Assembly (NCBI GenBank): GCA_019322375.1
Contig: JAHWIP010000003.1
Coordinates: forward strand, 6,792 to 70,791
Reading direction: 5' to 3'
From: Candidatus Woesearchaeota archaeon
GTDB taxonomy: Archaea; Nanobdellota; Nanobdellia; Woesearchaeales; SM23-78
DNA length: 64,000 nt
The notes beneath the pieces are model-generated. The model had not been told where the DNA came from, did not search any database, and saw only the letters and a program-made list of their open reading frames with translations. How positions within the stretch are numbered: position 1 is the stretch's first letter; every line of letters begins with the position of its first letter. Shown piece by piece: positions 1-64,000 of the stretch. The translations under genes and the position numbers were made by a program.

Positions 1-25
1 GGATAGAGCTAAACAGGATAAGAAA

Positions 26-1891
26 TTGGATCTTATAAAAATATATGCCATAGGGGAGGACCTCCCTTTTTCATTCTCAGTCCCTGCGATAGATAGAAAA
101 CTTAAATTTGTAGAGTTCCCTTACACCAGCAAAGGGGTATTCGGAGTGTCTCTCTCGTTTCTATTTATCTTTGGCTTTTTCACTCTGATCTCGCTCATAA
201 TAAAGTTATCATCTTTTTTTATTTATTCATTTTTTTTCATAGGACTTATCCTGGTCCTTATCTCTTACATGTATCCTGTTCACATATTCTACACCCAGAG
301 AATGATGAGTTATAGAGAAGAGATGCTTAAATCAATTATGAGAATAGCAACCTTTATCTCAATGAACACCAGCATGGAATATGCAATTATTAATACAAGG
401 CGGCATTTGTGGGGCACTCTGAAAACCCAGTTCACAGATATAGTGAACAAACTCCAAAGAAGAGACTACAACACACTGGGTGATGCTTTTGAACACTACA
501 CTCCCATATGGAACGAGGTTAACCCTGATTTTGTAAAATCCCTTAGATTGATAGAGACCGCAGCCATGTCAAAAGAAGAGGACAGGATGAAAATCCTGGA
601 TGAAGTTCAGGAAACATTAATCATAAGCTATCACACAATGGGCAAGCGGTTTGCAGAAGACCTGTCATCAAAAGCAAAATCATTAGTAACCATAGGAGTT
701 CTTTTTCCTGTAATCTCTTTAATGCTTCTTCCATTAGTATCAGTGTTTCTTCCAGAAGTGGTCAGCACTCCCTTGGTAACCTTCTTCTATACTATCCTGT
801 TTCCTGTGTTGCTCTTGGTCATGGCTCTTAATTTTTCAGCTTTGAGAATACAAGTAGATACTATTCGTATATCAGACTCTCCCTTATACAAGAAACCTTC
901 TGCATGGCTGCTTCTTATAGGAGCAATAATAATCCTTGTTTTTTCAGCACCCACAATAGCCCACCTGCTAACAATTGACATGGCAATACCTGAGAGTGTT
1001 GAGAATGAATACAAATTTGTCTCAATAATTATTTGCCTGCTTTTAGGACTTGGAGTTGCCTTGGCAATTTTTGTTCTAAGCCAGATATATGTAAGGAAAT
1101 ATCATAAGCTATGGAAAGACGTGGATATGACCGAGAGAGACCTGCCTCATCTGTTACAATCCTTTTCAACCTATCTGACCCTGAACCGGTCTGTTGAGAG
1201 CATAATATCTGATATTGTTGATGATTACAAGATTCATGGGTTTTCAAAACACCCTGTTGTAAAATTTTTCTCAAATATTATTCTCCAGTTAAAAGTAAGC
1301 AAAAAGTCAGTTGCAAATCTTGCCAAGACTCTTTTACCCAAGATTTGCCCTTCAAGAAAAGTGAGCGGAACCCTGTCCCAGATAATCTCTTTCACAGACA
1401 TTTCCCAGGAGAGCGCTGCAAAAGCTGCCAAGATGATAAGAAAACAAACCATATCCATTTATCAGCTGGATGATTACATACAAACCATGCTGAGTGAGAC
1501 CATTTCCTTAATCAACATCACAGTATCCCTGCTTGCACCCATATTATGTGCAGCTGCTGTGCTAATGTCAATGGCAATTGTGAAGTCCCTGGTATTTGTA
1601 GAGAAAATACTCTCAGCCCTGGCCTTTGGAGCCAAGATAGATCTGGCCCTGGCAAAAGTGGAATTAATCATTCCCCCAACCATAATCGAAGTTGTAGTGG
1701 CAATCTACCTCTTGGAAATGATACTGGTGCTTTCCTTATTCTCATCAAACATAAAGTATGGTCATGACATGTTTCAATTTGTTAAAACCCTGCTCTCAAA
1801 CCTGATGGGCTTTCTTATCTTTGTGGTAATCCTGGTCCTGGGTTACTACTTTCTTGAAACCCTGGTGTTTGGCGAAATCTTTGCTACGTAG
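26..1891 (+). CDS. Polytopic membrane protein, FlaJ/TadC/PilC-like (T2SS-F-type) pilus platform protein. The frame is open to the window edge, so the true start may lie upstream
   Basis: 621-aa ORF with two soluble helical segments (about aa 95-210 and 375-480), each followed by clusters of long hydrophobic helices. This is the duplicated architecture of FlaJ/TadC/GspF proteins. It heads a run of pilin-like genes. No stop codon lies between position 2 and the listed TTG start. Call is by architecture only. Confidence 0.5.
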   Translation: MDLIKIYAIGEDLPFSFSVPAIDRKLKFVEFPYTSKGVFGVSLSFLFIFGFFTLISLIIKLSSFFIYSFFFIGLILVLISYMYPVHIFYTQRMMSYREEMLKSIMRIATFISMNTSMEYAIINTRRHLWGTLKTQFTDIVNKLQRRDYNTLGDAFEHYTPIWNEVNPDFVKSLRLIETAAMSKEEDRMKILDEVQETLIISYHTMGKRFAEDLSSKAKSLVTIGVLFPVISLMLLPLVSVFLPEVVSTPLVTFFYTILFPVLLLVMALNFSALRIQVDTIRISDSPLYKKPSAWLLLIGAIIILVFSAPTIAHLLTIDMAIPESVENEYKFVSIIICLLLGLGVALAIFVLSQIYVRKYHKLWKDVDMTERDLPHLLQSFSTYLTLNRSVESIISDIVDDYKIHGFSKHPVVKFFSNIILQLKVSKKSVANLAKTLLPKICPSRKVSGTLSQIISFTDISQESAAKAAKMIRKQTISIYQLDDYIQTMLSETISLINITVSLLAPILCAAAVLMSMAIVKSLVFVEKILSALAFGAKIDLALAKVELIIPPTIIEVVVAIYLLEMILVLSLFSSNIKYGHDMFQFVKTLLSNLMGFLIFVVILVLGYYFLETLVFGEIFAT

Positions 1892-1919
1892 CGATTAATG
1901 TGCATTTCTTCTGAGTTAG

Positions 1920-2100
1920 GGGTATCTATGTTGGAGCAAGGGTGGGTGAGGCCGATTCGCGAGGGCATCCCTTAGCTTAACAATCAGAGCGGAGTCGGGG
2001 GACGCCCCAGCCGGGGGAACGGAGCCCTAGGAAAAATAACTAGGCCCGAGCTGGCCCCACCCTTGCGAAGCAACGGCTTGGAGAAATCAGGGCTAATTAG
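1920..2100. ncRNA. G+C-rich structured element of unknown class in a convergent intergenic gap
   Basis: Visibly more G+C-rich than the flanks. An 11-bp perfect outer helix (gcaagggtggg 1936-1946 with cccacccttgc 2056-2066) encloses several short hairpins: agggcatccct, ggggacgcccc, ccgggggaacgg and cctaggaaaaataactagg. No coding potential seen. Confidence 0.35.
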
Positions 2101-2161
2101 CTAAAAATTTATTTTATCTATACAGAATAATAAACAAAATATTTTTCTTTGATAATTCCAT

Positions 2162-2782
2162 TCATATTGTTTTTACAAGGTAGTCTTGCATTATTGTTTC
2201 TCCAGTATTGCCAACTAAGAAATTTTTTGGTAATCCACATCCACCGCCTTTTGCAAACTCTCCAGAATTCGGGTCAAACTCAACCAGATAACAATAATTT
2301 CTTCCAATTACTGGCACCATGTAGTACCATGGCTCTGTTCCACCATTATTTTTTATACCGAATTTAAGGATTGGCTCCTTAATTTCTTCAACTTCTTTAT
2401 CTATATTATCCCTTCCTAGAAGAATCACATTTCCTTGCACAATATCTCCTGCTTTTATCTTTAAATCTTGAAGTCCTTCTTCAGTTAAACCAGTCTCAGT
2501 TTCTATAGGCAGTATATTCTGATTTATTGTTTCTTCAACTTCATTTTTAGAAAGAACAGTTCCTATCTCATACCTACCACCTTCTACACGATTTTTTCCA
2601 ACCACCAGGTAATACCTATCCTGTCCATTTACATCAATTTTAAATAACCAACCACTTAAATACGAATAAGGCCCTTGTGGTATCTGGGTACTTAAAAGAG
2701 AGGAACTTGAAAGAAGGTACAATCCAATGATAGCACAAATCACTATTTCAATTCCAATTATTATCTTATGTGAAGTCTTCAT
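2162..2782 (-). CDS. Hypothetical N-terminally anchored extracellular protein
   Basis: 206-aa ORF. N-terminus MKTSHKIIIGIEIVICAIIGLYLLSS is a signal-anchor-type helix. No recognised domain. Confidence 0.5.
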   Translation of the reverse strand: MKTSHKIIIGIEIVICAIIGLYLLSSSSLLSTQIPQGPYSYLSGWLFKIDVNGQDRYYLVVGKNRVEGGRYEIGTVLSKNEVEETINQNILPIETETGLTEEGLQDLKIKAGDIVQGNVILLGRDNIDKEVEEIKEPILKFGIKNNGGTEPWYYMVPVIGRNYCYLVEFDPNSGEFAKGGGCGLPKNFLVGNTGETIMQDYLVKTI

Positions 2783-2922
2783 ATCTATTCTAATTTTACT
2801 GTTATCTCTATAAAAAACTTTTGTTTAAATTAGAATTATCCTGTGAACCAGCTTTGACTGGATTTATTTCTCAAGCCTCCTAAGCACAAAAGTTATAAAG
2901 GATAAAGCCAGAAATCTAGTGT

Positions 2923-3018
2923 ATGAATCGTACTTTGATTGAGATTATTGGCCTGGTGATAGCTGTGATTGCTATTGGCTTTGCTATTTACAAGGTTATC
3001 CAGGTGCTGGGTGGTTGA
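2923..3018 (+). CDS. 31-aa helix-only micro-protein (pilin-like N-terminal helix with no globular domain)
   Basis: ATG 2923 to TGA 3016-3018 gives MNRTLIEIIGLVIAVIAIGFAIYKVIQVLGG. The stop abuts the ATG of the next gene (tgaATG at 3016-3021). Below the ORF-track size cutoff. Confidence 0.4.
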   Translation: MNRTLIEIIGLVIAVIAIGFAIYKVIQVLGG

Positions 3019-3441
3019 ATGGAAACTGTTGAAATCATTGTGTTCATAGTATTTGCTTTTATGGTTGGCTTTTTAATACTGGGTGTTGTTACTGGCTGGG
3101 ATTTTGGAAAGTATAATGAGGGCTTGAAAAAAGTCTTTTCAGGTGGAGAAGGCGGGGATTTTAAGAAAACCAGTAAAGAAGAATTTGCAGCAGAGGTTTA
3201 TTCTTTTTTTCAGGAATGCAAGGATAAAGGAACCAATATATCCACTTCGTTTTATTTAAAAGAAGAAGGCTCTTTTTCAAAGCAGGAATTATTCCAGGTG
3301 TACAAGGGTTTTGGCTGGTGCAAGTCAATCCAGTCCTTGGAGAATGAGTGCGGCCAGAGAGAGGATGTGACTATGCAGGACCTCCAGCTGCCCAGAGTTG
3401 TGCGTCTGGAATGCAGAGACGAGCACTTAACCATATCTTAG
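3019..3441 (+). CDS. Small N-terminally anchored (pseudopilin-like) protein, paralog family member 1
   Basis: The hydrophobic helix starts right after Met (METVEIIVFIVFAFMVGFLILGVV). Four Cys. C-terminus RLECRDEHLTIS. Similar size and layout to 3481 and 3902. Confidence 0.6.
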   Translation: METVEIIVFIVFAFMVGFLILGVVTGWDFGKYNEGLKKVFSGGEGGDFKKTSKEEFAAEVYSFFQECKDKGTNISTSFYLKEEGSFSKQELFQVYKGFGWCKSIQSLENECGQREDVTMQDLQLPRVVRLECRDEHLTIS

Positions 3442-3480
3442 TCCATATTGGAATGAAATGTAGAGAGGAATTAAGATAAA

Positions 3481-3891
3481 ATGCAGGTAGCAGAAATTAT
3501 GATTTATGTGATAGTAGCCATTCTTGTCGGCTCTTTAATACTCCTGGCTATGAGGATTGATTATTCAAAGCAGCATTCTGGTTATCAAGAAGCTTTTGCT
3601 AATGAAGAAAAGCCTGTTTTTAAAGTAGAGTCAAAGGATTTTCCTTTGGAAGTTGCTAAGAGATGGGAGGAGTGCGGCTTGGGCACCATGAACAAGTCTT
3701 CTTCTGTTTATGTTCATGATGATGCTCTTATTAATGAGAGTTTTGTGATTACAGAACTAAAAAGGCTTGATAAATGCGATATTATTGATTGTTATAATAC
3801 AGAAAACAGATTTATACTCACAAACTTTCCTATAACCACACCAAAAATTATAAATATCCGTTGTTTTAATAATACTTTAATAATAGGATAG
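3481..3891 (+). CDS. Small N-terminally anchored (pseudopilin-like) protein, paralog family member 2
   Basis: MQVAEIMIYVIVAILVGSLILLAM helix. Motif EVAKRWEECG parallels EVYSFFQECK in 3019. Ends INIRCFNNTLIIG. Confidence 0.6.
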   Translation: MQVAEIMIYVIVAILVGSLILLAMRIDYSKQHSGYQEAFANEEKPVFKVESKDFPLEVAKRWEECGLGTMNKSSSVYVHDDALINESFVITELKRLDKCDIIDCYNTENRFILTNFPITTPKIINIRCFNNTLIIG

Positions 3892-3901
3892 GAACTTTCA
3901 A

Positions 3902-4327
3902 ATGGAACTACCAATAAGAATAATGATAATATTGTTTGTTGCAATTGTTGTAGGTGTGATGATAATAGCTTTTTCAAGAAATATCCTGGAAAGGTCCAAG
4001 GAAAAATTGGACAATCCTCCTGGCTTGGATTTATCAGATGCTGAGGAGCAAAAGATTGTTGAATTAAACAATCTGGATAATTCGCAGTTAATAGAGATGG
4101 TAAGGGCTTGTTATGAGATGCATCATGCAAAGACTTTTAACAGAGAGCTCTGCTTTGTGGTGATAGCCAGCACTTCTTCATGGACCCAGGGTGGTGTGCA
4201 AGGCTATTTTCAGCAGCCAGACAACCTGATTAGTGCCAGTATTGAGTTTGTAGGAAACCCGGATTATGCATTAAAAATATACTATGAAGCCTCTCCTGAT
4301 ATTGAGCAAATCGAGATTTCAAGATAA
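3902..4327 (+). CDS. Small N-terminally anchored (pseudopilin-like) protein, paralog family member 3
   Basis: MELPIRIMIILFVAIVVGVMIIAF helix. 141 aa, same size class as its neighbours. Confidence 0.55.
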   Translation: MELPIRIMIILFVAIVVGVMIIAFSRNILERSKEKLDNPPGLDLSDAEEQKIVELNNLDNSQLIEMVRACYEMHHAKTFNRELCFVVIASTSSWTQGGVQGYFQQPDNLISASIEFVGNPDYALKIYYEASPDIEQIEISR

Positions 4328-4440
4328 ATAATAGATAAAAATATATAAAAAACAGATAAAAATAACAAACTATATTAATAAGGATTATAATAAACTAATA
4401 ATATATAAGAATAATACATAATAAAAGAAGAGGTGATAAA

Positions 4441-5037
4441 ATGACATTAAAGGTTTCTAGAGGAAAAAAAGGCACAGACAAGCCAATTGAAATCTTTATT
4501 GCTTTATTCGTAATACTGGCAGTGGCAATGGTGCTGTTAAAGATGTTCTCCAGCCAGATAGAGTCTAAGAAGAGAGAAATGGAGGAACAACAGCTACAAG
4601 AGGCTGCAAGAGCAGCCATGGAAGACCTTAACACGTTCTGTGATTCTCAGTGCACGCATGCACACCGTTCATTAAAGGACAAAGTAACTTTTTGCACAAG
4701 CTACTATCGAGAGCACGTTGATATAAATAAAAACAATGTTGTTGATTACACAATGGCATTGGATAATATATACGGCTATTGCGAGGATAGGATTTACTGC
4801 GCTGTTTACAGGCCCTGCAGCAATCTTAACATGGAAAATTGCATTGAAATTCTATGTGATTATTTGGGTGTCAATGCTAATTTAAGAGTCTTTGACATAC
4901 AATACGGCCTTATACTGCCAGGAGATTGTTATGACGCAATAAGAACCTCTGCTGACCAGGATGACATTTTTAAAAAGGCAAATCACTGGTATACAAGCTT
5001 GCTGTCTTCATTTGGCGATCCACCAACCTGCCCTTAA
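4441..5037 (+). CDS. Pilin-like Cys-rich secreted protein
   Basis: GAGGTGA motif lies just upstream of the ATG. Leader MTLKVSRGKKGTDKP is followed by IEIFIALFVILAVAMVLL. Ten Cys in the ectodomain (hand count). Confidence 0.6.
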   Translation: MTLKVSRGKKGTDKPIEIFIALFVILAVAMVLLKMFSSQIESKKREMEEQQLQEAARAAMEDLNTFCDSQCTHAHRSLKDKVTFCTSYYREHVDINKNNVVDYTMALDNIYGYCEDRIYCAVYRPCSNLNMENCIEILCDYLGVNANLRVFDIQYGLILPGDCYDAIRTSADQDDIFKKANHWYTSLLSSFGDPPTCP

Positions 5038-5086
5038 TCATTATAATAAAGCAAGAAAAAAGCTATCTGTAGGAGCATGACTCAAG

Positions 5087-5515
5087 ATGGACCAGGCAGT
5101 TTGGGCAGTTTTTGGTATTATAGCAGTTCTTATTGGAATCGGGATTTTATTAAATGTGCTTGGAGAGAACAAGGATGAATCAAAGTATATTCTTTTTAAA
5201 CAATCCTTAGACTCACTAAAGAACCAGTGCGATTTTGTGTGCAACTCGCCTGCAGAAACTTATTTATCAATAATGGTTGAGCTGCCTTCTGGCATGCGCC
5301 TCTACACAGACCAGAACAGGATTTGCGCTCATCTGAATATTTATAAAAAATAATCTGATGAAACCAAGTGCGTGTTATGCAGTTGCCAGGTTGTAGTAAA
5401 AAACAATGAACTCAATCTCCAAACCCCGGCTGCTCTGAAAGCTTTTTCTTCTCATAAATATTCTTGCTTTTTTGAAAGAAAAGAAAATGAGATTGAAATC
5501 GAATGTAAGGGCTGA
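5087..5515 (+). pseudogene. Pilin-like paralog interrupted by an in-frame TAA at 5351-5353 (pseudogene, readthrough or sequence error)
   Basis: The track ORF 5087-5353 (88 aa) is shorter than its 136-141-aa paralogs. The same frame continues after TAA for 53 more codons (SDETKCVLCSCQVVVKNNELNLQTPAALKAFSSHKYSCFFERKENEIEIECKG) to TGA 5513-5515. That restores a 142-residue product whose C-terminus resembles the paralog ending RLECRDE. Confidence 0.5.
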
Positions 5516-6119
5516 TATCCTTGCTAATACTGTTTTATGGTTTGGAATCCTTATAGCAGCCATGATTTGCATGGCATGGCTAGTCAAGAATCTTCGCTCG
5601 CCTTATCTTCCAACAAAAGAACTGGATAATGAGCTTGACCAGTTGCAGCTGGATTTAAACAAGGCCTGCACAATGGATTATTTTTGGAAAAGATACTATC
5701 CCAAGGTTAACAAGGGCAAGCTGATATTCAATGACTTCCAGGTGTGCATGAATGCAGGAGAATGCAAAGTGCTTTTTTTTAAGCCAACCATGCCCAATGC
5801 ATCAGGGCACTTACTTGAAGGAAAAGATATCCTTCTGCCCAATGCAACAGAATGCGAGAATATTGAGCTTTGCCAAGCACTTTTTTTTACATCAGACAAT
5901 GAACCCCCTCTTATTGATTATATTGATGATGCTCAGGGCAGCAGGATAAGGATTAATAATGCTAATGTTTGTGAGCTTAAACCAAAACCAATAACAAGAT
6001 GCAGGCTGCTTACATGTTCATTAAATATAACAGAACATTTTTCCCTGGATAAAATTGTTTACCTTAACATAACAAGAGATAAAAGTGGTGTTTTCAGTGT
6101 TCAGCCAAAAGAATCCTAA
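5487..6119 (+). CDS. Pilin-like Cys-containing secreted protein
   Basis: The track starts at TTG 5472. ATG 5487 gives MRLKSNVRADILANTVLWFGILIAAMICMAWL, a basic leader plus a hydrophobic helix. Confidence 0.55.
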   Translation: MRLKSNVRADILANTVLWFGILIAAMICMAWLVKNLRSPYLPTKELDNELDQLQLDLNKACTMDYFWKRYYPKVNKGKLIFNDFQVCMNAGECKVLFFKPTMPNASGHLLEGKDILLPNATECENIELCQALFFTSDNEPPLIDYIDDAQGSRIRINNANVCELKPKPITRCRLLTCSLNITEHFSLDKIVYLNITRDKSGVFSVQPKES

Positions 6120-6147
6120 GCAGAATAAGTCTGGAAAGAAAAAGCCT

Positions 6148-6597
6148 ATGCAAAAAAAATCCAGGCAAAACAAGGGCATATATTCCTTAGCCACTTCCTT
6201 CTTATTTATTATCATATTAATATTTGTGGTCATAGCTGTGGTTTTCTTTTTTAACCTGTTAAAAGCCAAGAGAATGCAGGCAAGTGATGAGCTAGTAAAA
6301 TATGTGCATATAAGGGATGCTAAGAACAAGATTCTTTCATCTGAGTGCTATACGCATATTATAGAAGAAGCAGATGCTGAGCAGGAGTGCTTTCTGCCTG
6401 AAGGCTTTATCAAGGGATATGTTATTGAGATGCTGGTTTATCCTAACTGCACAACCCAGCACAAGACATGGGAGCATATGCTTGTTGAAGATGAAGCAGG
6501 GGCTGGTGAAGAAGGAGAAATTTATCCTTACTTTGTGCCTGTTCAAGCCAATACCACAGGCAATATTTGCCCTGGAAAACTAAAGGTGATATATTAA
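6148..6597 (+). CDS. Pilin-like secreted protein
   Basis: Internal ATG 6148 gives MQKKSRQNKG-IYSLATSFLFIIILIFVVIAVVFFF. The track start 6085 overlaps the previous gene. Confidence 0.5.
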   Translation: MQKKSRQNKGIYSLATSFLFIIILIFVVIAVVFFFNLLKAKRMQASDELVKYVHIRDAKNKILSSECYTHIIEEADAEQECFLPEGFIKGYVIEMLVYPNCTTQHKTWEHMLVEDEAGAGEEGEIYPYFVPVQANTTGNICPGKLKVIY

Positions 6598-6628
6598 AAG
6601 ACAGTATATTAAAAGGTGGTTCACTAAA

Positions 6629-8074
6629 ATGGGAGTTGTTGACAATATAATGGGAGCGGTTCTTGTTGTCCTTATACTATTGATTGCTGGCATTATTTAT
6701 CTGTCCCTTTTTGCACGCGAAGCATCACAGGATATTAGTGTGACCAGCACTGCTTTTTTTAATGGTATAAACACAAATAATTTTAACACTGTTCTTAAAA
6801 TAACAGAGGAGAATTCCCAAAAATCTTTGGGTGTTTTAATTTCAGAAATAACTTATTACAGGTCTTTGCCTGCGCAGTCAGATGACGGACCTAATGTAAC
6901 AGGGACTTTAAAGGATTTGCTGGATACTGCTTTTTCCACTAATGATTATTATTTCAAAGCAGAACCAGAACTAACACAGATTAGTCTGAACTTTGTTTTT
7001 GACGGCACACCCAGCTCTATGCTTAAGAGAAATGTATTAGCAAACAATCTGGTGAATATAATAGACTTTACCCAGGAAAAAATGGATAATAAAAGCAGAA
7101 GCGAGGGGCGTATTCCAAAAAACTCGGTTACAGCAGATGTATACATCATGGGTCCAAGAGGTGACAAATGCAATATCTTTGATGATTTAAACAGGGTTGA
7201 TATAAACTGCCATGGCATTCGCAGCAATGAGATATATTTAAGCGAGGACATGATGCAAGGACTTTTTGTGCCTGGTTTTCTGCTTGACTATGAAATGTAT
7301 CCTCCTTTTGGTTTTGAATGGATTGAGGAGGATGCTAACAGAGAAGACTCATACGTGGCTAATGAAGAAGATTATTATCAAGCTGACTGGGGTTTTGGAA
7401 CAGCTTATGTATCGCATAAACTAAGCAGTGCAGCTTATAGGAATCGTTTAAACCTTATTTTTCCTGTGAGTGATGAACTATCCACCAGCTCTATACCTGA
7501 TGATTGTTTTTACAAGACATTTATTCCTGACTGGGTTGTGTGCGCTCTTTGCGAGGATGAATGCCCTGTTGAAAGAGCTAACATATCCATTAGCAAGGCA
7601 ATAGAAGTGGCAACAGATTATAATCATGTGCTCATACCTGTTTATGGTTATGGAGGTGATTATGAAATAACCCATCCCCAGATTTATGATTGGAATGGCC
7701 TTGCAGGCACTTCAAGATATGTTGATGGTTTTGGAAGCCCTGGAAATACCTGGTGTGATGCTTCTGGGTGTGGTGGTTGTTCAGAACAACAAGGAGGCAT
7801 ATGCTTTCATCCTGATTGTGCAAGCATTCTGCAGGAGCACATGAACAGAATGGCTGATGAAACCAATGGAATATTCATTGACCTGACTGCTAGCCAGCAG
7901 GAATTTGCAGACACCATCTTTTCAACAATAAGCAATATCATGGACCAGTTCACAATAGAGATTGGGGTGAAAAATGAGAGCAGGGAAAGGGATGTGGTGG
8001 AAGTGAAACAGCCCCTGCCAGATGGAAATTCTCTTCCCTTGAAGTTATGGGTGTATAAGAATCAAAACATTTAA
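6629..8074 (+). CDS. N-terminally anchored large ectoprotein with a possible vWA-like (MIDAS-like) core
   Basis: MGVVDNIMGAVLVVLILLIAGIIYLSLF helix. A beta-strand-then-DxTxSSM pattern (ISLNFVFDGTPSSM) and later hydrophobic strand motifs (LIFPVSDE, VLIPVYGYGGD) resemble a vWA fold. Weak, by eye. Confidence 0.55.
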   Translation: MGVVDNIMGAVLVVLILLIAGIIYLSLFAREASQDISVTSTAFFNGINTNNFNTVLKITEENSQKSLGVLISEITYYRSLPAQSDDGPNVTGTLKDLLDTAFSTNDYYFKAEPELTQISLNFVFDGTPSSMLKRNVLANNLVNIIDFTQEKMDNKSRSEGRIPKNSVTADVYIMGPRGDKCNIFDDLNRVDINCHGIRSNEIYLSEDMMQGLFVPGFLLDYEMYPPFGFEWIEEDANREDSYVANEEDYYQADWGFGTAYVSHKLSSAAYRNRLNLIFPVSDELSTSSIPDDCFYKTFIPDWVVCALCEDECPVERANISISKAIEVATDYNHVLIPVYGYGGDYEITHPQIYDWNGLAGTSRYVDGFGSPGNTWCDASGCGGCSEQQGGICFHPDCASILQEHMNRMADETNGIFIDLTASQQEFADTIFSTISNIMDQFTIEIGVKNESRERDVVEVKQPLPDGNSLPLKLWVYKNQNI

Positions 8075-8127
8075 ATCAGAATAAATTAAATATATAGAAA
8101 GAAATAATATATAACGAGGTTGGTACT

Positions 8128-16805: not shown

Positions 16806-16868
16806 CTAAATCTACCTCCCAATTTTTTTCCTTCTGCCAGGTAATTTTTATCATGAGCCGACCGGGCT

Positions 16869-17510
16869 TCACCTCAGCCTCATCTGCCTTAGCTTCAAAT
16901 ACTTCTTATCTGGTCTGAAGGCATAGGCTGTATGCTCATCAAAGTATCCACACATTATCCTGTTTAAGGGTATGCCTGTTCTTCTGCTCAGCATCAGGGC
17001 ATAGAAAAAGACCTGTGTAGAAGCATATTTTTCCTGCTCTGCTCTTGGCTTGTAATCCCAGACCCATACTTTGTCATTATCAATTCTTAGAACATCTATG
17101 TGTCCTGATAAAGGCTCTTTGCTCTGAAATAATTCCTCATGCTTCCTGCCCAGCTCATATGCTTTAAGCCAGATAGGAACCTCAACTCCTACAGTAGAGT
17201 TATCATAGCTTAGCATGAACACCTGAACATTGCTGTGGGCATTTGTGTATTTATTCCAGTCAAGCCCTTCTCTTGCCAGCATTGATACTTCGTGGTTGTC
17301 TATCTGCCTGGGCCTTATTCCTATATCAAACCTTAGCCTGCTTCCCCTGGGTCCTGCTAGAAAAGGCTCTTGAGGGCAGTTTTCAAAAACCCTGTTAAGG
17401 TAGGTGTGCAGAGGAGAGAGACCATTATCTCTGAGCAAGCCCAGCTTTGCCCTGTGCAGCCTGTAGTGATAATACCATCCATGGTCTAGAGAAACGTGTT
17501 GCAGCATCAT
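16869..17510 (-). CDS. PD-(D/E)XK (RecB/Cas4-like fold) nuclease superfamily protein
   Basis: GHIDVLRIDNDKVWVWDYKP (D...D-x-K) followed by TQVFFYALML (QxxxY-like). Confidence 0.5.
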   Translation of the reverse strand: MMLQHVSLDHGWYYHYRLHRAKLGLLRDNGLSPLHTYLNRVFENCPQEPFLAGPRGSRLRFDIGIRPRQIDNHEVSMLAREGLDWNKYTNAHSNVQVFMLSYDNSTVGVEVPIWLKAYELGRKHEELFQSKEPLSGHIDVLRIDNDKVWVWDYKPRAEQEKYASTQVFFYALMLSRRTGIPLNRIMCGYFDEHTAYAFRPDKKYLKLRQMRLR

Positions 17511-17554
17511 GATATATATGAAATTAATTAAAATAAAAATTTTTTGAAAAGAAT

Positions 17555-17764
17555 TTATCTTTTCTTCTTTCTAAGCATCCTCTCAATCTTGAGCTCTTCT
17601 GCTTCTATCTTTTTTTCCTCAGCAGCAATCTTCAACACAATCCTTTCAAGATTAAGGTCAATTTTGGCAATCCTTCTCTCCATTAAAACCAGAATCCTGA
17701 GGCTGTACACAATTGCTGCCAGTGTGCCAATAATGATTGCAAGTATCACAGTGTCCATTCCCAT
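17555..17764 (-). CDS. Small membrane-anchored coiled-coil protein
   Basis: 69 aa: an N-terminal hydrophobic helix followed by a charged heptad-like tail. Confidence 0.4.
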   Translation of the reverse strand: MGMDTVILAIIIGTLAAIVYSLRILVLMERRIAKIDLNLERIVLKIAAEEKKIEAEELKIERMLRKKKR

Positions 17765-17928
17765 TTTAAAATACCTCCACCTCTTTTTTATTAAATGTCT
17801 CTTGTTTTAACTTATCTTACGAGGTTTAAATATTTTTTCTTTTTTTGGCGTTACGTCCAGATGAATATCAAAACCTTTATATATTCCTGCCTCTTTATCT
17901 TCTTCATAAATGATTAAAGGTGGTATGA

Positions 17929-18195
17929 ATGCTTAAGATGAAAAGAATATCTGAAACCTTTGAAATGAGAGTTTTTACTGATACTGGTGATTATTTTGGT
18001 GATGTGGAAGAAGCTATTCTGACTCAGAACAAGGTGTTTGGCTGGAGAGTGAGAGCTACCAAGAACAGTTTCTTGAACAAAGTCCTGGGTAGTGCCAAAG
18101 GCGTTATTGTGCCTCACCAGCTGGTAAAAAGCATTGGCGACATAATGATTATTAACAAGTCAGCAGTGCCAAGCTATGGGCCAGAGGAAGAATAA
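17929..18195 (+). CDS. PRC-barrel domain protein
   Basis: AAAGGTGG upstream. VFTDTGDYFGDVEEAIL...GVIVPHQLVKSIGDIMII is typical of small archaeal PRC-barrel proteins. Confidence 0.55.
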   Translation: MLKMKRISETFEMRVFTDTGDYFGDVEEAILTQNKVFGWRVRATKNSFLNKVLGSAKGVIVPHQLVKSIGDIMIINKSAVPSYGPEEE

Positions 18196-18227
18196 ATTTT
18201 TTATTTATCTTATTTCTCTTGTTTTTT

Positions 18228-19388
18228 TTAAATTATGTGCTCTATTTCATGCACCTGCATTAGCTTGCTCTTAGTATAATTCTTTTCCAGTGCTTTCATC
18301 CTTTCGTATAGTGTTGTTAAGCAGATAAATTTCTGGTCTTCTTCTTTTTTCAAATGGTACTGCGGGGTGAATGGAAACTCTTCTAGAACTCTGAGATTGT
18401 TTTCAAGCCCATAGTAAAAAATAACCAGCTCTCCAATATTCCCTTCTAATGATGTCCATTTTTTTAAAGAAAATTCTAAGGTTGGCTTATAATCTTCAAG
18501 AAGCCGGATATAATTCTCTGGCCTGGCAATAACAGGCAGTTCTGTGCTTCCTTTTGGTTTTTGTTTCTGTGGAATTTTAAACAAGCGGTGGATTGTTTTT
18601 CCAGCCTGTCTTCTTGACTGGGGAATGCTTATTACTCTGTAAAGCAGTTTTGAGAATTGTTCCCAGTATAATTGTTTTTCTTTTGGCATTTTTTTCTTTG
18701 TTATGCCTGTTCTTTTGGCCATCTCTTTTTTTACAGGCTCTATTGTTTCCTCTGTTACTTCATCATAAAATCGGCTTGCTAGGTACCATAATTTTGCGCT
18801 TCCAGGTTTTTCTATATCAAAATCTTTTGCTATGTTTGCAGGTATAACCAGTTCTTCAAGTTTCATTTCTTTCATTTCTTTTGGAGAAATAATTTTTTCT
18901 ATTTCATTTGTCACTCTTAGATCTGTTGCATTTGAAACATATCCCAGCATATTGGTCATTAGGCATTTCCATTCAAGAAAAGGCGCTTTTTCTAATGTTT
19001 TTTTGCCTCTTCTTGTAACTTCTATTTCATAGGTTCTCATGACGTTCATTTCAACTCCTTGCTTCCAAAGGTCGGTCATGTGTTTTACAAATATGGACAT
19101 TTCATCAAATACATCCTGATATTTTGGGTTTATTACCTGCACATCTGTTACTAATCCAAAACTGATTCCATCCAGGCTAAAGTCTTTTGGTCTTATTGGT
19201 GATTCTTTTGGAAGGTGTTTATCATCATACCCTGTTTTTGCTTTTAGCTGTGCTGTGCCTAAATCTATTATTCCTTCTTTTATATCAGAAAGAACATCTC
19301 TGTCTGCCCTTACCCTTTCTTTGGTTGCTTTTTCCCCCATTTCCTCATAAGCTTGGGGTTTTACCAGAATTGCATGTTCTAAATTCAT
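18228..19388 (-). CDS. Hypothetical protein
   Basis: 386-aa ORF with lysine/glutamate-rich coding style like its neighbours. No motif recognised. Confidence 0.5.
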   Translation of the reverse strand: MNLEHAILVKPQAYEEMGEKATKERVRADRDVLSDIKEGIIDLGTAQLKAKTGYDDKHLPKESPIRPKDFSLDGISFGLVTDVQVINPKYQDVFDEMSIFVKHMTDLWKQGVEMNVMRTYEIEVTRRGKKTLEKAPFLEWKCLMTNMLGYVSNATDLRVTNEIEKIISPKEMKEMKLEELVIPANIAKDFDIEKPGSAKLWYLASRFYDEVTEETIEPVKKEMAKRTGITKKKMPKEKQLYWEQFSKLLYRVISIPQSRRQAGKTIHRLFKIPQKQKPKGSTELPVIARPENYIRLLEDYKPTLEFSLKKWTSLEGNIGELVIFYYGLENNLRVLEEFPFTPQYHLKKEEDQKFICLTTLYERMKALEKNYTKSKLMQVHEIEHII

Positions 19389-19569
19389 TTTAACTACCTC
19401 TTCTTTGGTTAGGTCTAACCTTTTATCATATCCTCCTAATCATTTCTCAAAGTCTTTTAGGTAATACTGTAATTTTTATTAAACTATCTAATCTATTTAA
19501 ATTTTTGAGGTGATAAACTTCACCACACTATTCAAAAGCTTTTTAAACCAAGTCCTCTTTCTGAGCAGT

Positions 19570-20289
19570 ATGAACCAGCACTTCCTGGAACAAGCAGGAT
19601 TAACATCAACAGAAGCAAAAATATACCTGTGCCTGCTGGAAAAAGGCTCAATAAGAGCAGGAGAGATATCAACACACACAGGCATACACAGGAGAAGCGT
19701 GTATGACTCTGTTGAACGCCTGATACAAAAAGGCCTGGCATCGTATATAAAAACTAACAACAGAAGGTATTACAAGGCAGCTGACCCTGAGAAGCTGCTG
19801 GAACTGCTCAAAGAAAAACAAGACAACATAAAGCAGATAATGCCAGAGCTAGAACTCCTGAGAAAATATTCAGAAGAAAAAAAAGAAACTGTTTTTTTCA
19901 GGGGCAAACAAGCCATAAAAACAGTTTTTGACGACCAGATAAAAGCAGGCAAGGAAATACTGGTGTTTGGAGACGCAGTTAATGTAAACGAGATAATAAA
20001 ATACTATTTCCTGCACTTTGACAAGCAAAGAATAGACAAGAAGATAAGAGTAAAAATGCTTTTTGATGAGAGCGCAAGAAAAGAAAAATACCTGAAAAAA
20101 ATCCCCTTGGCAGAGATAAGATTCATAAAAAAAGGAAGCAAAGCATCCACATCAACAAACATATACGGCGATAAAGTGTCCATAATCATGTGGGAAAAGA
20201 ATCCCAAAGCTATATTAATAAAAGAAGCCTCCCTGGCCCAGAGCTTTAAAAGCTATTTTGAATTCATGTGGGGGTTTGCAAGGAAATGA
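19570..20289 (+). CDS. TrmB-family transcriptional regulator
   Basis: ATG 19570 gives MNQHFLEQAGLTSTEAKIYLCLLEKGSIRAGEISTHTGIHRRSVYDSVERLIQKGL, the TrmB N-terminal wHTH. Confidence 0.75.
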   Translation: MNQHFLEQAGLTSTEAKIYLCLLEKGSIRAGEISTHTGIHRRSVYDSVERLIQKGLASYIKTNNRRYYKAADPEKLLELLKEKQDNIKQIMPELELLRKYSEEKKETVFFRGKQAIKTVFDDQIKAGKEILVFGDAVNVNEIIKYYFLHFDKQRIDKKIRVKMLFDESARKEKYLKKIPLAEIRFIKKGSKASTSTNIYGDKVSIIMWEKNPKAILIKEASLAQSFKSYFEFMWGFARK

Positions 20290-21788
20290 AAAAACCCAAA
20301 AACGGAAAAAAGAAATTTTCAAGAGAATACTTCTTTGTAATCCTGCTCTTCCTGATAATCCTGGGTGCAAGGCTCTTTATTACTTTAAATGAGCCAGGCT
20401 TTGAATATGATGCTTATGATGCTCTTAGGCAGGCAGAGCATATAAAACAAACAGGGCTTCCATTATTCCAGGACTCTCTTAGTTACTCTGGCAGAATCCT
20501 GGTCTTTCCTCCGTTTTTCTATTACTTGCTGGCTGGTTTTAGCTTTATCCTTCCTTTGACCCTTGTTGCCAAGCTAATACCCAGCATTGCATTCTCTGCT
20601 TTGGTCATAGTGATATATCTCATAGCAAAGCATATTACCAAGAACAGAACAGCTGCTTTTATTGCAGCATTGTTTTCAGGCTTTGTGCCTGTACTGTACA
20701 CCACTCTTAACCAGGTGTCTGTTTATTCATTAAGCCTTTTGCTCATCTTTCTTCTTAGCTATGCATTTCTACGCATAGAGGAAAAAGGCTTTGTAATTCT
20801 GAGCATAGTTTTAACAGCAGTACTATTACTAACCCACACCTCTATTTTTGTTCTGCTCATAAGCTTTCTGGTATATTTCCTTATCTTAAGGCTTGAAAAG
20901 CAAAAACTTAGCATAAAAGAAGTTGAGACAACCCTGTTCCTGTTTTTTCTAGCCCTTTGGTTAAATATTTTATTATATAAAAAAGCCTTTTTTTTACATG
21001 GGATAAGCTTTATACGGCAGAACATTCCTGCGCCCTTGTTATCTGCTTATTTTATGGATATAAGCTTTTTAGGGGTGATATATGCTGTTGGACTAATCCC
21101 TCTTCTGCTTGGAGTGTATGCTGTTTATCATGTTCTCTTTAAAACCAGGAGCAGAGCAGCAACCCTGTTCATCAGTTTTGCTCTTGTCTCTTTCATTATG
21201 CTCTGGCTTAAACTAATACCTTTTAGAGCAGGCTTATTGTTCCTAAGCCTAAACCTCATAATCCTTTCTGCTTATTCAATAAAGATAATTCTGGTCAGCA
21301 TAAGCAAAACAAGAATGCCCCGCTTGTCAATAATAGCAATAACCTTTATTATAATCCTTTTTGTGCTAACAACTGCAACTCCTTTTGTTTCCACCCTGAC
21401 CATCCACAGACCCCCTGCCGAGGATATTAAGGCTTTGGAATGGATTAAGGAGAACACACATGAAGATGATATTGTTCTTGGCAGAGTTGAAGAAGGCTTT
21501 TTAATTAATTATATAGCAGAAAGAAAGAATGTTGCTGATTCCAACTTCTTATTTATCAAGAATATTAATCAAAGATACGAGGATGTTAATCATTTGTTTA
21601 CTCTGAGACTAAAATCAGAAGCTGTCAGGCTTATTAACAAGTATGACATTGATTACATCTTTTTATCAACTCGGAGCATGGATGAATACAGCATGGCTGA
21701 GCTCTTTTATGCAGAGGAGGACTGCCTTGAACTGGTTTATGACAAGGATGCCCTTATATACGAGTTCCTGAGGTGCAATATAGAATGA
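20286..21788 (+). CDS. Polytopic GT-C-type membrane glycosyltransferase-like protein (PMT/ArnT-like)
   Basis: More than ten hydrophobic helices plus a C-terminal soluble domain. ATGA overlap with the trmB-like stop. No WWDYG motif seen, so not called AglB. Confidence 0.45.
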   Translation: MKKPKNGKKKFSREYFFVILLFLIILGARLFITLNEPGFEYDAYDALRQAEHIKQTGLPLFQDSLSYSGRILVFPPFFYYLLAGFSFILPLTLVAKLIPSIAFSALVIVIYLIAKHITKNRTAAFIAALFSGFVPVLYTTLNQVSVYSLSLLLIFLLSYAFLRIEEKGFVILSIVLTAVLLLTHTSIFVLLISFLVYFLILRLEKQKLSIKEVETTLFLFFLALWLNILLYKKAFFLHGISFIRQNIPAPLLSAYFMDISFLGVIYAVGLIPLLLGVYAVYHVLFKTRSRAATLFISFALVSFIMLWLKLIPFRAGLLFLSLNLIILSAYSIKIILVSISKTRMPRLSIIAITFIIILFVLTTATPFVSTLTIHRPPAEDIKALEWIKENTHEDDIVLGRVEEGFLINYIAERKNVADSNFLFIKNINQRYEDVNHLFTLRLKSEAVRLINKYDIDYIFLSTRSMDEYSMAELFYAEEDCLELVYDKDALIYEFLRCNIE

Positions 21789-23254
21789 AAAAATCAGCTG
21801 ATAATAAAACCATTCAGACTGAAAGAACAATAAAGAACAAGCACAGGATATTAATCTTTGCATTAGTATTGCTGGTCATTGTATTGTCACTGGTAATCAT
21901 TATACGTCTTAAACAGCACCAGCCAATTTTCCCGGCAGGCGAGTCTTATTATAATCTTAGGATGGCGCAAGCCTTGAAATCTGATTTCTTGTTAACCAAG
22001 GACCCTGTCCAGGGAACCCTTTATGAACCCAACCCTTACCACTACTTGCTGGCCCTGCTGTTATTTTTATTCCCTGTTGAAATAGTATCCTTGTTCCTCC
22101 CATTAATCCTAGGAGTGGTTTGCGCAGCCCTTTTCTATAAATTACTCTTATTAATCAGGGTTAAGCAGAAGATGGCAGCTTTTTCCCTTATAATATTGTC
22201 AGTTACTCCTGCTTTTATCAGTTTGTTCACCGGGGTATACATGCCTGGCTTTGTAATCTTTGTGAGCCTGCTCATTCTTGTGCTTTCTCTTAATAAGAGG
22301 CATGCTTATCAGGCTCTGTGTGTTTTGTTATTCATACTCCTGGCTTTAACCAGCCTGACAGGTTTTGTTATAACCTTGCTAATACTATTATTTCTTTGCC
22401 TGGTTCTTAAGAGGAAAGTCAAAGTCTTTTATGTTCCTTTAATAATTTCAGGCCTGCTGATTGCTCTCTTAACCATTTTCTCAAATCATACTAATTATAC
22501 TCCCAGGATGCTTGGGTTTCATGGGTTTGCTTTTAAGAGCATATTATCGGTTCTGCAGGCAACTCTTGGGTTTGACTTGTTTCTTATTCTTTTGTTCTGC
22601 TCTGGCTTTGTCATTGTATGGATTAAGGCAAAGGAAAAAAAACTGTTTCACCTGCCAGTCCTGCTTTTTGTAATTCTCTCTTTTTTTAACATCATTGCAA
22701 GGGCTTATGCTAGTGTTATAATAACTGTTTACTGTGTTAGTGCAATAACTTATTTTTATAACAGGAAATGGGACTTAAAGGTTATCAGAACAGGCACTTT
22801 GCTCTTGGTATTCTGCAGCCTGGTATTCTCAGTTCTGAACCAGGTCAACATACTCTCAGCTGCTCAGCCAGATATAGAAATGGAAAAGGCTCTTTTATTT
22901 CTCAGAGATTTGGATGAGGGCAGGGTTTTAACTGTTGAAGAAAACGGCTTTTTAGTTGAGTTTTACTCTGGGAAAAAAGTACTGCTTGACTCAAATTCAT
23001 TCATGTATTCAGATTATCCTGTGTTAAAAAAAGATTCAGATGATTTATTCAGTGCTACAAGGCTTAAGGAAGCAGAGCCTTTGCTTGAAAAGCATGATTT
23101 GCATTATATATTGATAACCCCTGCTATGAAGGAAGAGTTATGGGAGGGCCGTGAGCAGGAACTCTGGTTCCTGGTCATGCACAGCGAGAGCTTTACCAAG
23201 AAGTATGATAAGCAGGATGTGGAGATATGGGAATACACATCAACACCTGTTTAG
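21785..23254 (+). CDS. Second polytopic GT-C-type membrane glycosyltransferase-like protein
   Basis: Same architecture as 20286-21788. ATGA start/stop overlap with the upstream gene. Confidence 0.45.
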   Translation: MKKSADNKTIQTERTIKNKHRILIFALVLLVIVLSLVIIIRLKQHQPIFPAGESYYNLRMAQALKSDFLLTKDPVQGTLYEPNPYHYLLALLLFLFPVEIVSLFLPLILGVVCAALFYKLLLLIRVKQKMAAFSLIILSVTPAFISLFTGVYMPGFVIFVSLLILVLSLNKRHAYQALCVLLFILLALTSLTGFVITLLILLFLCLVLKRKVKVFYVPLIISGLLIALLTIFSNHTNYTPRMLGFHGFAFKSILSVLQATLGFDLFLILLFCSGFVIVWIKAKEKKLFHLPVLLFVILSFFNIIARAYASVIITVYCVSAITYFYNRKWDLKVIRTGTLLLVFCSLVFSVLNQVNILSAAQPDIEMEKALLFLRDLDEGRVLTVEENGFLVEFYSGKKVLLDSNSFMYSDYPVLKKDSDDLFSATRLKEAEPLLEKHDLHYILITPAMKEELWEGREQELWFLVMHSESFTKKYDKQDVEIWEYTSTPV

Positions 23255-23267
23255 AGGAGGATTGTTA

Positions 23268-24530
23268 ATGCTGGAATTCGGAGAGGTCCTGATATCTGTA
23301 ATTGCTTTTGTTAGTTTGTACACTGCTATTTTCTTTATAATTACTCTTCTTGAGCATAAAAACAACATCACCAGGCCAGAGCATCGCTTAAAAAATCCTT
23401 TTGTGTGCATAATTGTTCCTTGCTATAATGAAGAAGCAACTCTTGCAAAAACTCTTGACTCGCTTTTAAAACTTGATTATCCAAGAAATAAATTGGATAT
23501 ACTTGTTGTTGATGACGGCTCAACAGATAATACTTACAAAGTTGCAAAGAAGTATGTTTCAAAAGGCATAAGAGTATTTAGAAAAAAAAATGAAGGAAAA
23601 TACACTGCTCTTAACCTTGGGCTTTCAAAAACCAAAGCAGAGTTTGTAGGGGCGCTTGATGCTGATTCATTTGTCCATCCCAAAGCGCTTAAAAGAATAA
23701 TTGCTTATTTTGATAATCCAAAAGTAATGGCAGTAACCCCGTCTTTAAGAGTTTACAAGCCCAAAAAATTAATTCAAAAAATCCAGATGATTGAATATGC
23801 TTTTGGCATCTTTTTTAGAAAGATGTATTCGTTAATCGGGAGTGTGCATGTAACTCCAGGTCCTCTTTCAATTTACAGGAAAAGCTTTTTTGACAAGCAC
23901 GGCATTTACAAAAAAGCTCACTTAACAGAAGATATTGAAATGGCTCTTAGAATTCAGTCTCATAATTACCTTATTGAGAATGCAGTCAATGCATATGTTT
24001 TTACTGTCAGCCCCCAGAACTTCAGGGACCTTTATAACCAGCGAAAAAGGTGGTACAATGGTTTTTTAAAAAACATAATAGATTATAAGCACATGATGTT
24101 CTCAAAAAGGCATGGCAATCTGGGGATGTACACCCTTCCTCTTGCATTTATCTCGATAGGGCTTCTAATAGTTACCTTAAGTTATGTGGTTTACAAATTT
24201 GTAAAAGGAACATGGGATAATTATCTGTATGCAAGAGCAGTTGACTTTGACATTTTCAGATTTAATTTTGACTTTGACCTGTTCTTGGTAAACGTGAACA
24301 CAGCCATTATACTGGGATTAATAACAATATTAATAGGAGTGGTGCTCTTTATCCTCTCTGTCAAGTATTCAGAAGAAAAAAAGAAAATAGTTTTTTCATA
24401 CATAATATACACTCTTACGTATGCCTTTTTTTTTGGTTTTTGGTGGCTTGCTGTGATTTTTAATAATATAATCGGAAGAAAGGTTGTTTGGAAACCCAAA
24501 AAAGCAATTGATAAGAAATCAATTACCTGA
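23268..24530 (+). CDS. Family-2 glycosyltransferase, processive beta-glycan-synthase type
   Basis: GAGGAGG lies upstream of ATG 23268. Motifs VVDDGSTDNT, DADS and QRKRWYNG (QxxRW), with N- and C-terminal TM helices. Confidence 0.75.
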   Translation: MLEFGEVLISVIAFVSLYTAIFFIITLLEHKNNITRPEHRLKNPFVCIIVPCYNEEATLAKTLDSLLKLDYPRNKLDILVVDDGSTDNTYKVAKKYVSKGIRVFRKKNEGKYTALNLGLSKTKAEFVGALDADSFVHPKALKRIIAYFDNPKVMAVTPSLRVYKPKKLIQKIQMIEYAFGIFFRKMYSLIGSVHVTPGPLSIYRKSFFDKHGIYKKAHLTEDIEMALRIQSHNYLIENAVNAYVFTVSPQNFRDLYNQRKRWYNGFLKNIIDYKHMMFSKRHGNLGMYTLPLAFISIGLLIVTLSYVVYKFVKGTWDNYLYARAVDFDIFRFNFDFDLFLVNVNTAIILGLITILIGVVLFILSVKYSEEKKKIVFSYIIYTLTYAFFFGFWWLAVIFNNIIGRKVVWKPKKAIDKKSIT

Positions 24531-24608
24531 CCTTACCTGATATTGCCTGACAGTTGGTGGCTGTTCAATAGAAAATATTTATAAAAAGAACCGGTTTTGT
24601 GTGTTAAG

Positions 24609-25319
24609 ATGGCAAAGAAAAAACATCCCAGAAATATTGATTTACAAAAATATGTTCTGGTATTAGCACTTACAATAATTATCTTTGGCTCAGGAGTGGC
24701 GCTTGGTAACTGGGTTGCTTCAAAAAAATTCACAAGCGTGGAAAACCTGGGCCAGGAACTGAGAACAGACATTATTGCCCTTGAGCTCCAGCAGGACCTT
24801 ATAGAAGCTGACCCTTGCAGGGAAACAGGCCTGGGCCCTCTTTCACAGCAACTTTACACCCTGGGCACAAGGCTGGATTTTATGGAGAGCCGGCTTGGGA
24901 CTAATAACGAGGAGGTTATACGCTTAAAACAGTATTATTCATTAATTGAGATAAGGCACTGGCTTTTTATGAGAGAGATTAACCAGGGATGCAACCAGAG
25001 CAATGTGTTAATACTCTATTTTTATTCCAACCTGAACGACTGTTCTAAGTGCGAGGAGCAAGGATATGTTTTGTCTTATCTTCACAAAAAGCATCCTGAT
25101 GTTATGATTTACTCTTTTGACAAGAACATGAATAATCCTGCTCTTGACACTATCAAAGAAGAATTTAATATCCATCAAGCCCCTACTATTGTGATTAACA
25201 CTGATGCTTATCCTGGCTATCAGAGCAGGAACTTTATAGAAAGAATGATAAGCTATTACCAGGGAGAAGAAGAACGAGAAGAAGAAGCTGTTGAACAGCA
25301 GGAGCAGCAAGAACAATAG
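24609..25319 (+). CDS. Membrane-anchored thioredoxin-fold protein with a CxxC motif
   Basis: N-terminal anchor VLVLALTIIIFGSGVALG. VLILYFYSNLNDCSKCEEQG ... APTIVIN is a Trx-like pattern. Acidic C-terminal tail. Confidence 0.6.
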   Translation: MAKKKHPRNIDLQKYVLVLALTIIIFGSGVALGNWVASKKFTSVENLGQELRTDIIALELQQDLIEADPCRETGLGPLSQQLYTLGTRLDFMESRLGTNNEEVIRLKQYYSLIEIRHWLFMREINQGCNQSNVLILYFYSNLNDCSKCEEQGYVLSYLHKKHPDVMIYSFDKNMNNPALDTIKEEFNIHQAPTIVINTDAYPGYQSRNFIERMISYYQGEEEREEEAVEQQEQQEQ

Positions 25320-25329
25320 AAACTTTTAT

Positions 25330-25815
25330 TCATTTTATGTTTATCAAGTCACCAATGGTTATATCCCCTGACAAACCCTTTTTCTTACTGCTGATTCCTG
25401 GATCATCAAGCTCAACTTCTTCTATCACTTTTATTCTTAAGAATTTCTCAAGCTTTCTGGCTAAAGGAATGCCTGGCTTTATTCTCCCAGACTCAAGCTT
25501 GTGAATAACACTCTCTTTTTCAGCAATCTTTTTAGCAAGCTCTTTTTGCTTTAACCCTAGTTTTTCCCTTTTTTTCTTAATTAATCCTGGGTAAGTAGAA
25601 GTGATAATCTGCACTGTTTCAGATTCTTTCTTAGGCTTGATATCCATGTGCTCAAACATGCCTTGTTTTTTCTTCTTGCTTTTCTTAACAGGCTCTTCCC
25701 TCTTAAGCCTGGCAATAATCCTGCCATAAGAAGAACATTTCTCGCAAACATTTAATCTGGAACCTTCTAATTCAATCCTATAAACACTTTCAGGAGAAGA
25801 ACACATGTCGCACAT
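25330..25815 (-). CDS. Archaeal multiprotein-bridging factor 1 (aMBF1): Zn-ribbon plus HTH
   Basis: CDMCSS...CEKCSSYG zinc ribbon, then KKKREKLGLKQKELAKKIAEKESVIHKLESGRIKP (cro/C1-type HTH). Confidence 0.8.
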   Translation of the reverse strand: MCDMCSSPESVYRIELEGSRLNVCEKCSSYGRIIARLKREEPVKKSKKKKQGMFEHMDIKPKKESETVQIITSTYPGLIKKKREKLGLKQKELAKKIAEKESVIHKLESGRIKPGIPLARKLEKFLRIKVIEEVELDDPGISSKKKGLSGDITIGDLINIK

Positions 25816-25877
25816 GCTATCACCCCACTTACAGGTATCATGGCTTGAGCCATATATAAAATTATTGGTAGTTAGTT

Positions 25878-26279
25878 CTATATATATTCAAGTAATTTAT
25901 TAATTTGGTGTTTATAAACATGGTTGTTCGGTAGCTTTCCAAACATTTCTTCTAAAGCATCTAACGAAACCCATTTTAATGCACTAATTTCATCTTTTTT
26001 TCTACTTTCTTTTCCTCTGCTTACTTTAGCATGATAATCAAATCTTTCAAGAATATCTCCTTTGGAGCCTGAATGAAAATAATGATCAAGTAATTTAACA
26101 ATTTCAATTAAATATCCTGTTTCTTCCTTTATACCTCTTTTAATTCCTTCTTCTGGTGTTTCCGCAGGTTTAATTGTTTCTGATGGAATTTTCCATTTTT
26201 TAGAATCTATTTCTTTAACTAATAGATATTCTCCTTTATTATTTTCAACAAAGGCACTGCTTATTATGACTTTATTCAT
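25878..26279 (-). CDS. Nudix hydrolase
   Basis: The Nudix-box-like stretch ETPEEGIKRGIKEETGY supplies the REx2EEtG core. I could not place the leading Gly of the full GX5EX7REUXEEXGU box. Confidence 0.7.
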   Translation of the reverse strand: MNKVIISSAFVENNKGEYLLVKEIDSKKWKIPSETIKPAETPEEGIKRGIKEETGYLIEIVKLLDHYFHSGSKGDILERFDYHAKVSRGKESRKKDEISALKWVSLDALEEMFGKLPNNHVYKHQINKLLEYI

Positions 26280-26359
26280 AAAAACCTAAGAACAAGGCGC
26301 CATATTTAAATTTTACTATTATGAAGTAATAAATTAATTTGTTATTGAATACAACGTAT

Positions 26360-27526
26360 TCATACTTTTTCAACCACCACAACCTCATACCTCTGCTTGC
26401 CAGCCCAGAGTTCATATTCTTTTATTAATTTGAAGGCCTTGGTTATCATTTGTTTGAGCAGGCTGGTGTTTTCTGTTAACAAAACCATTAATCCTTGCTT
26501 TTTCATCACAAACTCTGCTTGGTAAAACAATTCTTTGTAAAGCTTGGTTATGAATGATTTAGATGTGTGCTTGCTTGGGCATGGTATTCTTGAGGCAATA
26601 ATATCAACACTTGCCTTGTCTAGCTTGGTGTCAAGCCATTCAACATCCATTTTAGAGAATCCAATGATTTTATCAACTCCTGCAAGCTTTGAGTTCTTTT
26701 TAGAAGCCTCAACATTTCTTAGCATTGAATCCAGGCCTAATATATTTAACTTTGTTTTTGTATCTGCTTTTGAATCAAGTTTTTTAAAAAAACCATCCCA
26801 GTTATTTTTTTTGTATGGCTTTAGTTTTTTAAAAGCAAAATCCTTTGAATAATAATTAACACTTAGCTTGGAGGCATAAAGAGCAGCTTCTATGCACACA
26901 AGCCCTGACTTGCAAATAACATCAACCAACTTCTTTTTGCCATCAAACCCTGCAATCCTTGAAATGGCATAGCTAAGATTAGCATTAACAATTCCTGGTG
27001 CAGAAAAGATTTTGTACTGGCGCTTGCTTAAATCCCTGCCAATCAGGTCAACTCCAAGATAAGCCTTGTTATTGTTTATAAAAACATAAAAAATAGTATC
27101 AGGCGATTCCATTTTAGCCTTAGGAGCAAAGCCAAGCTCTTTTTTCACTCTTAAAATGATTTTTTCTCCCAAGTCCTGCTCAACAGTGCTGCTCCCAAAT
27201 CTGTGCCTGCCCATGCGCTTGCACTCAACCTTAAAAGTGGTGTTTTTATCAAACCACTCCTTAAACTTGATTTTATTTATTTCTTTCTCAAACTTTGATA
27301 ATAAGTCTTTAGACTCTTTAAACTCAAAGTTTGCAAATAATAATAAAACTCTTTCAATGCTCTGGGCAAAGTAGCAGAACTTAAACAAATCCTGAAAGGA
27401 TTTGCAATTAAAAATAACAGCGCAATCCTCTGCTTTTACTTCTTTACCTTTGACCTTTATAAGTTCATCTAGTTCTAAGAGAGCAATCCTTTCTAAGCCT
27501 TTGTCAGTGATGGTGAAGGCTTGCAT
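26360..27526 (-). CDS. THUMP-domain RNA (tRNA guanine-N2-type) methyltransferase
   Basis: N-terminal THUMP-like region. RQYKIFSAPGIVNANLSYAISRIAG resembles the UPF0020 methylase entry motif. Confidence 0.6.
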   Translation of the reverse strand: MQAFTITDKGLERIALLELDELIKVKGKEVKAEDCAVIFNCKSFQDLFKFCYFAQSIERVLLLFANFEFKESKDLLSKFEKEINKIKFKEWFDKNTTFKVECKRMGRHRFGSSTVEQDLGEKIILRVKKELGFAPKAKMESPDTIFYVFINNNKAYLGVDLIGRDLSKRQYKIFSAPGIVNANLSYAISRIAGFDGKKKLVDVICKSGLVCIEAALYASKLSVNYYSKDFAFKKLKPYKKNNWDGFFKKLDSKADTKTKLNILGLDSMLRNVEASKKNSKLAGVDKIIGFSKMDVEWLDTKLDKASVDIIASRIPCPSKHTSKSFITKLYKELFYQAEFVMKKQGLMVLLTENTSLLKQMITKAFKLIKEYELWAGKQRYEVVVVEKV

Positions 27527-27568
27527 GGTAAAAAAGAGAAAATCTGATGTTTATAAAAAGTTTGTTTA

Positions 27569-28780
27569 TTAGAGTAATTCTTCAGGAAAAGGATATTGCT
27601 CTTTTTCCCATATCTCTTTTCCATCACTAGATTTATAATAGTAATTAGCCAAGTAGTTCTCAGTAAAACAAACTACTAATTTATTAAACCAATAAAGATT
27701 GCAGGCTTCTGTTTTTTCTATTTTAAAGCAAACCAAGCCGTCATCCAAAACAACCTTTTCGATCTCTTCTTCAGGACATTCTTCATATTGGTATATACGT
27801 TTTAATACATTAAAGAGAAATAGTTTTTGCATTTGTTCAGGATTCTCTTCAAATAGTGTACTATTTCGGATAATTCTTTTCTCTCCTGTTTCTTCATTAG
27901 TTTTTAATAATAAATACTGGATATACTCTCCATTACAGAAGTAAGCATGTTCTTTATTAATTTCAATAGAAAACTCAGAGCCAGGGAAATAATTGTGTGT
28001 GGTTTGGTTAACTTTAAAGCAATCTTCAGAAGGATTTCCAAGATAACTGATTAATTCTGGATAAACCGACTCCTTGCAATCTCCTTCGCAGCCTTTGAGT
28101 TGCTCACTAATCTTAAAATCAAAAATTAATTGTTCAAAGGTTTTCTTTATATCATTAATTTGATTTGTATCTAATTCATATCCTACAAGCTTCCATCTAA
28201 CCAGATTTCCACAATGTCCTCCATAATCCTCATAATACATTAATTCATCATTATTATTAAAACATATCATAAAAGTCGGTTTATCTAATTCCAGAATAGA
28301 AAAACAGTTTATACCATTAATTGGAACTTTTGAAAAATGAATATCTAGCTTTGGTTGAAGCTTGTTCTTCAATATGTTAATGATTCTATCAATAGATAGT
28401 GGTGTAGTACGTAAACTAATTTCGTCAGATAAATTAACGTTTTCATATAAAGGTTCACACTCTTCATGGCTTTTACACGAATATTTTTCTTCATCTTTAT
28501 ATCCTTCGCGTCCATAAAAACCATCTATTTTATGAAATTCTACTAACCGACCATCTTCAAATCTTCCAGACATATTTTTTTCTATTGTTCCTCCTGACCA
28601 TGAGCATCTATAAAATTGTGTGAATTGATAATCACCTGGGATTCCAACAGATTCCAGTTTATCGTAGAATTCTTTATTCTCACCAACCAAATTAGAAGCA
28701 TCTTCTGGTGGCTTAGAACCACATCCAGTAATCAAGAAAAGAAGGCATATTATTAAGATTCCATTTAATATTTTGTGCAT
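27569..28780 (-). CDS. Putative lipoprotein, Cys-containing
   Basis: MHKILNGILIICLLFLITGCGS carries a lipobox-like LITGC. Confidence 0.5.
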   Translation of the reverse strand: MHKILNGILIICLLFLITGCGSKPPEDASNLVGENKEFYDKLESVGIPGDYQFTQFYRCSWSGGTIEKNMSGRFEDGRLVEFHKIDGFYGREGYKDEEKYSCKSHEECEPLYENVNLSDEISLRTTPLSIDRIINILKNKLQPKLDIHFSKVPINGINCFSILELDKPTFMICFNNNDELMYYEDYGGHCGNLVRWKLVGYELDTNQINDIKKTFEQLIFDFKISEQLKGCEGDCKESVYPELISYLGNPSEDCFKVNQTTHNYFPGSEFSIEINKEHAYFCNGEYIQYLLLKTNEETGEKRIIRNSTLFEENPEQMQKLFLFNVLKRIYQYEECPEEEIEKVVLDDGLVCFKIEKTEACNLYWFNKLVVCFTENYLANYYYKSSDGKEIWEKEQYPFPEELL

Positions 28781-28820
28781 ATTACATATTTATTTTCTTT
28801 TTTTAAATTATTTTCTATTA

Positions 28821-29609
28821 TTACTCCCCCAACCCCATCTCTTTTAGCACATAATCCTGCATGCTTCTGCTCTTCTTGTTTATACTTGAAAAATATTTTT
28901 CTCCTAGAAGAAGTCCTGCCACTCTTTCATACTCTTTGCTGGCTTTGCTTTTTGGATGGCTGTGAGTAACAGGATACTTTTTCTTTTGGGCTTTTCTCAC
29001 GCTTTTATCATAAGGTATTGCTCCGATAACAGGAATATTCAGGAGTTTTTCAACTTCATTAACTTTTAATTCGTGCTTATCCTCTTTGACTTTGTTAACA
29101 ACAACTCCAAGAATGGTTTTTCCAAGCTCCTGCGCTACCTGGATTGTTTTCTGGGCATCAAGCACAGAGCTGAGCTCAGGATTAATTATAATTAATACTT
29201 CATCACTTGCTTCTATTGCACTAATCGCTTCTCTGCTAAGCCCTGCTCCGCTGTCTAATAAGATAATATCTGCTTCTCCTTCAAGGTCTCTGATAGTGTT
29301 TTTTAGTTTTTCAAACTTTAATCTTTTTAAGTCATGCACATTGCTTATAGTGGGAACAAGCCTTAAGCCTGATTCATGAGTGTATATTGCTTGTTTTAGA
29401 GAAGCTTCATCTCTTAACACACTCATCAAAGTCTTTCTTAGAACAGGAGCTCCTAAATGGATATTAACATTAGGGGTTGTAAGATTAGCGTCCACTAATA
29501 ATGTTTTTTTATGCTTGCCCATGGCATGAGCCAGGCTAATGGCGCTGGTAGTCTTGCCTACTCCTCCTTTGCCACTAACAATGCAGATGTAACGGCTCAA
29601 AAAAAACAC
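28821..29609 (-). CDS. MinD/ParA-family P-loop ATPase
   Basis: IVSGKGGVGKTTSAISLAHAMGK is a deviant Walker A. ~260 aa. Confidence 0.8.
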   Translation of the reverse strand: MFFLSRYICIVSGKGGVGKTTSAISLAHAMGKHKKTLLVDANLTTPNVNIHLGAPVLRKTLMSVLRDEASLKQAIYTHESGLRLVPTISNVHDLKRLKFEKLKNTIRDLEGEADIILLDSGAGLSREAISAIEASDEVLIIINPELSSVLDAQKTIQVAQELGKTILGVVVNKVKEDKHELKVNEVEKLLNIPVIGAIPYDKSVRKAQKKKYPVTHSHPKSKASKEYERVAGLLLGEKYFSSINKKSRSMQDYVLKEMGLGE

Positions 29610-29623
29610 CTCTTTTTTTATGG

Positions 29624-30079
29624 TTACTCATTAACCTTGTTCTCAACCCATTCATGAAACTCTTTTATCATGTTATAGTAATCTGTTGCTATATCTATAT
29701 CCACTGTGACTTCTTTATCATCAATTATTGTTCTCAGAGTGACGTGCCGTCTGAATTCCTGCTCTTTTTTAGGATTAGTTTTAATAATCTTTCTTAGTAA
29801 AAAGTAGAGCTCCATGTTCTTCTGAACAATATCATCTGTAAAGAGCTGTTTTACAAGATTGCCTTTTTCCAAAGGGGTCTTGGGTATGTGCTCTTCTAGT
29901 CTCATTTTTTTATCAACAGCCAGTTTTAACAAGCAGTCTATCAAGCAGTTATAAGCATCTATCATTCTGCCAATAGTATTCATAAGCACATCCACTGTTC
30001 TTGTGTATTTCAAACTAACATATATCTGGTGGTCTACTCTTTTCAGCTCATCAAGGGCTTCTTGTAAAGATTCTTTCAT
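29624..30079 (-). CDS. Hypothetical helical protein (paralog of 30051-30545)
   Basis: LDELKRVDHQIYVSLKYT here versus LQKIKVADHMLFMTYPLV in the neighbour. Overlapping gene ends. Confidence 0.45.
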   Translation of the reverse strand: MKESLQEALDELKRVDHQIYVSLKYTRTVDVLMNTIGRMIDAYNCLIDCLLKLAVDKKMRLEEHIPKTPLEKGNLVKQLFTDDIVQKNMELYFLLRKIIKTNPKKEQEFRRHVTLRTIIDDKEVTVDIDIATDYYNMIKEFHEWVENKVNE

Positions 30080-30545
30080 GCTGGCTCACGATTTTGTTTA
30101 TATTATCCACAAAAACCTTGGTTTCAAAAATATATTTTTTTACCAGGTTAATATCAATGGTTTTTAAGCTGTAGCTAGGAGAGCAGATAACAAACTTGTC
30201 TTTTCTTGCGAATTCAACAGGGCTTTTTTTATGCTCAGAGATTATTGTTCTTACATCATTTATCAGCTTGGCATGGCTTGGGCTGAGCTTGTACCTGGGC
30301 ACCATCTTGCTCTTAAAAATATCAAACCTGGAAGGGAAGGTATCATGATAAGGAGGAATCCTCTTAAACAGTCTTTCATGCTGCAATAAAGCACTCATGC
30401 CAAAATCAAGGCTTGCAAATATATTTTCAATAATAGCCAGCAATAACTTAGGGTCTTTTACCAGGGGATAAGTCATAAAAAGCATGTGGTCAGCTACTTT
30501 TATCTTTTGTAGAGCCTTATCTCTCAGAATCTGGAATTCTTCCAT
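30051..30545 (-). CDS. Hypothetical helical protein (paralog of 29624-30079)
   Basis: See 29624-30079. It is first in the apparent operon with the MinD-like gene. Confidence 0.45.
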   Translation of the reverse strand: MEEFQILRDKALQKIKVADHMLFMTYPLVKDPKLLLAIIENIFASLDFGMSALLQHERLFKRIPPYHDTFPSRFDIFKSKMVPRYKLSPSHAKLINDVRTIISEHKKSPVEFARKDKFVICSPSYSLKTIDINLVKKYIFETKVFVDNINKIVSQHERIFTRSP

Positions 30546-30634
30546 GCTAATTCATTTCACCCTCAAGAATATTAAGCACAGAAAGTATATAAATCTTTGT
30601 GTTGGGAAGTATTTCTTTGTGTTAAGAACTAGTT

Positions 30635-30976
30635 TTACTCCTTCTTCAACTTTAAAATAGCTTCTGCAAGGTCTCCTTTGCATTCCTCAATAGCAGCTTT
30701 AGCATCCTTTTCAGAAGCATCTGTCTGCTCCATCACAGTTTTGACATCATCATCACTAATATCAGGTGTAGAATCAAGTTCTCTGATCTCTTCTTCACCA
30801 ACAACCTGGTAAGTCTGTTGCCCCATCATGTTAACCTTGGACACACTAGGGTTAGAAATAACAATCTCTTTGTCCTCAAGCTTAATAATAACTTCTTTAG
30901 CATCTATTTCCTGCTGCTGAATACCCATACGTTTCATGGCCTGCTTCATTTGTCTAGGATTCATACCCGGGATCAT
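30635..30976 (-). CDS. nac: Nascent polypeptide-associated complex protein (archaeal NAC alpha)
   Basis: MIPGMNPRQMKQAMKRMGIQQQEIDAKEVIIKL start and a C-terminal UBA-like AAIEECKGDLAEAILKL. Confidence 0.85.
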   Translation of the reverse strand: MIPGMNPRQMKQAMKRMGIQQQEIDAKEVIIKLEDKEIVISNPSVSKVNMMGQQTYQVVGEEEIRELDSTPDISDDDVKTVMEQTDASEKDAKAAIEECKGDLAEAILKLKKE

Positions 30977-30992
30977 TTAAACACCTCTTAAT

Positions 30993-31160
30993 CTAAAAGC
31001 CTCCACCTTGAAGATGAAGAATAATAACAATAATAACAACAAGAATTACAAGAACAATTACATGCTCTGGCTTGAACTCAATCTTAGACTTATAATCATC
31101 AAAATACCTGGTAATACCTGCTCCTGAGCTAGGCATCTGAATCTTGTCTTGTTTTCCCAT
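30993..31160 (-). CDS. secG: Preprotein translocase subunit Sec61-beta (archaeal SecG), 55 aa, missed by the ORF track
   Basis: MGKQDKIQMPSSGAGITRYFDDYKSKIEFKPEHVIVLVILVVIIVIILHLQGGGF. The SGAGI.RYFDD motif plus a single C-terminal TM is diagnostic. Confidence 0.75.
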   Translation of the reverse strand: MGKQDKIQMPSSGAGITRYFDDYKSKIEFKPEHVIVLVILVVIIVIILHLQGGGF

Positions 31161-31195
31161 AGTTTTAAGGAGTTAAAAGGTGTTTAAAAAGGTTA

Positions 31196-31633
31196 TTATT
31201 TAAACAGATGTTCTTTTATTTTTTCAATCCTTTTTTGGTTGCATTCTATTATTTCTAATTCACACATATTTATGAATTCATTTATGGTTTCAAGGTTTGG
31301 AGGCTTTGGCTTTTTTAGATAGTACTGTGTGTTAATTCTGTTTTCTTTTAAGCCTTCAAGGAAATCTGTGAATCTTTTGAGTCTTTCATAGTGTTGTGTT
31401 AGAAGAATACTGCATGAATGTATTTCGCTTTTGATCCCATACCTAATGAGTAAAGCAGATAACGCATTGTAGCATGCATAATAAGAGATTATTACCTTCC
31501 AAATAGGATTTTGTCTTTCTATGTTTTCCTGGTCTAATTTTGCTCTTTTAAGGTATGAATCTGAAAGGTTTTTGTTTGGATGAATTAGTTTTATTCCTTT
31601 TGGTTGTTTTAAGCACCATTTTAATTGTTCCAT
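31196..31633 (-). CDS. HEPN-domain protein (partner of the upstream nucleotidyltransferase)
   Basis: 145 aa, helical. YYACYNALSALLIRYGIKSEIHS pattern. 13-nt overlap with the MNT gene. Confidence 0.6.
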   Translation of the reverse strand: MEQLKWCLKQPKGIKLIHPNKNLSDSYLKRAKLDQENIERQNPIWKVIISYYACYNALSALLIRYGIKSEIHSCSILLTQHYERLKRFTDFLEGLKENRINTQYYLKKPKPPNLETINEFINMCELEIIECNQKRIEKIKEHLFK

Positions 31634-32199
31634 TCCAGCACCATTTTTGCGAATTCATTATAATTACCAAACAAGACATGGTTTTTTATTACCTCAACTG
31701 CTAATGTATTCTTGTTTTTATAGAGTTTCCTGAATTCGTTTAAGGTGATGAAATGAGCATGTGCTTTATTAATCTTGCCAAGAATTTTTCGTATTTTTTG
31801 ACTTTTTTTCGCAAAAATTACTAAATCCAAGTCTGAATCTTTTATATTGGTTTTTAAGGCGTGACTCCCGAATATTACAAAATCTGCTTCTTTATGAAGT
31901 TCAGTTAAGATTGGTTTTAATAAAGGGTTTTTCTCTAGGAATTCCAGAGCTCTGTATGTTTCTGTCATTGTAAGGACAAATTCTGTGTTAAGGTTCTTTT
32001 TTAGGAAGTATTGTTTTATTTTTCCTTTAATTTCATAATCAAGAATGTTGTTTTCAACCAGCCCGCTTAGTTCTTTGCTGATTATTTTAATATCTGTCTT
32101 TGTAATCCTTTCTAGTTCTCTCATATAAGCTTCTTTTTTTTCTTTTTCAATAAGAGCCTGCATTATTTTAAAAATATTATTGTTGAATTTATTCATCAT
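31621..32199 (-). CDS. Minimal nucleotidyltransferase (MNT) with an N-terminal wHTH-like region
   Basis: DFVIFGSHALKTNIKDSDLDLVIF matches the GS...D.D nucleotidyltransferase motif. Confidence 0.65.
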   Translation of the reverse strand: MMNKFNNNIFKIMQALIEKEKKEAYMRELERITKTDIKIISKELSGLVENNILDYEIKGKIKQYFLKKNLNTEFVLTMTETYRALEFLEKNPLLKPILTELHKEADFVIFGSHALKTNIKDSDLDLVIFAKKSQKIRKILGKINKAHAHFITLNEFRKLYKNKNTLAVEVIKNHVLFGNYNEFAKMVLEWNN

Positions 32200-32266
32200 A
32201 TGTTGAAATAATTCAACAAAGTTTATAAATTTTGCTGAAAATTGATGCGTAATTTAGAAAACTTAA

Positions 32267-32626
32267 GGTAGAGCAGTTATAAGCCGCCTTTTGTCAGCCT
32301 CCACGTCTTGCATGGGCAGGCTGTGCTTAACATTCTACTAAGCGTCTCAAAGGACTTGCACCAGTGAGGACTCGCCGTTTCACCCATTCCCATGGCTTAA
32401 AGCGGTCGGGTTGTTAACTCGCGCCCTGTTGCCAGAGTGCTTCATTACCCTCATTCCTATCCATAGGTGGTCTCGTTTCTGAGCCGTTGCCCTGGCTTTC
32501 ACCAGCTAGCTTCCACTAGTCACTTTTCATGGTGGGCGGACTTTCCTAAGCAGAACAAGTCAAAACCGCGCCTTTGAAAGCGCAGGAAATGATAGGTCCT
32601 ACCTGCTGTTAAGCCACTGCCCTACC
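32267..32626 (-). ncRNA. rnpB: RNase P RNA, archaeal type A
   Basis: On the minus strand: P1 pairing GGTAGGGCAGT (5') with ACTGCTCTACC (3'). CR-I GGAAAGTCCGCCC, GGGTGAAACGGCG, and CR-V ACAAAAGGCGGCTTATA. A G+C-rich island with no ORF. Confidence 0.85.
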
Positions 32627-32754
32627 TGTGCATAAGAGGGTTTTAAGGGTTTAAAAAGCTTATCTTTTTTCGCCTCTATAGTAACATTTAAATACTAATA
32701 ATTTCAAGGATAAGAGATAGGATTTAATACTTAAAAAAATAGAGGTGATTATCC

Positions 32755-33042
32755 ATGGATAAAAAAGCCCAGGGTCTGAGTATGAATGTTATTATAATAG
32801 CAGCAATAGCTCTTTTAGTGCTTATCATTCTTGCTGTTCTTATCCTGAGAGCAGGTAAAGGAGTGACTGAAGGTACAGGGTGCAGAGGTGTTGGAGGAAT
32901 TTGTTATTCTAGCTGCACAGACTTGATTGAGGACAGAGGCGGAATGTGGGTTAAGAATCTTCCTAACAGCGGAAAGAATGGTGGCTGTTCAATAGACCAG
33001 GTTTGCTGTGTTGAACTATTAGAAACACCTGAGGATTACTAA
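32755..33042 (+). CDS. Type IV pilin-like protein with a six-Cys module (paralog A)
   Basis: GAGGTGA lies 6 nt upstream. MDKKAQG-LSMNVIIIAAIALLVLIILAVLIL. Module CRGVGGICYSSC...GGCSIDQVCCVE. Confidence 0.7.
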   Translation: MDKKAQGLSMNVIIIAAIALLVLIILAVLILRAGKGVTEGTGCRGVGGICYSSCTDLIEDRGGMWVKNLPNSGKNGGCSIDQVCCVELLETPEDY

Positions 33043-33044
33043 AA

Positions 33045-33335
33045 ATGAAGTTCTTGAATAATAAGAAAGGAGTCCAGCTAACCCTTTCTACAGTGGTTAT
33101 TGCAGTGCTTGTAATCATTGTGCTCATAGTGTTGATAGTGATTTTTACCCAGGGAACAGGCTTGTTCAACATAGGAATAACCAGCTGCGCTGATAGGGGA
33201 GGTAATTGTAATTACGAATCAGCAGATCAATGCGTTGATACTGGCGGCAGTGTTTACAGGTTTGGCAAGTGCACCGACGGGGTTTGCTGTATTCCTAAGG
33301 ACAAGCTTTCAGGGCAAGATGATAATCAAGACTAA
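33045..33335 (+). CDS. Type IV pilin-like protein with a six-Cys module (paralog B)
   Basis: MKFLNNKKG-VQLTLSTVVIAVLVIIVLIVLIV. Module SCADRGGNCNYESADQC...GKCTDGVCCIP. Confidence 0.7.
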   Translation: MKFLNNKKGVQLTLSTVVIAVLVIIVLIVLIVIFTQGTGLFNIGITSCADRGGNCNYESADQCVDTGGSVYRFGKCTDGVCCIPKDKLSGQDDNQD

Positions 33336-35157
33336 TAAGAAGAGGGCTGAGCTCACTATAACCCAAGTAGTACTCATGGTTCTGGGTGTAGTTGTTCTTA
33401 TTGTGCTGCTTTTTGTTTTGAAAATAATACCCACAGGAATTAGAAGTCTTACGAGCTGCTCTGACTGGGGGCAGTGCAGGCCAGGAAATGTTTGCGCACC
33501 AAATGAATACATAAAATTTGAAGCAAAGGATGACTGTCCTGCAAACCATGTGTGCTGCGTGCCTACAACCACAAGGCCAGGACCTCTTCAGGATTTTAAT
33601 GAAAAAGAGCTTGAATACCTGAGAAATGCTATTATCATAAAGCTTAACAATGACCCTACGCCTATAAGCGATGTAGCAAGCCTTAACTTAAAAGTTGATA
33701 CTAATTATACATTTCGTATAAGTATTAATGATAAGCTCACCAAGGATAAAAAAACAAGTGAAAAGCTTGGCCCTTGCGCTGTTTATGTGGTTGACACAAG
33801 AGAAGCAGGCAAGAAATATTTATTAACAAATAAAGGCTGGGACTTGATTCTTTCTGACAAAGAGATTGATTTGAGCGGCATAGAGCTGGCTGAGTGCACT
33901 GAAGAAAGCATTAGGTTAAAAAAATATTCTCCTTCACTAAATGATGTTTACAAGGACTTGGTGCTGTATGTTATTCTTTTGGATAAGGAAGTTGTTGATG
34001 CACTTGAAGTATTAGAAACACACGACCCTGGCTTTGTTAAACTAACTGCTCCTGGGTTTGGCAGTGGAATTAATCTCCCTGATAGGGGGATGGCAGCTTT
34101 TTATAATCTCACAACAATGTACAGCAATGTTGACCACTGGCTTGCTTACAGAGCCATAAGACTTAATGTTGAGCCAGTAGTCCAGATTAGTGGTATGAGC
34201 GGAATATGGGTTGACAAGGACCCAATAACCATATCCTGCCCTGATGTTACCTGCATCAGGTTTGGCTTAAAACTAGTGAAACTAAAAGACAATGATTATT
34301 TACAGTTGGTAGAAGAGTGCAAGAAGCCAGAAGGCTTTAAGTACACTCTTGATTATGTTGCAGGAACAACAACAAAAACAACAGGCATACCATTGAACAT
34401 TAATATTGGAGGTTTCAGGATTCCTCCTCAAAGACAAAAACTCCAGTACATTGTAAGCCAAAAACCAATAACTGTTGTTAATAATAAAGCAGATGTTTTG
34501 ATTGACAGGGCTACCATGCTAAAAACCTTTTACTCAGGAGACCACGAGTTATTAATCGAGGACACTACTTATCTTTGCGTAGAAGCCACCAAGGATGACG
34601 GCTCAAAGGTTCATGGGCTCTCAGAGCAGCCTATTAAAGTGGATGTTTTTCCGCCCATGGTTGACCCTGACAAGGATGTGCAGTTATTTTATCCAGACCC
34701 AGTGATCTCATCAGACATATCAACCCCTTATTATTACAGGAAGTACCCTAAGATTGTTGTTTCTGGATGCTATGATTATGGCCAGAGCGGATGCACTAAT
34801 TATGATTACTATATTCATTCAGGAGAATTTGTTAATCTAAGGTCTCTGACAGCAGAGTGGGAGATAGGAATTGCTTCTTTGATACTAACAGAGGGCTTGA
34901 ATGCCCTGCTCACTTATTTTGCAGAAAAAGATGCTGTCAACACTATATGCCCGTTTATAACCAGCCATTCTTACACAAGAAACACCCGCAATGAGATAAG
35001 AATCCCAAGGCAAGGGCAGGGCATAATATGCATCAGGGTTAGTGACAAAGTAGGCAACAAAGACATTATCTGGAAGGTGCTCTGGACACCTGAAGAGATG
35101 TTCAAGAAAATTATTGCAGAAGGAGTGGCAGAGGCAGAAGAAGCAGTGACTGGATAG
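33319..35157 (+). CDS. Large pilin-like protein: class III-type N-terminus, six-Cys module, ~530-aa unassigned ectodomain
   Basis: The track start 33235 lies inside the previous gene. ATG 33319 gives MIIKTNKKRA-ELTITQVVLMVLGVVVLIVLLFVL, then SCSDWGQCRPGNVC...DCPANHVCCVP. Confidence 0.65.
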   Translation: MIIKTNKKRAELTITQVVLMVLGVVVLIVLLFVLKIIPTGIRSLTSCSDWGQCRPGNVCAPNEYIKFEAKDDCPANHVCCVPTTTRPGPLQDFNEKELEYLRNAIIIKLNNDPTPISDVASLNLKVDTNYTFRISINDKLTKDKKTSEKLGPCAVYVVDTREAGKKYLLTNKGWDLILSDKEIDLSGIELAECTEESIRLKKYSPSLNDVYKDLVLYVILLDKEVVDALEVLETHDPGFVKLTAPGFGSGINLPDRGMAAFYNLTTMYSNVDHWLAYRAIRLNVEPVVQISGMSGIWVDKDPITISCPDVTCIRFGLKLVKLKDNDYLQLVEECKKPEGFKYTLDYVAGTTTKTTGIPLNINIGGFRIPPQRQKLQYIVSQKPITVVNNKADVLIDRATMLKTFYSGDHELLIEDTTYLCVEATKDDGSKVHGLSEQPIKVDVFPPMVDPDKDVQLFYPDPVISSDISTPYYYRKYPKIVVSGCYDYGQSGCTNYDYYIHSGEFVNLRSLTAEWEIGIASLILTEGLNALLTYFAEKDAVNTICPFITSHSYTRNTRNEIRIPRQGQGIICIRVSDKVGNKDIIWKVLWTPEEMFKKIIAEGVAEAEEAVTG

Positions 35158-35229
35158 CAAGTTAACTTAACATCTCCCTTCTTAATAAAACCGAAAGTTT
35201 ATTATAATTCTGTTATGATAGATTAGGAT

Positions 35230-35334
35230 ATGAAAAAAGGAGATTTGTCAACACTGGCAACTGTTATAATTATATTATTAACTCTTGTGTTTATAATCTT
35301 TATTTTCGGAAGAATCTATGGGTGGTGGGGTTGA
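35230..35334 (+). CDS. 34-aa helix-only micro-pilin-like ORF
   Basis: MKKG-DLSTLATVIIILLTLVFIIFIFGRIYGWWG. Ends 5 nt before the ATG of the next pilin-like gene. Below the track cutoff. Confidence 0.45.
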   Translation: MKKGDLSTLATVIIILLTLVFIIFIFGRIYGWWG

Positions 35335-35339
35335 AAAGG

Positions 35340-36299
35340 ATGAGCAGGATTAATAAAAAAGCAGGATTAAGCACATTACAAACAATTATCATTATCCTGC
35401 TCATATTTGTTGTTCTATTAATCTTTTACCAGGACTTAAGAGCAACTCTGTTAAAAAAATCTAACAGAGAGATATGCAGGGCTACTGCTCTTGCCCAGTC
35501 TGTTGCTGTGTGGGCGCCTGAAGGAGAGAATTTGGTTAGTCTTGAATGCAAGACTTACAAGGTTGTGTTTTTTGAAGACCATGTTGAGATTAATGATGAA
35601 ATAATTGAGGTGTATGACCCCAGGAAAAAAGATGTTGTTAAAAAGTTTAATGGCTTAACAGAGGACATTGTTAACTGGGTGATTGCAGAGGAGCTCAGAT
35701 GGTGCTGGTGGCAGTTTCTTGAAGGAAAAAAAAGCTTGTTAAACATGAAGAACTTTTTTGGCTCAGCAGAAAGAACCTGTTTTTTATGCACTGAAATAAC
35801 TTTTGATGAATCAGTTAAGACTGATGAATTCAAAAACTTCTTTAAGTACACCAAGGAAAAAACAATGCCTAATTCTGAAATGACTTATTACCAGTACTAT
35901 GCTGAGGAGCCCAGGAAGTGCATCTGGAGGTATGAAGAGATTATTGATGCAGATAATTGCTGGGAAGCCTATGCACAGGGCATCTCGCCTAATATAATAA
36001 CCAGCACTGTACAGCATTTTAAAGAGGCATTTAGCCATTGCTCAGGCATAATACCTGCTCTTTCAACTTACTGGTCTTCTGTAACGCATTATAGTGTTGT
36101 TAAAAACATAACCTTTGAGAAAGATAAAAAGTATGCTGTGACTTTTGTAAGGGAAGGAGCAACCTCAAGGCATCTTGAGCTAGAAAAATTAGTAAAAGGA
36201 GAGACTGATTGTTTTTTTGAAACTTATTTTTCATATGTAATCCCTTCTGATGAACTAGGAAAGCACTGCGGCCCTGTGAGAAGAGGCTCTATGAAATAA
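35340..36299 (+). CDS. Pilin-like Cys-containing protein (paralog of 36301-37197)
   Basis: ATG 35340 gives MSRINKKAG-LSTLQTIIIILLIFVVLLIF. Shared blocks with its neighbour: IAEELRWCWWQF/IADSLKTCWGTW, TCFLCTEITFDE/YCHVCSVIDFDD, KYAVTFV/PYAVMFV. Confidence 0.65.
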   Translation: MSRINKKAGLSTLQTIIIILLIFVVLLIFYQDLRATLLKKSNREICRATALAQSVAVWAPEGENLVSLECKTYKVVFFEDHVEINDEIIEVYDPRKKDVVKKFNGLTEDIVNWVIAEELRWCWWQFLEGKKSLLNMKNFFGSAERTCFLCTEITFDESVKTDEFKNFFKYTKEKTMPNSEMTYYQYYAEEPRKCIWRYEEIIDADNCWEAYAQGISPNIITSTVQHFKEAFSHCSGIIPALSTYWSSVTHYSVVKNITFEKDKKYAVTFVREGATSRHLELEKLVKGETDCFFETYFSYVIPSDELGKHCGPVRRGSMK

Positions 36300-36300
36300 A

Positions 36301-37197
36301 ATGAACAAGAAAGCCATTGTGTTTGACAAACTCATGACAGCTGTTCTGATAATCATTGTGCTGGCTGTTTTTATTTTTTTCCTGGTAAAGATAAAAATCC
36401 ATGCCTTAAAAATTGTTGAGGATTCTGAGTGCAAAGCAAGCATTATCAGCCATGCAACTCTTTTAAGGGTGACTGGAGAAGACACAACACCAGACATTCA
36501 CTGCCCTACCAAATATTATACTCTTCCAAAAGAAAGCAATGAAGAAATAAAGCATTATATTGCTGATTCATTAAAGACCTGCTGGGGAACCTGGGGCAAA
36601 GGAGAGCTTCAGTTATTTAACCAGCAAGGCTATTACTGCCATGTGTGCTCTGTGATTGATTTTGATGATAAAACAAAAAAAATACAAGGCCTGAACAATT
36701 ACCTGATTAATACGCCAACAGATAAAGATACCCCTCTCACATACATGGACTACCTCACAGGTTATGCATCTGAAAAAGCAGACCCTGCATTAATACAAGA
36801 GGTTCAGGAAAAAGGTTTTTCAGACACCATACACACTTCAAAGCCTTATGCAGTCATGTTTGTTTATGCCAAAGGAAAAACAGGTGTTAAAGCATTTCTT
36901 GATGGCATGGATGCTCTTGGCCTGGGAACAACAGGAGGAGGAATCACTACAGGGCTTGCACTGGGCTCAGCAGCAGGCATAGGGCTGGCAGCAGCAGGAG
37001 TGGCAAGTGGTGGAGCAGCAATTGTTATAGCAGGAGCAGTCACAGCTGCTGGCGGAGTGATAGGCTATATAACAGCAGATGATACTCACTGGATAGCCCT
37101 TACATTGTTCACAGAATACAATGCTGAAACCCTGAAAAGCATTGGGTGCGAGATAGCCCCTGCAAAGCAGGACAGAAAAACTGATGAAACTGGTTAA
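36301..37197 (+). CDS. Pilin-like protein with a Gly/Ala-rich hydrophobic C-terminal segment
   Basis: MNKKA-IVFDKLMTAVLIIIVLAVFIFFLV. C-terminal GLGTTGGGITTGLALGSAAGIGLAAAGVASGGAAIVIAGAVTAAGGVIGYI is glycine-zipper-like. Confidence 0.65.
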   Translation: MNKKAIVFDKLMTAVLIIIVLAVFIFFLVKIKIHALKIVEDSECKASIISHATLLRVTGEDTTPDIHCPTKYYTLPKESNEEIKHYIADSLKTCWGTWGKGELQLFNQQGYYCHVCSVIDFDDKTKKIQGLNNYLINTPTDKDTPLTYMDYLTGYASEKADPALIQEVQEKGFSDTIHTSKPYAVMFVYAKGKTGVKAFLDGMDALGLGTTGGGITTGLALGSAAGIGLAAAGVASGGAAIVIAGAVTAAGGVIGYITADDTHWIALTLFTEYNAETLKSIGCEIAPAKQDRKTDETG

Positions 37198-37280
37198 AAA
37201 ACTTAATTTGGTGATTTAGTTAAAGCGAAAGCATTAAAAAACACAAAAGCATAAAAAATCTTGAAACAAGAGGTTTTAAC

Positions 37281-37442
37281 ATGAGTTATGGCATGAACCG
37301 TATGAACAAGAAAGCCCAGGAAACAATGAGTCCTGAAGGCGGCACACTAAGAATAATATGGTTTGTGATTGTCTTATTAGTACTTATTATTATTGTTTAT
37401 TTTGTTGCAACAAATTTTAAACTAATCAAACTGCCATTTTGA
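37281..37442 (+). CDS. 53-aa helix-only micro-pilin-like ORF
   Basis: MSYGMNRMNKKA-QETMSPEGGTLRIIWFVIVLLVLIIIVYFVATNFKLIKLPF. Ends 9 nt before the amidase gene. Below the track cutoff. Confidence 0.4.
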   Translation: MSYGMNRMNKKAQETMSPEGGTLRIIWFVIVLLVLIIIVYFVATNFKLIKLPF

Positions 37443-37451
37443 GGTTAAGAA

Positions 37452-38285
37452 ATGAAGCTGATAAATGCTATTGGTGCCATTGTTTTAGGATTGTTTGTAT
37501 TAATTATACTAATCCTGATATTTGTTCCAAACACATTCAAAATTGTTAATAATATCTTTCTTATTATTGGCCAACAATTAGGCTTTAACCCAGCAGTTCC
37601 TGGAGGTGAAGACTATGGCTTTGGAGGGCTTTATGGAAGCACACCATCAACTATTCCAACTGATGCTGAGCCAGAGCGTATTAAAAAAGTCAAAACAAAG
37701 CCAGGCATTCCTGTTGATGAAAAATATTTTGGAGAGCTCTACTCTTATTCCAGGGAAGGAGCACTTGTTGACACCATTGTACTGCACCACACAGGGGATA
37801 ATAAAGCTTCGCAAACATTCAATACTCTGAAAAAAAGAGAGCTTTCAGTGCATTATGTTGTTGACAAGGACGGCACAATATATTACTTGATAGATGAGAG
37901 CACAAAAGGCGCTCATTGCGGTTGCTGCCCGCCAAGCAACCCGACTTGTTGCAAAGCAGGAGAAAACTGTCCTGTTTGCCTGAATGAAGAATTAAGAGAA
38001 ATGAATGCCAAATCAATAGGCATTGAAATTGTTAACACAGGATATGCAGATGATTACTACACTAATGAGCAATATGTTTCAATAGATAAACTGATAAATG
38101 ATATTGCAAGCAGATGGACTGCTATTGCTGTTGATAATGAGCATGTGCTTGGGCATTACCAGATTACACTGGGTAAGTGGGATCCTTCACCTGTTTTTAA
38201 ATGGGCAAGAATACAAGGATTGTCAGGCCACTTAATGCTTGCAGACATAGGAAAAAAAGCACCCTCTGAATACGGCTATACATGA
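37452..38285 (+). CDS. Membrane-anchored N-acetylmuramoyl-L-alanine amidase (Amidase_2 / PGRP fold)
   Basis: N-terminus MKLINAIGAIVLGLFVLIILILIFV. Catalytic-domain pattern IVLHHTG ... SVHYVVDKDGTIY ... AKSIGIEIVNTG ... VLGHYQITLGKWDPSPVF (GH....K.DP..F). Cys-rich insert CGCCPPSNPTCCKAGENCPVC. Confidence 0.7.
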   Translation: MKLINAIGAIVLGLFVLIILILIFVPNTFKIVNNIFLIIGQQLGFNPAVPGGEDYGFGGLYGSTPSTIPTDAEPERIKKVKTKPGIPVDEKYFGELYSYSREGALVDTIVLHHTGDNKASQTFNTLKKRELSVHYVVDKDGTIYYLIDESTKGAHCGCCPPSNPTCCKAGENCPVCLNEELREMNAKSIGIEIVNTGYADDYYTNEQYVSIDKLINDIASRWTAIAVDNEHVLGHYQITLGKWDPSPVFKWARIQGLSGHLMLADIGKKAPSEYGYT

Positions 38286-38370
38286 GTTTGTGACAGAGCA
38301 TTAAAATACACTGAGACACATTAAAATAATAGCAAAGTTTATATACAAAGATTTGCAAGAATTATATGAG

Positions 38371-39081
38371 ATGAAACCCTTGTTTTCAAAGAATAAAAAA
38401 AAGAAAGGCTTGTCAACCCTTGGAACCATTATAGGACTAATACTTTTACTAGCAGTCCTGGCAATCTTTCTTCCGGTTATTCTTCGCGCAGGCAAAACAA
38501 CTGATGAAGTCCCCAAAGACATAATGGACCCTGTCAAGGCATGCCATGGAAAAGAGAGTGGTGAGGAATGTTATCTTGGCGGAATAGCTGGTTTTTGCAG
38601 GGATTTCAGGTGTGTTATAGAGACTTCAGCAAAAAACATGAAAGAATCAATAACTATTTTCAAGACAACTTTCAAGGACAGCATTGAGAATTGCCAGAAA
38701 GATGTAGCCCAGTGCCCTGAGGCAACAAAGGCTCTGGACTTAATGATTGGTTATTTCACAGATGCAGGGCTTGTTGTTCATAGATTAGCCTCAGACAGAG
38801 CAGAGTTCAGGCTATACCAGGAAAAAAACTTTTTAGGTATTGGAGGGCATAAAGCCTCTTTTGTTTTTTACGGCGATACTTGTGTAATAGAGAAGAAAGG
38901 GGATAATGATGTTCCTACATCGGGCAAAAACTTTAAGCTTGGGATCAAAAAAGAAAGCAAAGGTTTTGTAGTATATGACCTTGAAAAAACTGCTGCTGAA
39001 CTAGGCACTTTTATATCTTTCAGGCATCAAACCCAGAATGATGCAACCACCCCGGTCTGTGTTTATTACACTACAGATTAG
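38371..39081 (+). CDS. Type IV pilin-like protein
   Basis: ATG 38371 gives MKPLFSKNKKKKG-LSTLGTIIGLILLLAVLAIFL, then ACHGKESGEECYLGGIAGFCRDFRCV. Confidence 0.65.
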   Translation: MKPLFSKNKKKKGLSTLGTIIGLILLLAVLAIFLPVILRAGKTTDEVPKDIMDPVKACHGKESGEECYLGGIAGFCRDFRCVIETSAKNMKESITIFKTTFKDSIENCQKDVAQCPEATKALDLMIGYFTDAGLVVHRLASDRAEFRLYQEKNFLGIGGHKASFVFYGDTCVIEKKGDNDVPTSGKNFKLGIKKESKGFVVYDLEKTAAELGTFISFRHQTQNDATTPVCVYYTTD

Positions 39082-39154
39082 CAATGCTAAAATAAATTTT
39101 ATTATCATAAAATATTTAATTATTAAAAAAAATTGATTGCAAAGGTGAACTATT

Positions 39155-39808
39155 TTGTTAACAAAATCAAGAAAAGGACTTTCCCTTTTAGGAATGCTTG
39201 GTGGTGTAATCATAGTAGTTGTACTGGTTATTGTTCTAATCAATATTTTCATTAACAGAGGAGCCAAGCCTCTGGAGAACATCACTGGAGAGATAATTAC
39301 CTGCGGAGGACTTGCAGGTGTTATTGGCGGGGGAGAAGGGGTTTGTATAAGCAAAAGCACTCTTTGCGACGGCCCAAAGCTTCCTAATCCTGAGTGCAAG
39401 GCTAGCAATCCTGACAAGCCTTATTGCTGTTTTAAACAAGCAGAGGGTGCTGAAGGCCCTCCTGGTTCTGGCCCGACGGCTTGTGTTAAGGATGTTGACC
39501 CCTGGGAACCTGTAATTGTTGAAGACGATTATGTTTGCGCTTCTAGTAAGGAGGCGTGCGAGCAGACTATGAATTTTGTTAATGTTCTGAATGAATGTGC
39601 TCAATTTAGTGAAGGTTGTGAATGCAAGGATGAAGTAGAAGGAATTGAGCACCCTTGTGAAGGCAATCTTAAATGGGCTCTTTTTGGCCTTGATAAATCT
39701 GAGCCTAAACATGAAGTTGTTATGAAATGCTATCCTGCTGTTAAGGAATGCGAGGATTCAAATGAATGTGAGCGTTGTGTTCCAAACCATTTTGAATGTG
39801 CAGAATAA
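39155..39808 (+). CDS. Type IV pilin-like Cys-rich protein with a six-Cys module
   Basis: TTG start with AAAGGTGA 6 nt upstream. LTKSRKG-LSLLGMLGGVIIVVVLVIVLINIF. Module TCGGLAG...GVCISKSTLC...PECKASNPDKPYCCFK. Confidence 0.6.
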   Translation: MLTKSRKGLSLLGMLGGVIIVVVLVIVLINIFINRGAKPLENITGEIITCGGLAGVIGGGEGVCISKSTLCDGPKLPNPECKASNPDKPYCCFKQAEGAEGPPGSGPTACVKDVDPWEPVIVEDDYVCASSKEACEQTMNFVNVLNECAQFSEGCECKDEVEGIEHPCEGNLKWALFGLDKSEPKHEVVMKCYPAVKECEDSNECERCVPNHFECAE

Positions 39809-39872
39809 TAACTCTGTTAATTCTTCCCCACCGAAACAAATTTATACTTATTAAGCAAGTTTCTTATGTATT

Positions 39873-41027
39873 ATGGCTTGGATGAATAAAAAAGGCGGTG
39901 AAAGACAGATTGGACTTAGCGAACTTACGCTTTATGTGTTTGTCATTCTGCTTATAGTTGTCTTATTTATTGTTAGCTATAGGTTTATCGGAGCTTTTCT
40001 CAGAGGAGGAGTTGATAAAGACACTGAGTCTAATTTTGTGTCACTGGCAGAGAACCTTGAGTTAATGATTGAGAAAGACGCAGGGTTTGAATACCAGACC
40101 ATGATTTTTTATATGAAAGAAAAGCATTTTGTGTTTGGCTTTACATCCAAGCAGGCTCTTTCCTCTTCTCCAGCAAAGCATTTTATGCCTGAGAAATGCA
40201 ATGAGCACTCATGCCTTTGCCTGTATAAAGAACCTGATGATGTAGCAGATGACAAGCCTGTCAAGTGCATATCTTTTGGGCACAAGGTTATTTTTCATGG
40301 CTATGACTTAAAAAAAGTGTCTGCTGCTCAGCTGGTTTATCCTGACCTAGGAGCAGAGCTGGGTGCGCGTGAGCAAGGAGAATCTTATTATTTATCTGAT
40401 TATCCTGAAACTATTTCTTTTTATATAGAAGGCTTGTTTATTGGCCCTTCACTAGACAATCCTCATGACCTTTACCTGGAAAAAATAGTTGCTAATAACA
40501 GGGTGCATGTTTTTGTGACTCCTGGCCTTAAGCAGGAAATGATAGAGACAAGGATTGAACTGTTATCTCCCTGCCCTTTTGATTCTGATGAAGAATGCAT
40601 GGGCAAGAGAAGAAACTCTGTTCTGGGCAGTAATGATTATTGTTTTTATGATGAGAGCCAGGCTAAGTGCTTGTTAAAAAAAGATGTGGATGCCTGTTCT
40701 TTCTCAGACAGAATTACACAGCCCTGTCTTTGCGGCTCTACATTTATAGACCCAGACACCAGGACAGAAGAAACCTATTGTTATCAAAAATCTGATAAAA
40801 GGATTTTTGTCCTTCCATTTGACTGCGATTCAGAGGAATTAAGAGAAAAAAAATGCCTTGCTTACTGCAGGGCAATCACTGATACAGAGGACTGCGACAC
40901 AAGAGAACAGGATTACTGTGATAAAGACCCTTGCGAGTTTGCTTCTAAAGAAAAGCCGTGCGAAGTGCGCCCATTAGGCAAAAAAACTTATTGTGCTTCT
41001 TACTCAAGGGATTACAGCATGGATTAA
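39873..41027 (+). CDS. Pilin-like, very Cys-rich ectoprotein
   Basis: MAWMNKKGGERQIG-LSELTLYVFVILLIVVLFIV. Many Cys in the C-terminal two thirds (e.g. DCDSEELREKKCLAYCRAITDTEDCDTREQDYCDKDPCEF). Confidence 0.65.
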   Translation: MAWMNKKGGERQIGLSELTLYVFVILLIVVLFIVSYRFIGAFLRGGVDKDTESNFVSLAENLELMIEKDAGFEYQTMIFYMKEKHFVFGFTSKQALSSSPAKHFMPEKCNEHSCLCLYKEPDDVADDKPVKCISFGHKVIFHGYDLKKVSAAQLVYPDLGAELGAREQGESYYLSDYPETISFYIEGLFIGPSLDNPHDLYLEKIVANNRVHVFVTPGLKQEMIETRIELLSPCPFDSDEECMGKRRNSVLGSNDYCFYDESQAKCLLKKDVDACSFSDRITQPCLCGSTFIDPDTRTEETYCYQKSDKRIFVLPFDCDSEELREKKCLAYCRAITDTEDCDTREQDYCDKDPCEFASKEKPCEVRPLGKKTYCASYSRDYSMD

Positions 41028-41113
41028 TAATAGTTGCTTGGATTAATAATAATTATTAGTAATTGTTCTAAAAACCTAAATCTTTTTAAACTCGTTTATC
41101 AACAATTTAAGTT

Positions 41114-41596
41114 ATGAGTTTTTATGATTTTAATAACAAGAAAGCCAGGAGCATGATTGCAACTTCTTTTTATGTATTATTTGGCTTGATGCTGGGAGCC
41201 TTTTTTGTGATAGCTGTTCTTGGAAGAGTTAAGGATGCTGTTGGTGATTCTGCTTATCATAAAAAGTTTTATTCCAGGGACCTGGCCTTGCTTGTTGATG
41301 CCTTGCATGCCAGCAATGGAAAGTTTGTTGTTGATTATGATGTTAATCTTCCAGACAACATGCTCCTGGACTTTGGTCTTGAGCCTGGAGCAGTCATCTT
41401 AACAGACCGCTCTGACACACTCATGGATAACAGGCATAAAACTGCTTTTTTGTTTGGGCATAATGATTATGTAAAAATAATTCCTGTCACAATTGACAAG
41501 AACATGCTTAAATTGTTAGTGGTGGCTGATAACAACACCATTACATTTGAAGAGAAAGGGATGGATGATTTAAGTACAAATGATAAAGAGGAGTGA
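41114..41596 (+). CDS. Pilin-like protein
   Basis: MSFYDFNNKKA-RSMIATSFYVLFGLMLGAFFVIAVLG. Confidence 0.55.
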   Translation: MSFYDFNNKKARSMIATSFYVLFGLMLGAFFVIAVLGRVKDAVGDSAYHKKFYSRDLALLVDALHASNGKFVVDYDVNLPDNMLLDFGLEPGAVILTDRSDTLMDNRHKTAFLFGHNDYVKIIPVTIDKNMLKLLVVADNNTITFEEKGMDDLSTNDKEE

Positions 41597-41629
41597 TTTA
41601 AGTATAAATGATTTAAGCAAAGAATAAGG

Positions 41630-42169
41630 ATGAGAATAATAAAAAAGAGGCTGAGCCTGAATAACAAAAAGGGGTTGGGAACTGAGGAGTGGCTTGAACT
41701 TCTGCCTTACATAGTGTTAACAGTGGTTGTAATGGTGGCTATTTTTGCCCTGATAAACCTTTTTGTTAATATTTCTGTTGATGTTAAGCCTGTTCAAAGG
41801 GAAGTTCTTTTCTACAGGCTGATGTATGCTCCTAACTCAATTATGTATATGGATAATCTTACTGGCAGGGTTCACCCTGGTGTTATTAGCTGGGATAATT
41901 TTACCAACCAGACCCTTGACAAATCTATTGCTTATGATTATGAAAGGCATATATCTGCAAAATTGATATTATATAACCTGGAAAAAGAGCCAATCAAAAC
42001 AGCTTATCTTAATGGGCTGTGGTTTAACCGCTTAGAGCCTTTGGCCAGGAGCAGGATTAAGGGTGCAGGCAGTGCAGAGCTCTACACCAAGAAAATCCCT
42101 GTTGTTTACAGGAGAAATGATGTGAACAGGGCAGGCTATCTTAAAGTTGAGATTATCATTCCAAACTAA
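41630..42169 (+). CDS. Pilin-like protein
   Basis: MRIIKKRLSLNNKKG-LGTEEWLELLPYIVLTVVVMVAIFALINLF. Confidence 0.55.
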   Translation: MRIIKKRLSLNNKKGLGTEEWLELLPYIVLTVVVMVAIFALINLFVNISVDVKPVQREVLFYRLMYAPNSIMYMDNLTGRVHPGVISWDNFTNQTLDKSIAYDYERHISAKLILYNLEKEPIKTAYLNGLWFNRLEPLARSRIKGAGSAELYTKKIPVVYRRNDVNRAGYLKVEIIIPN

Positions 42170-42184
42170 CAGCGAGTGATTTGA

Positions 42185-42853
42185 ATGAGCAGTTTGATTA
42201 ATTCAAGAAAAGGCATGAAAACCATTGTGACAATATTATCAGTTGTCTTGTTAGTATTCATATTCATAATATTTATTTTTCTTTTCAGGCTTGGCGCCAG
42301 GAACAAGGCAGAAAGCATAGAATCAGATTTTTCCTCTGTAAGAACAGAGTTTTTGCTTAAAACCTTTTTAAGAACACCAGCTGTTATTAGTGATGATTAC
42401 CCTGTTGAAGACTTGTTCCCTGGCATAGGAGAAGGCATTACCAATGCAGACCTGGTATCATGGACATGTAGTAAGGATAAAGACAGGAATTACAAGACCT
42501 TGAAAAACTCAATAAACACTTTTTTTGATGAGGCATATGAAGATGACTGGGAAGCATGGATAATCTATTCTAATCCTAAAGTAAAAAAGAAGGGCTTTGG
42601 GCACAAGAGTTATCTTGAAGGGATTGAGAAAAGCATAAACCGCTTGCTAACAGCAGGACAGCTGGCTTTGCTAGCAGCCAAATCATCAGACCCAGCCAGC
42701 AGGGGATTAATCTTCAAGCTTTTTATAACTCCTTATCGTGAAGCAGGCTTTGGCTCCCAGGTGGTTCCTTGCCCAGACGGAGAACTAGCCCAGATAATGC
42801 TTTACTCCCACACAGCATTTATTGAAATAAAACACCTGAAAGGCTTAACATAA
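42185..42853 (+). CDS. Pilin-like protein
   Basis: MSSLINSRKG-MKTIVTILSVVLLVFIFIIFIFLF. Confidence 0.55.
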   Translation: MSSLINSRKGMKTIVTILSVVLLVFIFIIFIFLFRLGARNKAESIESDFSSVRTEFLLKTFLRTPAVISDDYPVEDLFPGIGEGITNADLVSWTCSKDKDRNYKTLKNSINTFFDEAYEDDWEAWIIYSNPKVKKKGFGHKSYLEGIEKSINRLLTAGQLALLAAKSSDPASRGLIFKLFITPYREAGFGSQVVPCPDGELAQIMLYSHTAFIEIKHLKGLT

Positions 42854-42865
42854 GATAAAATAAAA

Positions 42866-45800
42866 ATGGATAAAGTAAAACTGAGATTAAAAAACAGAAA
42901 AGCACAGGTTTACCCGCTTTTTGTAGTGGTCTTTACAATAGTGGCCTTGACAACAGCCCTTATTGGCTTGAGCAATGCAAAAGAGGTTACTGATTTATCT
43001 GGCAGGGAAATGCTTATCGGCACCAAGCAATCAGCTGTTTTTGCATCTCTTCAAGACGCAGATGCTGTTAGTTTATTCATAGAGCAGGCAGCAGAATTTG
43101 CAGGCCAGCAAGCCCTGGATAAAATAAGAAAATCATGCTTTTTTGGAGTTGATGAGGAACAAGAAGTTGATGAGTGGGAGTCTCCATGCGGCAAGTTTGT
43201 TTATCCTCTTTGGAGCACTAATGAAAATCTTTGCCTTCCTGATTGTGAAACAGCTTTTGTCAATGCCTTTAACAAGGATTTTTTAAGCCGAACAAACAAG
43301 TATTATGAGTTCACAAACATAGAGCTGCCTATTTCTTATAACATGAGCCTGGAAATACATGACAATCATTTTTTTGTTCATGGAACCTCTGACACAGAAC
43401 TAAGGATTAATGTGGTTGATATTCAGAGCAGGATTAAGTCTCCCCTGGCAATAGCCCAGACTTATGAGGAAGGCAGGCTTATCTGGCCTGTTGATTACTC
43501 TGACCACACAATCACCTCTTGCTTTGGTGAAAGAGATGTTGTTGGGGGGAGCAAATACCATCCTGCTGTTGATATCCGGGCTCCAAAAGGAACACCAGTG
43601 CTGGCAGCTGCTTTAGGAAAAGTGATTCTTACTGACCCTTGCTGGGGAAGAATTGTTATTAATCATGGCTCTGGCTTAAGCACAGAGTATCTTCACTTGG
43701 AAAAAATTGATGTTAAGGTTAATGATGATGTGGTGCAGGGACAAAGAATAGGAACTTCTGGCAGCAATGGCTGTGACACAAGAGAGTTTGTTCCGCACCT
43801 GCATTTTGGGGTTATATATCAAGGTGTTCAGTCACCCATGCATTATAAAGGGCAGGAAATAGTTTTGAGCAACAACCATATCCAGCCCATGTGCTTGATT
43901 GAAAAAGGGTATGCTGCTAAGCCAGAAAGCAACTGCAACCAGCTTGTGAACACAGACTTAGACAAGATTTGTGAATTGTATAATCTGCCAGAAGAATTTT
44001 TTGAATCATCAGAATCATCAAAGCCATCAGAGCCATCAGAACCAGACCAAGACACTTCTTCTGAAGAAAGTGCTGATGCAGAGAATGCTGGTGCAGAAAG
44101 TGTTAATGCAGAAAGCACTGAGCTGGATTATTCTCTGGCACAGGCTCCTGGCAGCTATGCTTTTAAACCATCTTTTACCTTGAGGGTTAACAAGAAAATA
44201 GAAAACCCTATTGAGCCAGTAACAGAGTGGTTTGAGAACACCTGGAACGAGTGCGAGGATGACCCTTGGAAATGTTTAAGAGAAAAAATGAGTGAGTTTA
44301 ATGAGCAGGACTATGATTACAAGCTCATGTTTGCTGACAGGTGCGAGGAAGGCTATCACTTGTTCTATGACATACTGGAGTTTTTTGAGGACTGCTTTTC
44401 AAACCAGAAGTATGGGTGCTCATGCGAGTTTAATTTATCAGATGCTTTTTCAATAACTGACTTGCGAATAGTTTTTGACACACAAGCAAACACAGCCTCT
44501 CTTTTTTCCAAGCAGGGAGATAAGCCTGGTGATGAATATGAATTAATTGATTCATACCAGTTCTATTATGGAAGCATAACCAAGCCAGCCCCTGCTTCTC
44601 CTTATAGGTATTATGTGTATCAGCTTGATTATGATGATTATGGGGAGCTGGAAAATGCAGAGCTTATGCAAATGAAGTCATTGCTTGATGTATTTGATGT
44701 TGTGCCTTTTTTTGATTACAAAGAACTAAGACTGGCAAAGCCAGGAGAGGCTGAGCAAGGATATTTTGTGAACACAGAAACAATTCAGTGCAAGTACAAG
44801 AAGAACAAGTTCAGGCTGTGTGCAAAGCCAGCACAGGAAAGAGAAGACTTGTTCCCTATAAGGTTTGCTTTTCACTTAAAAGACAAGCCTCCTGAGCCTG
44901 TTAAAAAAGGAGATGTGGAAATTATAGAGGTGGAGGAGAGTTCTGAGTCAGATGTTGACAAGGTAATGCAGGCAGCAGGCTTTCTAGGAACCATATTCCC
45001 TCCTCTAGGCTACTTGTTCACAGCAATTAATATTCTCAGTGTGTTGGAAGACTTTAAACCAAGAAAGTTCGAGGTAATAGTTGATGTTCCTCTTGACAAG
45101 GATGGCAAACCCCTGGATGTTGCTGGCTATGAAGTTTATTGCAGTGATTACCTGACAAACATCCTGCCAGTGGATGTTTTGGATAAATATAATCCAAGTC
45201 ATTTTGTTGTGATGGCTAATGATGAGATGAATAAAAAAGTAAGCCAGCTAGACCAGTATGTTAAGAAGAACCCTTACACAGACTTTCTGAATCTTGAGAG
45301 CTGTGATGTGCCTGTGAGCAAGTTCACAGGAGAAACCATTCTTGTGCCTGGAATCAAAGGGGTTGTTAAGGACGGTAAAATGGTTTTCAACCTTCATAAA
45401 TGCGGGGACTTGGCAATAATTATAGATAAACTAATAAGAAAAGACTACTGTGTATCACTAATACCTGTTGACAAGAATGGCAACAAGATAATGGAGCATG
45501 CTGTGAGCAACTGCGCGCAAACCAATTCACTGCTTGACCTGGTTATTAGTGAGATGATAGAGGAACAGCTAGGAGAATTTATTCCTGCAAGCCTTATACC
45601 TGATAATTTAAAGCCTTATATCAAGCTGCCTGACACAAGCGATATTGTTAATGCAGTAACAGGGGAAGGCAGTTTTGACATGATAGACATTGTTAATCTT
45701 GACAAGCTGGACGCAGACATAAAAAATTATCTTGAGGAATTCGTGGTTGGAACTATTAATGAAGACATAATAGGCACTTCTGTTGTTAATTCTATTGATG

Positions 45801-46639
45801 ACTTAAAGCTCTGGGAAAAACAAACAGTGCTTAACACCCTGTCAAACCAGATAAAAAATGATGATGCAAAAACCTTGTTTGATGCCTTTGTAACAGGAGA
45901 AGGTGTTGCTGAGTCTGCCAAGCGCATGGCTTATGAAAAAGGAGTAGGATATATAGACCAGACAAAAACACCTGAGATACTTAAGGAGATAGCCAAAGGA
46001 GAAGACCCTAAAAGCCTTGCATACCAGGAACTGGTAAAAGCAGCTGAGAAAGAGCTCAGCACTGACGAGAAAAAACAGGCTCTGCTGGAGATAGCCAGGA
46101 GCAGCAGTGGAAGAGAGGTAAAAGATAAGATAATAGAAAAAGCCCTTGAAAAAGGATGCGGCGAGTCATATGGAATAAGTGCAGAGCAGGCAATCAACTG
46201 CCTTGACAATGAAGAGGTAGAAAATATTTATCACAAAGTTCTGACAGACTACAGCACACCAGACAAGGTAAAACAGTTTTTGCTTGACAAGGCAATTGAC
46301 AAGTTTGATGAAAAAACACCAGACGTGCTAAAAGAGATTGTTCTGAAAAGAGACTTTAAAGGAGCAGCAAAGGACATGCTTGAGAAAGAGCTTGACAAGC
46401 TTCCAGACGCTGTTAAGAAAGAGTTTATTACTGATATACTTGAAGGCAGGCTTCCAGATGTTGAGTACTTGCAGCAGGAACTAGTGAAAATGATACCAGC
46501 AGTAAACAATGAATATGTGAATGCCCTGCTAAAAGACGGCAATGTTAAAAACCTGATAGAATCAACCCTTAAATCAGAGATAGAAAAACAACTAGGCTCA
46601 TTCTTCTCAGATGAATGCGTGGCAATTAATAAGGATTGA
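42866..46639 (+). CDS. Giant (1257-aa) pilin-like protein with an M23 (LytM-type) metallopeptidase domain
   Basis: KNRKA-QVYPLFVVVFTIVALTTALIGL N-terminus. M23 motifs YHPAVDIRAP (HxxxD) and PHLHFGV (HxH) at about nt 43478-43841. Acidic S/E linker, an internal hydrophobic segment at about nt 44972-45046, and a K/E-rich repetitive helical C-terminus. Confidence 0.7.
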   Translation: MDKVKLRLKNRKAQVYPLFVVVFTIVALTTALIGLSNAKEVTDLSGREMLIGTKQSAVFASLQDADAVSLFIEQAAEFAGQQALDKIRKSCFFGVDEEQEVDEWESPCGKFVYPLWSTNENLCLPDCETAFVNAFNKDFLSRTNKYYEFTNIELPISYNMSLEIHDNHFFVHGTSDTELRINVVDIQSRIKSPLAIAQTYEEGRLIWPVDYSDHTITSCFGERDVVGGSKYHPAVDIRAPKGTPVLAAALGKVILTDPCWGRIVINHGSGLSTEYLHLEKIDVKVNDDVVQGQRIGTSGSNGCDTREFVPHLHFGVIYQGVQSPMHYKGQEIVLSNNHIQPMCLIEKGYAAKPESNCNQLVNTDLDKICELYNLPEEFFESSESSKPSEPSEPDQDTSSEESADAENAGAESVNAESTELDYSLAQAPGSYAFKPSFTLRVNKKIENPIEPVTEWFENTWNECEDDPWKCLREKMSEFNEQDYDYKLMFADRCEEGYHLFYDILEFFEDCFSNQKYGCSCEFNLSDAFSITDLRIVFDTQANTASLFSKQGDKPGDEYELIDSYQFYYGSITKPAPASPYRYYVYQLDYDDYGELENAELMQMKSLLDVFDVVPFFDYKELRLAKPGEAEQGYFVNTETIQCKYKKNKFRLCAKPAQEREDLFPIRFAFHLKDKPPEPVKKGDVEIIEVEESSESDVDKVMQAAGFLGTIFPPLGYLFTAINILSVLEDFKPRKFEVIVDVPLDKDGKPLDVAGYEVYCSDYLTNILPVDVLDKYNPSHFVVMANDEMNKKVSQLDQYVKKNPYTDFLNLESCDVPVSKFTGETILVPGIKGVVKDGKMVFNLHKCGDLAIIIDKLIRKDYCVSLIPVDKNGNKIMEHAVSNCAQTNSLLDLVISEMIEEQLGEFIPASLIPDNLKPYIKLPDTSDIVNAVTGEGSFDMIDIVNLDKLDADIKNYLEEFVVGTINEDIIGTSVVNSIDDLKLWEKQTVLNTLSNQIKNDDAKTLFDAFVTGEGVAESAKRMAYEKGVGYIDQTKTPEILKEIAKGEDPKSLAYQELVKAAEKELSTDEKKQALLEIARSSSGREVKDKIIEKALEKGCGESYGISAEQAINCLDNEEVENIYHKVLTDYSTPDKVKQFLLDKAIDKFDEKTPDVLKEIVLKRDFKGAAKDMLEKELDKLPDAVKKEFITDILEGRLPDVEYLQQELVKMIPAVNNEYVNALLKDGNVKNLIESTLKSEIEKQLGSFFSDECVAINKD

Positions 46640-46755
46640 TAAAGCTAATTCTTGCAACAAAAAGCCCATCCTGTGAATTATCCGGCTCTACTATGGAAAA
46701 GTTTTTAAAAAACCCCTCAGTTGTTCTTTTGAAAGAGTTATTAGGGTGGTATTTA

Positions 46756-48078
46756 ATGATTAACATGCCTTTAGAACAGATTAAGAGCAGGATTTCTGAA
46801 AAAACAGGCTTGTCAGATGAGGAGCTGGATGACAAGATTAAGGCTAAGCTTAAGCAGTTGTCAGGGCTTATTTCTGAGCAAGGAGCTGCTCATATAATTG
46901 CTAATGAGCTTGGTGTGAAGCTGTTTGAGATTGGTGAAAAGCTCCAGATAAAAAATGTGTTGACTGGCATGCGCAATGTTGATGTTGTTGGCAAGATACT
47001 GCAGAAATACGAGCTTAGAGAGTTTCAGACAGAAAAGCATTCTGGAAAGGTTTCTAACATGCTCATAGGTGATGAGACAGGTGTTATTCGTGTTGTTATG
47101 TGGCACAAGCAGGCAGAGAATATTAATAGTGTTAAAGAAGGAGATGTGGTCAAGATAAGAGGTGGCTATGTAAGGGATAACCAGGGCAGAAAAGAAATTC
47201 ATCTGAGCGAGCTCTCAAAATTCATTATTAATCCTCCTGGTGTTGAAGTAGAAGCAAAGCCTTATGAGCGCCCTGTTGCTGTTAGAAAGAGCATTGCTGA
47301 TATAAAAGAAGATGATGCTAGTGTTGAAATCTTAGCCACTATTGTGCAGGTGTTTGATATAAACTTTTTTGAGGTGTGCCCGCAGTGCAGCAAGAGGATA
47401 AGGCTTGGGGACCAAGGCTTTTTATGCCCGACCCACAGTATTGTGGAGCCGGATTATAATTATGTATTAAACCTTTACCTTGATGATGGAAGTGATAATA
47501 TAAGAGCTGTTTTCTGGAGGCAGCAGGCAGAGCAACTATTAGATATGGACAAATCCAAGGTAATGGTTTTTAAAGATGACCCTGCCAAGTTTGAGCCAAT
47601 AAAAACAGAGCTCCTGGGAAATATTATTTTGGTGAGTGGAAGAGCTAATAAGAATCAGAACTTTGACAGGATTGAGCTGGTTGCTAATAAGATTGACAAA
47701 AGCCCTGACCCTGATGAAGAGATAAAGAAGTTAAAACAAGAAGCAGACAAAGCAGTTGCGCAGGATGAAGGTGGGGATGAAGAGCAACAGAAATCGAAGA
47801 TTTCTGAGGGTTCCTACGGAACCGAAGAGGAAATAAAGCAGGAAGTAGCTGGTGGGGATGAAGAGGAAGAGATTAAGCAAGAGGAAGTAAAGGCAGAGGA
47901 AATTAAGGAAGAAGAACCTGTTGAAGAGGAAGTAAAAGAAGAAAAAATAGAAGAAGAGCCTATTAAAAAGAAAACAAAAGAAAAAGAAGATTCATTGCTC
48001 GCTCGCCAAGGCTCGCGAGAAAGCCAGGATGACTTAGAAAACCTTGACCTGGATAAAGAGTTAGAGGATATTGAGTGA
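46756..48078 (+). CDS. Replication protein A-like ssDNA-binding protein (OB folds plus Zn ribbon) with an acidic tail
   Basis: ATG 46756/46765 (MINMPLEQIKSRISEKTGLSDEELDDKIKAKL) is preferred over the track start. CPQCSKRIRLGDQGFLCPTH zinc ribbon lies between OB-like segments. E-rich C-terminus. Confidence 0.65.
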   Translation: MINMPLEQIKSRISEKTGLSDEELDDKIKAKLKQLSGLISEQGAAHIIANELGVKLFEIGEKLQIKNVLTGMRNVDVVGKILQKYELREFQTEKHSGKVSNMLIGDETGVIRVVMWHKQAENINSVKEGDVVKIRGGYVRDNQGRKEIHLSELSKFIINPPGVEVEAKPYERPVAVRKSIADIKEDDASVEILATIVQVFDINFFEVCPQCSKRIRLGDQGFLCPTHSIVEPDYNYVLNLYLDDGSDNIRAVFWRQQAEQLLDMDKSKVMVFKDDPAKFEPIKTELLGNIILVSGRANKNQNFDRIELVANKIDKSPDPDEEIKKLKQEADKAVAQDEGGDEEQQKSKISEGSYGTEEEIKQEVAGGDEEEEIKQEEVKAEEIKEEEPVEEEVKEEKIEEEPIKKKTKEKEDSLLARQGSRESQDDLENLDLDKELEDIE

Positions 48079-48091
48079 ATTAAAAATGTAC

Positions 48092-50200
48092 TTATCTTAC
48101 AACCCTGTCAAGACCAGCTTTTATAAAGGGCTCTTTTAATTTGTTTAATGCTTTTAATTCAATCTGTCTTATTCTTTCCCTGGTAACTTTGAATTCTATA
48201 CCAACTTCGTCCAAGGTATGGAAATTATACTTACCAATTCCAAAGCGCATGTAAAGAATTTTAATTTTTCTTTTACGGTCAGGATCCTTTTTAAAAGTGT
48301 CATGGATAACTTTTCTGACCTGATAACCTACTAATGATTGTGCAGCAGCATGTTCAGTATCAGCTTTTGGATCCTCAACAAGCTCACCTATTTCAACCTC
48401 TACTTCTTCTCCTATTGTTGTTGATAGTGAGATTGGTTTTTCAGCCCATTTTTTATACTTCTCAACTCTTTCCTCAGCAACATTCATTTCTTTAGCAACT
48501 TCTTCTGTTGTTGGCTCTCTGCCTAACCTGCCAAATAATTTCCTGGCAATTCCCAAGTACTTGTTTATTTTTTCCACTGAATGCACAGGAGTCCTGATAG
48601 TCCTTGCCTGGTCTGCTATAGCCCTTGTTATTGACTGTTTAATCCACCAAGTAGCATATGTTGAAAATTTATACCCTCTTCTGTATTCCCAGCTGTCTAT
48701 TGCTCTTAGAGCTCCCATGTTTCCCTCCTGAATCAGGTCAGTAAATTCCATACCCCTGTGCTGGTATTTTTTTGCTATACTCACAACCAGTTTTGTATTT
48801 GAACTTGCAAGCTCATTTTTGTTAGATATAAGCTCATCATGAAGCTTTTCTATTTCAGGGCTAACAGGGTCAAGATGAGGAAATATTGATTTGTAAGTTT
48901 CATAAGTTTTTTTCCAGTATTTTTTTTTGAATTTAAGTTTGCTAAGAAGCTTTTTCAGTGCAAAATCTCCTTTTTCTTTGGCATTATGAAAGTTCTCTAT
49001 AAATTCTATTTTTTCCCGAGCAGTCTTCTCATAACCTTTCCAAAGTCGTACTATTTCATCCGGGTGATTTATTTTAATAGCCTTTTCTATATCTTTTACA
49101 ACATAATCAACCAGGCATTCTGGCTTCTTATTGTCGCCTTGCAGGGAGCGCTCTTCAGACAATCCATTGTACAAGAAATTCCTGCTCTCAATTGTTTTGA
49201 ACTCATTAAACAGTTCTGTTAAGTATTTTGTTACAAACAAGTATTTTCCTAGAAAAGATTTTAGGGCTTTCTCCCTTCTTTTCTCAGCCTTTTCAAACTT
49301 TTTTTTGAAGACGTTCACATCTTCACAACAAATAATATCTTCAAGGTCTTTTCCCTTGTTTTCAAGGGTTTCATCCAAGCTTTCACCATGTTTTTTATTC
49401 AAGGCTTCCTGGGCTTCCAGGGCTTCATTAATATCCTTTCTTATTTTATTTAAGATATATTTTTTCTCAATAATATGCTTGAATATTTCTTCTCTTTTCT
49501 GCTCTATTTTTTTTCCAAAAGCATATTCCTGCTCTCTTGTTAGCAAGGCGTGCTTGCCCATGGAACTTAAAATAAAACTTGTTTCACTGCCAATATATGT
49601 CTTTCTCAAGTCTACTTTATCCTCCTCAAGGTCAGAGTACTCTTTTATCAAGAACTTATAATTATCATTAAAAATCTTATTTTTGTTTTCCAGAGCAGTT
49701 CTGTGCATGTCAAGAAGCAAGTTATAATAGAACTTTCTAACATCTGCCCTGTCATATTTTTTTCCATAGTCTAACTTAACAGGGTCGACATACCTGCTTA
49801 GTATAATGTCATGTTTTTTCATGTATGGGTCTCCGAATTCTTTTGGAGTCTTGGTTTCAATCTCTCTTTTTTTTTGCATCAGGTATGCCATAAATCCCCT
49901 TAACGAGATATAACTGTCTCTGTTTATATAGTCCAGGCAGAAAAAAGGATTTTTCTTAGCAAGCTTGATAAGAGCGCTGTTTTCAATATGAAATACTTTA
50001 GCAAGGTCAGCTGTTCTGAGCCTTTGGGAGTATCCAACTTCTTGTTTTAGAACAGAACCTTTTTGTATCAGGTCAAGAAAGAATTTTGAATCCATCTCTA
50101 TGTTTTCCCAGACAGAGGCTCCGAATTTTTCTTTGATTTGAGCAGGGCGCAGGTATATACCTTTGCTCTCTTCTAGAAAAGCATGGGCTGCTTCTTGCAT
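48092..50200 (-). CDS. Bacterial-type sigma-70 family protein (regions 1.2, 2, 3, 4) with a long N-terminal extension
   Basis: [53 protein letters not shown] (regions 2.1-2.4), [14 protein letters not shown] (1.2-like) and [18 protein letters not shown] (4.2 HTH). Confidence 0.8.
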
Positions 50201-50266
50201 TTTACTTTTTCACATAATTTAAAATATGTTTTAAATATATTTAAAATAATATATTCATATTTATTT

Positions 50267-52498
50267 TTAAACAATTTGGTATTCTTGCCTTACCTTCTTG
50301 TTTTTTTCAATGATAGGGATGAGCTGCTCTACAGCGCTTTTATGAAAAGCCTTTAAGTAGGTGTCTGTTGATGTCATTTTTAAGAAAGGAAAATCAGGGT
50401 CTGTGCTCATTCTGCTAAGCTGTTTGGGCTGAATCCTCATGCCAGTTGCTTCATATATATAATTTGAAGCTTGATGCACTCCAATTGTTTCTTTCTTGTC
50501 TTTTTTTATTAGTTCTATTTTTTCATCAAAGAACTTGGTAATAAAGATTTCTTCAAAACCGTTTTTTACAAGATAAACAGGCATGGTATTGCCTAGTTTT
50601 TCTATGTAGCTTATTTTCTTTTCAGGGTTATTGAACTCGTATCTTCTGAGATTCTTGATTAGTTTGGTTTCTATATGCTGGAACCGGGTTACACTTGTCC
50701 TTGCAAAGTTCTCTCTTATTATCTCAACCAGAAGTTTGTGCCCCCTAATTTTCTGAAGAATTTCAATTGCTTCAGCTCCCTTGTAAGTTTCGCTTGGTCT
50801 TTGATTAAAGAGACCTGCTTCTGCAAGCCTTCTGAAAACCAAAAGATTTCTTCCAGTGATTTCTGAAAGTTCTGACCCAGGGTACAGCCTTAAAGGATAA
50901 ATCTCTAGCATGTCTGGCCTGGTTTCAAGCCTTAAATCACCAATGCCTTCAAAAATCTGGGCAAGAGTCCTGCTGTTTTTAGATATAAGATTGTCATCTT
51001 CTTCAAAATACATTTCATCCAGCATGTCTATGAAACGCTTCATACCAAACTCTTTGAACTGCTCTGCTCTGTGCTTTGCAATAGCATACCCACAGTCCCT
51101 GCGAAATTCTGCTTTGAGGTGAGCCAAAAGATTTCTATCATCCTCAATTCTTTTTTCCTTATTTATGTAAATAACAGCACCATCTTCCTCTGTTTCCATA
51201 TATTTAGCAAAAGGGCCGGAAACTGATGGTTCTGCCAGCTCAATTTTAGTTTTTTTGTCTAATCTTTTTTCAACCCAGTCTGTTGCTTCTTTAAGAAAAT
51301 TTCTTAGCTTTGCTTCTTCTTTTTTTTCCTGCTCTCTCTTTATGTTTGTATAGATTCCGCGAGCAATATTTTTTATATGACTTTTTAGTTCTAAAAGCTC
51401 CTCAGTCCCTTTTTGTATGCGCTGCTTGTCAAATCCAAGATCTGGCTTTAATGATTCTACTTCTATAAACCCATATGTGCGTGCTGCAAAACCCAGAGCC
51501 ATTTCTTCCAGCTTGACAATTCCTCCTTCGCCCAGGGTTCTTCCAACCACAAGATGAATTCCACGCACATCCTTTTCTATTGTTTTATGCGGAAGATAAT
51601 ATATATGCCCTCTAATAGGACCGCATTTTTCTAGGGCATCCTTGATTTCATAAACAATTGCTTCTTTTGGAATAGGGGTTTCTATCTCTATATCATTCAT
51701 TTTTACTCTAAAAGCAGGGCTGAGCTGGAGTGCAAACTTTTGTTTAATCAAATCAGCAAGCTTGTCTGTTTCAATTGTGATTTTTCCTTTTTTAGAACCC
51801 AAAGGCTTCATAATGATTTCTGTGCCATGTTTTTTTTGGTCAGTTATTCTTTCTTCACTATAACTAACCTTTCCCCATAAGCCCTGATTAATTATTTTTT
51901 CTAAAGAACCATACTCTTCCTCAACATCCTCTATAAGCAGACTGGTGTTTAACTCAGGTATGGTGTGAGGGGATTCTCTTTTATCAAGAACTCTTTTGAC
52001 AATCCGCTCAATATATTTATCTTTTTGCTTCTCATTAAGATTCATCTCTTCAAACTTAGGGCTGGTTAAGATGGAGTGCTGAATGGTTTTTCTTACAAAC
52101 ACCTCTTTGGTATGATATTTTTTTCCTTTTCCTTTTTTTACTGTGCTCATTTGATAGCCAAAACAAAGGTATCTTATGAACTCCTTGCCTACTCCTGCAT
52201 CACCTATTTTTAGTCTTCCAGTGCGGGTTCTGGGGTTAAGCTTCTTAATATTAGTGCCATAAGTATTGAAGTGCTTAAGGTCTTCAAGATTCATGCCTTC
52301 CCCATTATCTCTTATGAGAAGACTTTTATTTTTATCATCAATTATTATTTCCACAAGAGGAGCATCTGCATCCCAGGCATTATCAATGCCCTGTATTATT
52401 GCTTCATAAGGGCTTAGAAATAGGGATTTGCCAAGATTCTCATGAAACTCTTTTGAGATTCCTCTCCTTACTTTAACAGTTTTCTTTGTCATCAACAC
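50267..52498 (-). CDS. GHKL-superfamily (HATPase_c_3 / MORC-like) ATPase with a large unassigned C-terminal region
   Basis: N-box IDNAWDADA, G1 box IRDNGEGM and G2-like GDAGVGKEF in the first ~110 aa. 743 aa in total. Confidence 0.65.
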   Translation of the reverse strand: MLMTKKTVKVRRGISKEFHENLGKSLFLSPYEAIIQGIDNAWDADAPLVEIIIDDKNKSLLIRDNGEGMNLEDLKHFNTYGTNIKKLNPRTRTGRLKIGDAGVGKEFIRYLCFGYQMSTVKKGKGKKYHTKEVFVRKTIQHSILTSPKFEEMNLNEKQKDKYIERIVKRVLDKRESPHTIPELNTSLLIEDVEEEYGSLEKIINQGLWGKVSYSEERITDQKKHGTEIIMKPLGSKKGKITIETDKLADLIKQKFALQLSPAFRVKMNDIEIETPIPKEAIVYEIKDALEKCGPIRGHIYYLPHKTIEKDVRGIHLVVGRTLGEGGIVKLEEMALGFAARTYGFIEVESLKPDLGFDKQRIQKGTEELLELKSHIKNIARGIYTNIKREQEKKEEAKLRNFLKEATDWVEKRLDKKTKIELAEPSVSGPFAKYMETEEDGAVIYINKEKRIEDDRNLLAHLKAEFRRDCGYAIAKHRAEQFKEFGMKRFIDMLDEMYFEEDDNLISKNSRTLAQIFEGIGDLRLETRPDMLEIYPLRLYPGSELSEITGRNLLVFRRLAEAGLFNQRPSETYKGAEAIEILQKIRGHKLLVEIIRENFARTSVTRFQHIETKLIKNLRRYEFNNPEKKISYIEKLGNTMPVYLVKNGFEEIFITKFFDEKIELIKKDKKETIGVHQASNYIYEATGMRIQPKQLSRMSTDPDFPFLKMTSTDTYLKAFHKSAVEQLIPIIEKNKKVRQEYQIV

Positions 52499-52676
52499 CC
52501 CCCGCGCCCCTCTGTTTTGCTACTGAATAATAGATATTTTATTTAAACCTTTCTATTTTAGAGACACAGATTTGACAGATAATAATTGCAAGCCATGTTT
52601 ATATACTTTACTCAGGGATGTCCAGTGCCTATTTTAGAAAATTTTTTAAACTACTGTTCTTATACCATATACTAGA

Positions 52677-53210
52677 ATGCCTAAAAAAAAGGATTCAAGC
52701 CCTGTTTTTGAAATATTCGTTGTTCTGGCCATAGTAGCTATTGTGGCTGTTACAGGACAGGTGCTGTTGCGTTATGAAAACACAGGCAGTTCTGCCAATG
52801 CTATTACTGGCTTTGCAGTTGCTGAGTATGAAGAGGAAATGGTTGAAGAAGAATTTCTTGATGTGGGTGTAGATGATATAAAGGTTAATCCTCCAAGCCC
52901 GTTAATAGGAGAGCCGTTTGAAATCAGGGTGATAGTTGCTAACAAAGGCTTTGTGGAGATAAACACTCCTTTTTATGTGCAGGCAAAACTAATACCTAAT
53001 GCAGAGAATGTTAAGCCCACGCTTCTCAACAGCGTGATAACCCAGATATTAAAGCCAGGAGAAACCTCAACAGCTGTTTTCAGGATAGCAACAGTAACAA
53101 AGGAAGGTCCTATGAAGATAATAGCAACAGCTGATTCTACTGCCAAACTAGGAGATGATAATCCTTCAAATGACCAAAGAAGCAAAACAATTATATTAAC
53201 CAATCAATAG
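52677..53210 (+). CDS. N-terminally anchored CARDB-like (Ig-like) surface protein
   Basis: VFEIFVVLAIVAIVAVTG anchor. DIKVNPPSPLIGEPFEIRVIVANKGFVE ... GETSTAVFRI resembles CARDB domains. Confidence 0.5.
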   Translation: MPKKKDSSPVFEIFVVLAIVAIVAVTGQVLLRYENTGSSANAITGFAVAEYEEEMVEEEFLDVGVDDIKVNPPSPLIGEPFEIRVIVANKGFVEINTPFYVQAKLIPNAENVKPTLLNSVITQILKPGETSTAVFRIATVTKEGPMKIIATADSTAKLGDDNPSNDQRSKTIILTNQ

Positions 53211-53223
53211 ATTATTTCTTAAA

Positions 53224-53682
53224 ATGATGTATATAACCCATATGGCAGTTGCATTATTTGCAGGGCTTTTAAAAGTAAAAATAATCCCTTTGCCCATAAA
53301 CAAATATGTTTTTCTATCAATCGTGGTGGTATCAGCTCTTCTGCCAGACATAGATTATGACTCATTCATAGCCAGGAAACTAAAACTAAGATTTGTGCGT
53401 TTCTTTTTTGCACACAGAGGCTTTTTCCACAGCATCCTGCCCATGGTATTCTTTATGATACTAGCCTTTTTAATCACAGGCAATCCTTACTACTCCTTAG
53501 CTGTTCTGATAGGCTTTGGCTCCCACCTGGCCTTTGACAGCATAACCATGAAAGGAATAGCATGGTTCTGGCCAAGCAAACTAAGAGCAAAAGGCCCCTT
53601 AAAAACAGGAGGAATAGTAGATTGGATACTGCTGTTAGTATTTATACTAATGGATGCAGTGATGGTGGTGGTTGTTTTCTGA
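53224..53682 (+). CDS. YdjM-like membrane-bound metal-dependent hydrolase (DUF457 family)
   Basis: LPDIDY, HRGFFHS and GSHLAFDSITMKGIAWFWP motifs within four TM helices. Confidence 0.6.
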   Translation: MMYITHMAVALFAGLLKVKIIPLPINKYVFLSIVVVSALLPDIDYDSFIARKLKLRFVRFFFAHRGFFHSILPMVFFMILAFLITGNPYYSLAVLIGFGSHLAFDSITMKGIAWFWPSKLRAKGPLKTGGIVDWILLLVFILMDAVMVVVVF

Positions 53683-53739
53683 ATTGGTTATTTTGAAGAG
53701 AAAGAGTTAATAAAAAAAGAAATAATTTATAATTTTAAC

Positions 53740-54135
53740 TTAATAAAGATAGTCCGGAGTTCCCCAGTACCCTCCGCAGCCTTTACAAGCAGATTCTGAG
53801 CTACATGCACGGTTATACTTGCAGCATCCAGGAGTTTTTCTTGAAGTTGCATAACAAAAACATGTCACCCGACCACAATGAGGATCTCCCCCGCCAGATT
53901 CCATTGGCTTTCCCACCACGTTTTCTTCTTCCATTACTTCAGAAAGCATGTCATATTCCTCATCAGTAAGCCCAGACACAACATATGCCTTTTGTAATTC
54001 AGGTTCAGATGTTGTTGTAATTGTGGCTGCCTCTTCCCCTCTATTCATAAACATAACTACTATTGCCACTATGGCTACTATTGCTACCATTGCTATTAGT
54101 GCGAATAAGTAGTTGCCTTTGTCTTTTTCTGCCAT
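53740..54135 (-). CDS. Small N-terminally anchored protein with a Cys-rich C-terminus
   Basis: NYLFALIAMVAIVAIVAIVVMF anchor. C-terminus CGRVTCFCYATSRKTPGCCKYNRACSSESACKGCGGYW. Confidence 0.5.
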   Translation of the reverse strand: MAEKDKGNYLFALIAMVAIVAIVAIVVMFMNRGEEAATITTTSEPELQKAYVVSGLTDEEYDMLSEVMEEENVVGKPMESGGGDPHCGRVTCFCYATSRKTPGCCKYNRACSSESACKGCGGYWGTPDYLY

Positions 54136-54264
54136 TTATTCACCTCGTTTTGTTGAATATAAGCTCTTTATTTTTGTTTTTTGGTTTGGGTTTATAAAAA
54201 GCTTTCGCAGGAATAAGCCACAAATTAGTTACTACTTTAGAATGGATAACATATTTAAATGTAG

Positions 54265-57200
54265 ATGTTTTCCTGGGCTTGTATGGCACAATCATCCATG
54301 TTTATTGGCAAGTTTGAATTTGAAGGGCCAGGCTCACACCTAACCATGACTCTTTGGCAGGGTAACAAGGCTTACCAGTTCTCAACTAATTTCATAGGGG
54401 TTTATCCTAATGACCAGACCAAGCTTAAGAAGAAAAAAACCATTTGGCCTGCAAGCAGGGAAAAAAAGATTTCTCTTGAAAAAATACTTGTGGAACAGGG
54501 CTTGGAAAAATCAGATTCTTTTGATATAAAACAGGGAGAATACGCCTTTGATATAATAGACAAAAGAATTGTGCAGCTTTTTCTGGATAAAAGAGATTAT
54601 GACAAGCTTCCGGAAGAAGCAACCAATGAGCTGATCACCTGCCACACTCAAAGCATGAAATGGGATTTTGGAATCATGCAAAAAGCAGAGATAGAGTCCT
54701 GGTTGTTAAAGATACTAAAGGAAAAGAGCAAGTTAGACCAGGAAATTGATTCCTTGTACAAGGCAATGCTCAGGACCAATAAGAAACAATTAACAGGTTC
54801 ATTAGATGATATAACGAGTTTTATTAAAAAAGATTATCATAAAGATGACTTTGATAAAAAAATTATTCCTTTGCTTTTTGAAAGCATTGGGTACAGATTT
54901 AAACAACAAGAAGATAAAAATTTATTGATTCACCTATTTCAGCAGACCAGGTATTCTTTTAAGCACAAGCATCATTATATTAATGCACAGAAAAAAGTGT
55001 TTGAGCCTTTAGACATAGAGATTGATTACCCTAAATTAACAGACAAGAAAAATGATGCTTATTATAAAAAGATATTAAAAAAGCCTTTTGGCAGAAGATT
55101 TCTTGAAAACAGCAAGCAGGTGCTTGGTGAAAAAGGCATAGATGCAATATTTTCCAAAGATAAGGAGATATACATCCTTAAATCAGAGCAGGAAGAATTG
55201 TTTAATACCTTTAAGAGACTGCTGAGCCATAAAGCAGAGTATCCTGATGTAGAGGACTATGTGGAGAGCATAAAATACCAGCTGGAAGACTTGTTCTGCA
55301 GAGTACAATACTTTAATCTTCACAGCAAGACACGCAAAGACCTTAGGAAGCTGGTTAAGGAAAAACTAGAAGAAATAGGGGGCGAAGAGAGAGACAAAGA
55401 TAATTTGAATTATGATAAAAAGATTTTTGAACGTGCACAAAGACTCAGGCAAAAAAAGCAGGACTTGGAGAGCAGGATTAAGCAGATAAAAAGCTCCAAC
55501 ACCCTGAAGTATGACTTTGACTACCAGAGAACAATGCTCTTTCTTGACATAATGCACAGGCATCCTGAAGTAAAAGGAGATGATAAGCTTAAAAAAAAGC
55601 TTAGAAAAAAGATTTATTTTGAAGGAATAAAACCAAAAGGAATGATTAATGAGCATGAATGGCTTGACCAGACACCCAGTGTTTTCCTGGACATAGAAAA
55701 ATTTCAGTATGGAACACCAGAAGAGGTTATTAATGCAATTATATCTTCTGTAAGAAGAGTAGATGGAGAATACATAGGGCGGATAGATACTGATATTGAT
55801 TCAGGAGAAAAAAATATTCTTGGTTTTCAAATAAAACACCACCATAATAATATGAACCTGATGCTATCCTCTGCTGATTTTATTAATCCAGAAAGATGCT
55901 ATACTTACTTTACCCAGGGCGACTATGATTTTAAGCATTTAAGCAAAACCAGGCTTTTTAGGACTGGCAAGGAAAAAGTGATTGTTCCAAGGCAAAAGGT
56001 GCATGAGGAGTTTATCAGGCGTTATGACATACCAGGCGTATCTATTAACACAGTCACGCTTGCAAAAATAATTTGGCCTCACCTGCTTAATCACAGATTA
56101 GCAACTCTTGTCAACAAATTATATCAAAAAGAAGGAACAGAAAAAGTATTTGAAAAATCATTTGACTATGAAGAATTAAGAGAACAAGCAGGGTTGGCCA
56201 AAAAAGGAGATAAAGAAAAAGCTTATGACATACTATATTATGGAGGGGATGATGTTGATAAACCATTCAAAGCCTGGCTTCATCCAAAAGCCAGATACAT
56301 CTTTAAAGACCTGCTGGAAGTGTGCAACACCTTTGGCATAACACCTGACCAGGCAAGCTCTAATGCTAACACAGCAGCCCATCTTTTTGAAAAAAGATTT
56401 TATGAAAAATCCGGAGGCATACTCTCTCCAGGCATCTTTAGGCAGAAACACCAGGAATTGGCCAAGGAGTTCAGAAACAAATATACTGAGTACAGAACCA
56501 AACATTTGCTAGAGCAAGGCCTGAAAATAGATTTTGAAAGAGGAGTCCAGGACAATGTCAGCCAGCTCTACTTTTCTCCAGAACTGTTCATATGCAAAGT
56601 GCTTTACCCTGATTTTCCAGGAGTAAAAGCCTTTGTTGACAGAACCATGCGCATGAAAAACCCTGAAAGAAAGGTCAGCAGGCTGCAGTATGTAAAACCC
56701 TTTGTGGTAAGCATGCTAACAGATTTATACGGAATTCATAAGATACAAGACGAGATAAAAGTGCTTGAGAAAGAAAAAGCTGAACTTCTTGAGGAAATAA
56801 GAGGAATGCCTGAAAGCCAGGAAAAACAGTCGGAAAAAGAACAAAAAATAAAGGCTTTTGGAGGGAAATGGGAAAAAATCATTGACAAATTAATAAGCAT
56901 GAATAATAAGAAGTATTTCTTTGGACAACTATTCGGAGTTAAATGCGAAAAAGTAGAGGAAAGAGTACAGCAGGCATACAAAACAATAGCAGATGTAATC
57001 AATGAGAATGATATTCATCCCTTGCAAATAAAAGGCAACTTTATCTATGCAAAAGAAAATCTTCCTGACAAGGTGCTGAGAAAAGCAGGCTTGTTCAGGA
57101 TGAGGAATATGCGAATATTTAATATGCAGAAAAATGAACTCACTTTTCATGCAGAAGACCAGTACGCAGGCTACCCGCCCAGGCTTGACCGCCCGGGTTT

Positions 57201-57738
57201 TCATTACAGCATGTTCCAGACAAGAATAATCAAAGAAGCCCTGGACAGGCTTTTGCAAAAAAAAGAAGACTATCTTGGAGTCCTTAATATTATAAACACA
57301 AGCTCAACCAAATTATCTGCAGACCTGCCAACAGCCCTTGTTAATCCTAAATTAGAAAAAAACCAGGCATTTATACAGGACTTGTTAAAATACAATAGAA
57401 CCAAGAACCGCTATGTGGGCAATGATGAAAAAGGAAAAAGAGAATTTACAGAGCACAACAAAAAATTCTACAGGCCAGATCCCAAGTACTTTATGAGAAA
57501 GTTCTATGGAAAAACAAGCAAAGACATAGATGTTCATGCTCCTATAGCCAAGCTCTTTGGAGGAATAATAAACCTGGGAGAAGACAATTCCAGTGATACA
57601 AAAAAAGAATTTTGGCGTCAAAGACAGATGTACAGGCAGCTAATATCTGAGACTATGCTGAGCAGGCAGGAATTAAAGCAGATTTTAAACCAAGAGCTTG
57701 CAGTGCATGAACCAGGCGGACAGTTTATTATTATGTAA
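54265..57738 (+). CDS. Divergent family-B DNA polymerase-like protein (exonuclease motifs present, polymerase motif C not recognisable)
   Basis: Exo I VFLDIEKF, Exo II YFTQGDYDFKHL, Exo III YDILYYGGDDVDK, motif-A-like VQDNVSQLYFSPE. Where YGDTDS is expected I read IKGNFIYAKE, and where KKRYAG is expected I read EDQYAGY. Start codon uncertain. Confidence 0.45.
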   Translation: MFSWACMAQSSMFIGKFEFEGPGSHLTMTLWQGNKAYQFSTNFIGVYPNDQTKLKKKKTIWPASREKKISLEKILVEQGLEKSDSFDIKQGEYAFDIIDKRIVQLFLDKRDYDKLPEEATNELITCHTQSMKWDFGIMQKAEIESWLLKILKEKSKLDQEIDSLYKAMLRTNKKQLTGSLDDITSFIKKDYHKDDFDKKIIPLLFESIGYRFKQQEDKNLLIHLFQQTRYSFKHKHHYINAQKKVFEPLDIEIDYPKLTDKKNDAYYKKILKKPFGRRFLENSKQVLGEKGIDAIFSKDKEIYILKSEQEELFNTFKRLLSHKAEYPDVEDYVESIKYQLEDLFCRVQYFNLHSKTRKDLRKLVKEKLEEIGGEERDKDNLNYDKKIFERAQRLRQKKQDLESRIKQIKSSNTLKYDFDYQRTMLFLDIMHRHPEVKGDDKLKKKLRKKIYFEGIKPKGMINEHEWLDQTPSVFLDIEKFQYGTPEEVINAIISSVRRVDGEYIGRIDTDIDSGEKNILGFQIKHHHNNMNLMLSSADFINPERCYTYFTQGDYDFKHLSKTRLFRTGKEKVIVPRQKVHEEFIRRYDIPGVSINTVTLAKIIWPHLLNHRLATLVNKLYQKEGTEKVFEKSFDYEELREQAGLAKKGDKEKAYDILYYGGDDVDKPFKAWLHPKARYIFKDLLEVCNTFGITPDQASSNANTAAHLFEKRFYEKSGGILSPGIFRQKHQELAKEFRNKYTEYRTKHLLEQGLKIDFERGVQDNVSQLYFSPELFICKVLYPDFPGVKAFVDRTMRMKNPERKVSRLQYVKPFVVSMLTDLYGIHKIQDEIKVLEKEKAELLEEIRGMPESQEKQSEKEQKIKAFGGKWEKIIDKLISMNNKKYFFGQLFGVKCEKVEERVQQAYKTIADVINENDIHPLQIKGNFIYAKENLPDKVLRKAGLFRMRNMRIFNMQKNELTFHAEDQYAGYPPRLDRPGFHYSMFQTRIIKEALDRLLQKKEDYLGVLNIINTSSTKLSADLPTALVNPKLEKNQAFIQDLLKYNRTKNRYVGNDEKGKREFTEHNKKFYRPDPKYFMRKFYGKTSKDIDVHAPIAKLFGGIINLGEDNSSDTKKEFWRQRQMYRQLISETMLSRQELKQILNQELAVHEPGGQFIIM

Positions 57739-57767
57739 AAGAAATAAAAATAATAACCCAGAAATTT

Positions 57768-58808
57768 TTATGTAAACATCATGCTAAGCATATAAATCTT
57801 GTTAAGAATCTCAACCTTGTTAAGAACAATGGTTTCTACTAATGCGCCGATAATGAATATAATAATCGCTATTATGAACAAGGTGTAATTATTAGCAAAC
57901 ACTTTTTTCAGTCTTTTCTGCTGAAACAAGTTTCCAATAAAATGAATCATGCTGGTAATTACTATAACACAGATTAAGCTGAAGATTAAAGGGCTTGTTA
58001 TTCCAAATCCATACCCAAGGATTAGTTTTAAAAACACAATCAGGGCAAAGCCGCAGATAAGATAAAAAATAAAATTTCTAATATCCTTTCTCTCCTTAAT
58101 AATCTCATCAGATATAATGCCCCCAGAAATAGCAGCCAATATATAGGCTCCGCCTTCAAGTATTAAATGAGGCAGGGTAATGATAAATATCAAGAATAAG
58201 TACCCCCAAGGGCTGACACCAGCAGCACTGCCAGCTGCAAAAGCCCTGTACCCAAACAAAGCACCCCAGCTGCTGGCATTCCAGGTTATAAAAAAGATAG
58301 CTCCGTCACCAGCAACAATAGCCAGTAAAAAGCAGGCAAGCAAAACCCACCAGTTATTAGCCAGGATGCTCACAAAAGTGTCGAAAATATAAGCCCTTCC
58401 CCTAAGAGCAGGGTCAACAAACAACTGCTCCTTAAAGATGTTAAAAGTGTTGACTCCGAGCTGAGGAAGGATAAAGGAATAAAAAGTATAAGTCAGATAA
58501 ATGCCAAAGAAAATAGCAAAATAAACCCTTATAGCCTGGTTGTTCTTAAAAAAATGCTTAACAGAAGCAAAATTCTTTAAAGAAAGCCTTTTCTCAGTCT
58601 CCTCTTCTTTTTCCTCCTTCTTAAACATTTTCTGCAGATAAGGAAGAATAAGCAGAGAAGTAAAAATAACACTAACAATGCCAGAATTAGCCCCAAACAA
58701 CAACCTGGCAGCAATAATCCCAACAGTAGAATAGATAACAGCAATAAGAAAAGCATAACCAACCCTTTTCTCAAGCCAGTTCTCAGGGAATAAGTGTTCT
58801 AGGACCAT
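57768..58808 (-). CDS. Polytopic membrane protein, SpoIIM/DUF95-like
   Basis: Eight or so hydrophobic helices. LPHLILEGGAYILAAISGG resembles the SpoIIM HG..E motif region. Confidence 0.4.
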   Translation of the reverse strand: MVLEHLFPENWLEKRVGYAFLIAVIYSTVGIIAARLLFGANSGIVSVIFTSLLILPYLQKMFKKEEKEEETEKRLSLKNFASVKHFFKNNQAIRVYFAIFFGIYLTYTFYSFILPQLGVNTFNIFKEQLFVDPALRGRAYIFDTFVSILANNWWVLLACFLLAIVAGDGAIFFITWNASSWGALFGYRAFAAGSAAGVSPWGYLFLIFIITLPHLILEGGAYILAAISGGIISDEIIKERKDIRNFIFYLICGFALIVFLKLILGYGFGITSPLIFSLICVIVITSMIHFIGNLFQQKRLKKVFANNYTLFIIAIIIFIIGALVETIVLNKVEILNKIYMLSMMFT

Positions 58809-58922
58809 AAAATAATTTTTTGATTATGTTATATAAAAAGTTTTAGGTTGGTGAGGTTCAGGTTGGGGAAAGAAATAATAAAAAATTTTGTTGGCATTGG
58901 GGGGTGTTTCTCTAGAAAAATC

Positions 58923-61412
58923 TTACTTTTCAAAGATTAGATTGCAGTTTGATTCTACAATTAAAGCAGCAGCTTTTTGCAGAGAGCTAATCCTGTTCTG
59001 GTTGGCATCAAGTATTACTCCTTCTGAAGAGCTAAGCAGATTTCGTATTTCATTATAATTAATCATATTAATATTAGCCAATCTTTGTAGCTGTGCCAAA
59101 TTGTTTATTATAATCATCCTTCCACAATCTCCCTCAAATCTTATATTGTAGGTGCTGAATGGAGATGACACAAGGTTAATCATTCCACTGAAAAGAGGGA
59201 CTGCTCTCTGGTTTTCTGTTCCCATTAGAGAAGCTGATACATCAAAAGCACTAGCAGCCATGTAAGAAGGATGATTATTACCATAACTCACAAGAGGATC
59301 TCCTATCAACTCCATTTGAGAGGGTATGTTTGGGTTAATTTCTCCGTAAGGCCAGGCTATAGTAATGAAATAATCTCTTGAATCCTGGAGTGCAAATCTT
59401 ATCACATCTCCTATCTTATGTCCTTGATTAAAGTAAGGCATAATCCAACTAGCCCAACCGGATCCTGTTCCTAAAAGATCCACGCTGCCATATACATTTG
59501 TTGATAATGATCTAAGAGTGCTGTCAAGATTATTATCATAATTAACATGTTTGATTGTGCTGCATGCATGCAAGTACCATAAAGATGGCTTATGAGGTCT
59601 CCTGCTCAGAATTGAATCTGCATTAACATGGGGTTCAGTTGCACTTAAATAATTTGGACCTCCATGGCCCTTGAGTATTACAAATTCACTATTTTTTGCC
59701 AAATCAAGAATTAAATCCAACGGAGGATTATTAATCAAACTGTTGGTGTCAGTTGGATCTCCATAAGAATCAACCTTGCTTGCACCATACATTTTATTGA
59801 GGTTTTCTATAATTGATTTTGAATCCCAACACCTATATCCTATTGAGCAATTCGCAGTCCAAGTTATGTCCCAGTCAGAAGAAAAAACAGCTTTCTTACT
59901 TATTTGTATAAGATTGTTTTCTTTTAGCCAGCCAAGATTTAATAGTATTGAAGCACTGGTTAAATCATAACCTGTTATTCTTCCAACACCCATGTCAGGA
60001 ATAAAATATTTATCTTGGTCTCCAATATCACTAGAGCTCCAAGCACTGTTTCTATCAGCATACAAAATATCAGCACTGAATTGCTGTAAGAAAGGGTTGT
60101 CACTCATATTTATGATTTCAATCGGCATCCTGTAAGTATATGGAATTTTAAGTCTGTCAGCAACTATGGTCATGTACTTGAATTCCTGGTTATTATTGTA
60201 AGGTCTTAACAAGTTAAGTTGTCTATCAATATCATTATCAAAGCTGAAAGTACTGCCTGCTGCATCACCCTCTACAGATATCAAAGCAGTATTTCGGTAT
60301 AATACATAGAGAACTCCAAGTTTTGAGTAATCTGAAGTTACTTTAGGAATAACAGTAACAATCTTTTCACTGGAAATACCTTGGTTTAGTTTTATTTCTG
60401 CATTCCTAATATCAGGAACTTGCTCTATGTTGCTGGAATAAGAGTAAAGATATCTTCTTGTATAATCATTGTTACCAAAATAAATTATTTTTCTTGAAGG
60501 TATTTTTTCAATATATCTACTAACATCCAGCACAGAGTCCAGAAACAAACCATTGTTTTTACCAGCCCAAGCAGACGCATAAGGCTTTAACTCTTCATTG
60601 TCTGAGAAGGAGATTAGTCGAAATGGGGATACTAGCATTTCATTAACTGTAGATTTCTGATATTCAATGCCTTCATTTGTTAGATAACGTTCAATATTAT
60701 TGAAATTTTCATTATCTTCATAAACAATTTTTACCAAGACATCTTTTGTAAGGGCTTTTAAGAACAGTATTATCTCGTATTCCCGACCTTCAGTATATAT
60801 TATCACAGGAACCTTATCATTATTAACAGCAAGAGGAGCGATTTTTAGCAAGGTATCTGTGTTTTTTACTATGAACACGTATGATAAAGTGTCACAATCC
60901 TCATCTATTTGTCCATCACAGTCATTATCCTTTCCATCACACACTTCAGGAACACAAGCAGATATACATTGGTTGTTTTGGCATGTTTGGCTGCTTTGGC
61001 ATGTTCCGCAACTTCCTCCGCAGCCGTCGTTACCGCATTCTTTGTCAGCACAGTTAGGGGTGCAAGCAGATACACACTGGCCATTCTGGCAGCCATTTTC
61101 ACAGCTATAAGATGTACTTCTAATCCTATTTCTTCTACAATAATACTCTGTAAGATCCTTACTGCCAGTGCACCCATCAGTTTTAGTCGTAGAACCTGCT
61201 CTGGTAGTTCCTCTCTCATAATAATCCCTGCCCCCATCAGAATCAGTGCATGTTGTTCTACCCCCTCTCCTGGCTTCACCAATAATATTGCCTTGTTCAT
61301 CAACCAATAGAACTGTTGCATTAGCAGCCATCATAAAGCCAATTAATGCTACCAGGGCTACCATCAGCACCAGGCCAATCATTGCACGATTAGGATTAAT
61401 GGTTTTTTTCAA
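58923..61412 (-). CDS. Secreted/anchored Cys-rich protein with a clan-CD (gingipain C25-like) cysteine peptidase-like C-terminal region
   Basis: Signal anchor AMIGLVLMVALVALIGFMMAANA. Cys-rich modules include CDGKDNDCDGQIDEDCD (MopE-like metal-binding motif). H-G ... C dyad candidates VILKGHGGPNY and LWYLHACST lie ~35 aa apart. Confidence 0.45.
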   Translation of the reverse strand: MKKTINPNRAMIGLVLMVALVALIGFMMAANATVLLVDEQGNIIGEARRGGRTTCTDSDGGRDYYERGTTRAGSTTKTDGCTGSKDLTEYYCRRNRIRSTSYSCENGCQNGQCVSACTPNCADKECGNDGCGGSCGTCQSSQTCQNNQCISACVPEVCDGKDNDCDGQIDEDCDTLSYVFIVKNTDTLLKIAPLAVNNDKVPVIIYTEGREYEIILFLKALTKDVLVKIVYEDNENFNNIERYLTNEGIEYQKSTVNEMLVSPFRLISFSDNEELKPYASAWAGKNNGLFLDSVLDVSRYIEKIPSRKIIYFGNNDYTRRYLYSYSSNIEQVPDIRNAEIKLNQGISSEKIVTVIPKVTSDYSKLGVLYVLYRNTALISVEGDAAGSTFSFDNDIDRQLNLLRPYNNNQEFKYMTIVADRLKIPYTYRMPIEIINMSDNPFLQQFSADILYADRNSAWSSSDIGDQDKYFIPDMGVGRITGYDLTSASILLNLGWLKENNLIQISKKAVFSSDWDITWTANCSIGYRCWDSKSIIENLNKMYGASKVDSYGDPTDTNSLINNPPLDLILDLAKNSEFVILKGHGGPNYLSATEPHVNADSILSRRPHKPSLWYLHACSTIKHVNYDNNLDSTLRSLSTNVYGSVDLLGTGSGWASWIMPYFNQGHKIGDVIRFALQDSRDYFITIAWPYGEINPNIPSQMELIGDPLVSYGNNHPSYMAASAFDVSASLMGTENQRAVPLFSGMINLVSSPFSTYNIRFEGDCGRMIIINNLAQLQRLANINMINYNEIRNLLSSSEGVILDANQNRISSLQKAAALIVESNCNLIFEK

Positions 61413-61579
61413 TTTCTTTTTTTCTCGCGAACATAGTGAGCGAGCAAATAATTATTTTTAACTTAATTTTTAATTCAATTCTTGTTTTAATCTTATAAAA
61501 ATTTTCCGAAAATCTGCACTGGACACACTGGACATGGGGACGTAGGATATATAAAGGACTCTGGCTTCTCTATATGTAA

Positions 61580-61724
61580 GGTAAGCACGTAATTCTTACC
61601 TTTTCTTTCCTTTTTTGGAAAGAAAACCTCCGGCTCTCCGGCGCCTTGACAGCGCCTAAATAAGAGAGCTATGAAACAGGCAAATCTTTGATTTGACGGT
61701 TCAAAGAAAGTTTGTTTCTTTGAA
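61580..61724 (+). promoter_or_regulatory. Series of four perfect stem-loops in the leader/promoter region upstream of the small-gene/radA pair
   Basis: GGTAAG-n9-CTTACC (61580-61600), CTTTCC-n6-GGAAAG (61605-61622), GGCGC-n7-GCGCC (61640-61656), TTCAAAGAAA-n5-TTTCTTTGAA (61700-61724). A TATA-like atatataaagg lies at about 61548. Confidence 0.3.
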
Positions 61725-61756
61725 ATAAAATGCGATAAGCAAAGGAGGCGGTGAAT

Positions 61757-62029
61757 ATGGAAAAAAAGACAGCATCAGGCAACTTGCCTGTAAAGAAATT
61801 TAAGGCAGGAGCTATTTCTGCAACAATTTGGGAAAACCAAGCCCAGAATAAACAAGGAGAGGAAGTAACCTATAACAGTGTCAGCTTTGACAGGACTTAT
61901 AAGGATGCTAATGGTGAATGGCAAAAGACTAATTCTTTAAGAACATCTGATTTGCCCAAAGCAGCCCTTGTTCTTAACAAAGCTTACGAGTTTCTGGCCC
62001 TTAACAGGCCAGAAGCTGCTGAGGCTTAA
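61757..62029 (+). CDS. Small conserved-looking hypothetical protein, possibly an ssDNA-binding (PC4-like) fold
   Basis: GGAGG lies 8 nt upstream of ATG 61757. KKFKAGAISATIWENQ ... TYNSVSFDRTYKDANGEWQKTNSLRTSDLPKAALVLNKAYEFL. Sits 18 nt upstream of radA. The fold suggestion is speculative. Confidence 0.4.
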   Translation: MEKKTASGNLPVKKFKAGAISATIWENQAQNKQGEEVTYNSVSFDRTYKDANGEWQKTNSLRTSDLPKAALVLNKAYEFLALNRPEAAEA

Positions 62030-62046
62030 TAATTGAGGTGATATTC

Positions 62047-63063
62047 ATGCAGAAGTTACAATCTGTTAAAAAAGTGGAAAGATTTAAAATGAAAAAAGAA
62101 GTTCCAAGGTTAATGCCTTCTAAAAAGCGAGAAAAAGAGACTGAAATCCAGGATTTGCCTGGCATAGGAGCAGCAACAGCTGAAAAATTAAAACTATCTG
62201 GTTTTGACAGCCTTATGAGTATAGCAGTGGCTACTCCTGGAGAAATAATAAATGTTGCAGGAGTAACAGAGGCAACTGCTAGAAAAGTTATTAAGTCTGC
62301 CAGGGACAGCCTGGACATGGGTTTTCAGTCAGGTATTGATTTAATGAAGAAAAGAGAGGGTGTTCAAAAGATTAGTACTGGAAGTAAGAATTTTGATACT
62401 TTGTTAGCTGGAGGCATGGAAACAGGTGCTATTACAGAATGTTTTGGTCCTTATGGCAGTGGTAAGACCCAGATAGGGCATGTTCTTGCTGTTCAAACTG
62501 TTGCTAATGACCCTGATGCAGTAGCGGTTTATATTGACACAGAAAACACTTTCAGGCCTAATAGGATTAAGCAGTTTGCAGAGGCTCTTGGTTTAAAACC
62601 AGAAAATGTTCTTAAAAATATTAAGGTTGCAAGGGCTTTTAACTCAGACCATCAAATGCTTCTTGTTGAAAAAGCAGAAGAACTGCTAAAACAAGGATTA
62701 AAAGTTAAATTAGTAGTTGTTGACTCATTAACAGCTCATTTTAGAGCAGAGTTTGTTGGCAGAGGAACTCTTGCTGAAAGGCAGCAAAAGCTTAACAAGC
62801 ACATGCACGCCCTTTCAAAGCTTGCAGACGTGCACAATCTTGCTGTTTATGTGACTAACCAAGTAATGGCAAAGCCAGACATGTTCTTTGGAGACCCAAC
62901 AGAAGCAATAGGAGGACATATAGTAGCTCATAACAGCACATACAGGATTTACCTGAGAAGAGGCAGAAAAGGAACAAGAGTAGGCAAGCTGGTAGATGCT
63001 CCTGACTTGGCAGATGATGAGTGTATATTTAAGATTACTGAGAAAGGCATTGAGGATGCATAA
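62047..63063 (+). CDS. radA: DNA repair and recombination protein RadA
   Basis: HhH N-domain IQDLPGIGAATAEKLKLSGF. Walker A GPYGSGKTQ, Walker B KLVVVDSL. GAGGTGA lies 5 nt upstream of ATG 62047; a later ATG at 62089 is also possible. Confidence 0.9.
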   Translation: MQKLQSVKKVERFKMKKEVPRLMPSKKREKETEIQDLPGIGAATAEKLKLSGFDSLMSIAVATPGEIINVAGVTEATARKVIKSARDSLDMGFQSGIDLMKKREGVQKISTGSKNFDTLLAGGMETGAITECFGPYGSGKTQIGHVLAVQTVANDPDAVAVYIDTENTFRPNRIKQFAEALGLKPENVLKNIKVARAFNSDHQMLLVEKAEELLKQGLKVKLVVVDSLTAHFRAEFVGRGTLAERQQKLNKHMHALSKLADVHNLAVYVTNQVMAKPDMFFGDPTEAIGGHIVAHNSTYRIYLRRGRKGTRVGKLVDAPDLADDECIFKITEKGIEDA

Positions 63064-63145
63064 ATTTTTTTCTTCTCTTTTTTTAAATAACTTTATAAAT
63101 AATCAAAAGTTCTATTGTATTAAATACATAAGGAGGGTTAGATAA

Positions 63146-63658
63146 ATGTTTGGAAGAAGACGTTTTGCCCCTGTTAGGGAGGGCGATGAGTTGGATGTAA
63201 AGATAGAGGCTGTTGGTGAGAAAGGCGATGGCATTGCTAAAAAGCAAGGCTTTGTTTTGTTTGTGCCTAACACCAAGGAAGGCGATGAGGTGAGAGTTAA
63301 GGTTACCCGTGTTCTTAGGAATGCTGGGTTTGCAGAGGTTATTGGTGGTGCAAAAGCTACTCCTGTTGAAGAGAAGCCAGCTGAGGAAGAAAAAGCAGAG
63401 GAAGAAGTTGCAGTGCTTGAAAAAGAATCTGAAGAAATGGACTCAGAGTCTTTTGGTGAAGAAACTCCGGAAGAGCCTGTTAAGGAAGAGCCAGTGGTAG
63501 AAGAAGAGCCTATAGAGGAACCAGCAGAAGAACCTGTGGTAGAAGAAGAGCCTGTAGTTGAAGAAGAGCCTATAGCAGAACCTGAAGCAGAGGAAATAGC
63601 AGAGAAACCAGAGCCGCCTGAAGAAGAGAAACCTAAAAAAAAGGGGAAAAAGAAGTAA
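63146..63658 (+). CDS. TRAM-domain protein with a repetitive acidic tail
   Basis: EGDELDVKIEAVGEKGDGIAKKQGFVLFVPNTKEGDEVRVKVTRVLRNAGFAEVI is a TRAM fold pattern. The tail repeats EEPVVEEEPIEEPAEEP. Confidence 0.7.
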   Translation: MFGRRRFAPVREGDELDVKIEAVGEKGDGIAKKQGFVLFVPNTKEGDEVRVKVTRVLRNAGFAEVIGGAKATPVEEKPAEEEKAEEEVAVLEKESEEMDSESFGEETPEEPVKEEPVVEEEPIEEPAEEPVVEEEPVVEEEPIAEPEAEEIAEKPEPPEEEKPKKKGKKK

Positions 63659-63704
63659 CTCAATAAAAAGTTTTTAATATTATTCTTTTTTTCTATTATT
63701 TCTT

Positions 63705-64000: not shown

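What the first reader, a model, noticed from the sequence alone, without database searches (positions are those of the whole stretch)
54265..57738. PolB-like protein with apparently intact 3'-5' exonuclease motifs but degenerate polymerase catalytic motifs
In order, I read Exo I VFLDIEKF (nt ~55681), Exo II YFTQGDYDFKHL, Exo III YDILYYGGDDVDK and a motif-A-like VQDNVSQLYFSPE (nt ~56544). Where family-B enzymes have YGDTDS, the sequence is IKGNFIYAKE (nt ~57030). The KKRYAG (KxY) position reads EDQYAGY (nt ~57150), followed by a PGFHYSMFQTRIIKEALDRLL block that parallels the thumb-proximal KG.E.vRRD...ke region. A ~460-aa N-terminal region is unassigned. This suggests an inactivated-polymerase PolB paralog that may retain exonuclease or structural roles, or a very divergent active enzyme. 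All of this rests on by-eye motif matching.
Basis: partly seen in the sequence, partly recalled or inferred. Interest (0 to 1): 0.6.

Follow-up and report, generated by a model that had tools for sequence, protein, structure and literature searches.

The report
Polymerase-dead, exonuclease-intact PolB relative
A tiny-celled (DPANN/Woesearchaeota) archaeon encodes a protein built like a family-B DNA polymerase that keeps a complete proofreading-exonuclease active site but has lost every residue needed to synthesise DNA. This combination has not been described for this polymerase family, as far as I could find.

Summary

The six DEDDy/PolB exonuclease residues (D476, E478, D555, K631, Y659, D663) are present in 44-46 of 46 members. 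The catalytic positions are lost:
- The motif A Asp position has 0/46 acidic residues in any register.
- Motif C `DTD` reads `KGNF`.
- `KxY` falls in a gap.
- The steric-gate Tyr and motif B are gone.

The palm is still as conserved as the exonuclease domain. Many members end in a `Qxx[LIM]F` clamp-binding-like tail. The gene is chromosomal, in conserved synteny between RPA and RadA.

Best reading: a PolB-derived exonuclease, probably PCNA-tethered, that uses a dead polymerase body as its DNA-holding scaffold. The family occurs only in Woesearchaeota/Nanoarchaeota and is annotated "hypothetical" throughout. It is a new variant of a known kind. I could not test whether the same genome also has a canonical replicase.

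The parts
54265..57738 (+). Whole ORF, 1157 aa plus stop: PolB-derived exo+/pol- protein. The likely true start is Met7 at nt 54283, which is the NCBI start and where homologs begin to align.
   Evidence: A TATA-like TTTATAAAA lies about 65 nt upstream, at ~54193 (read directly).
54265..54693 (+). N-terminal beta-rich region (aa 1-143). It is conserved across the family but has no sequence similarity to the PolB N-terminal domain.
   Evidence: Strands at aa 13-49, 92-108 and 139-143 in the pLDDT-90 model. Family fragments P0010, P0012 and P0029 match profile positions 4-202. hhalign against Pfu 1-135 finds nothing.
54697..55494 (+). All-alpha, coiled-coil-like module of about 265 aa (aa 145-410), inserted before the exonuclease domain. 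It has no counterpart in canonical PolB and its function is unknown.
55669..56280 (+). DEDDy 3'-5' exonuclease domain of PolB type (aa 469-672), with Exo I D476/E478, Exo II D555, K631, and Exo III Y659/D663.
   Evidence: Invariant in 44-46 of 46 family members. It aligns to Pfu D141/E143, D215 and Y311/D315. hmmsearch against PDB PolB exo domains gives E=3e-15. PF03104 hits occur in distant members.
55690..55698 (+). Exo I catalytic D476-I-E478.
   Evidence: 46/46 D and 46/46 E.
55927..55929 (+). Exo II catalytic D555.
   Evidence: 44/46 D and 2/46 E.
56155..56157 (+). Invariant K631 between Exo II and Exo III. Its position fits the PolB-specific auxiliary Lys of the Kx2hxA motif (own knowledge); hhalign pairs it with Pfu K289, within 2 residues of K287.
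   Evidence: 46/46 K.
56239..56253 (+). Exo III Y659-x3-D663.
   Evidence: 46/46 Y and 46/46 D.
56530..56694 (+). Palm part 1 with the degenerate motif A block (aa 756-810): G760-x4-V765-x3-Y769-F-S-P-E773. There is no Asp at the catalytic position, and the steric-gate Tyr is replaced by I776.
   Evidence: hhalign pairs Pfu YLD405FRALY410 with Y769-F-S771-P-E-L-F-I776. Positions 769-772 are acidic in 0/46. The strand 760-770 followed by a helix from 773 matches PolB topology.
56695..56943 (+). Fingers-like pair of long antiparallel helices (aa 811-893). Motif B KxxxNSxYG is not recognisable; the aligned segment is NNKKYFFGQLFG.
   Evidence: Helices 811-847 and 852-890.
56944..57204 (+). Palm part 2 (aa 894-980) with the motif C hairpin 918-930, HPLQIK-GN-FIYAK. 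Pfu YID541TD543G pairs with IKG924N925F926I. The KxY hairpin is shortened and has no K-x-Y.
   Evidence: G924 is present in 32/46 and D925 in only 14/46 (N in this protein); position 926 is aromatic in 37/46. Secondary structure.
57205..57702 (+). Thumb-like domain (aa 981-1146). Its first helices are homologous to the PolB thumb base: Pfu RRDWSEIAKETQARVLETIL pairs with GFHYSMFQTRIIKEALDRLL. There are no Cys clusters.
   Evidence: Second hmmsearch stretch against PDB PolB residues 620-668; hhalign; zero Cys in aa 981-1157, read directly.
57703..57735 (+). Disordered C-terminal tail ending ...HEPGGQFIIM. This is the family's Qxx[LIM]F clamp-binding/PIP-like position (QFILF, QGTLF, QGKLF, QGRLF in relatives).
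   Evidence: pLDDT below 50 for aa 1145-1157. The motif occurs in the last 12 aa of 12-13 of 46 members, against 0.04-0.28 expected.

Best explanation
The gene encodes a family-B DNA polymerase derivative in which the polymerase active site has been dismantled and the 3'-5' proofreading exonuclease site is fully preserved.

Shown:
- It is homologous and structurally collinear with PolB: exonuclease, palm, fingers, palm, thumb.
- All five DEDDy catalytic residues, plus the Lys between Exo II and Exo III, are invariant across a family whose members share under 20% identity.
- The positions of the motif A Asp, both motif C Asp, KxY and the steric-gate Tyr carry non-acidic residues, S/Y/F, G/N/F, a gap and I respectively.
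- The palm is nonetheless under constraint as strong as that on the exonuclease domain.
- The gene is chromosomal and syntenic in Woesearchaeota.

Inferred mechanism: the protein works as a stand-alone 3'-5' exonuclease on primer-template or 3'-ended DNA. The catalytically dead palm, fingers and thumb act as the duplex-gripping scaffold and hold the substrate permanently in an editing-mode geometry. A short C-terminal Qxx[LIM]F-type tail tethers it to the sliding clamp (PCNA). The likely roles are proofreading in trans or 3'-end trimming during replication or repair, alongside a separate replicase. The ~265-aa helical insert probably mediates a partner interaction that has not been identified.
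For: Homology and fold:
- Family profile against PDB gives E=3e-15 to Thermococcales PolB, covering the exo domain plus a collinear thumb-base stretch.
- hhalign gives 97.4% probability and E=1e-11 over 487 columns, Pfu 134-668.
- The AF2 model has pLDDT 90.2 and pTM 0.89.
- Foldseek against PDB and BFVD returns PolBs throughout.

Exonuclease intact: D476, E478, K631, Y659 and D663 are 46/46 and D555 is 44/46.

Polymerase site lost:
- No DxxSLYP or xDTD in any of the 52 relatives from the exhaustive search.
- 0/46 acidic residues at positions 769-772, and G/N/F opposite DTD.
- No PF00136 hit in any of 20 proteins scanned.

The dead half is still constrained: the invariant fraction is 0.33 and 0.34 in the two palm parts against 0.27 in the exo domain.

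Clamp tail: Qxx[LIM]F occurs in the last 12 aa of 12-13 of 46 members, against at most 0.28 expected.

Cellular, replication-linked context:
- Synteny RPA...target...RadA is conserved with a 54%-identical homolog.
- Other members lie next to PCNA and near GINS, RFC-S, and Topo VI and a Dna2-like nuclease.
Against: - No biochemistry exists, and activity calls from motifs have failed before. PolB2/Dpo2 was called inactive and is a working translesion polymerase (PMC7544198; PMC7390963 listed).
- E773 is conserved in the target clade and could contribute a carboxylate. I had no model coordinates, so I could not measure active-site geometry.
- The target's own tail, GGQFIIM, is not a canonical PIP box (Qxx[LIM]xx[FY][FYW]). 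Only about a quarter of family members show the short motif, and the gene neighbourhood is variable, with no fixed operon partner.
- I could not verify that the same MAG has another replicase.
Confidence: 0.6

Rival explanations
1. It is a very divergent but still active DNA (or RNA/XNA) polymerase that has rebuilt its two-metal site from non-canonical residues, for example E773 at the start of the helix after the motif A strand, together with E931 or D975.
For: The palm is as conserved as the exo domain. E773 is invariant in the nine closest homologs and present in 24/46 members. There are precedents: PolB2 with a relocated Asp, and piPolB without the first motif C Asp (PMC7544198).
Against: No acidic residue is conserved family-wide anywhere in palm part 1 or the motif C hairpin. 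Positions 769-772 are acidic in 0/46. Position 925 is N, G or K in the target clade. None of the 32 thumb-containing members has acids at both 773 and 925. KxY, motif B and the steric gate are all lost as well. All known active PolBs keep the motif A Asp and the second motif C Asp (established knowledge; PMC7544198).
Confidence: 0.12
2. It is a purely structural replisome subunit, analogous to the non-catalytic C-terminal half of eukaryotic Pol epsilon. On this view neither active site is used, and the protein bridges PCNA, CMG and other factors through the helical insert and tail.
For: The polymerase-like body is conserved without catalytic residues. A large helical insert is suited to protein-protein contacts. 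Family members lie near GINS, PCNA, RFC and RPA genes.
Against: Six exonuclease active-site residues are invariant in 44-46 of 46 sequences that otherwise share 14-20% identity. That is the signature of a catalytic site under selection. In Pol epsilon-C and PolB2 these residues are lost (PMC2669801, PMC7544198).
Confidence: 0.1
3. It is the polymerase of a mobile element or virus (casposon, pPolB plasmid, provirus) that has decayed after integration.
For: PolB genes are common cargo of archaeal mobile elements. Foldseek hits include many viral PolBs. A sigma70/GHKL-ATPase gene pair has been inserted nearby relative to the syntenic locus.
Against: - The full-length ORF is conserved at 39-55% identity in four species-level genomes with the same neighbours.
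- No terminal inverted repeats bracket the gene.
- No Cas1, integrase, terminal-protein or capsid genes are adjacent.
- There are no PHROG or PADLOC hits.
- Distant members sit among ribosomal-protein, eIF and replication genes.
- The invariant exo site and constrained palm argue against decay.
Confidence: 0.02

Closest known systems
Archaeal replicative/repair family-B DNA polymerase, B3 type (Pyrococcus/Thermococcus PolB: Pfu, Tgo, KOD, P. abyssi; PDB 4flt, 1qqc, 2jgu)
   Different: The motif A Asp, motif C DTD, KxY, motif B and the steric-gate Tyr are all absent. An extra ~265-aa helical module sits before the exo domain. The N-terminal region is not recognisably the PolB N-terminal domain by sequence. 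No Pfam DNA_pol_B hit. Pairwise identity is about 13%.
Inactivated archaeal PolB2 family (Rogozin et al. 2008, PMC2527604; B2/G2 groups of Kazlauskas et al. 2020, PMC7544198; Sulfolobus Dpo2)
   Same: It is an archaeal PolB paralog family with substituted polymerase motifs, and was predicted inactive from sequence.
   Different: In B2/G2, Exo I is not conserved and Exo III is missing, while one motif C Asp, the motif A Asp and a compensating D(K/R) motif remain, and Dpo2 does polymerise. Here the pattern is reversed: the exonuclease is perfectly kept and the polymerase carboxylates are gone.
C-terminal non-catalytic half of eukaryotic Pol epsilon (Tahirov et al. 2009, PMC2669801)
   Same: It is a PolB-fold module retained without polymerase catalysis and used as a replisome scaffold.
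   Different: In Pol epsilon-C both the exo and pol sites are inactivated, and it carries C-terminal Zn/Fe-S Cys motifs. The protein here has an intact exo site and no Cys in its C-terminal 177 residues.
Pol alpha and Pol zeta catalytic subunits
   Same: They are PolBs in which one of the two active sites has been inactivated while the fold is kept.
   Different: They show the opposite polarity: exonuclease dead and polymerase active.
B7 (E. coli Pol II-like) PolB of Woesearchaeota/Pacearchaeota (PMC7544198)
   Same: It has the same host lineage. E. coli Pol II ends in a QLGLF-type clamp-binding pentapeptide (own knowledge), similar to the QGxLF tails in this family.
   Different: B7 enzymes have canonical motifs and cluster with bacterial Pol II. 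This family's exo domain scores far better against archaeal B3-type enzymes (E=3e-15) than against Pol II (E=0.006).

Membership tests
Family-B DNA polymerase superfamily (homology/fold) | DEDDy 3'-5' exonuclease domain with Exo I (DxE), Exo II (..[FY]D) and Exo III (Yx3D) | tested here: met
   D476/E478, D555 and Y659/D663 align to Pfu D141/E143, D215 and Y311/D315. They are present in 44-46 of 46 family members.
Family-B DNA polymerase superfamily (homology/fold) | Collinear exo-palm-fingers-palm-thumb architecture that superposes on solved PolBs | tested here: met
Family-B DNA polymerase (as an enzyme) | Motif A DxxSLYPS with the metal-binding Asp | tested here: not met
   Pfu D405 pairs with S771. 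Positions 769-772 are acidic in 0/46. No DxxSLYP occurs in any of the 52 relatives.
Family-B DNA polymerase (as an enzyme) | Motif C (Y)xDTD(S/G) with the invariant second Asp | tested here: not met
   Pfu I-D541-T-D543 pairs with K923-G924-N925-F926. A one-residue shift puts N925 opposite D543. D925 occurs in only 14/46 members and never in the target clade.
Family-B DNA polymerase (as an enzyme) | Motif B KxxxNSxYG and the KxY motif | tested here: not met
   Pfu KLLANSFYG aligns with NNKKYFFGQ, which has no N-S-x-Y-G. Pfu KKRY lies opposite a gap.
Family-B DNA polymerase (as an enzyme) | Curated Pfam models PF00136 (DNA_pol_B) and PF03104 (DNA_pol_B_exo1) above threshold | tested here: not met
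   The target has no hit even at E<=10. There was no PF00136 hit in any of the 19 relatives scanned. PF03104 passes the cut-off only in the distant members P0014, P0016 and P0042.
Family-B DNA polymerase (as an enzyme) | Template-directed DNA synthesis | not testable with these tools
   Requires a primer-extension assay.
Inactivated archaeal PolB2 (B2/G2) | Exo I not conserved and Exo III absent; one motif C Asp retained with a D(K/R) motif (PMC7544198) | tested here: not met
   Exo I and Exo III are invariant here, and no motif C Asp is present in the target.
Pol epsilon C-terminal inactivated module | Both exo and pol motifs lost; C-terminal CysA/CysB metal-binding motifs | tested here: not met
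   The exo motifs are intact. There is no Cys in aa 981-1157 (sequence).
Casposon / protein-primed PolB of mobile elements | Gene lies inside an element with terminal inverted repeats and Cas1 or a terminal protein, with patchy presence | tested here: not met
   No TIRs bracket the gene. Neighbours are RPA, CARDB, YdjM, SpoIIM-like and RadA. Synteny is conserved.
PCNA-interacting proteins (PIP box) | Qxx[LIM]xx[FY][FYW], usually at a disordered terminus, binding PCNA | tested here: inconclusive
   The target ends GGQFIIM in a low-pLDDT tail. A shorter Qxx[LIM]F is enriched at family C-termini (12-13 of 46 against at most 0.28 expected). The canonical 8-residue form is absent, and binding cannot be tested here.

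The most novel reading that the evidence does not exclude
This family is an obligatory replisome component of Woesearchaeota-type DPANN archaea. It would be a polymerase-dead PolB that both organises the fork, contacting PCNA and CMG/GINS through its tail and helical insert, and supplies proofreading in trans to a replicase. That would make it a prokaryotic parallel to the division of labour seen in eukaryotic Pol epsilon, with a catalytic and a non-catalytic PolB module. It would also show that PolB can evolve into a dedicated clamp-bound exonuclease.
Probability: 0.15. Interest if true: 0.8.

Novelty: new variant of a known kind. Interest (0 to 1): 0.6.

Why it matters
Known PolB derivatives with a disabled site are either exo-dead and pol-active (Pol alpha, Pol zeta) or have both sites degraded (PolB2, Pol epsilon-C). 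An exo-intact, pol-dead PolB fills the missing combination. It shows that the polymerase body can be kept only as a DNA-holding scaffold for the proofreading nuclease.

It also gives a testable function to a 'hypothetical protein' family that is invisible to Pfam and NCBIfam. The family is confined to genome-reduced DPANN archaea, whose replication and repair toolkits are poorly understood and mix archaeal and bacterial parts.

If the protein proofreads in trans on PCNA, it bears on how fidelity is maintained in these organisms. It would also be a natural model for studying the PolB editing mode uncoupled from synthesis.

Tried and rejected
- **Single-sequence and 4-sequence searches found nothing.** This covers Pfam and NCBIfam, PDB phmmer and hmmsearch, and hhalign of A1 against Pfu, which gave probability 0.2%.
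- **The first AF2 run was unusable.** With 4 sequences it gave pLDDT 40. The 46-sequence alignment fixed this.
- **The word-indexed search with the family alignment added nothing.** It returned only the same 4 proteins.
- The afdb50 fold library was not available.
- **No canonical PolB turned up in the DNA I held.** tblastn with Pfu Pol found nothing in the window or the fetched loci. The one weak hit, in L008, lies on the wrong strand inside an RFC small-subunit gene.
- **The N-terminal region could not be assigned.** Neither aa 1-145 nor aa 405-470 shows similarity to the PolB N-terminal domain by hhalign.
- **The protein is not a defence-system or phage polymerase.** PADLOC and PHROGs gave no meaningful hits.
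- **A casposon or mobile-element origin is rejected,** because there are no TIRs and synteny is conserved.
- **The literature does not describe the family.** It is not mentioned in the PolB survey text or its held supplements, nor in DPANN genomics papers.
- **The co-occurring replicase question stayed open.** I could not find a way to list all polymerases of the same MAG with the tools available.
Full report
**Observation**

The region holds one intact ORF, 54265-57738 (+), of 1157 aa. It is identical to NCBI hypothetical protein KY348_00535 of a Candidatus Woesearchaeota MAG, which is annotated from Met7 and so is 1151 aa. Archaeal RNase P RNA, RadA and an RPA-like protein in the same window confirm an archaeal chromosome.

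**Why it is unannotated**

- The protein alone gives no hit in Pfam, NCBIfam or PDB, even at E<=10.
- The word-indexed search of 5.8 billion proteins finds only four full-length relatives, at 39-100% identity, all 'hypothetical'.
- A profile of those relatives still finds nothing in PDB.
- hhalign of that profile against Pfu Pol gives 0.2% probability.
- An AlphaFold run on that shallow alignment was useless, at pLDDT 40.

**Reaching the family**

An exhaustive HMMER search of 1.84 billion cluster representatives with the 4-sequence profile found 52 relatives. The distant ones match profile positions ~440-830. Four of them (P0014, P0016, P0019, P0042) hit Pfam DNA_pol_B_exo1, three of them above the curated cut-off. 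None of the 19 relatives scanned hits DNA_pol_B.

A 46-sequence alignment (A2) then gave three results:
- hmmsearch against PDB gave E=3e-15 to Thermococcales PolB. It covers the exonuclease domain plus a second, collinear stretch in the thumb-base helices. Pol delta scored ~1e-5 and E. coli Pol II 0.006.
- hhalign against Pfu Pol gave 97.4% probability and E=1e-11 over 487 columns spanning Pfu 134-668.
- An AlphaFold model reached mean pLDDT 90.2 and pTM 0.89.

**Active sites**

*Exonuclease.* D476 and E478 (Exo I), K631, and Y659 and D663 (Exo III) are present in 46/46 members. D555 (Exo II) is present in 44/46, with Glu in the other two. Mean identity to the query is only 14-20% for most members. 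hhalign pairs these residues with Pfu D141/E143, D215 and Y311/D315. K631 pairs with Pfu K289, within two residues of the Lys of the PolB Kx2hxA motif (own knowledge).

*Polymerase.*
- No relative contains `DxxSLYP` or `xDTD`.
- hhalign puts S771 opposite Pfu D405. Ungapped spacing from the conserved G760/V765 puts Y769 there, and the strand end in the model puts F770 there.
- Positions 769-772 are acidic in 0/46 members.
- The steric-gate Y410 pairs with I776.
- Motif C `YID541TD543G` pairs with `I-K-G924-N925-F926-I`. The model shows the hairpin (strand 918-923, turn G924-N925, strand 926-930), so N925 is the alternative partner of D543.
- Position 925 is Asp in only 14/46 members and is N, G or K in the nine closest relatives.
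- `KKRY` lies opposite a gap.
- Motif B is unrecognisable.

*Constraint on the dead half.* The two palm segments are at least as conserved among close homologs as the exonuclease domain, with 0.33 and 0.34 of positions invariant against 0.27. The dead half is therefore maintained by selection.

**Other anatomy**

- Residues 1-143 are beta-rich and conserved in the family, but are not recognisably the PolB N-terminal domain by sequence.
- Residues 145-410 form a ~265-aa all-helical insert with only coiled-coil-type matches.
- The last ~13 residues are disordered.
- Family C-termini are enriched for `Qxx[LIM]F` (QGTLF, QGKLF, QGRLF, QGELF, QISLF, QFILF). The motif occurs in 12-13 of 46 tails, against 0.04-0.28 expected from internal windows.
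- This resembles a truncated PIP box or the bacterial clamp-binding pentapeptide (own knowledge). The window protein has the weaker `GGQFIIM`.

**Context and distribution**

The order RPA / CARDB protein / YdjM / small Cys-rich ORF / target / SpoIIM-like membrane protein ... RadA is conserved in the 54%-identical homolog from 'Euryarchaeota archaeon SM23-78'.

More distant members sit in clearly archaeal chromosomal neighbourhoods:
- next to PCNA;
- near GINS and ribosomal proteins;
- 2 kb from an RFC small subunit;
- beside Topo VI, a Dna2-like nuclease and a histone;
- among ribosomal proteins;
- near a Rad50-like ATPase.

There is no fixed operon partner. I found no TIRs, Cas1 or phage genes, and no PADLOC or PHROG signal. 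All named members are Woesearchaeota or Nanoarchaeota. Only four GTDB species representatives carry close homologs.

**Interpretation**

The homology is secure. The most economical mechanism is a PolB that has become a dedicated 3'-5' exonuclease. The dead palm, fingers and thumb hold the duplex, and the primer end is delivered only to the exonuclease site. The C-terminal tail docks the protein on PCNA.

This is inference. The rivals are an active polymerase with a rebuilt site, a purely structural subunit, and a decayed mobile-element gene. They are disfavoured, in that order, by:
- the absence of any family-wide carboxylate in the palm;
- the invariance of the exonuclease site;
- the conserved chromosomal synteny.

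Caution is warranted because PolB2/Dpo2 was once called inactive on similar grounds (PMC7544198).

The literature reports that Woesearchaeota and Pacearchaeota carry a bacterial-type B7 PolB, and that Pacearchaeota carry PolD (PMC7544198; PMC8204110). An accessory role is therefore plausible, but I could not inventory this MAG.

**Comparison and novelty**

The closest known relative is archaeal B3-type PolB. The protein fails the enzyme-level membership tests (motifs A, B, C and KxY) and passes the fold and exonuclease tests.

The known inactivated PolBs differ. PolB2/G2 lacks Exo I and III but keeps polymerase carboxylates, Pol epsilon-C has lost both sites, and Pol alpha and zeta are exo-dead and pol-active. 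I found no description of an exo-intact, pol-dead PolB family in the survey of PolB diversity or in DPANN genomics papers.

I rate it a new variant of a known kind, with interest 0.6.

Noticed in passing
window 48092-50200 (-) and 50267-52498 (-): A 702-aa protein with bacterial sigma-70 regions 1.2, 2, 3 and 4 (E~1e-20) lies next to a 743-aa GHKL/MORC-like HATPase_c_3 protein. The pair sits between RPA and the CARDB gene, and is absent from the otherwise syntenic locus of the SM23-78 relative (L001), so it looks like an insertion. Sigma-70 genes in Woesearchaeota have been reported (Castelle et al. 2021, PMC8204110), but their function in an archaeon is unexplained. Another family-member contig (L006) also carries a weak Sigma70_r2 gene.
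   Followed up: partly
family members P0016, P0020, P0022, P0024, P0030, P0035, P0036, P0040, P0041, P0042, P0044, P0046, P0049, P0052 (not in window): A thumb-less sub-group of the family (about 680-1000 aa) ends just after the motif C hairpin and has a ~55-aa charged helical insertion right after Exo I. In 10 of 14 of these proteins an 'EE' after the motif A strand co-occurs with 'GDY' at the motif C turn. None of the 32 thumb-containing members has both. This may be a residual or alternative metal site in the palm.
   Followed up: partly
window 52598-52648 and 61496-61555: A ~58-nt imperfect inverted repeat (30 nt at 83% plus 30 nt at 70%) occupies two divergent intergenic regions, 8.85 kb apart. 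Each arm starts with a TATA-like TTTATATA and shares the core ATGTCCAGTGC. The arms lie upstream of the CARDB-domain gene (52677, +) and the C25-peptidase-like gene (61412, -), both of which look like surface or secreted proteins. It may be a shared promoter or leader. The core is not found elsewhere in the window (3 matches, all within these arms, against 0.9 expected).
   Followed up: partly
window 42866-46639 (+) vs L001 2195-6529: The giant ORF upstream of RPA carries a Peptidase_M23 domain here (1257 aa). In the SM23-78 relative, the ORF at the same syntenic position (1444 aa) carries NlpC/P60 plus SLT lytic-transglycosylase domains. These are different bacterial-cell-wall hydrolase domains in the same slot of two DPANN genomes, possibly related to attacking bacterial or host envelopes.
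   Followed up: no
window 54265 vs 54283: The first in-frame ATG (54265) gives 1157 aa. NCBI starts at Met7 (54283), and the homologs align only from there. A TATA-like TTTATAAAA at ~54193 fits either start.
   Followed up: partly
L006 8916-9653, L008 7216-8292, L004 20008-20646, L011 19293-20132: Replication and repair genes lie close to family members in different genomes: PCNA (divergently adjacent), RFC small subunit, GINS51, and a Dna2/PDDEXK-like nuclease, in addition to RPA and RadA in the window. The pattern is suggestive, but there is no conserved operon.
   Followed up: partly
window 1-64000: ARAGORN finds no tRNA gene in 64 kb. Archaeal RNase P RNA is at 32269-32573 (-). Many large ORFs (26-1891, 6629-8074, 8128-9744, 21773-23254, 27569-28780, 33235-35157, 39873-41027) have no Pfam hit at all.
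   Followed up: no
window 53740-54135 (-): A small 131-aa ORF immediately upstream of, and divergent from, the target has an N-terminal transmembrane segment and a Cys-rich C-terminus (CGRVTCFC...CCKYNRACSSESACKGCGG). It has no Pfam hit. A similarly sized ORF holds the same position in the SM23-78 locus (L001 9499-9852, -).
   Followed up: no
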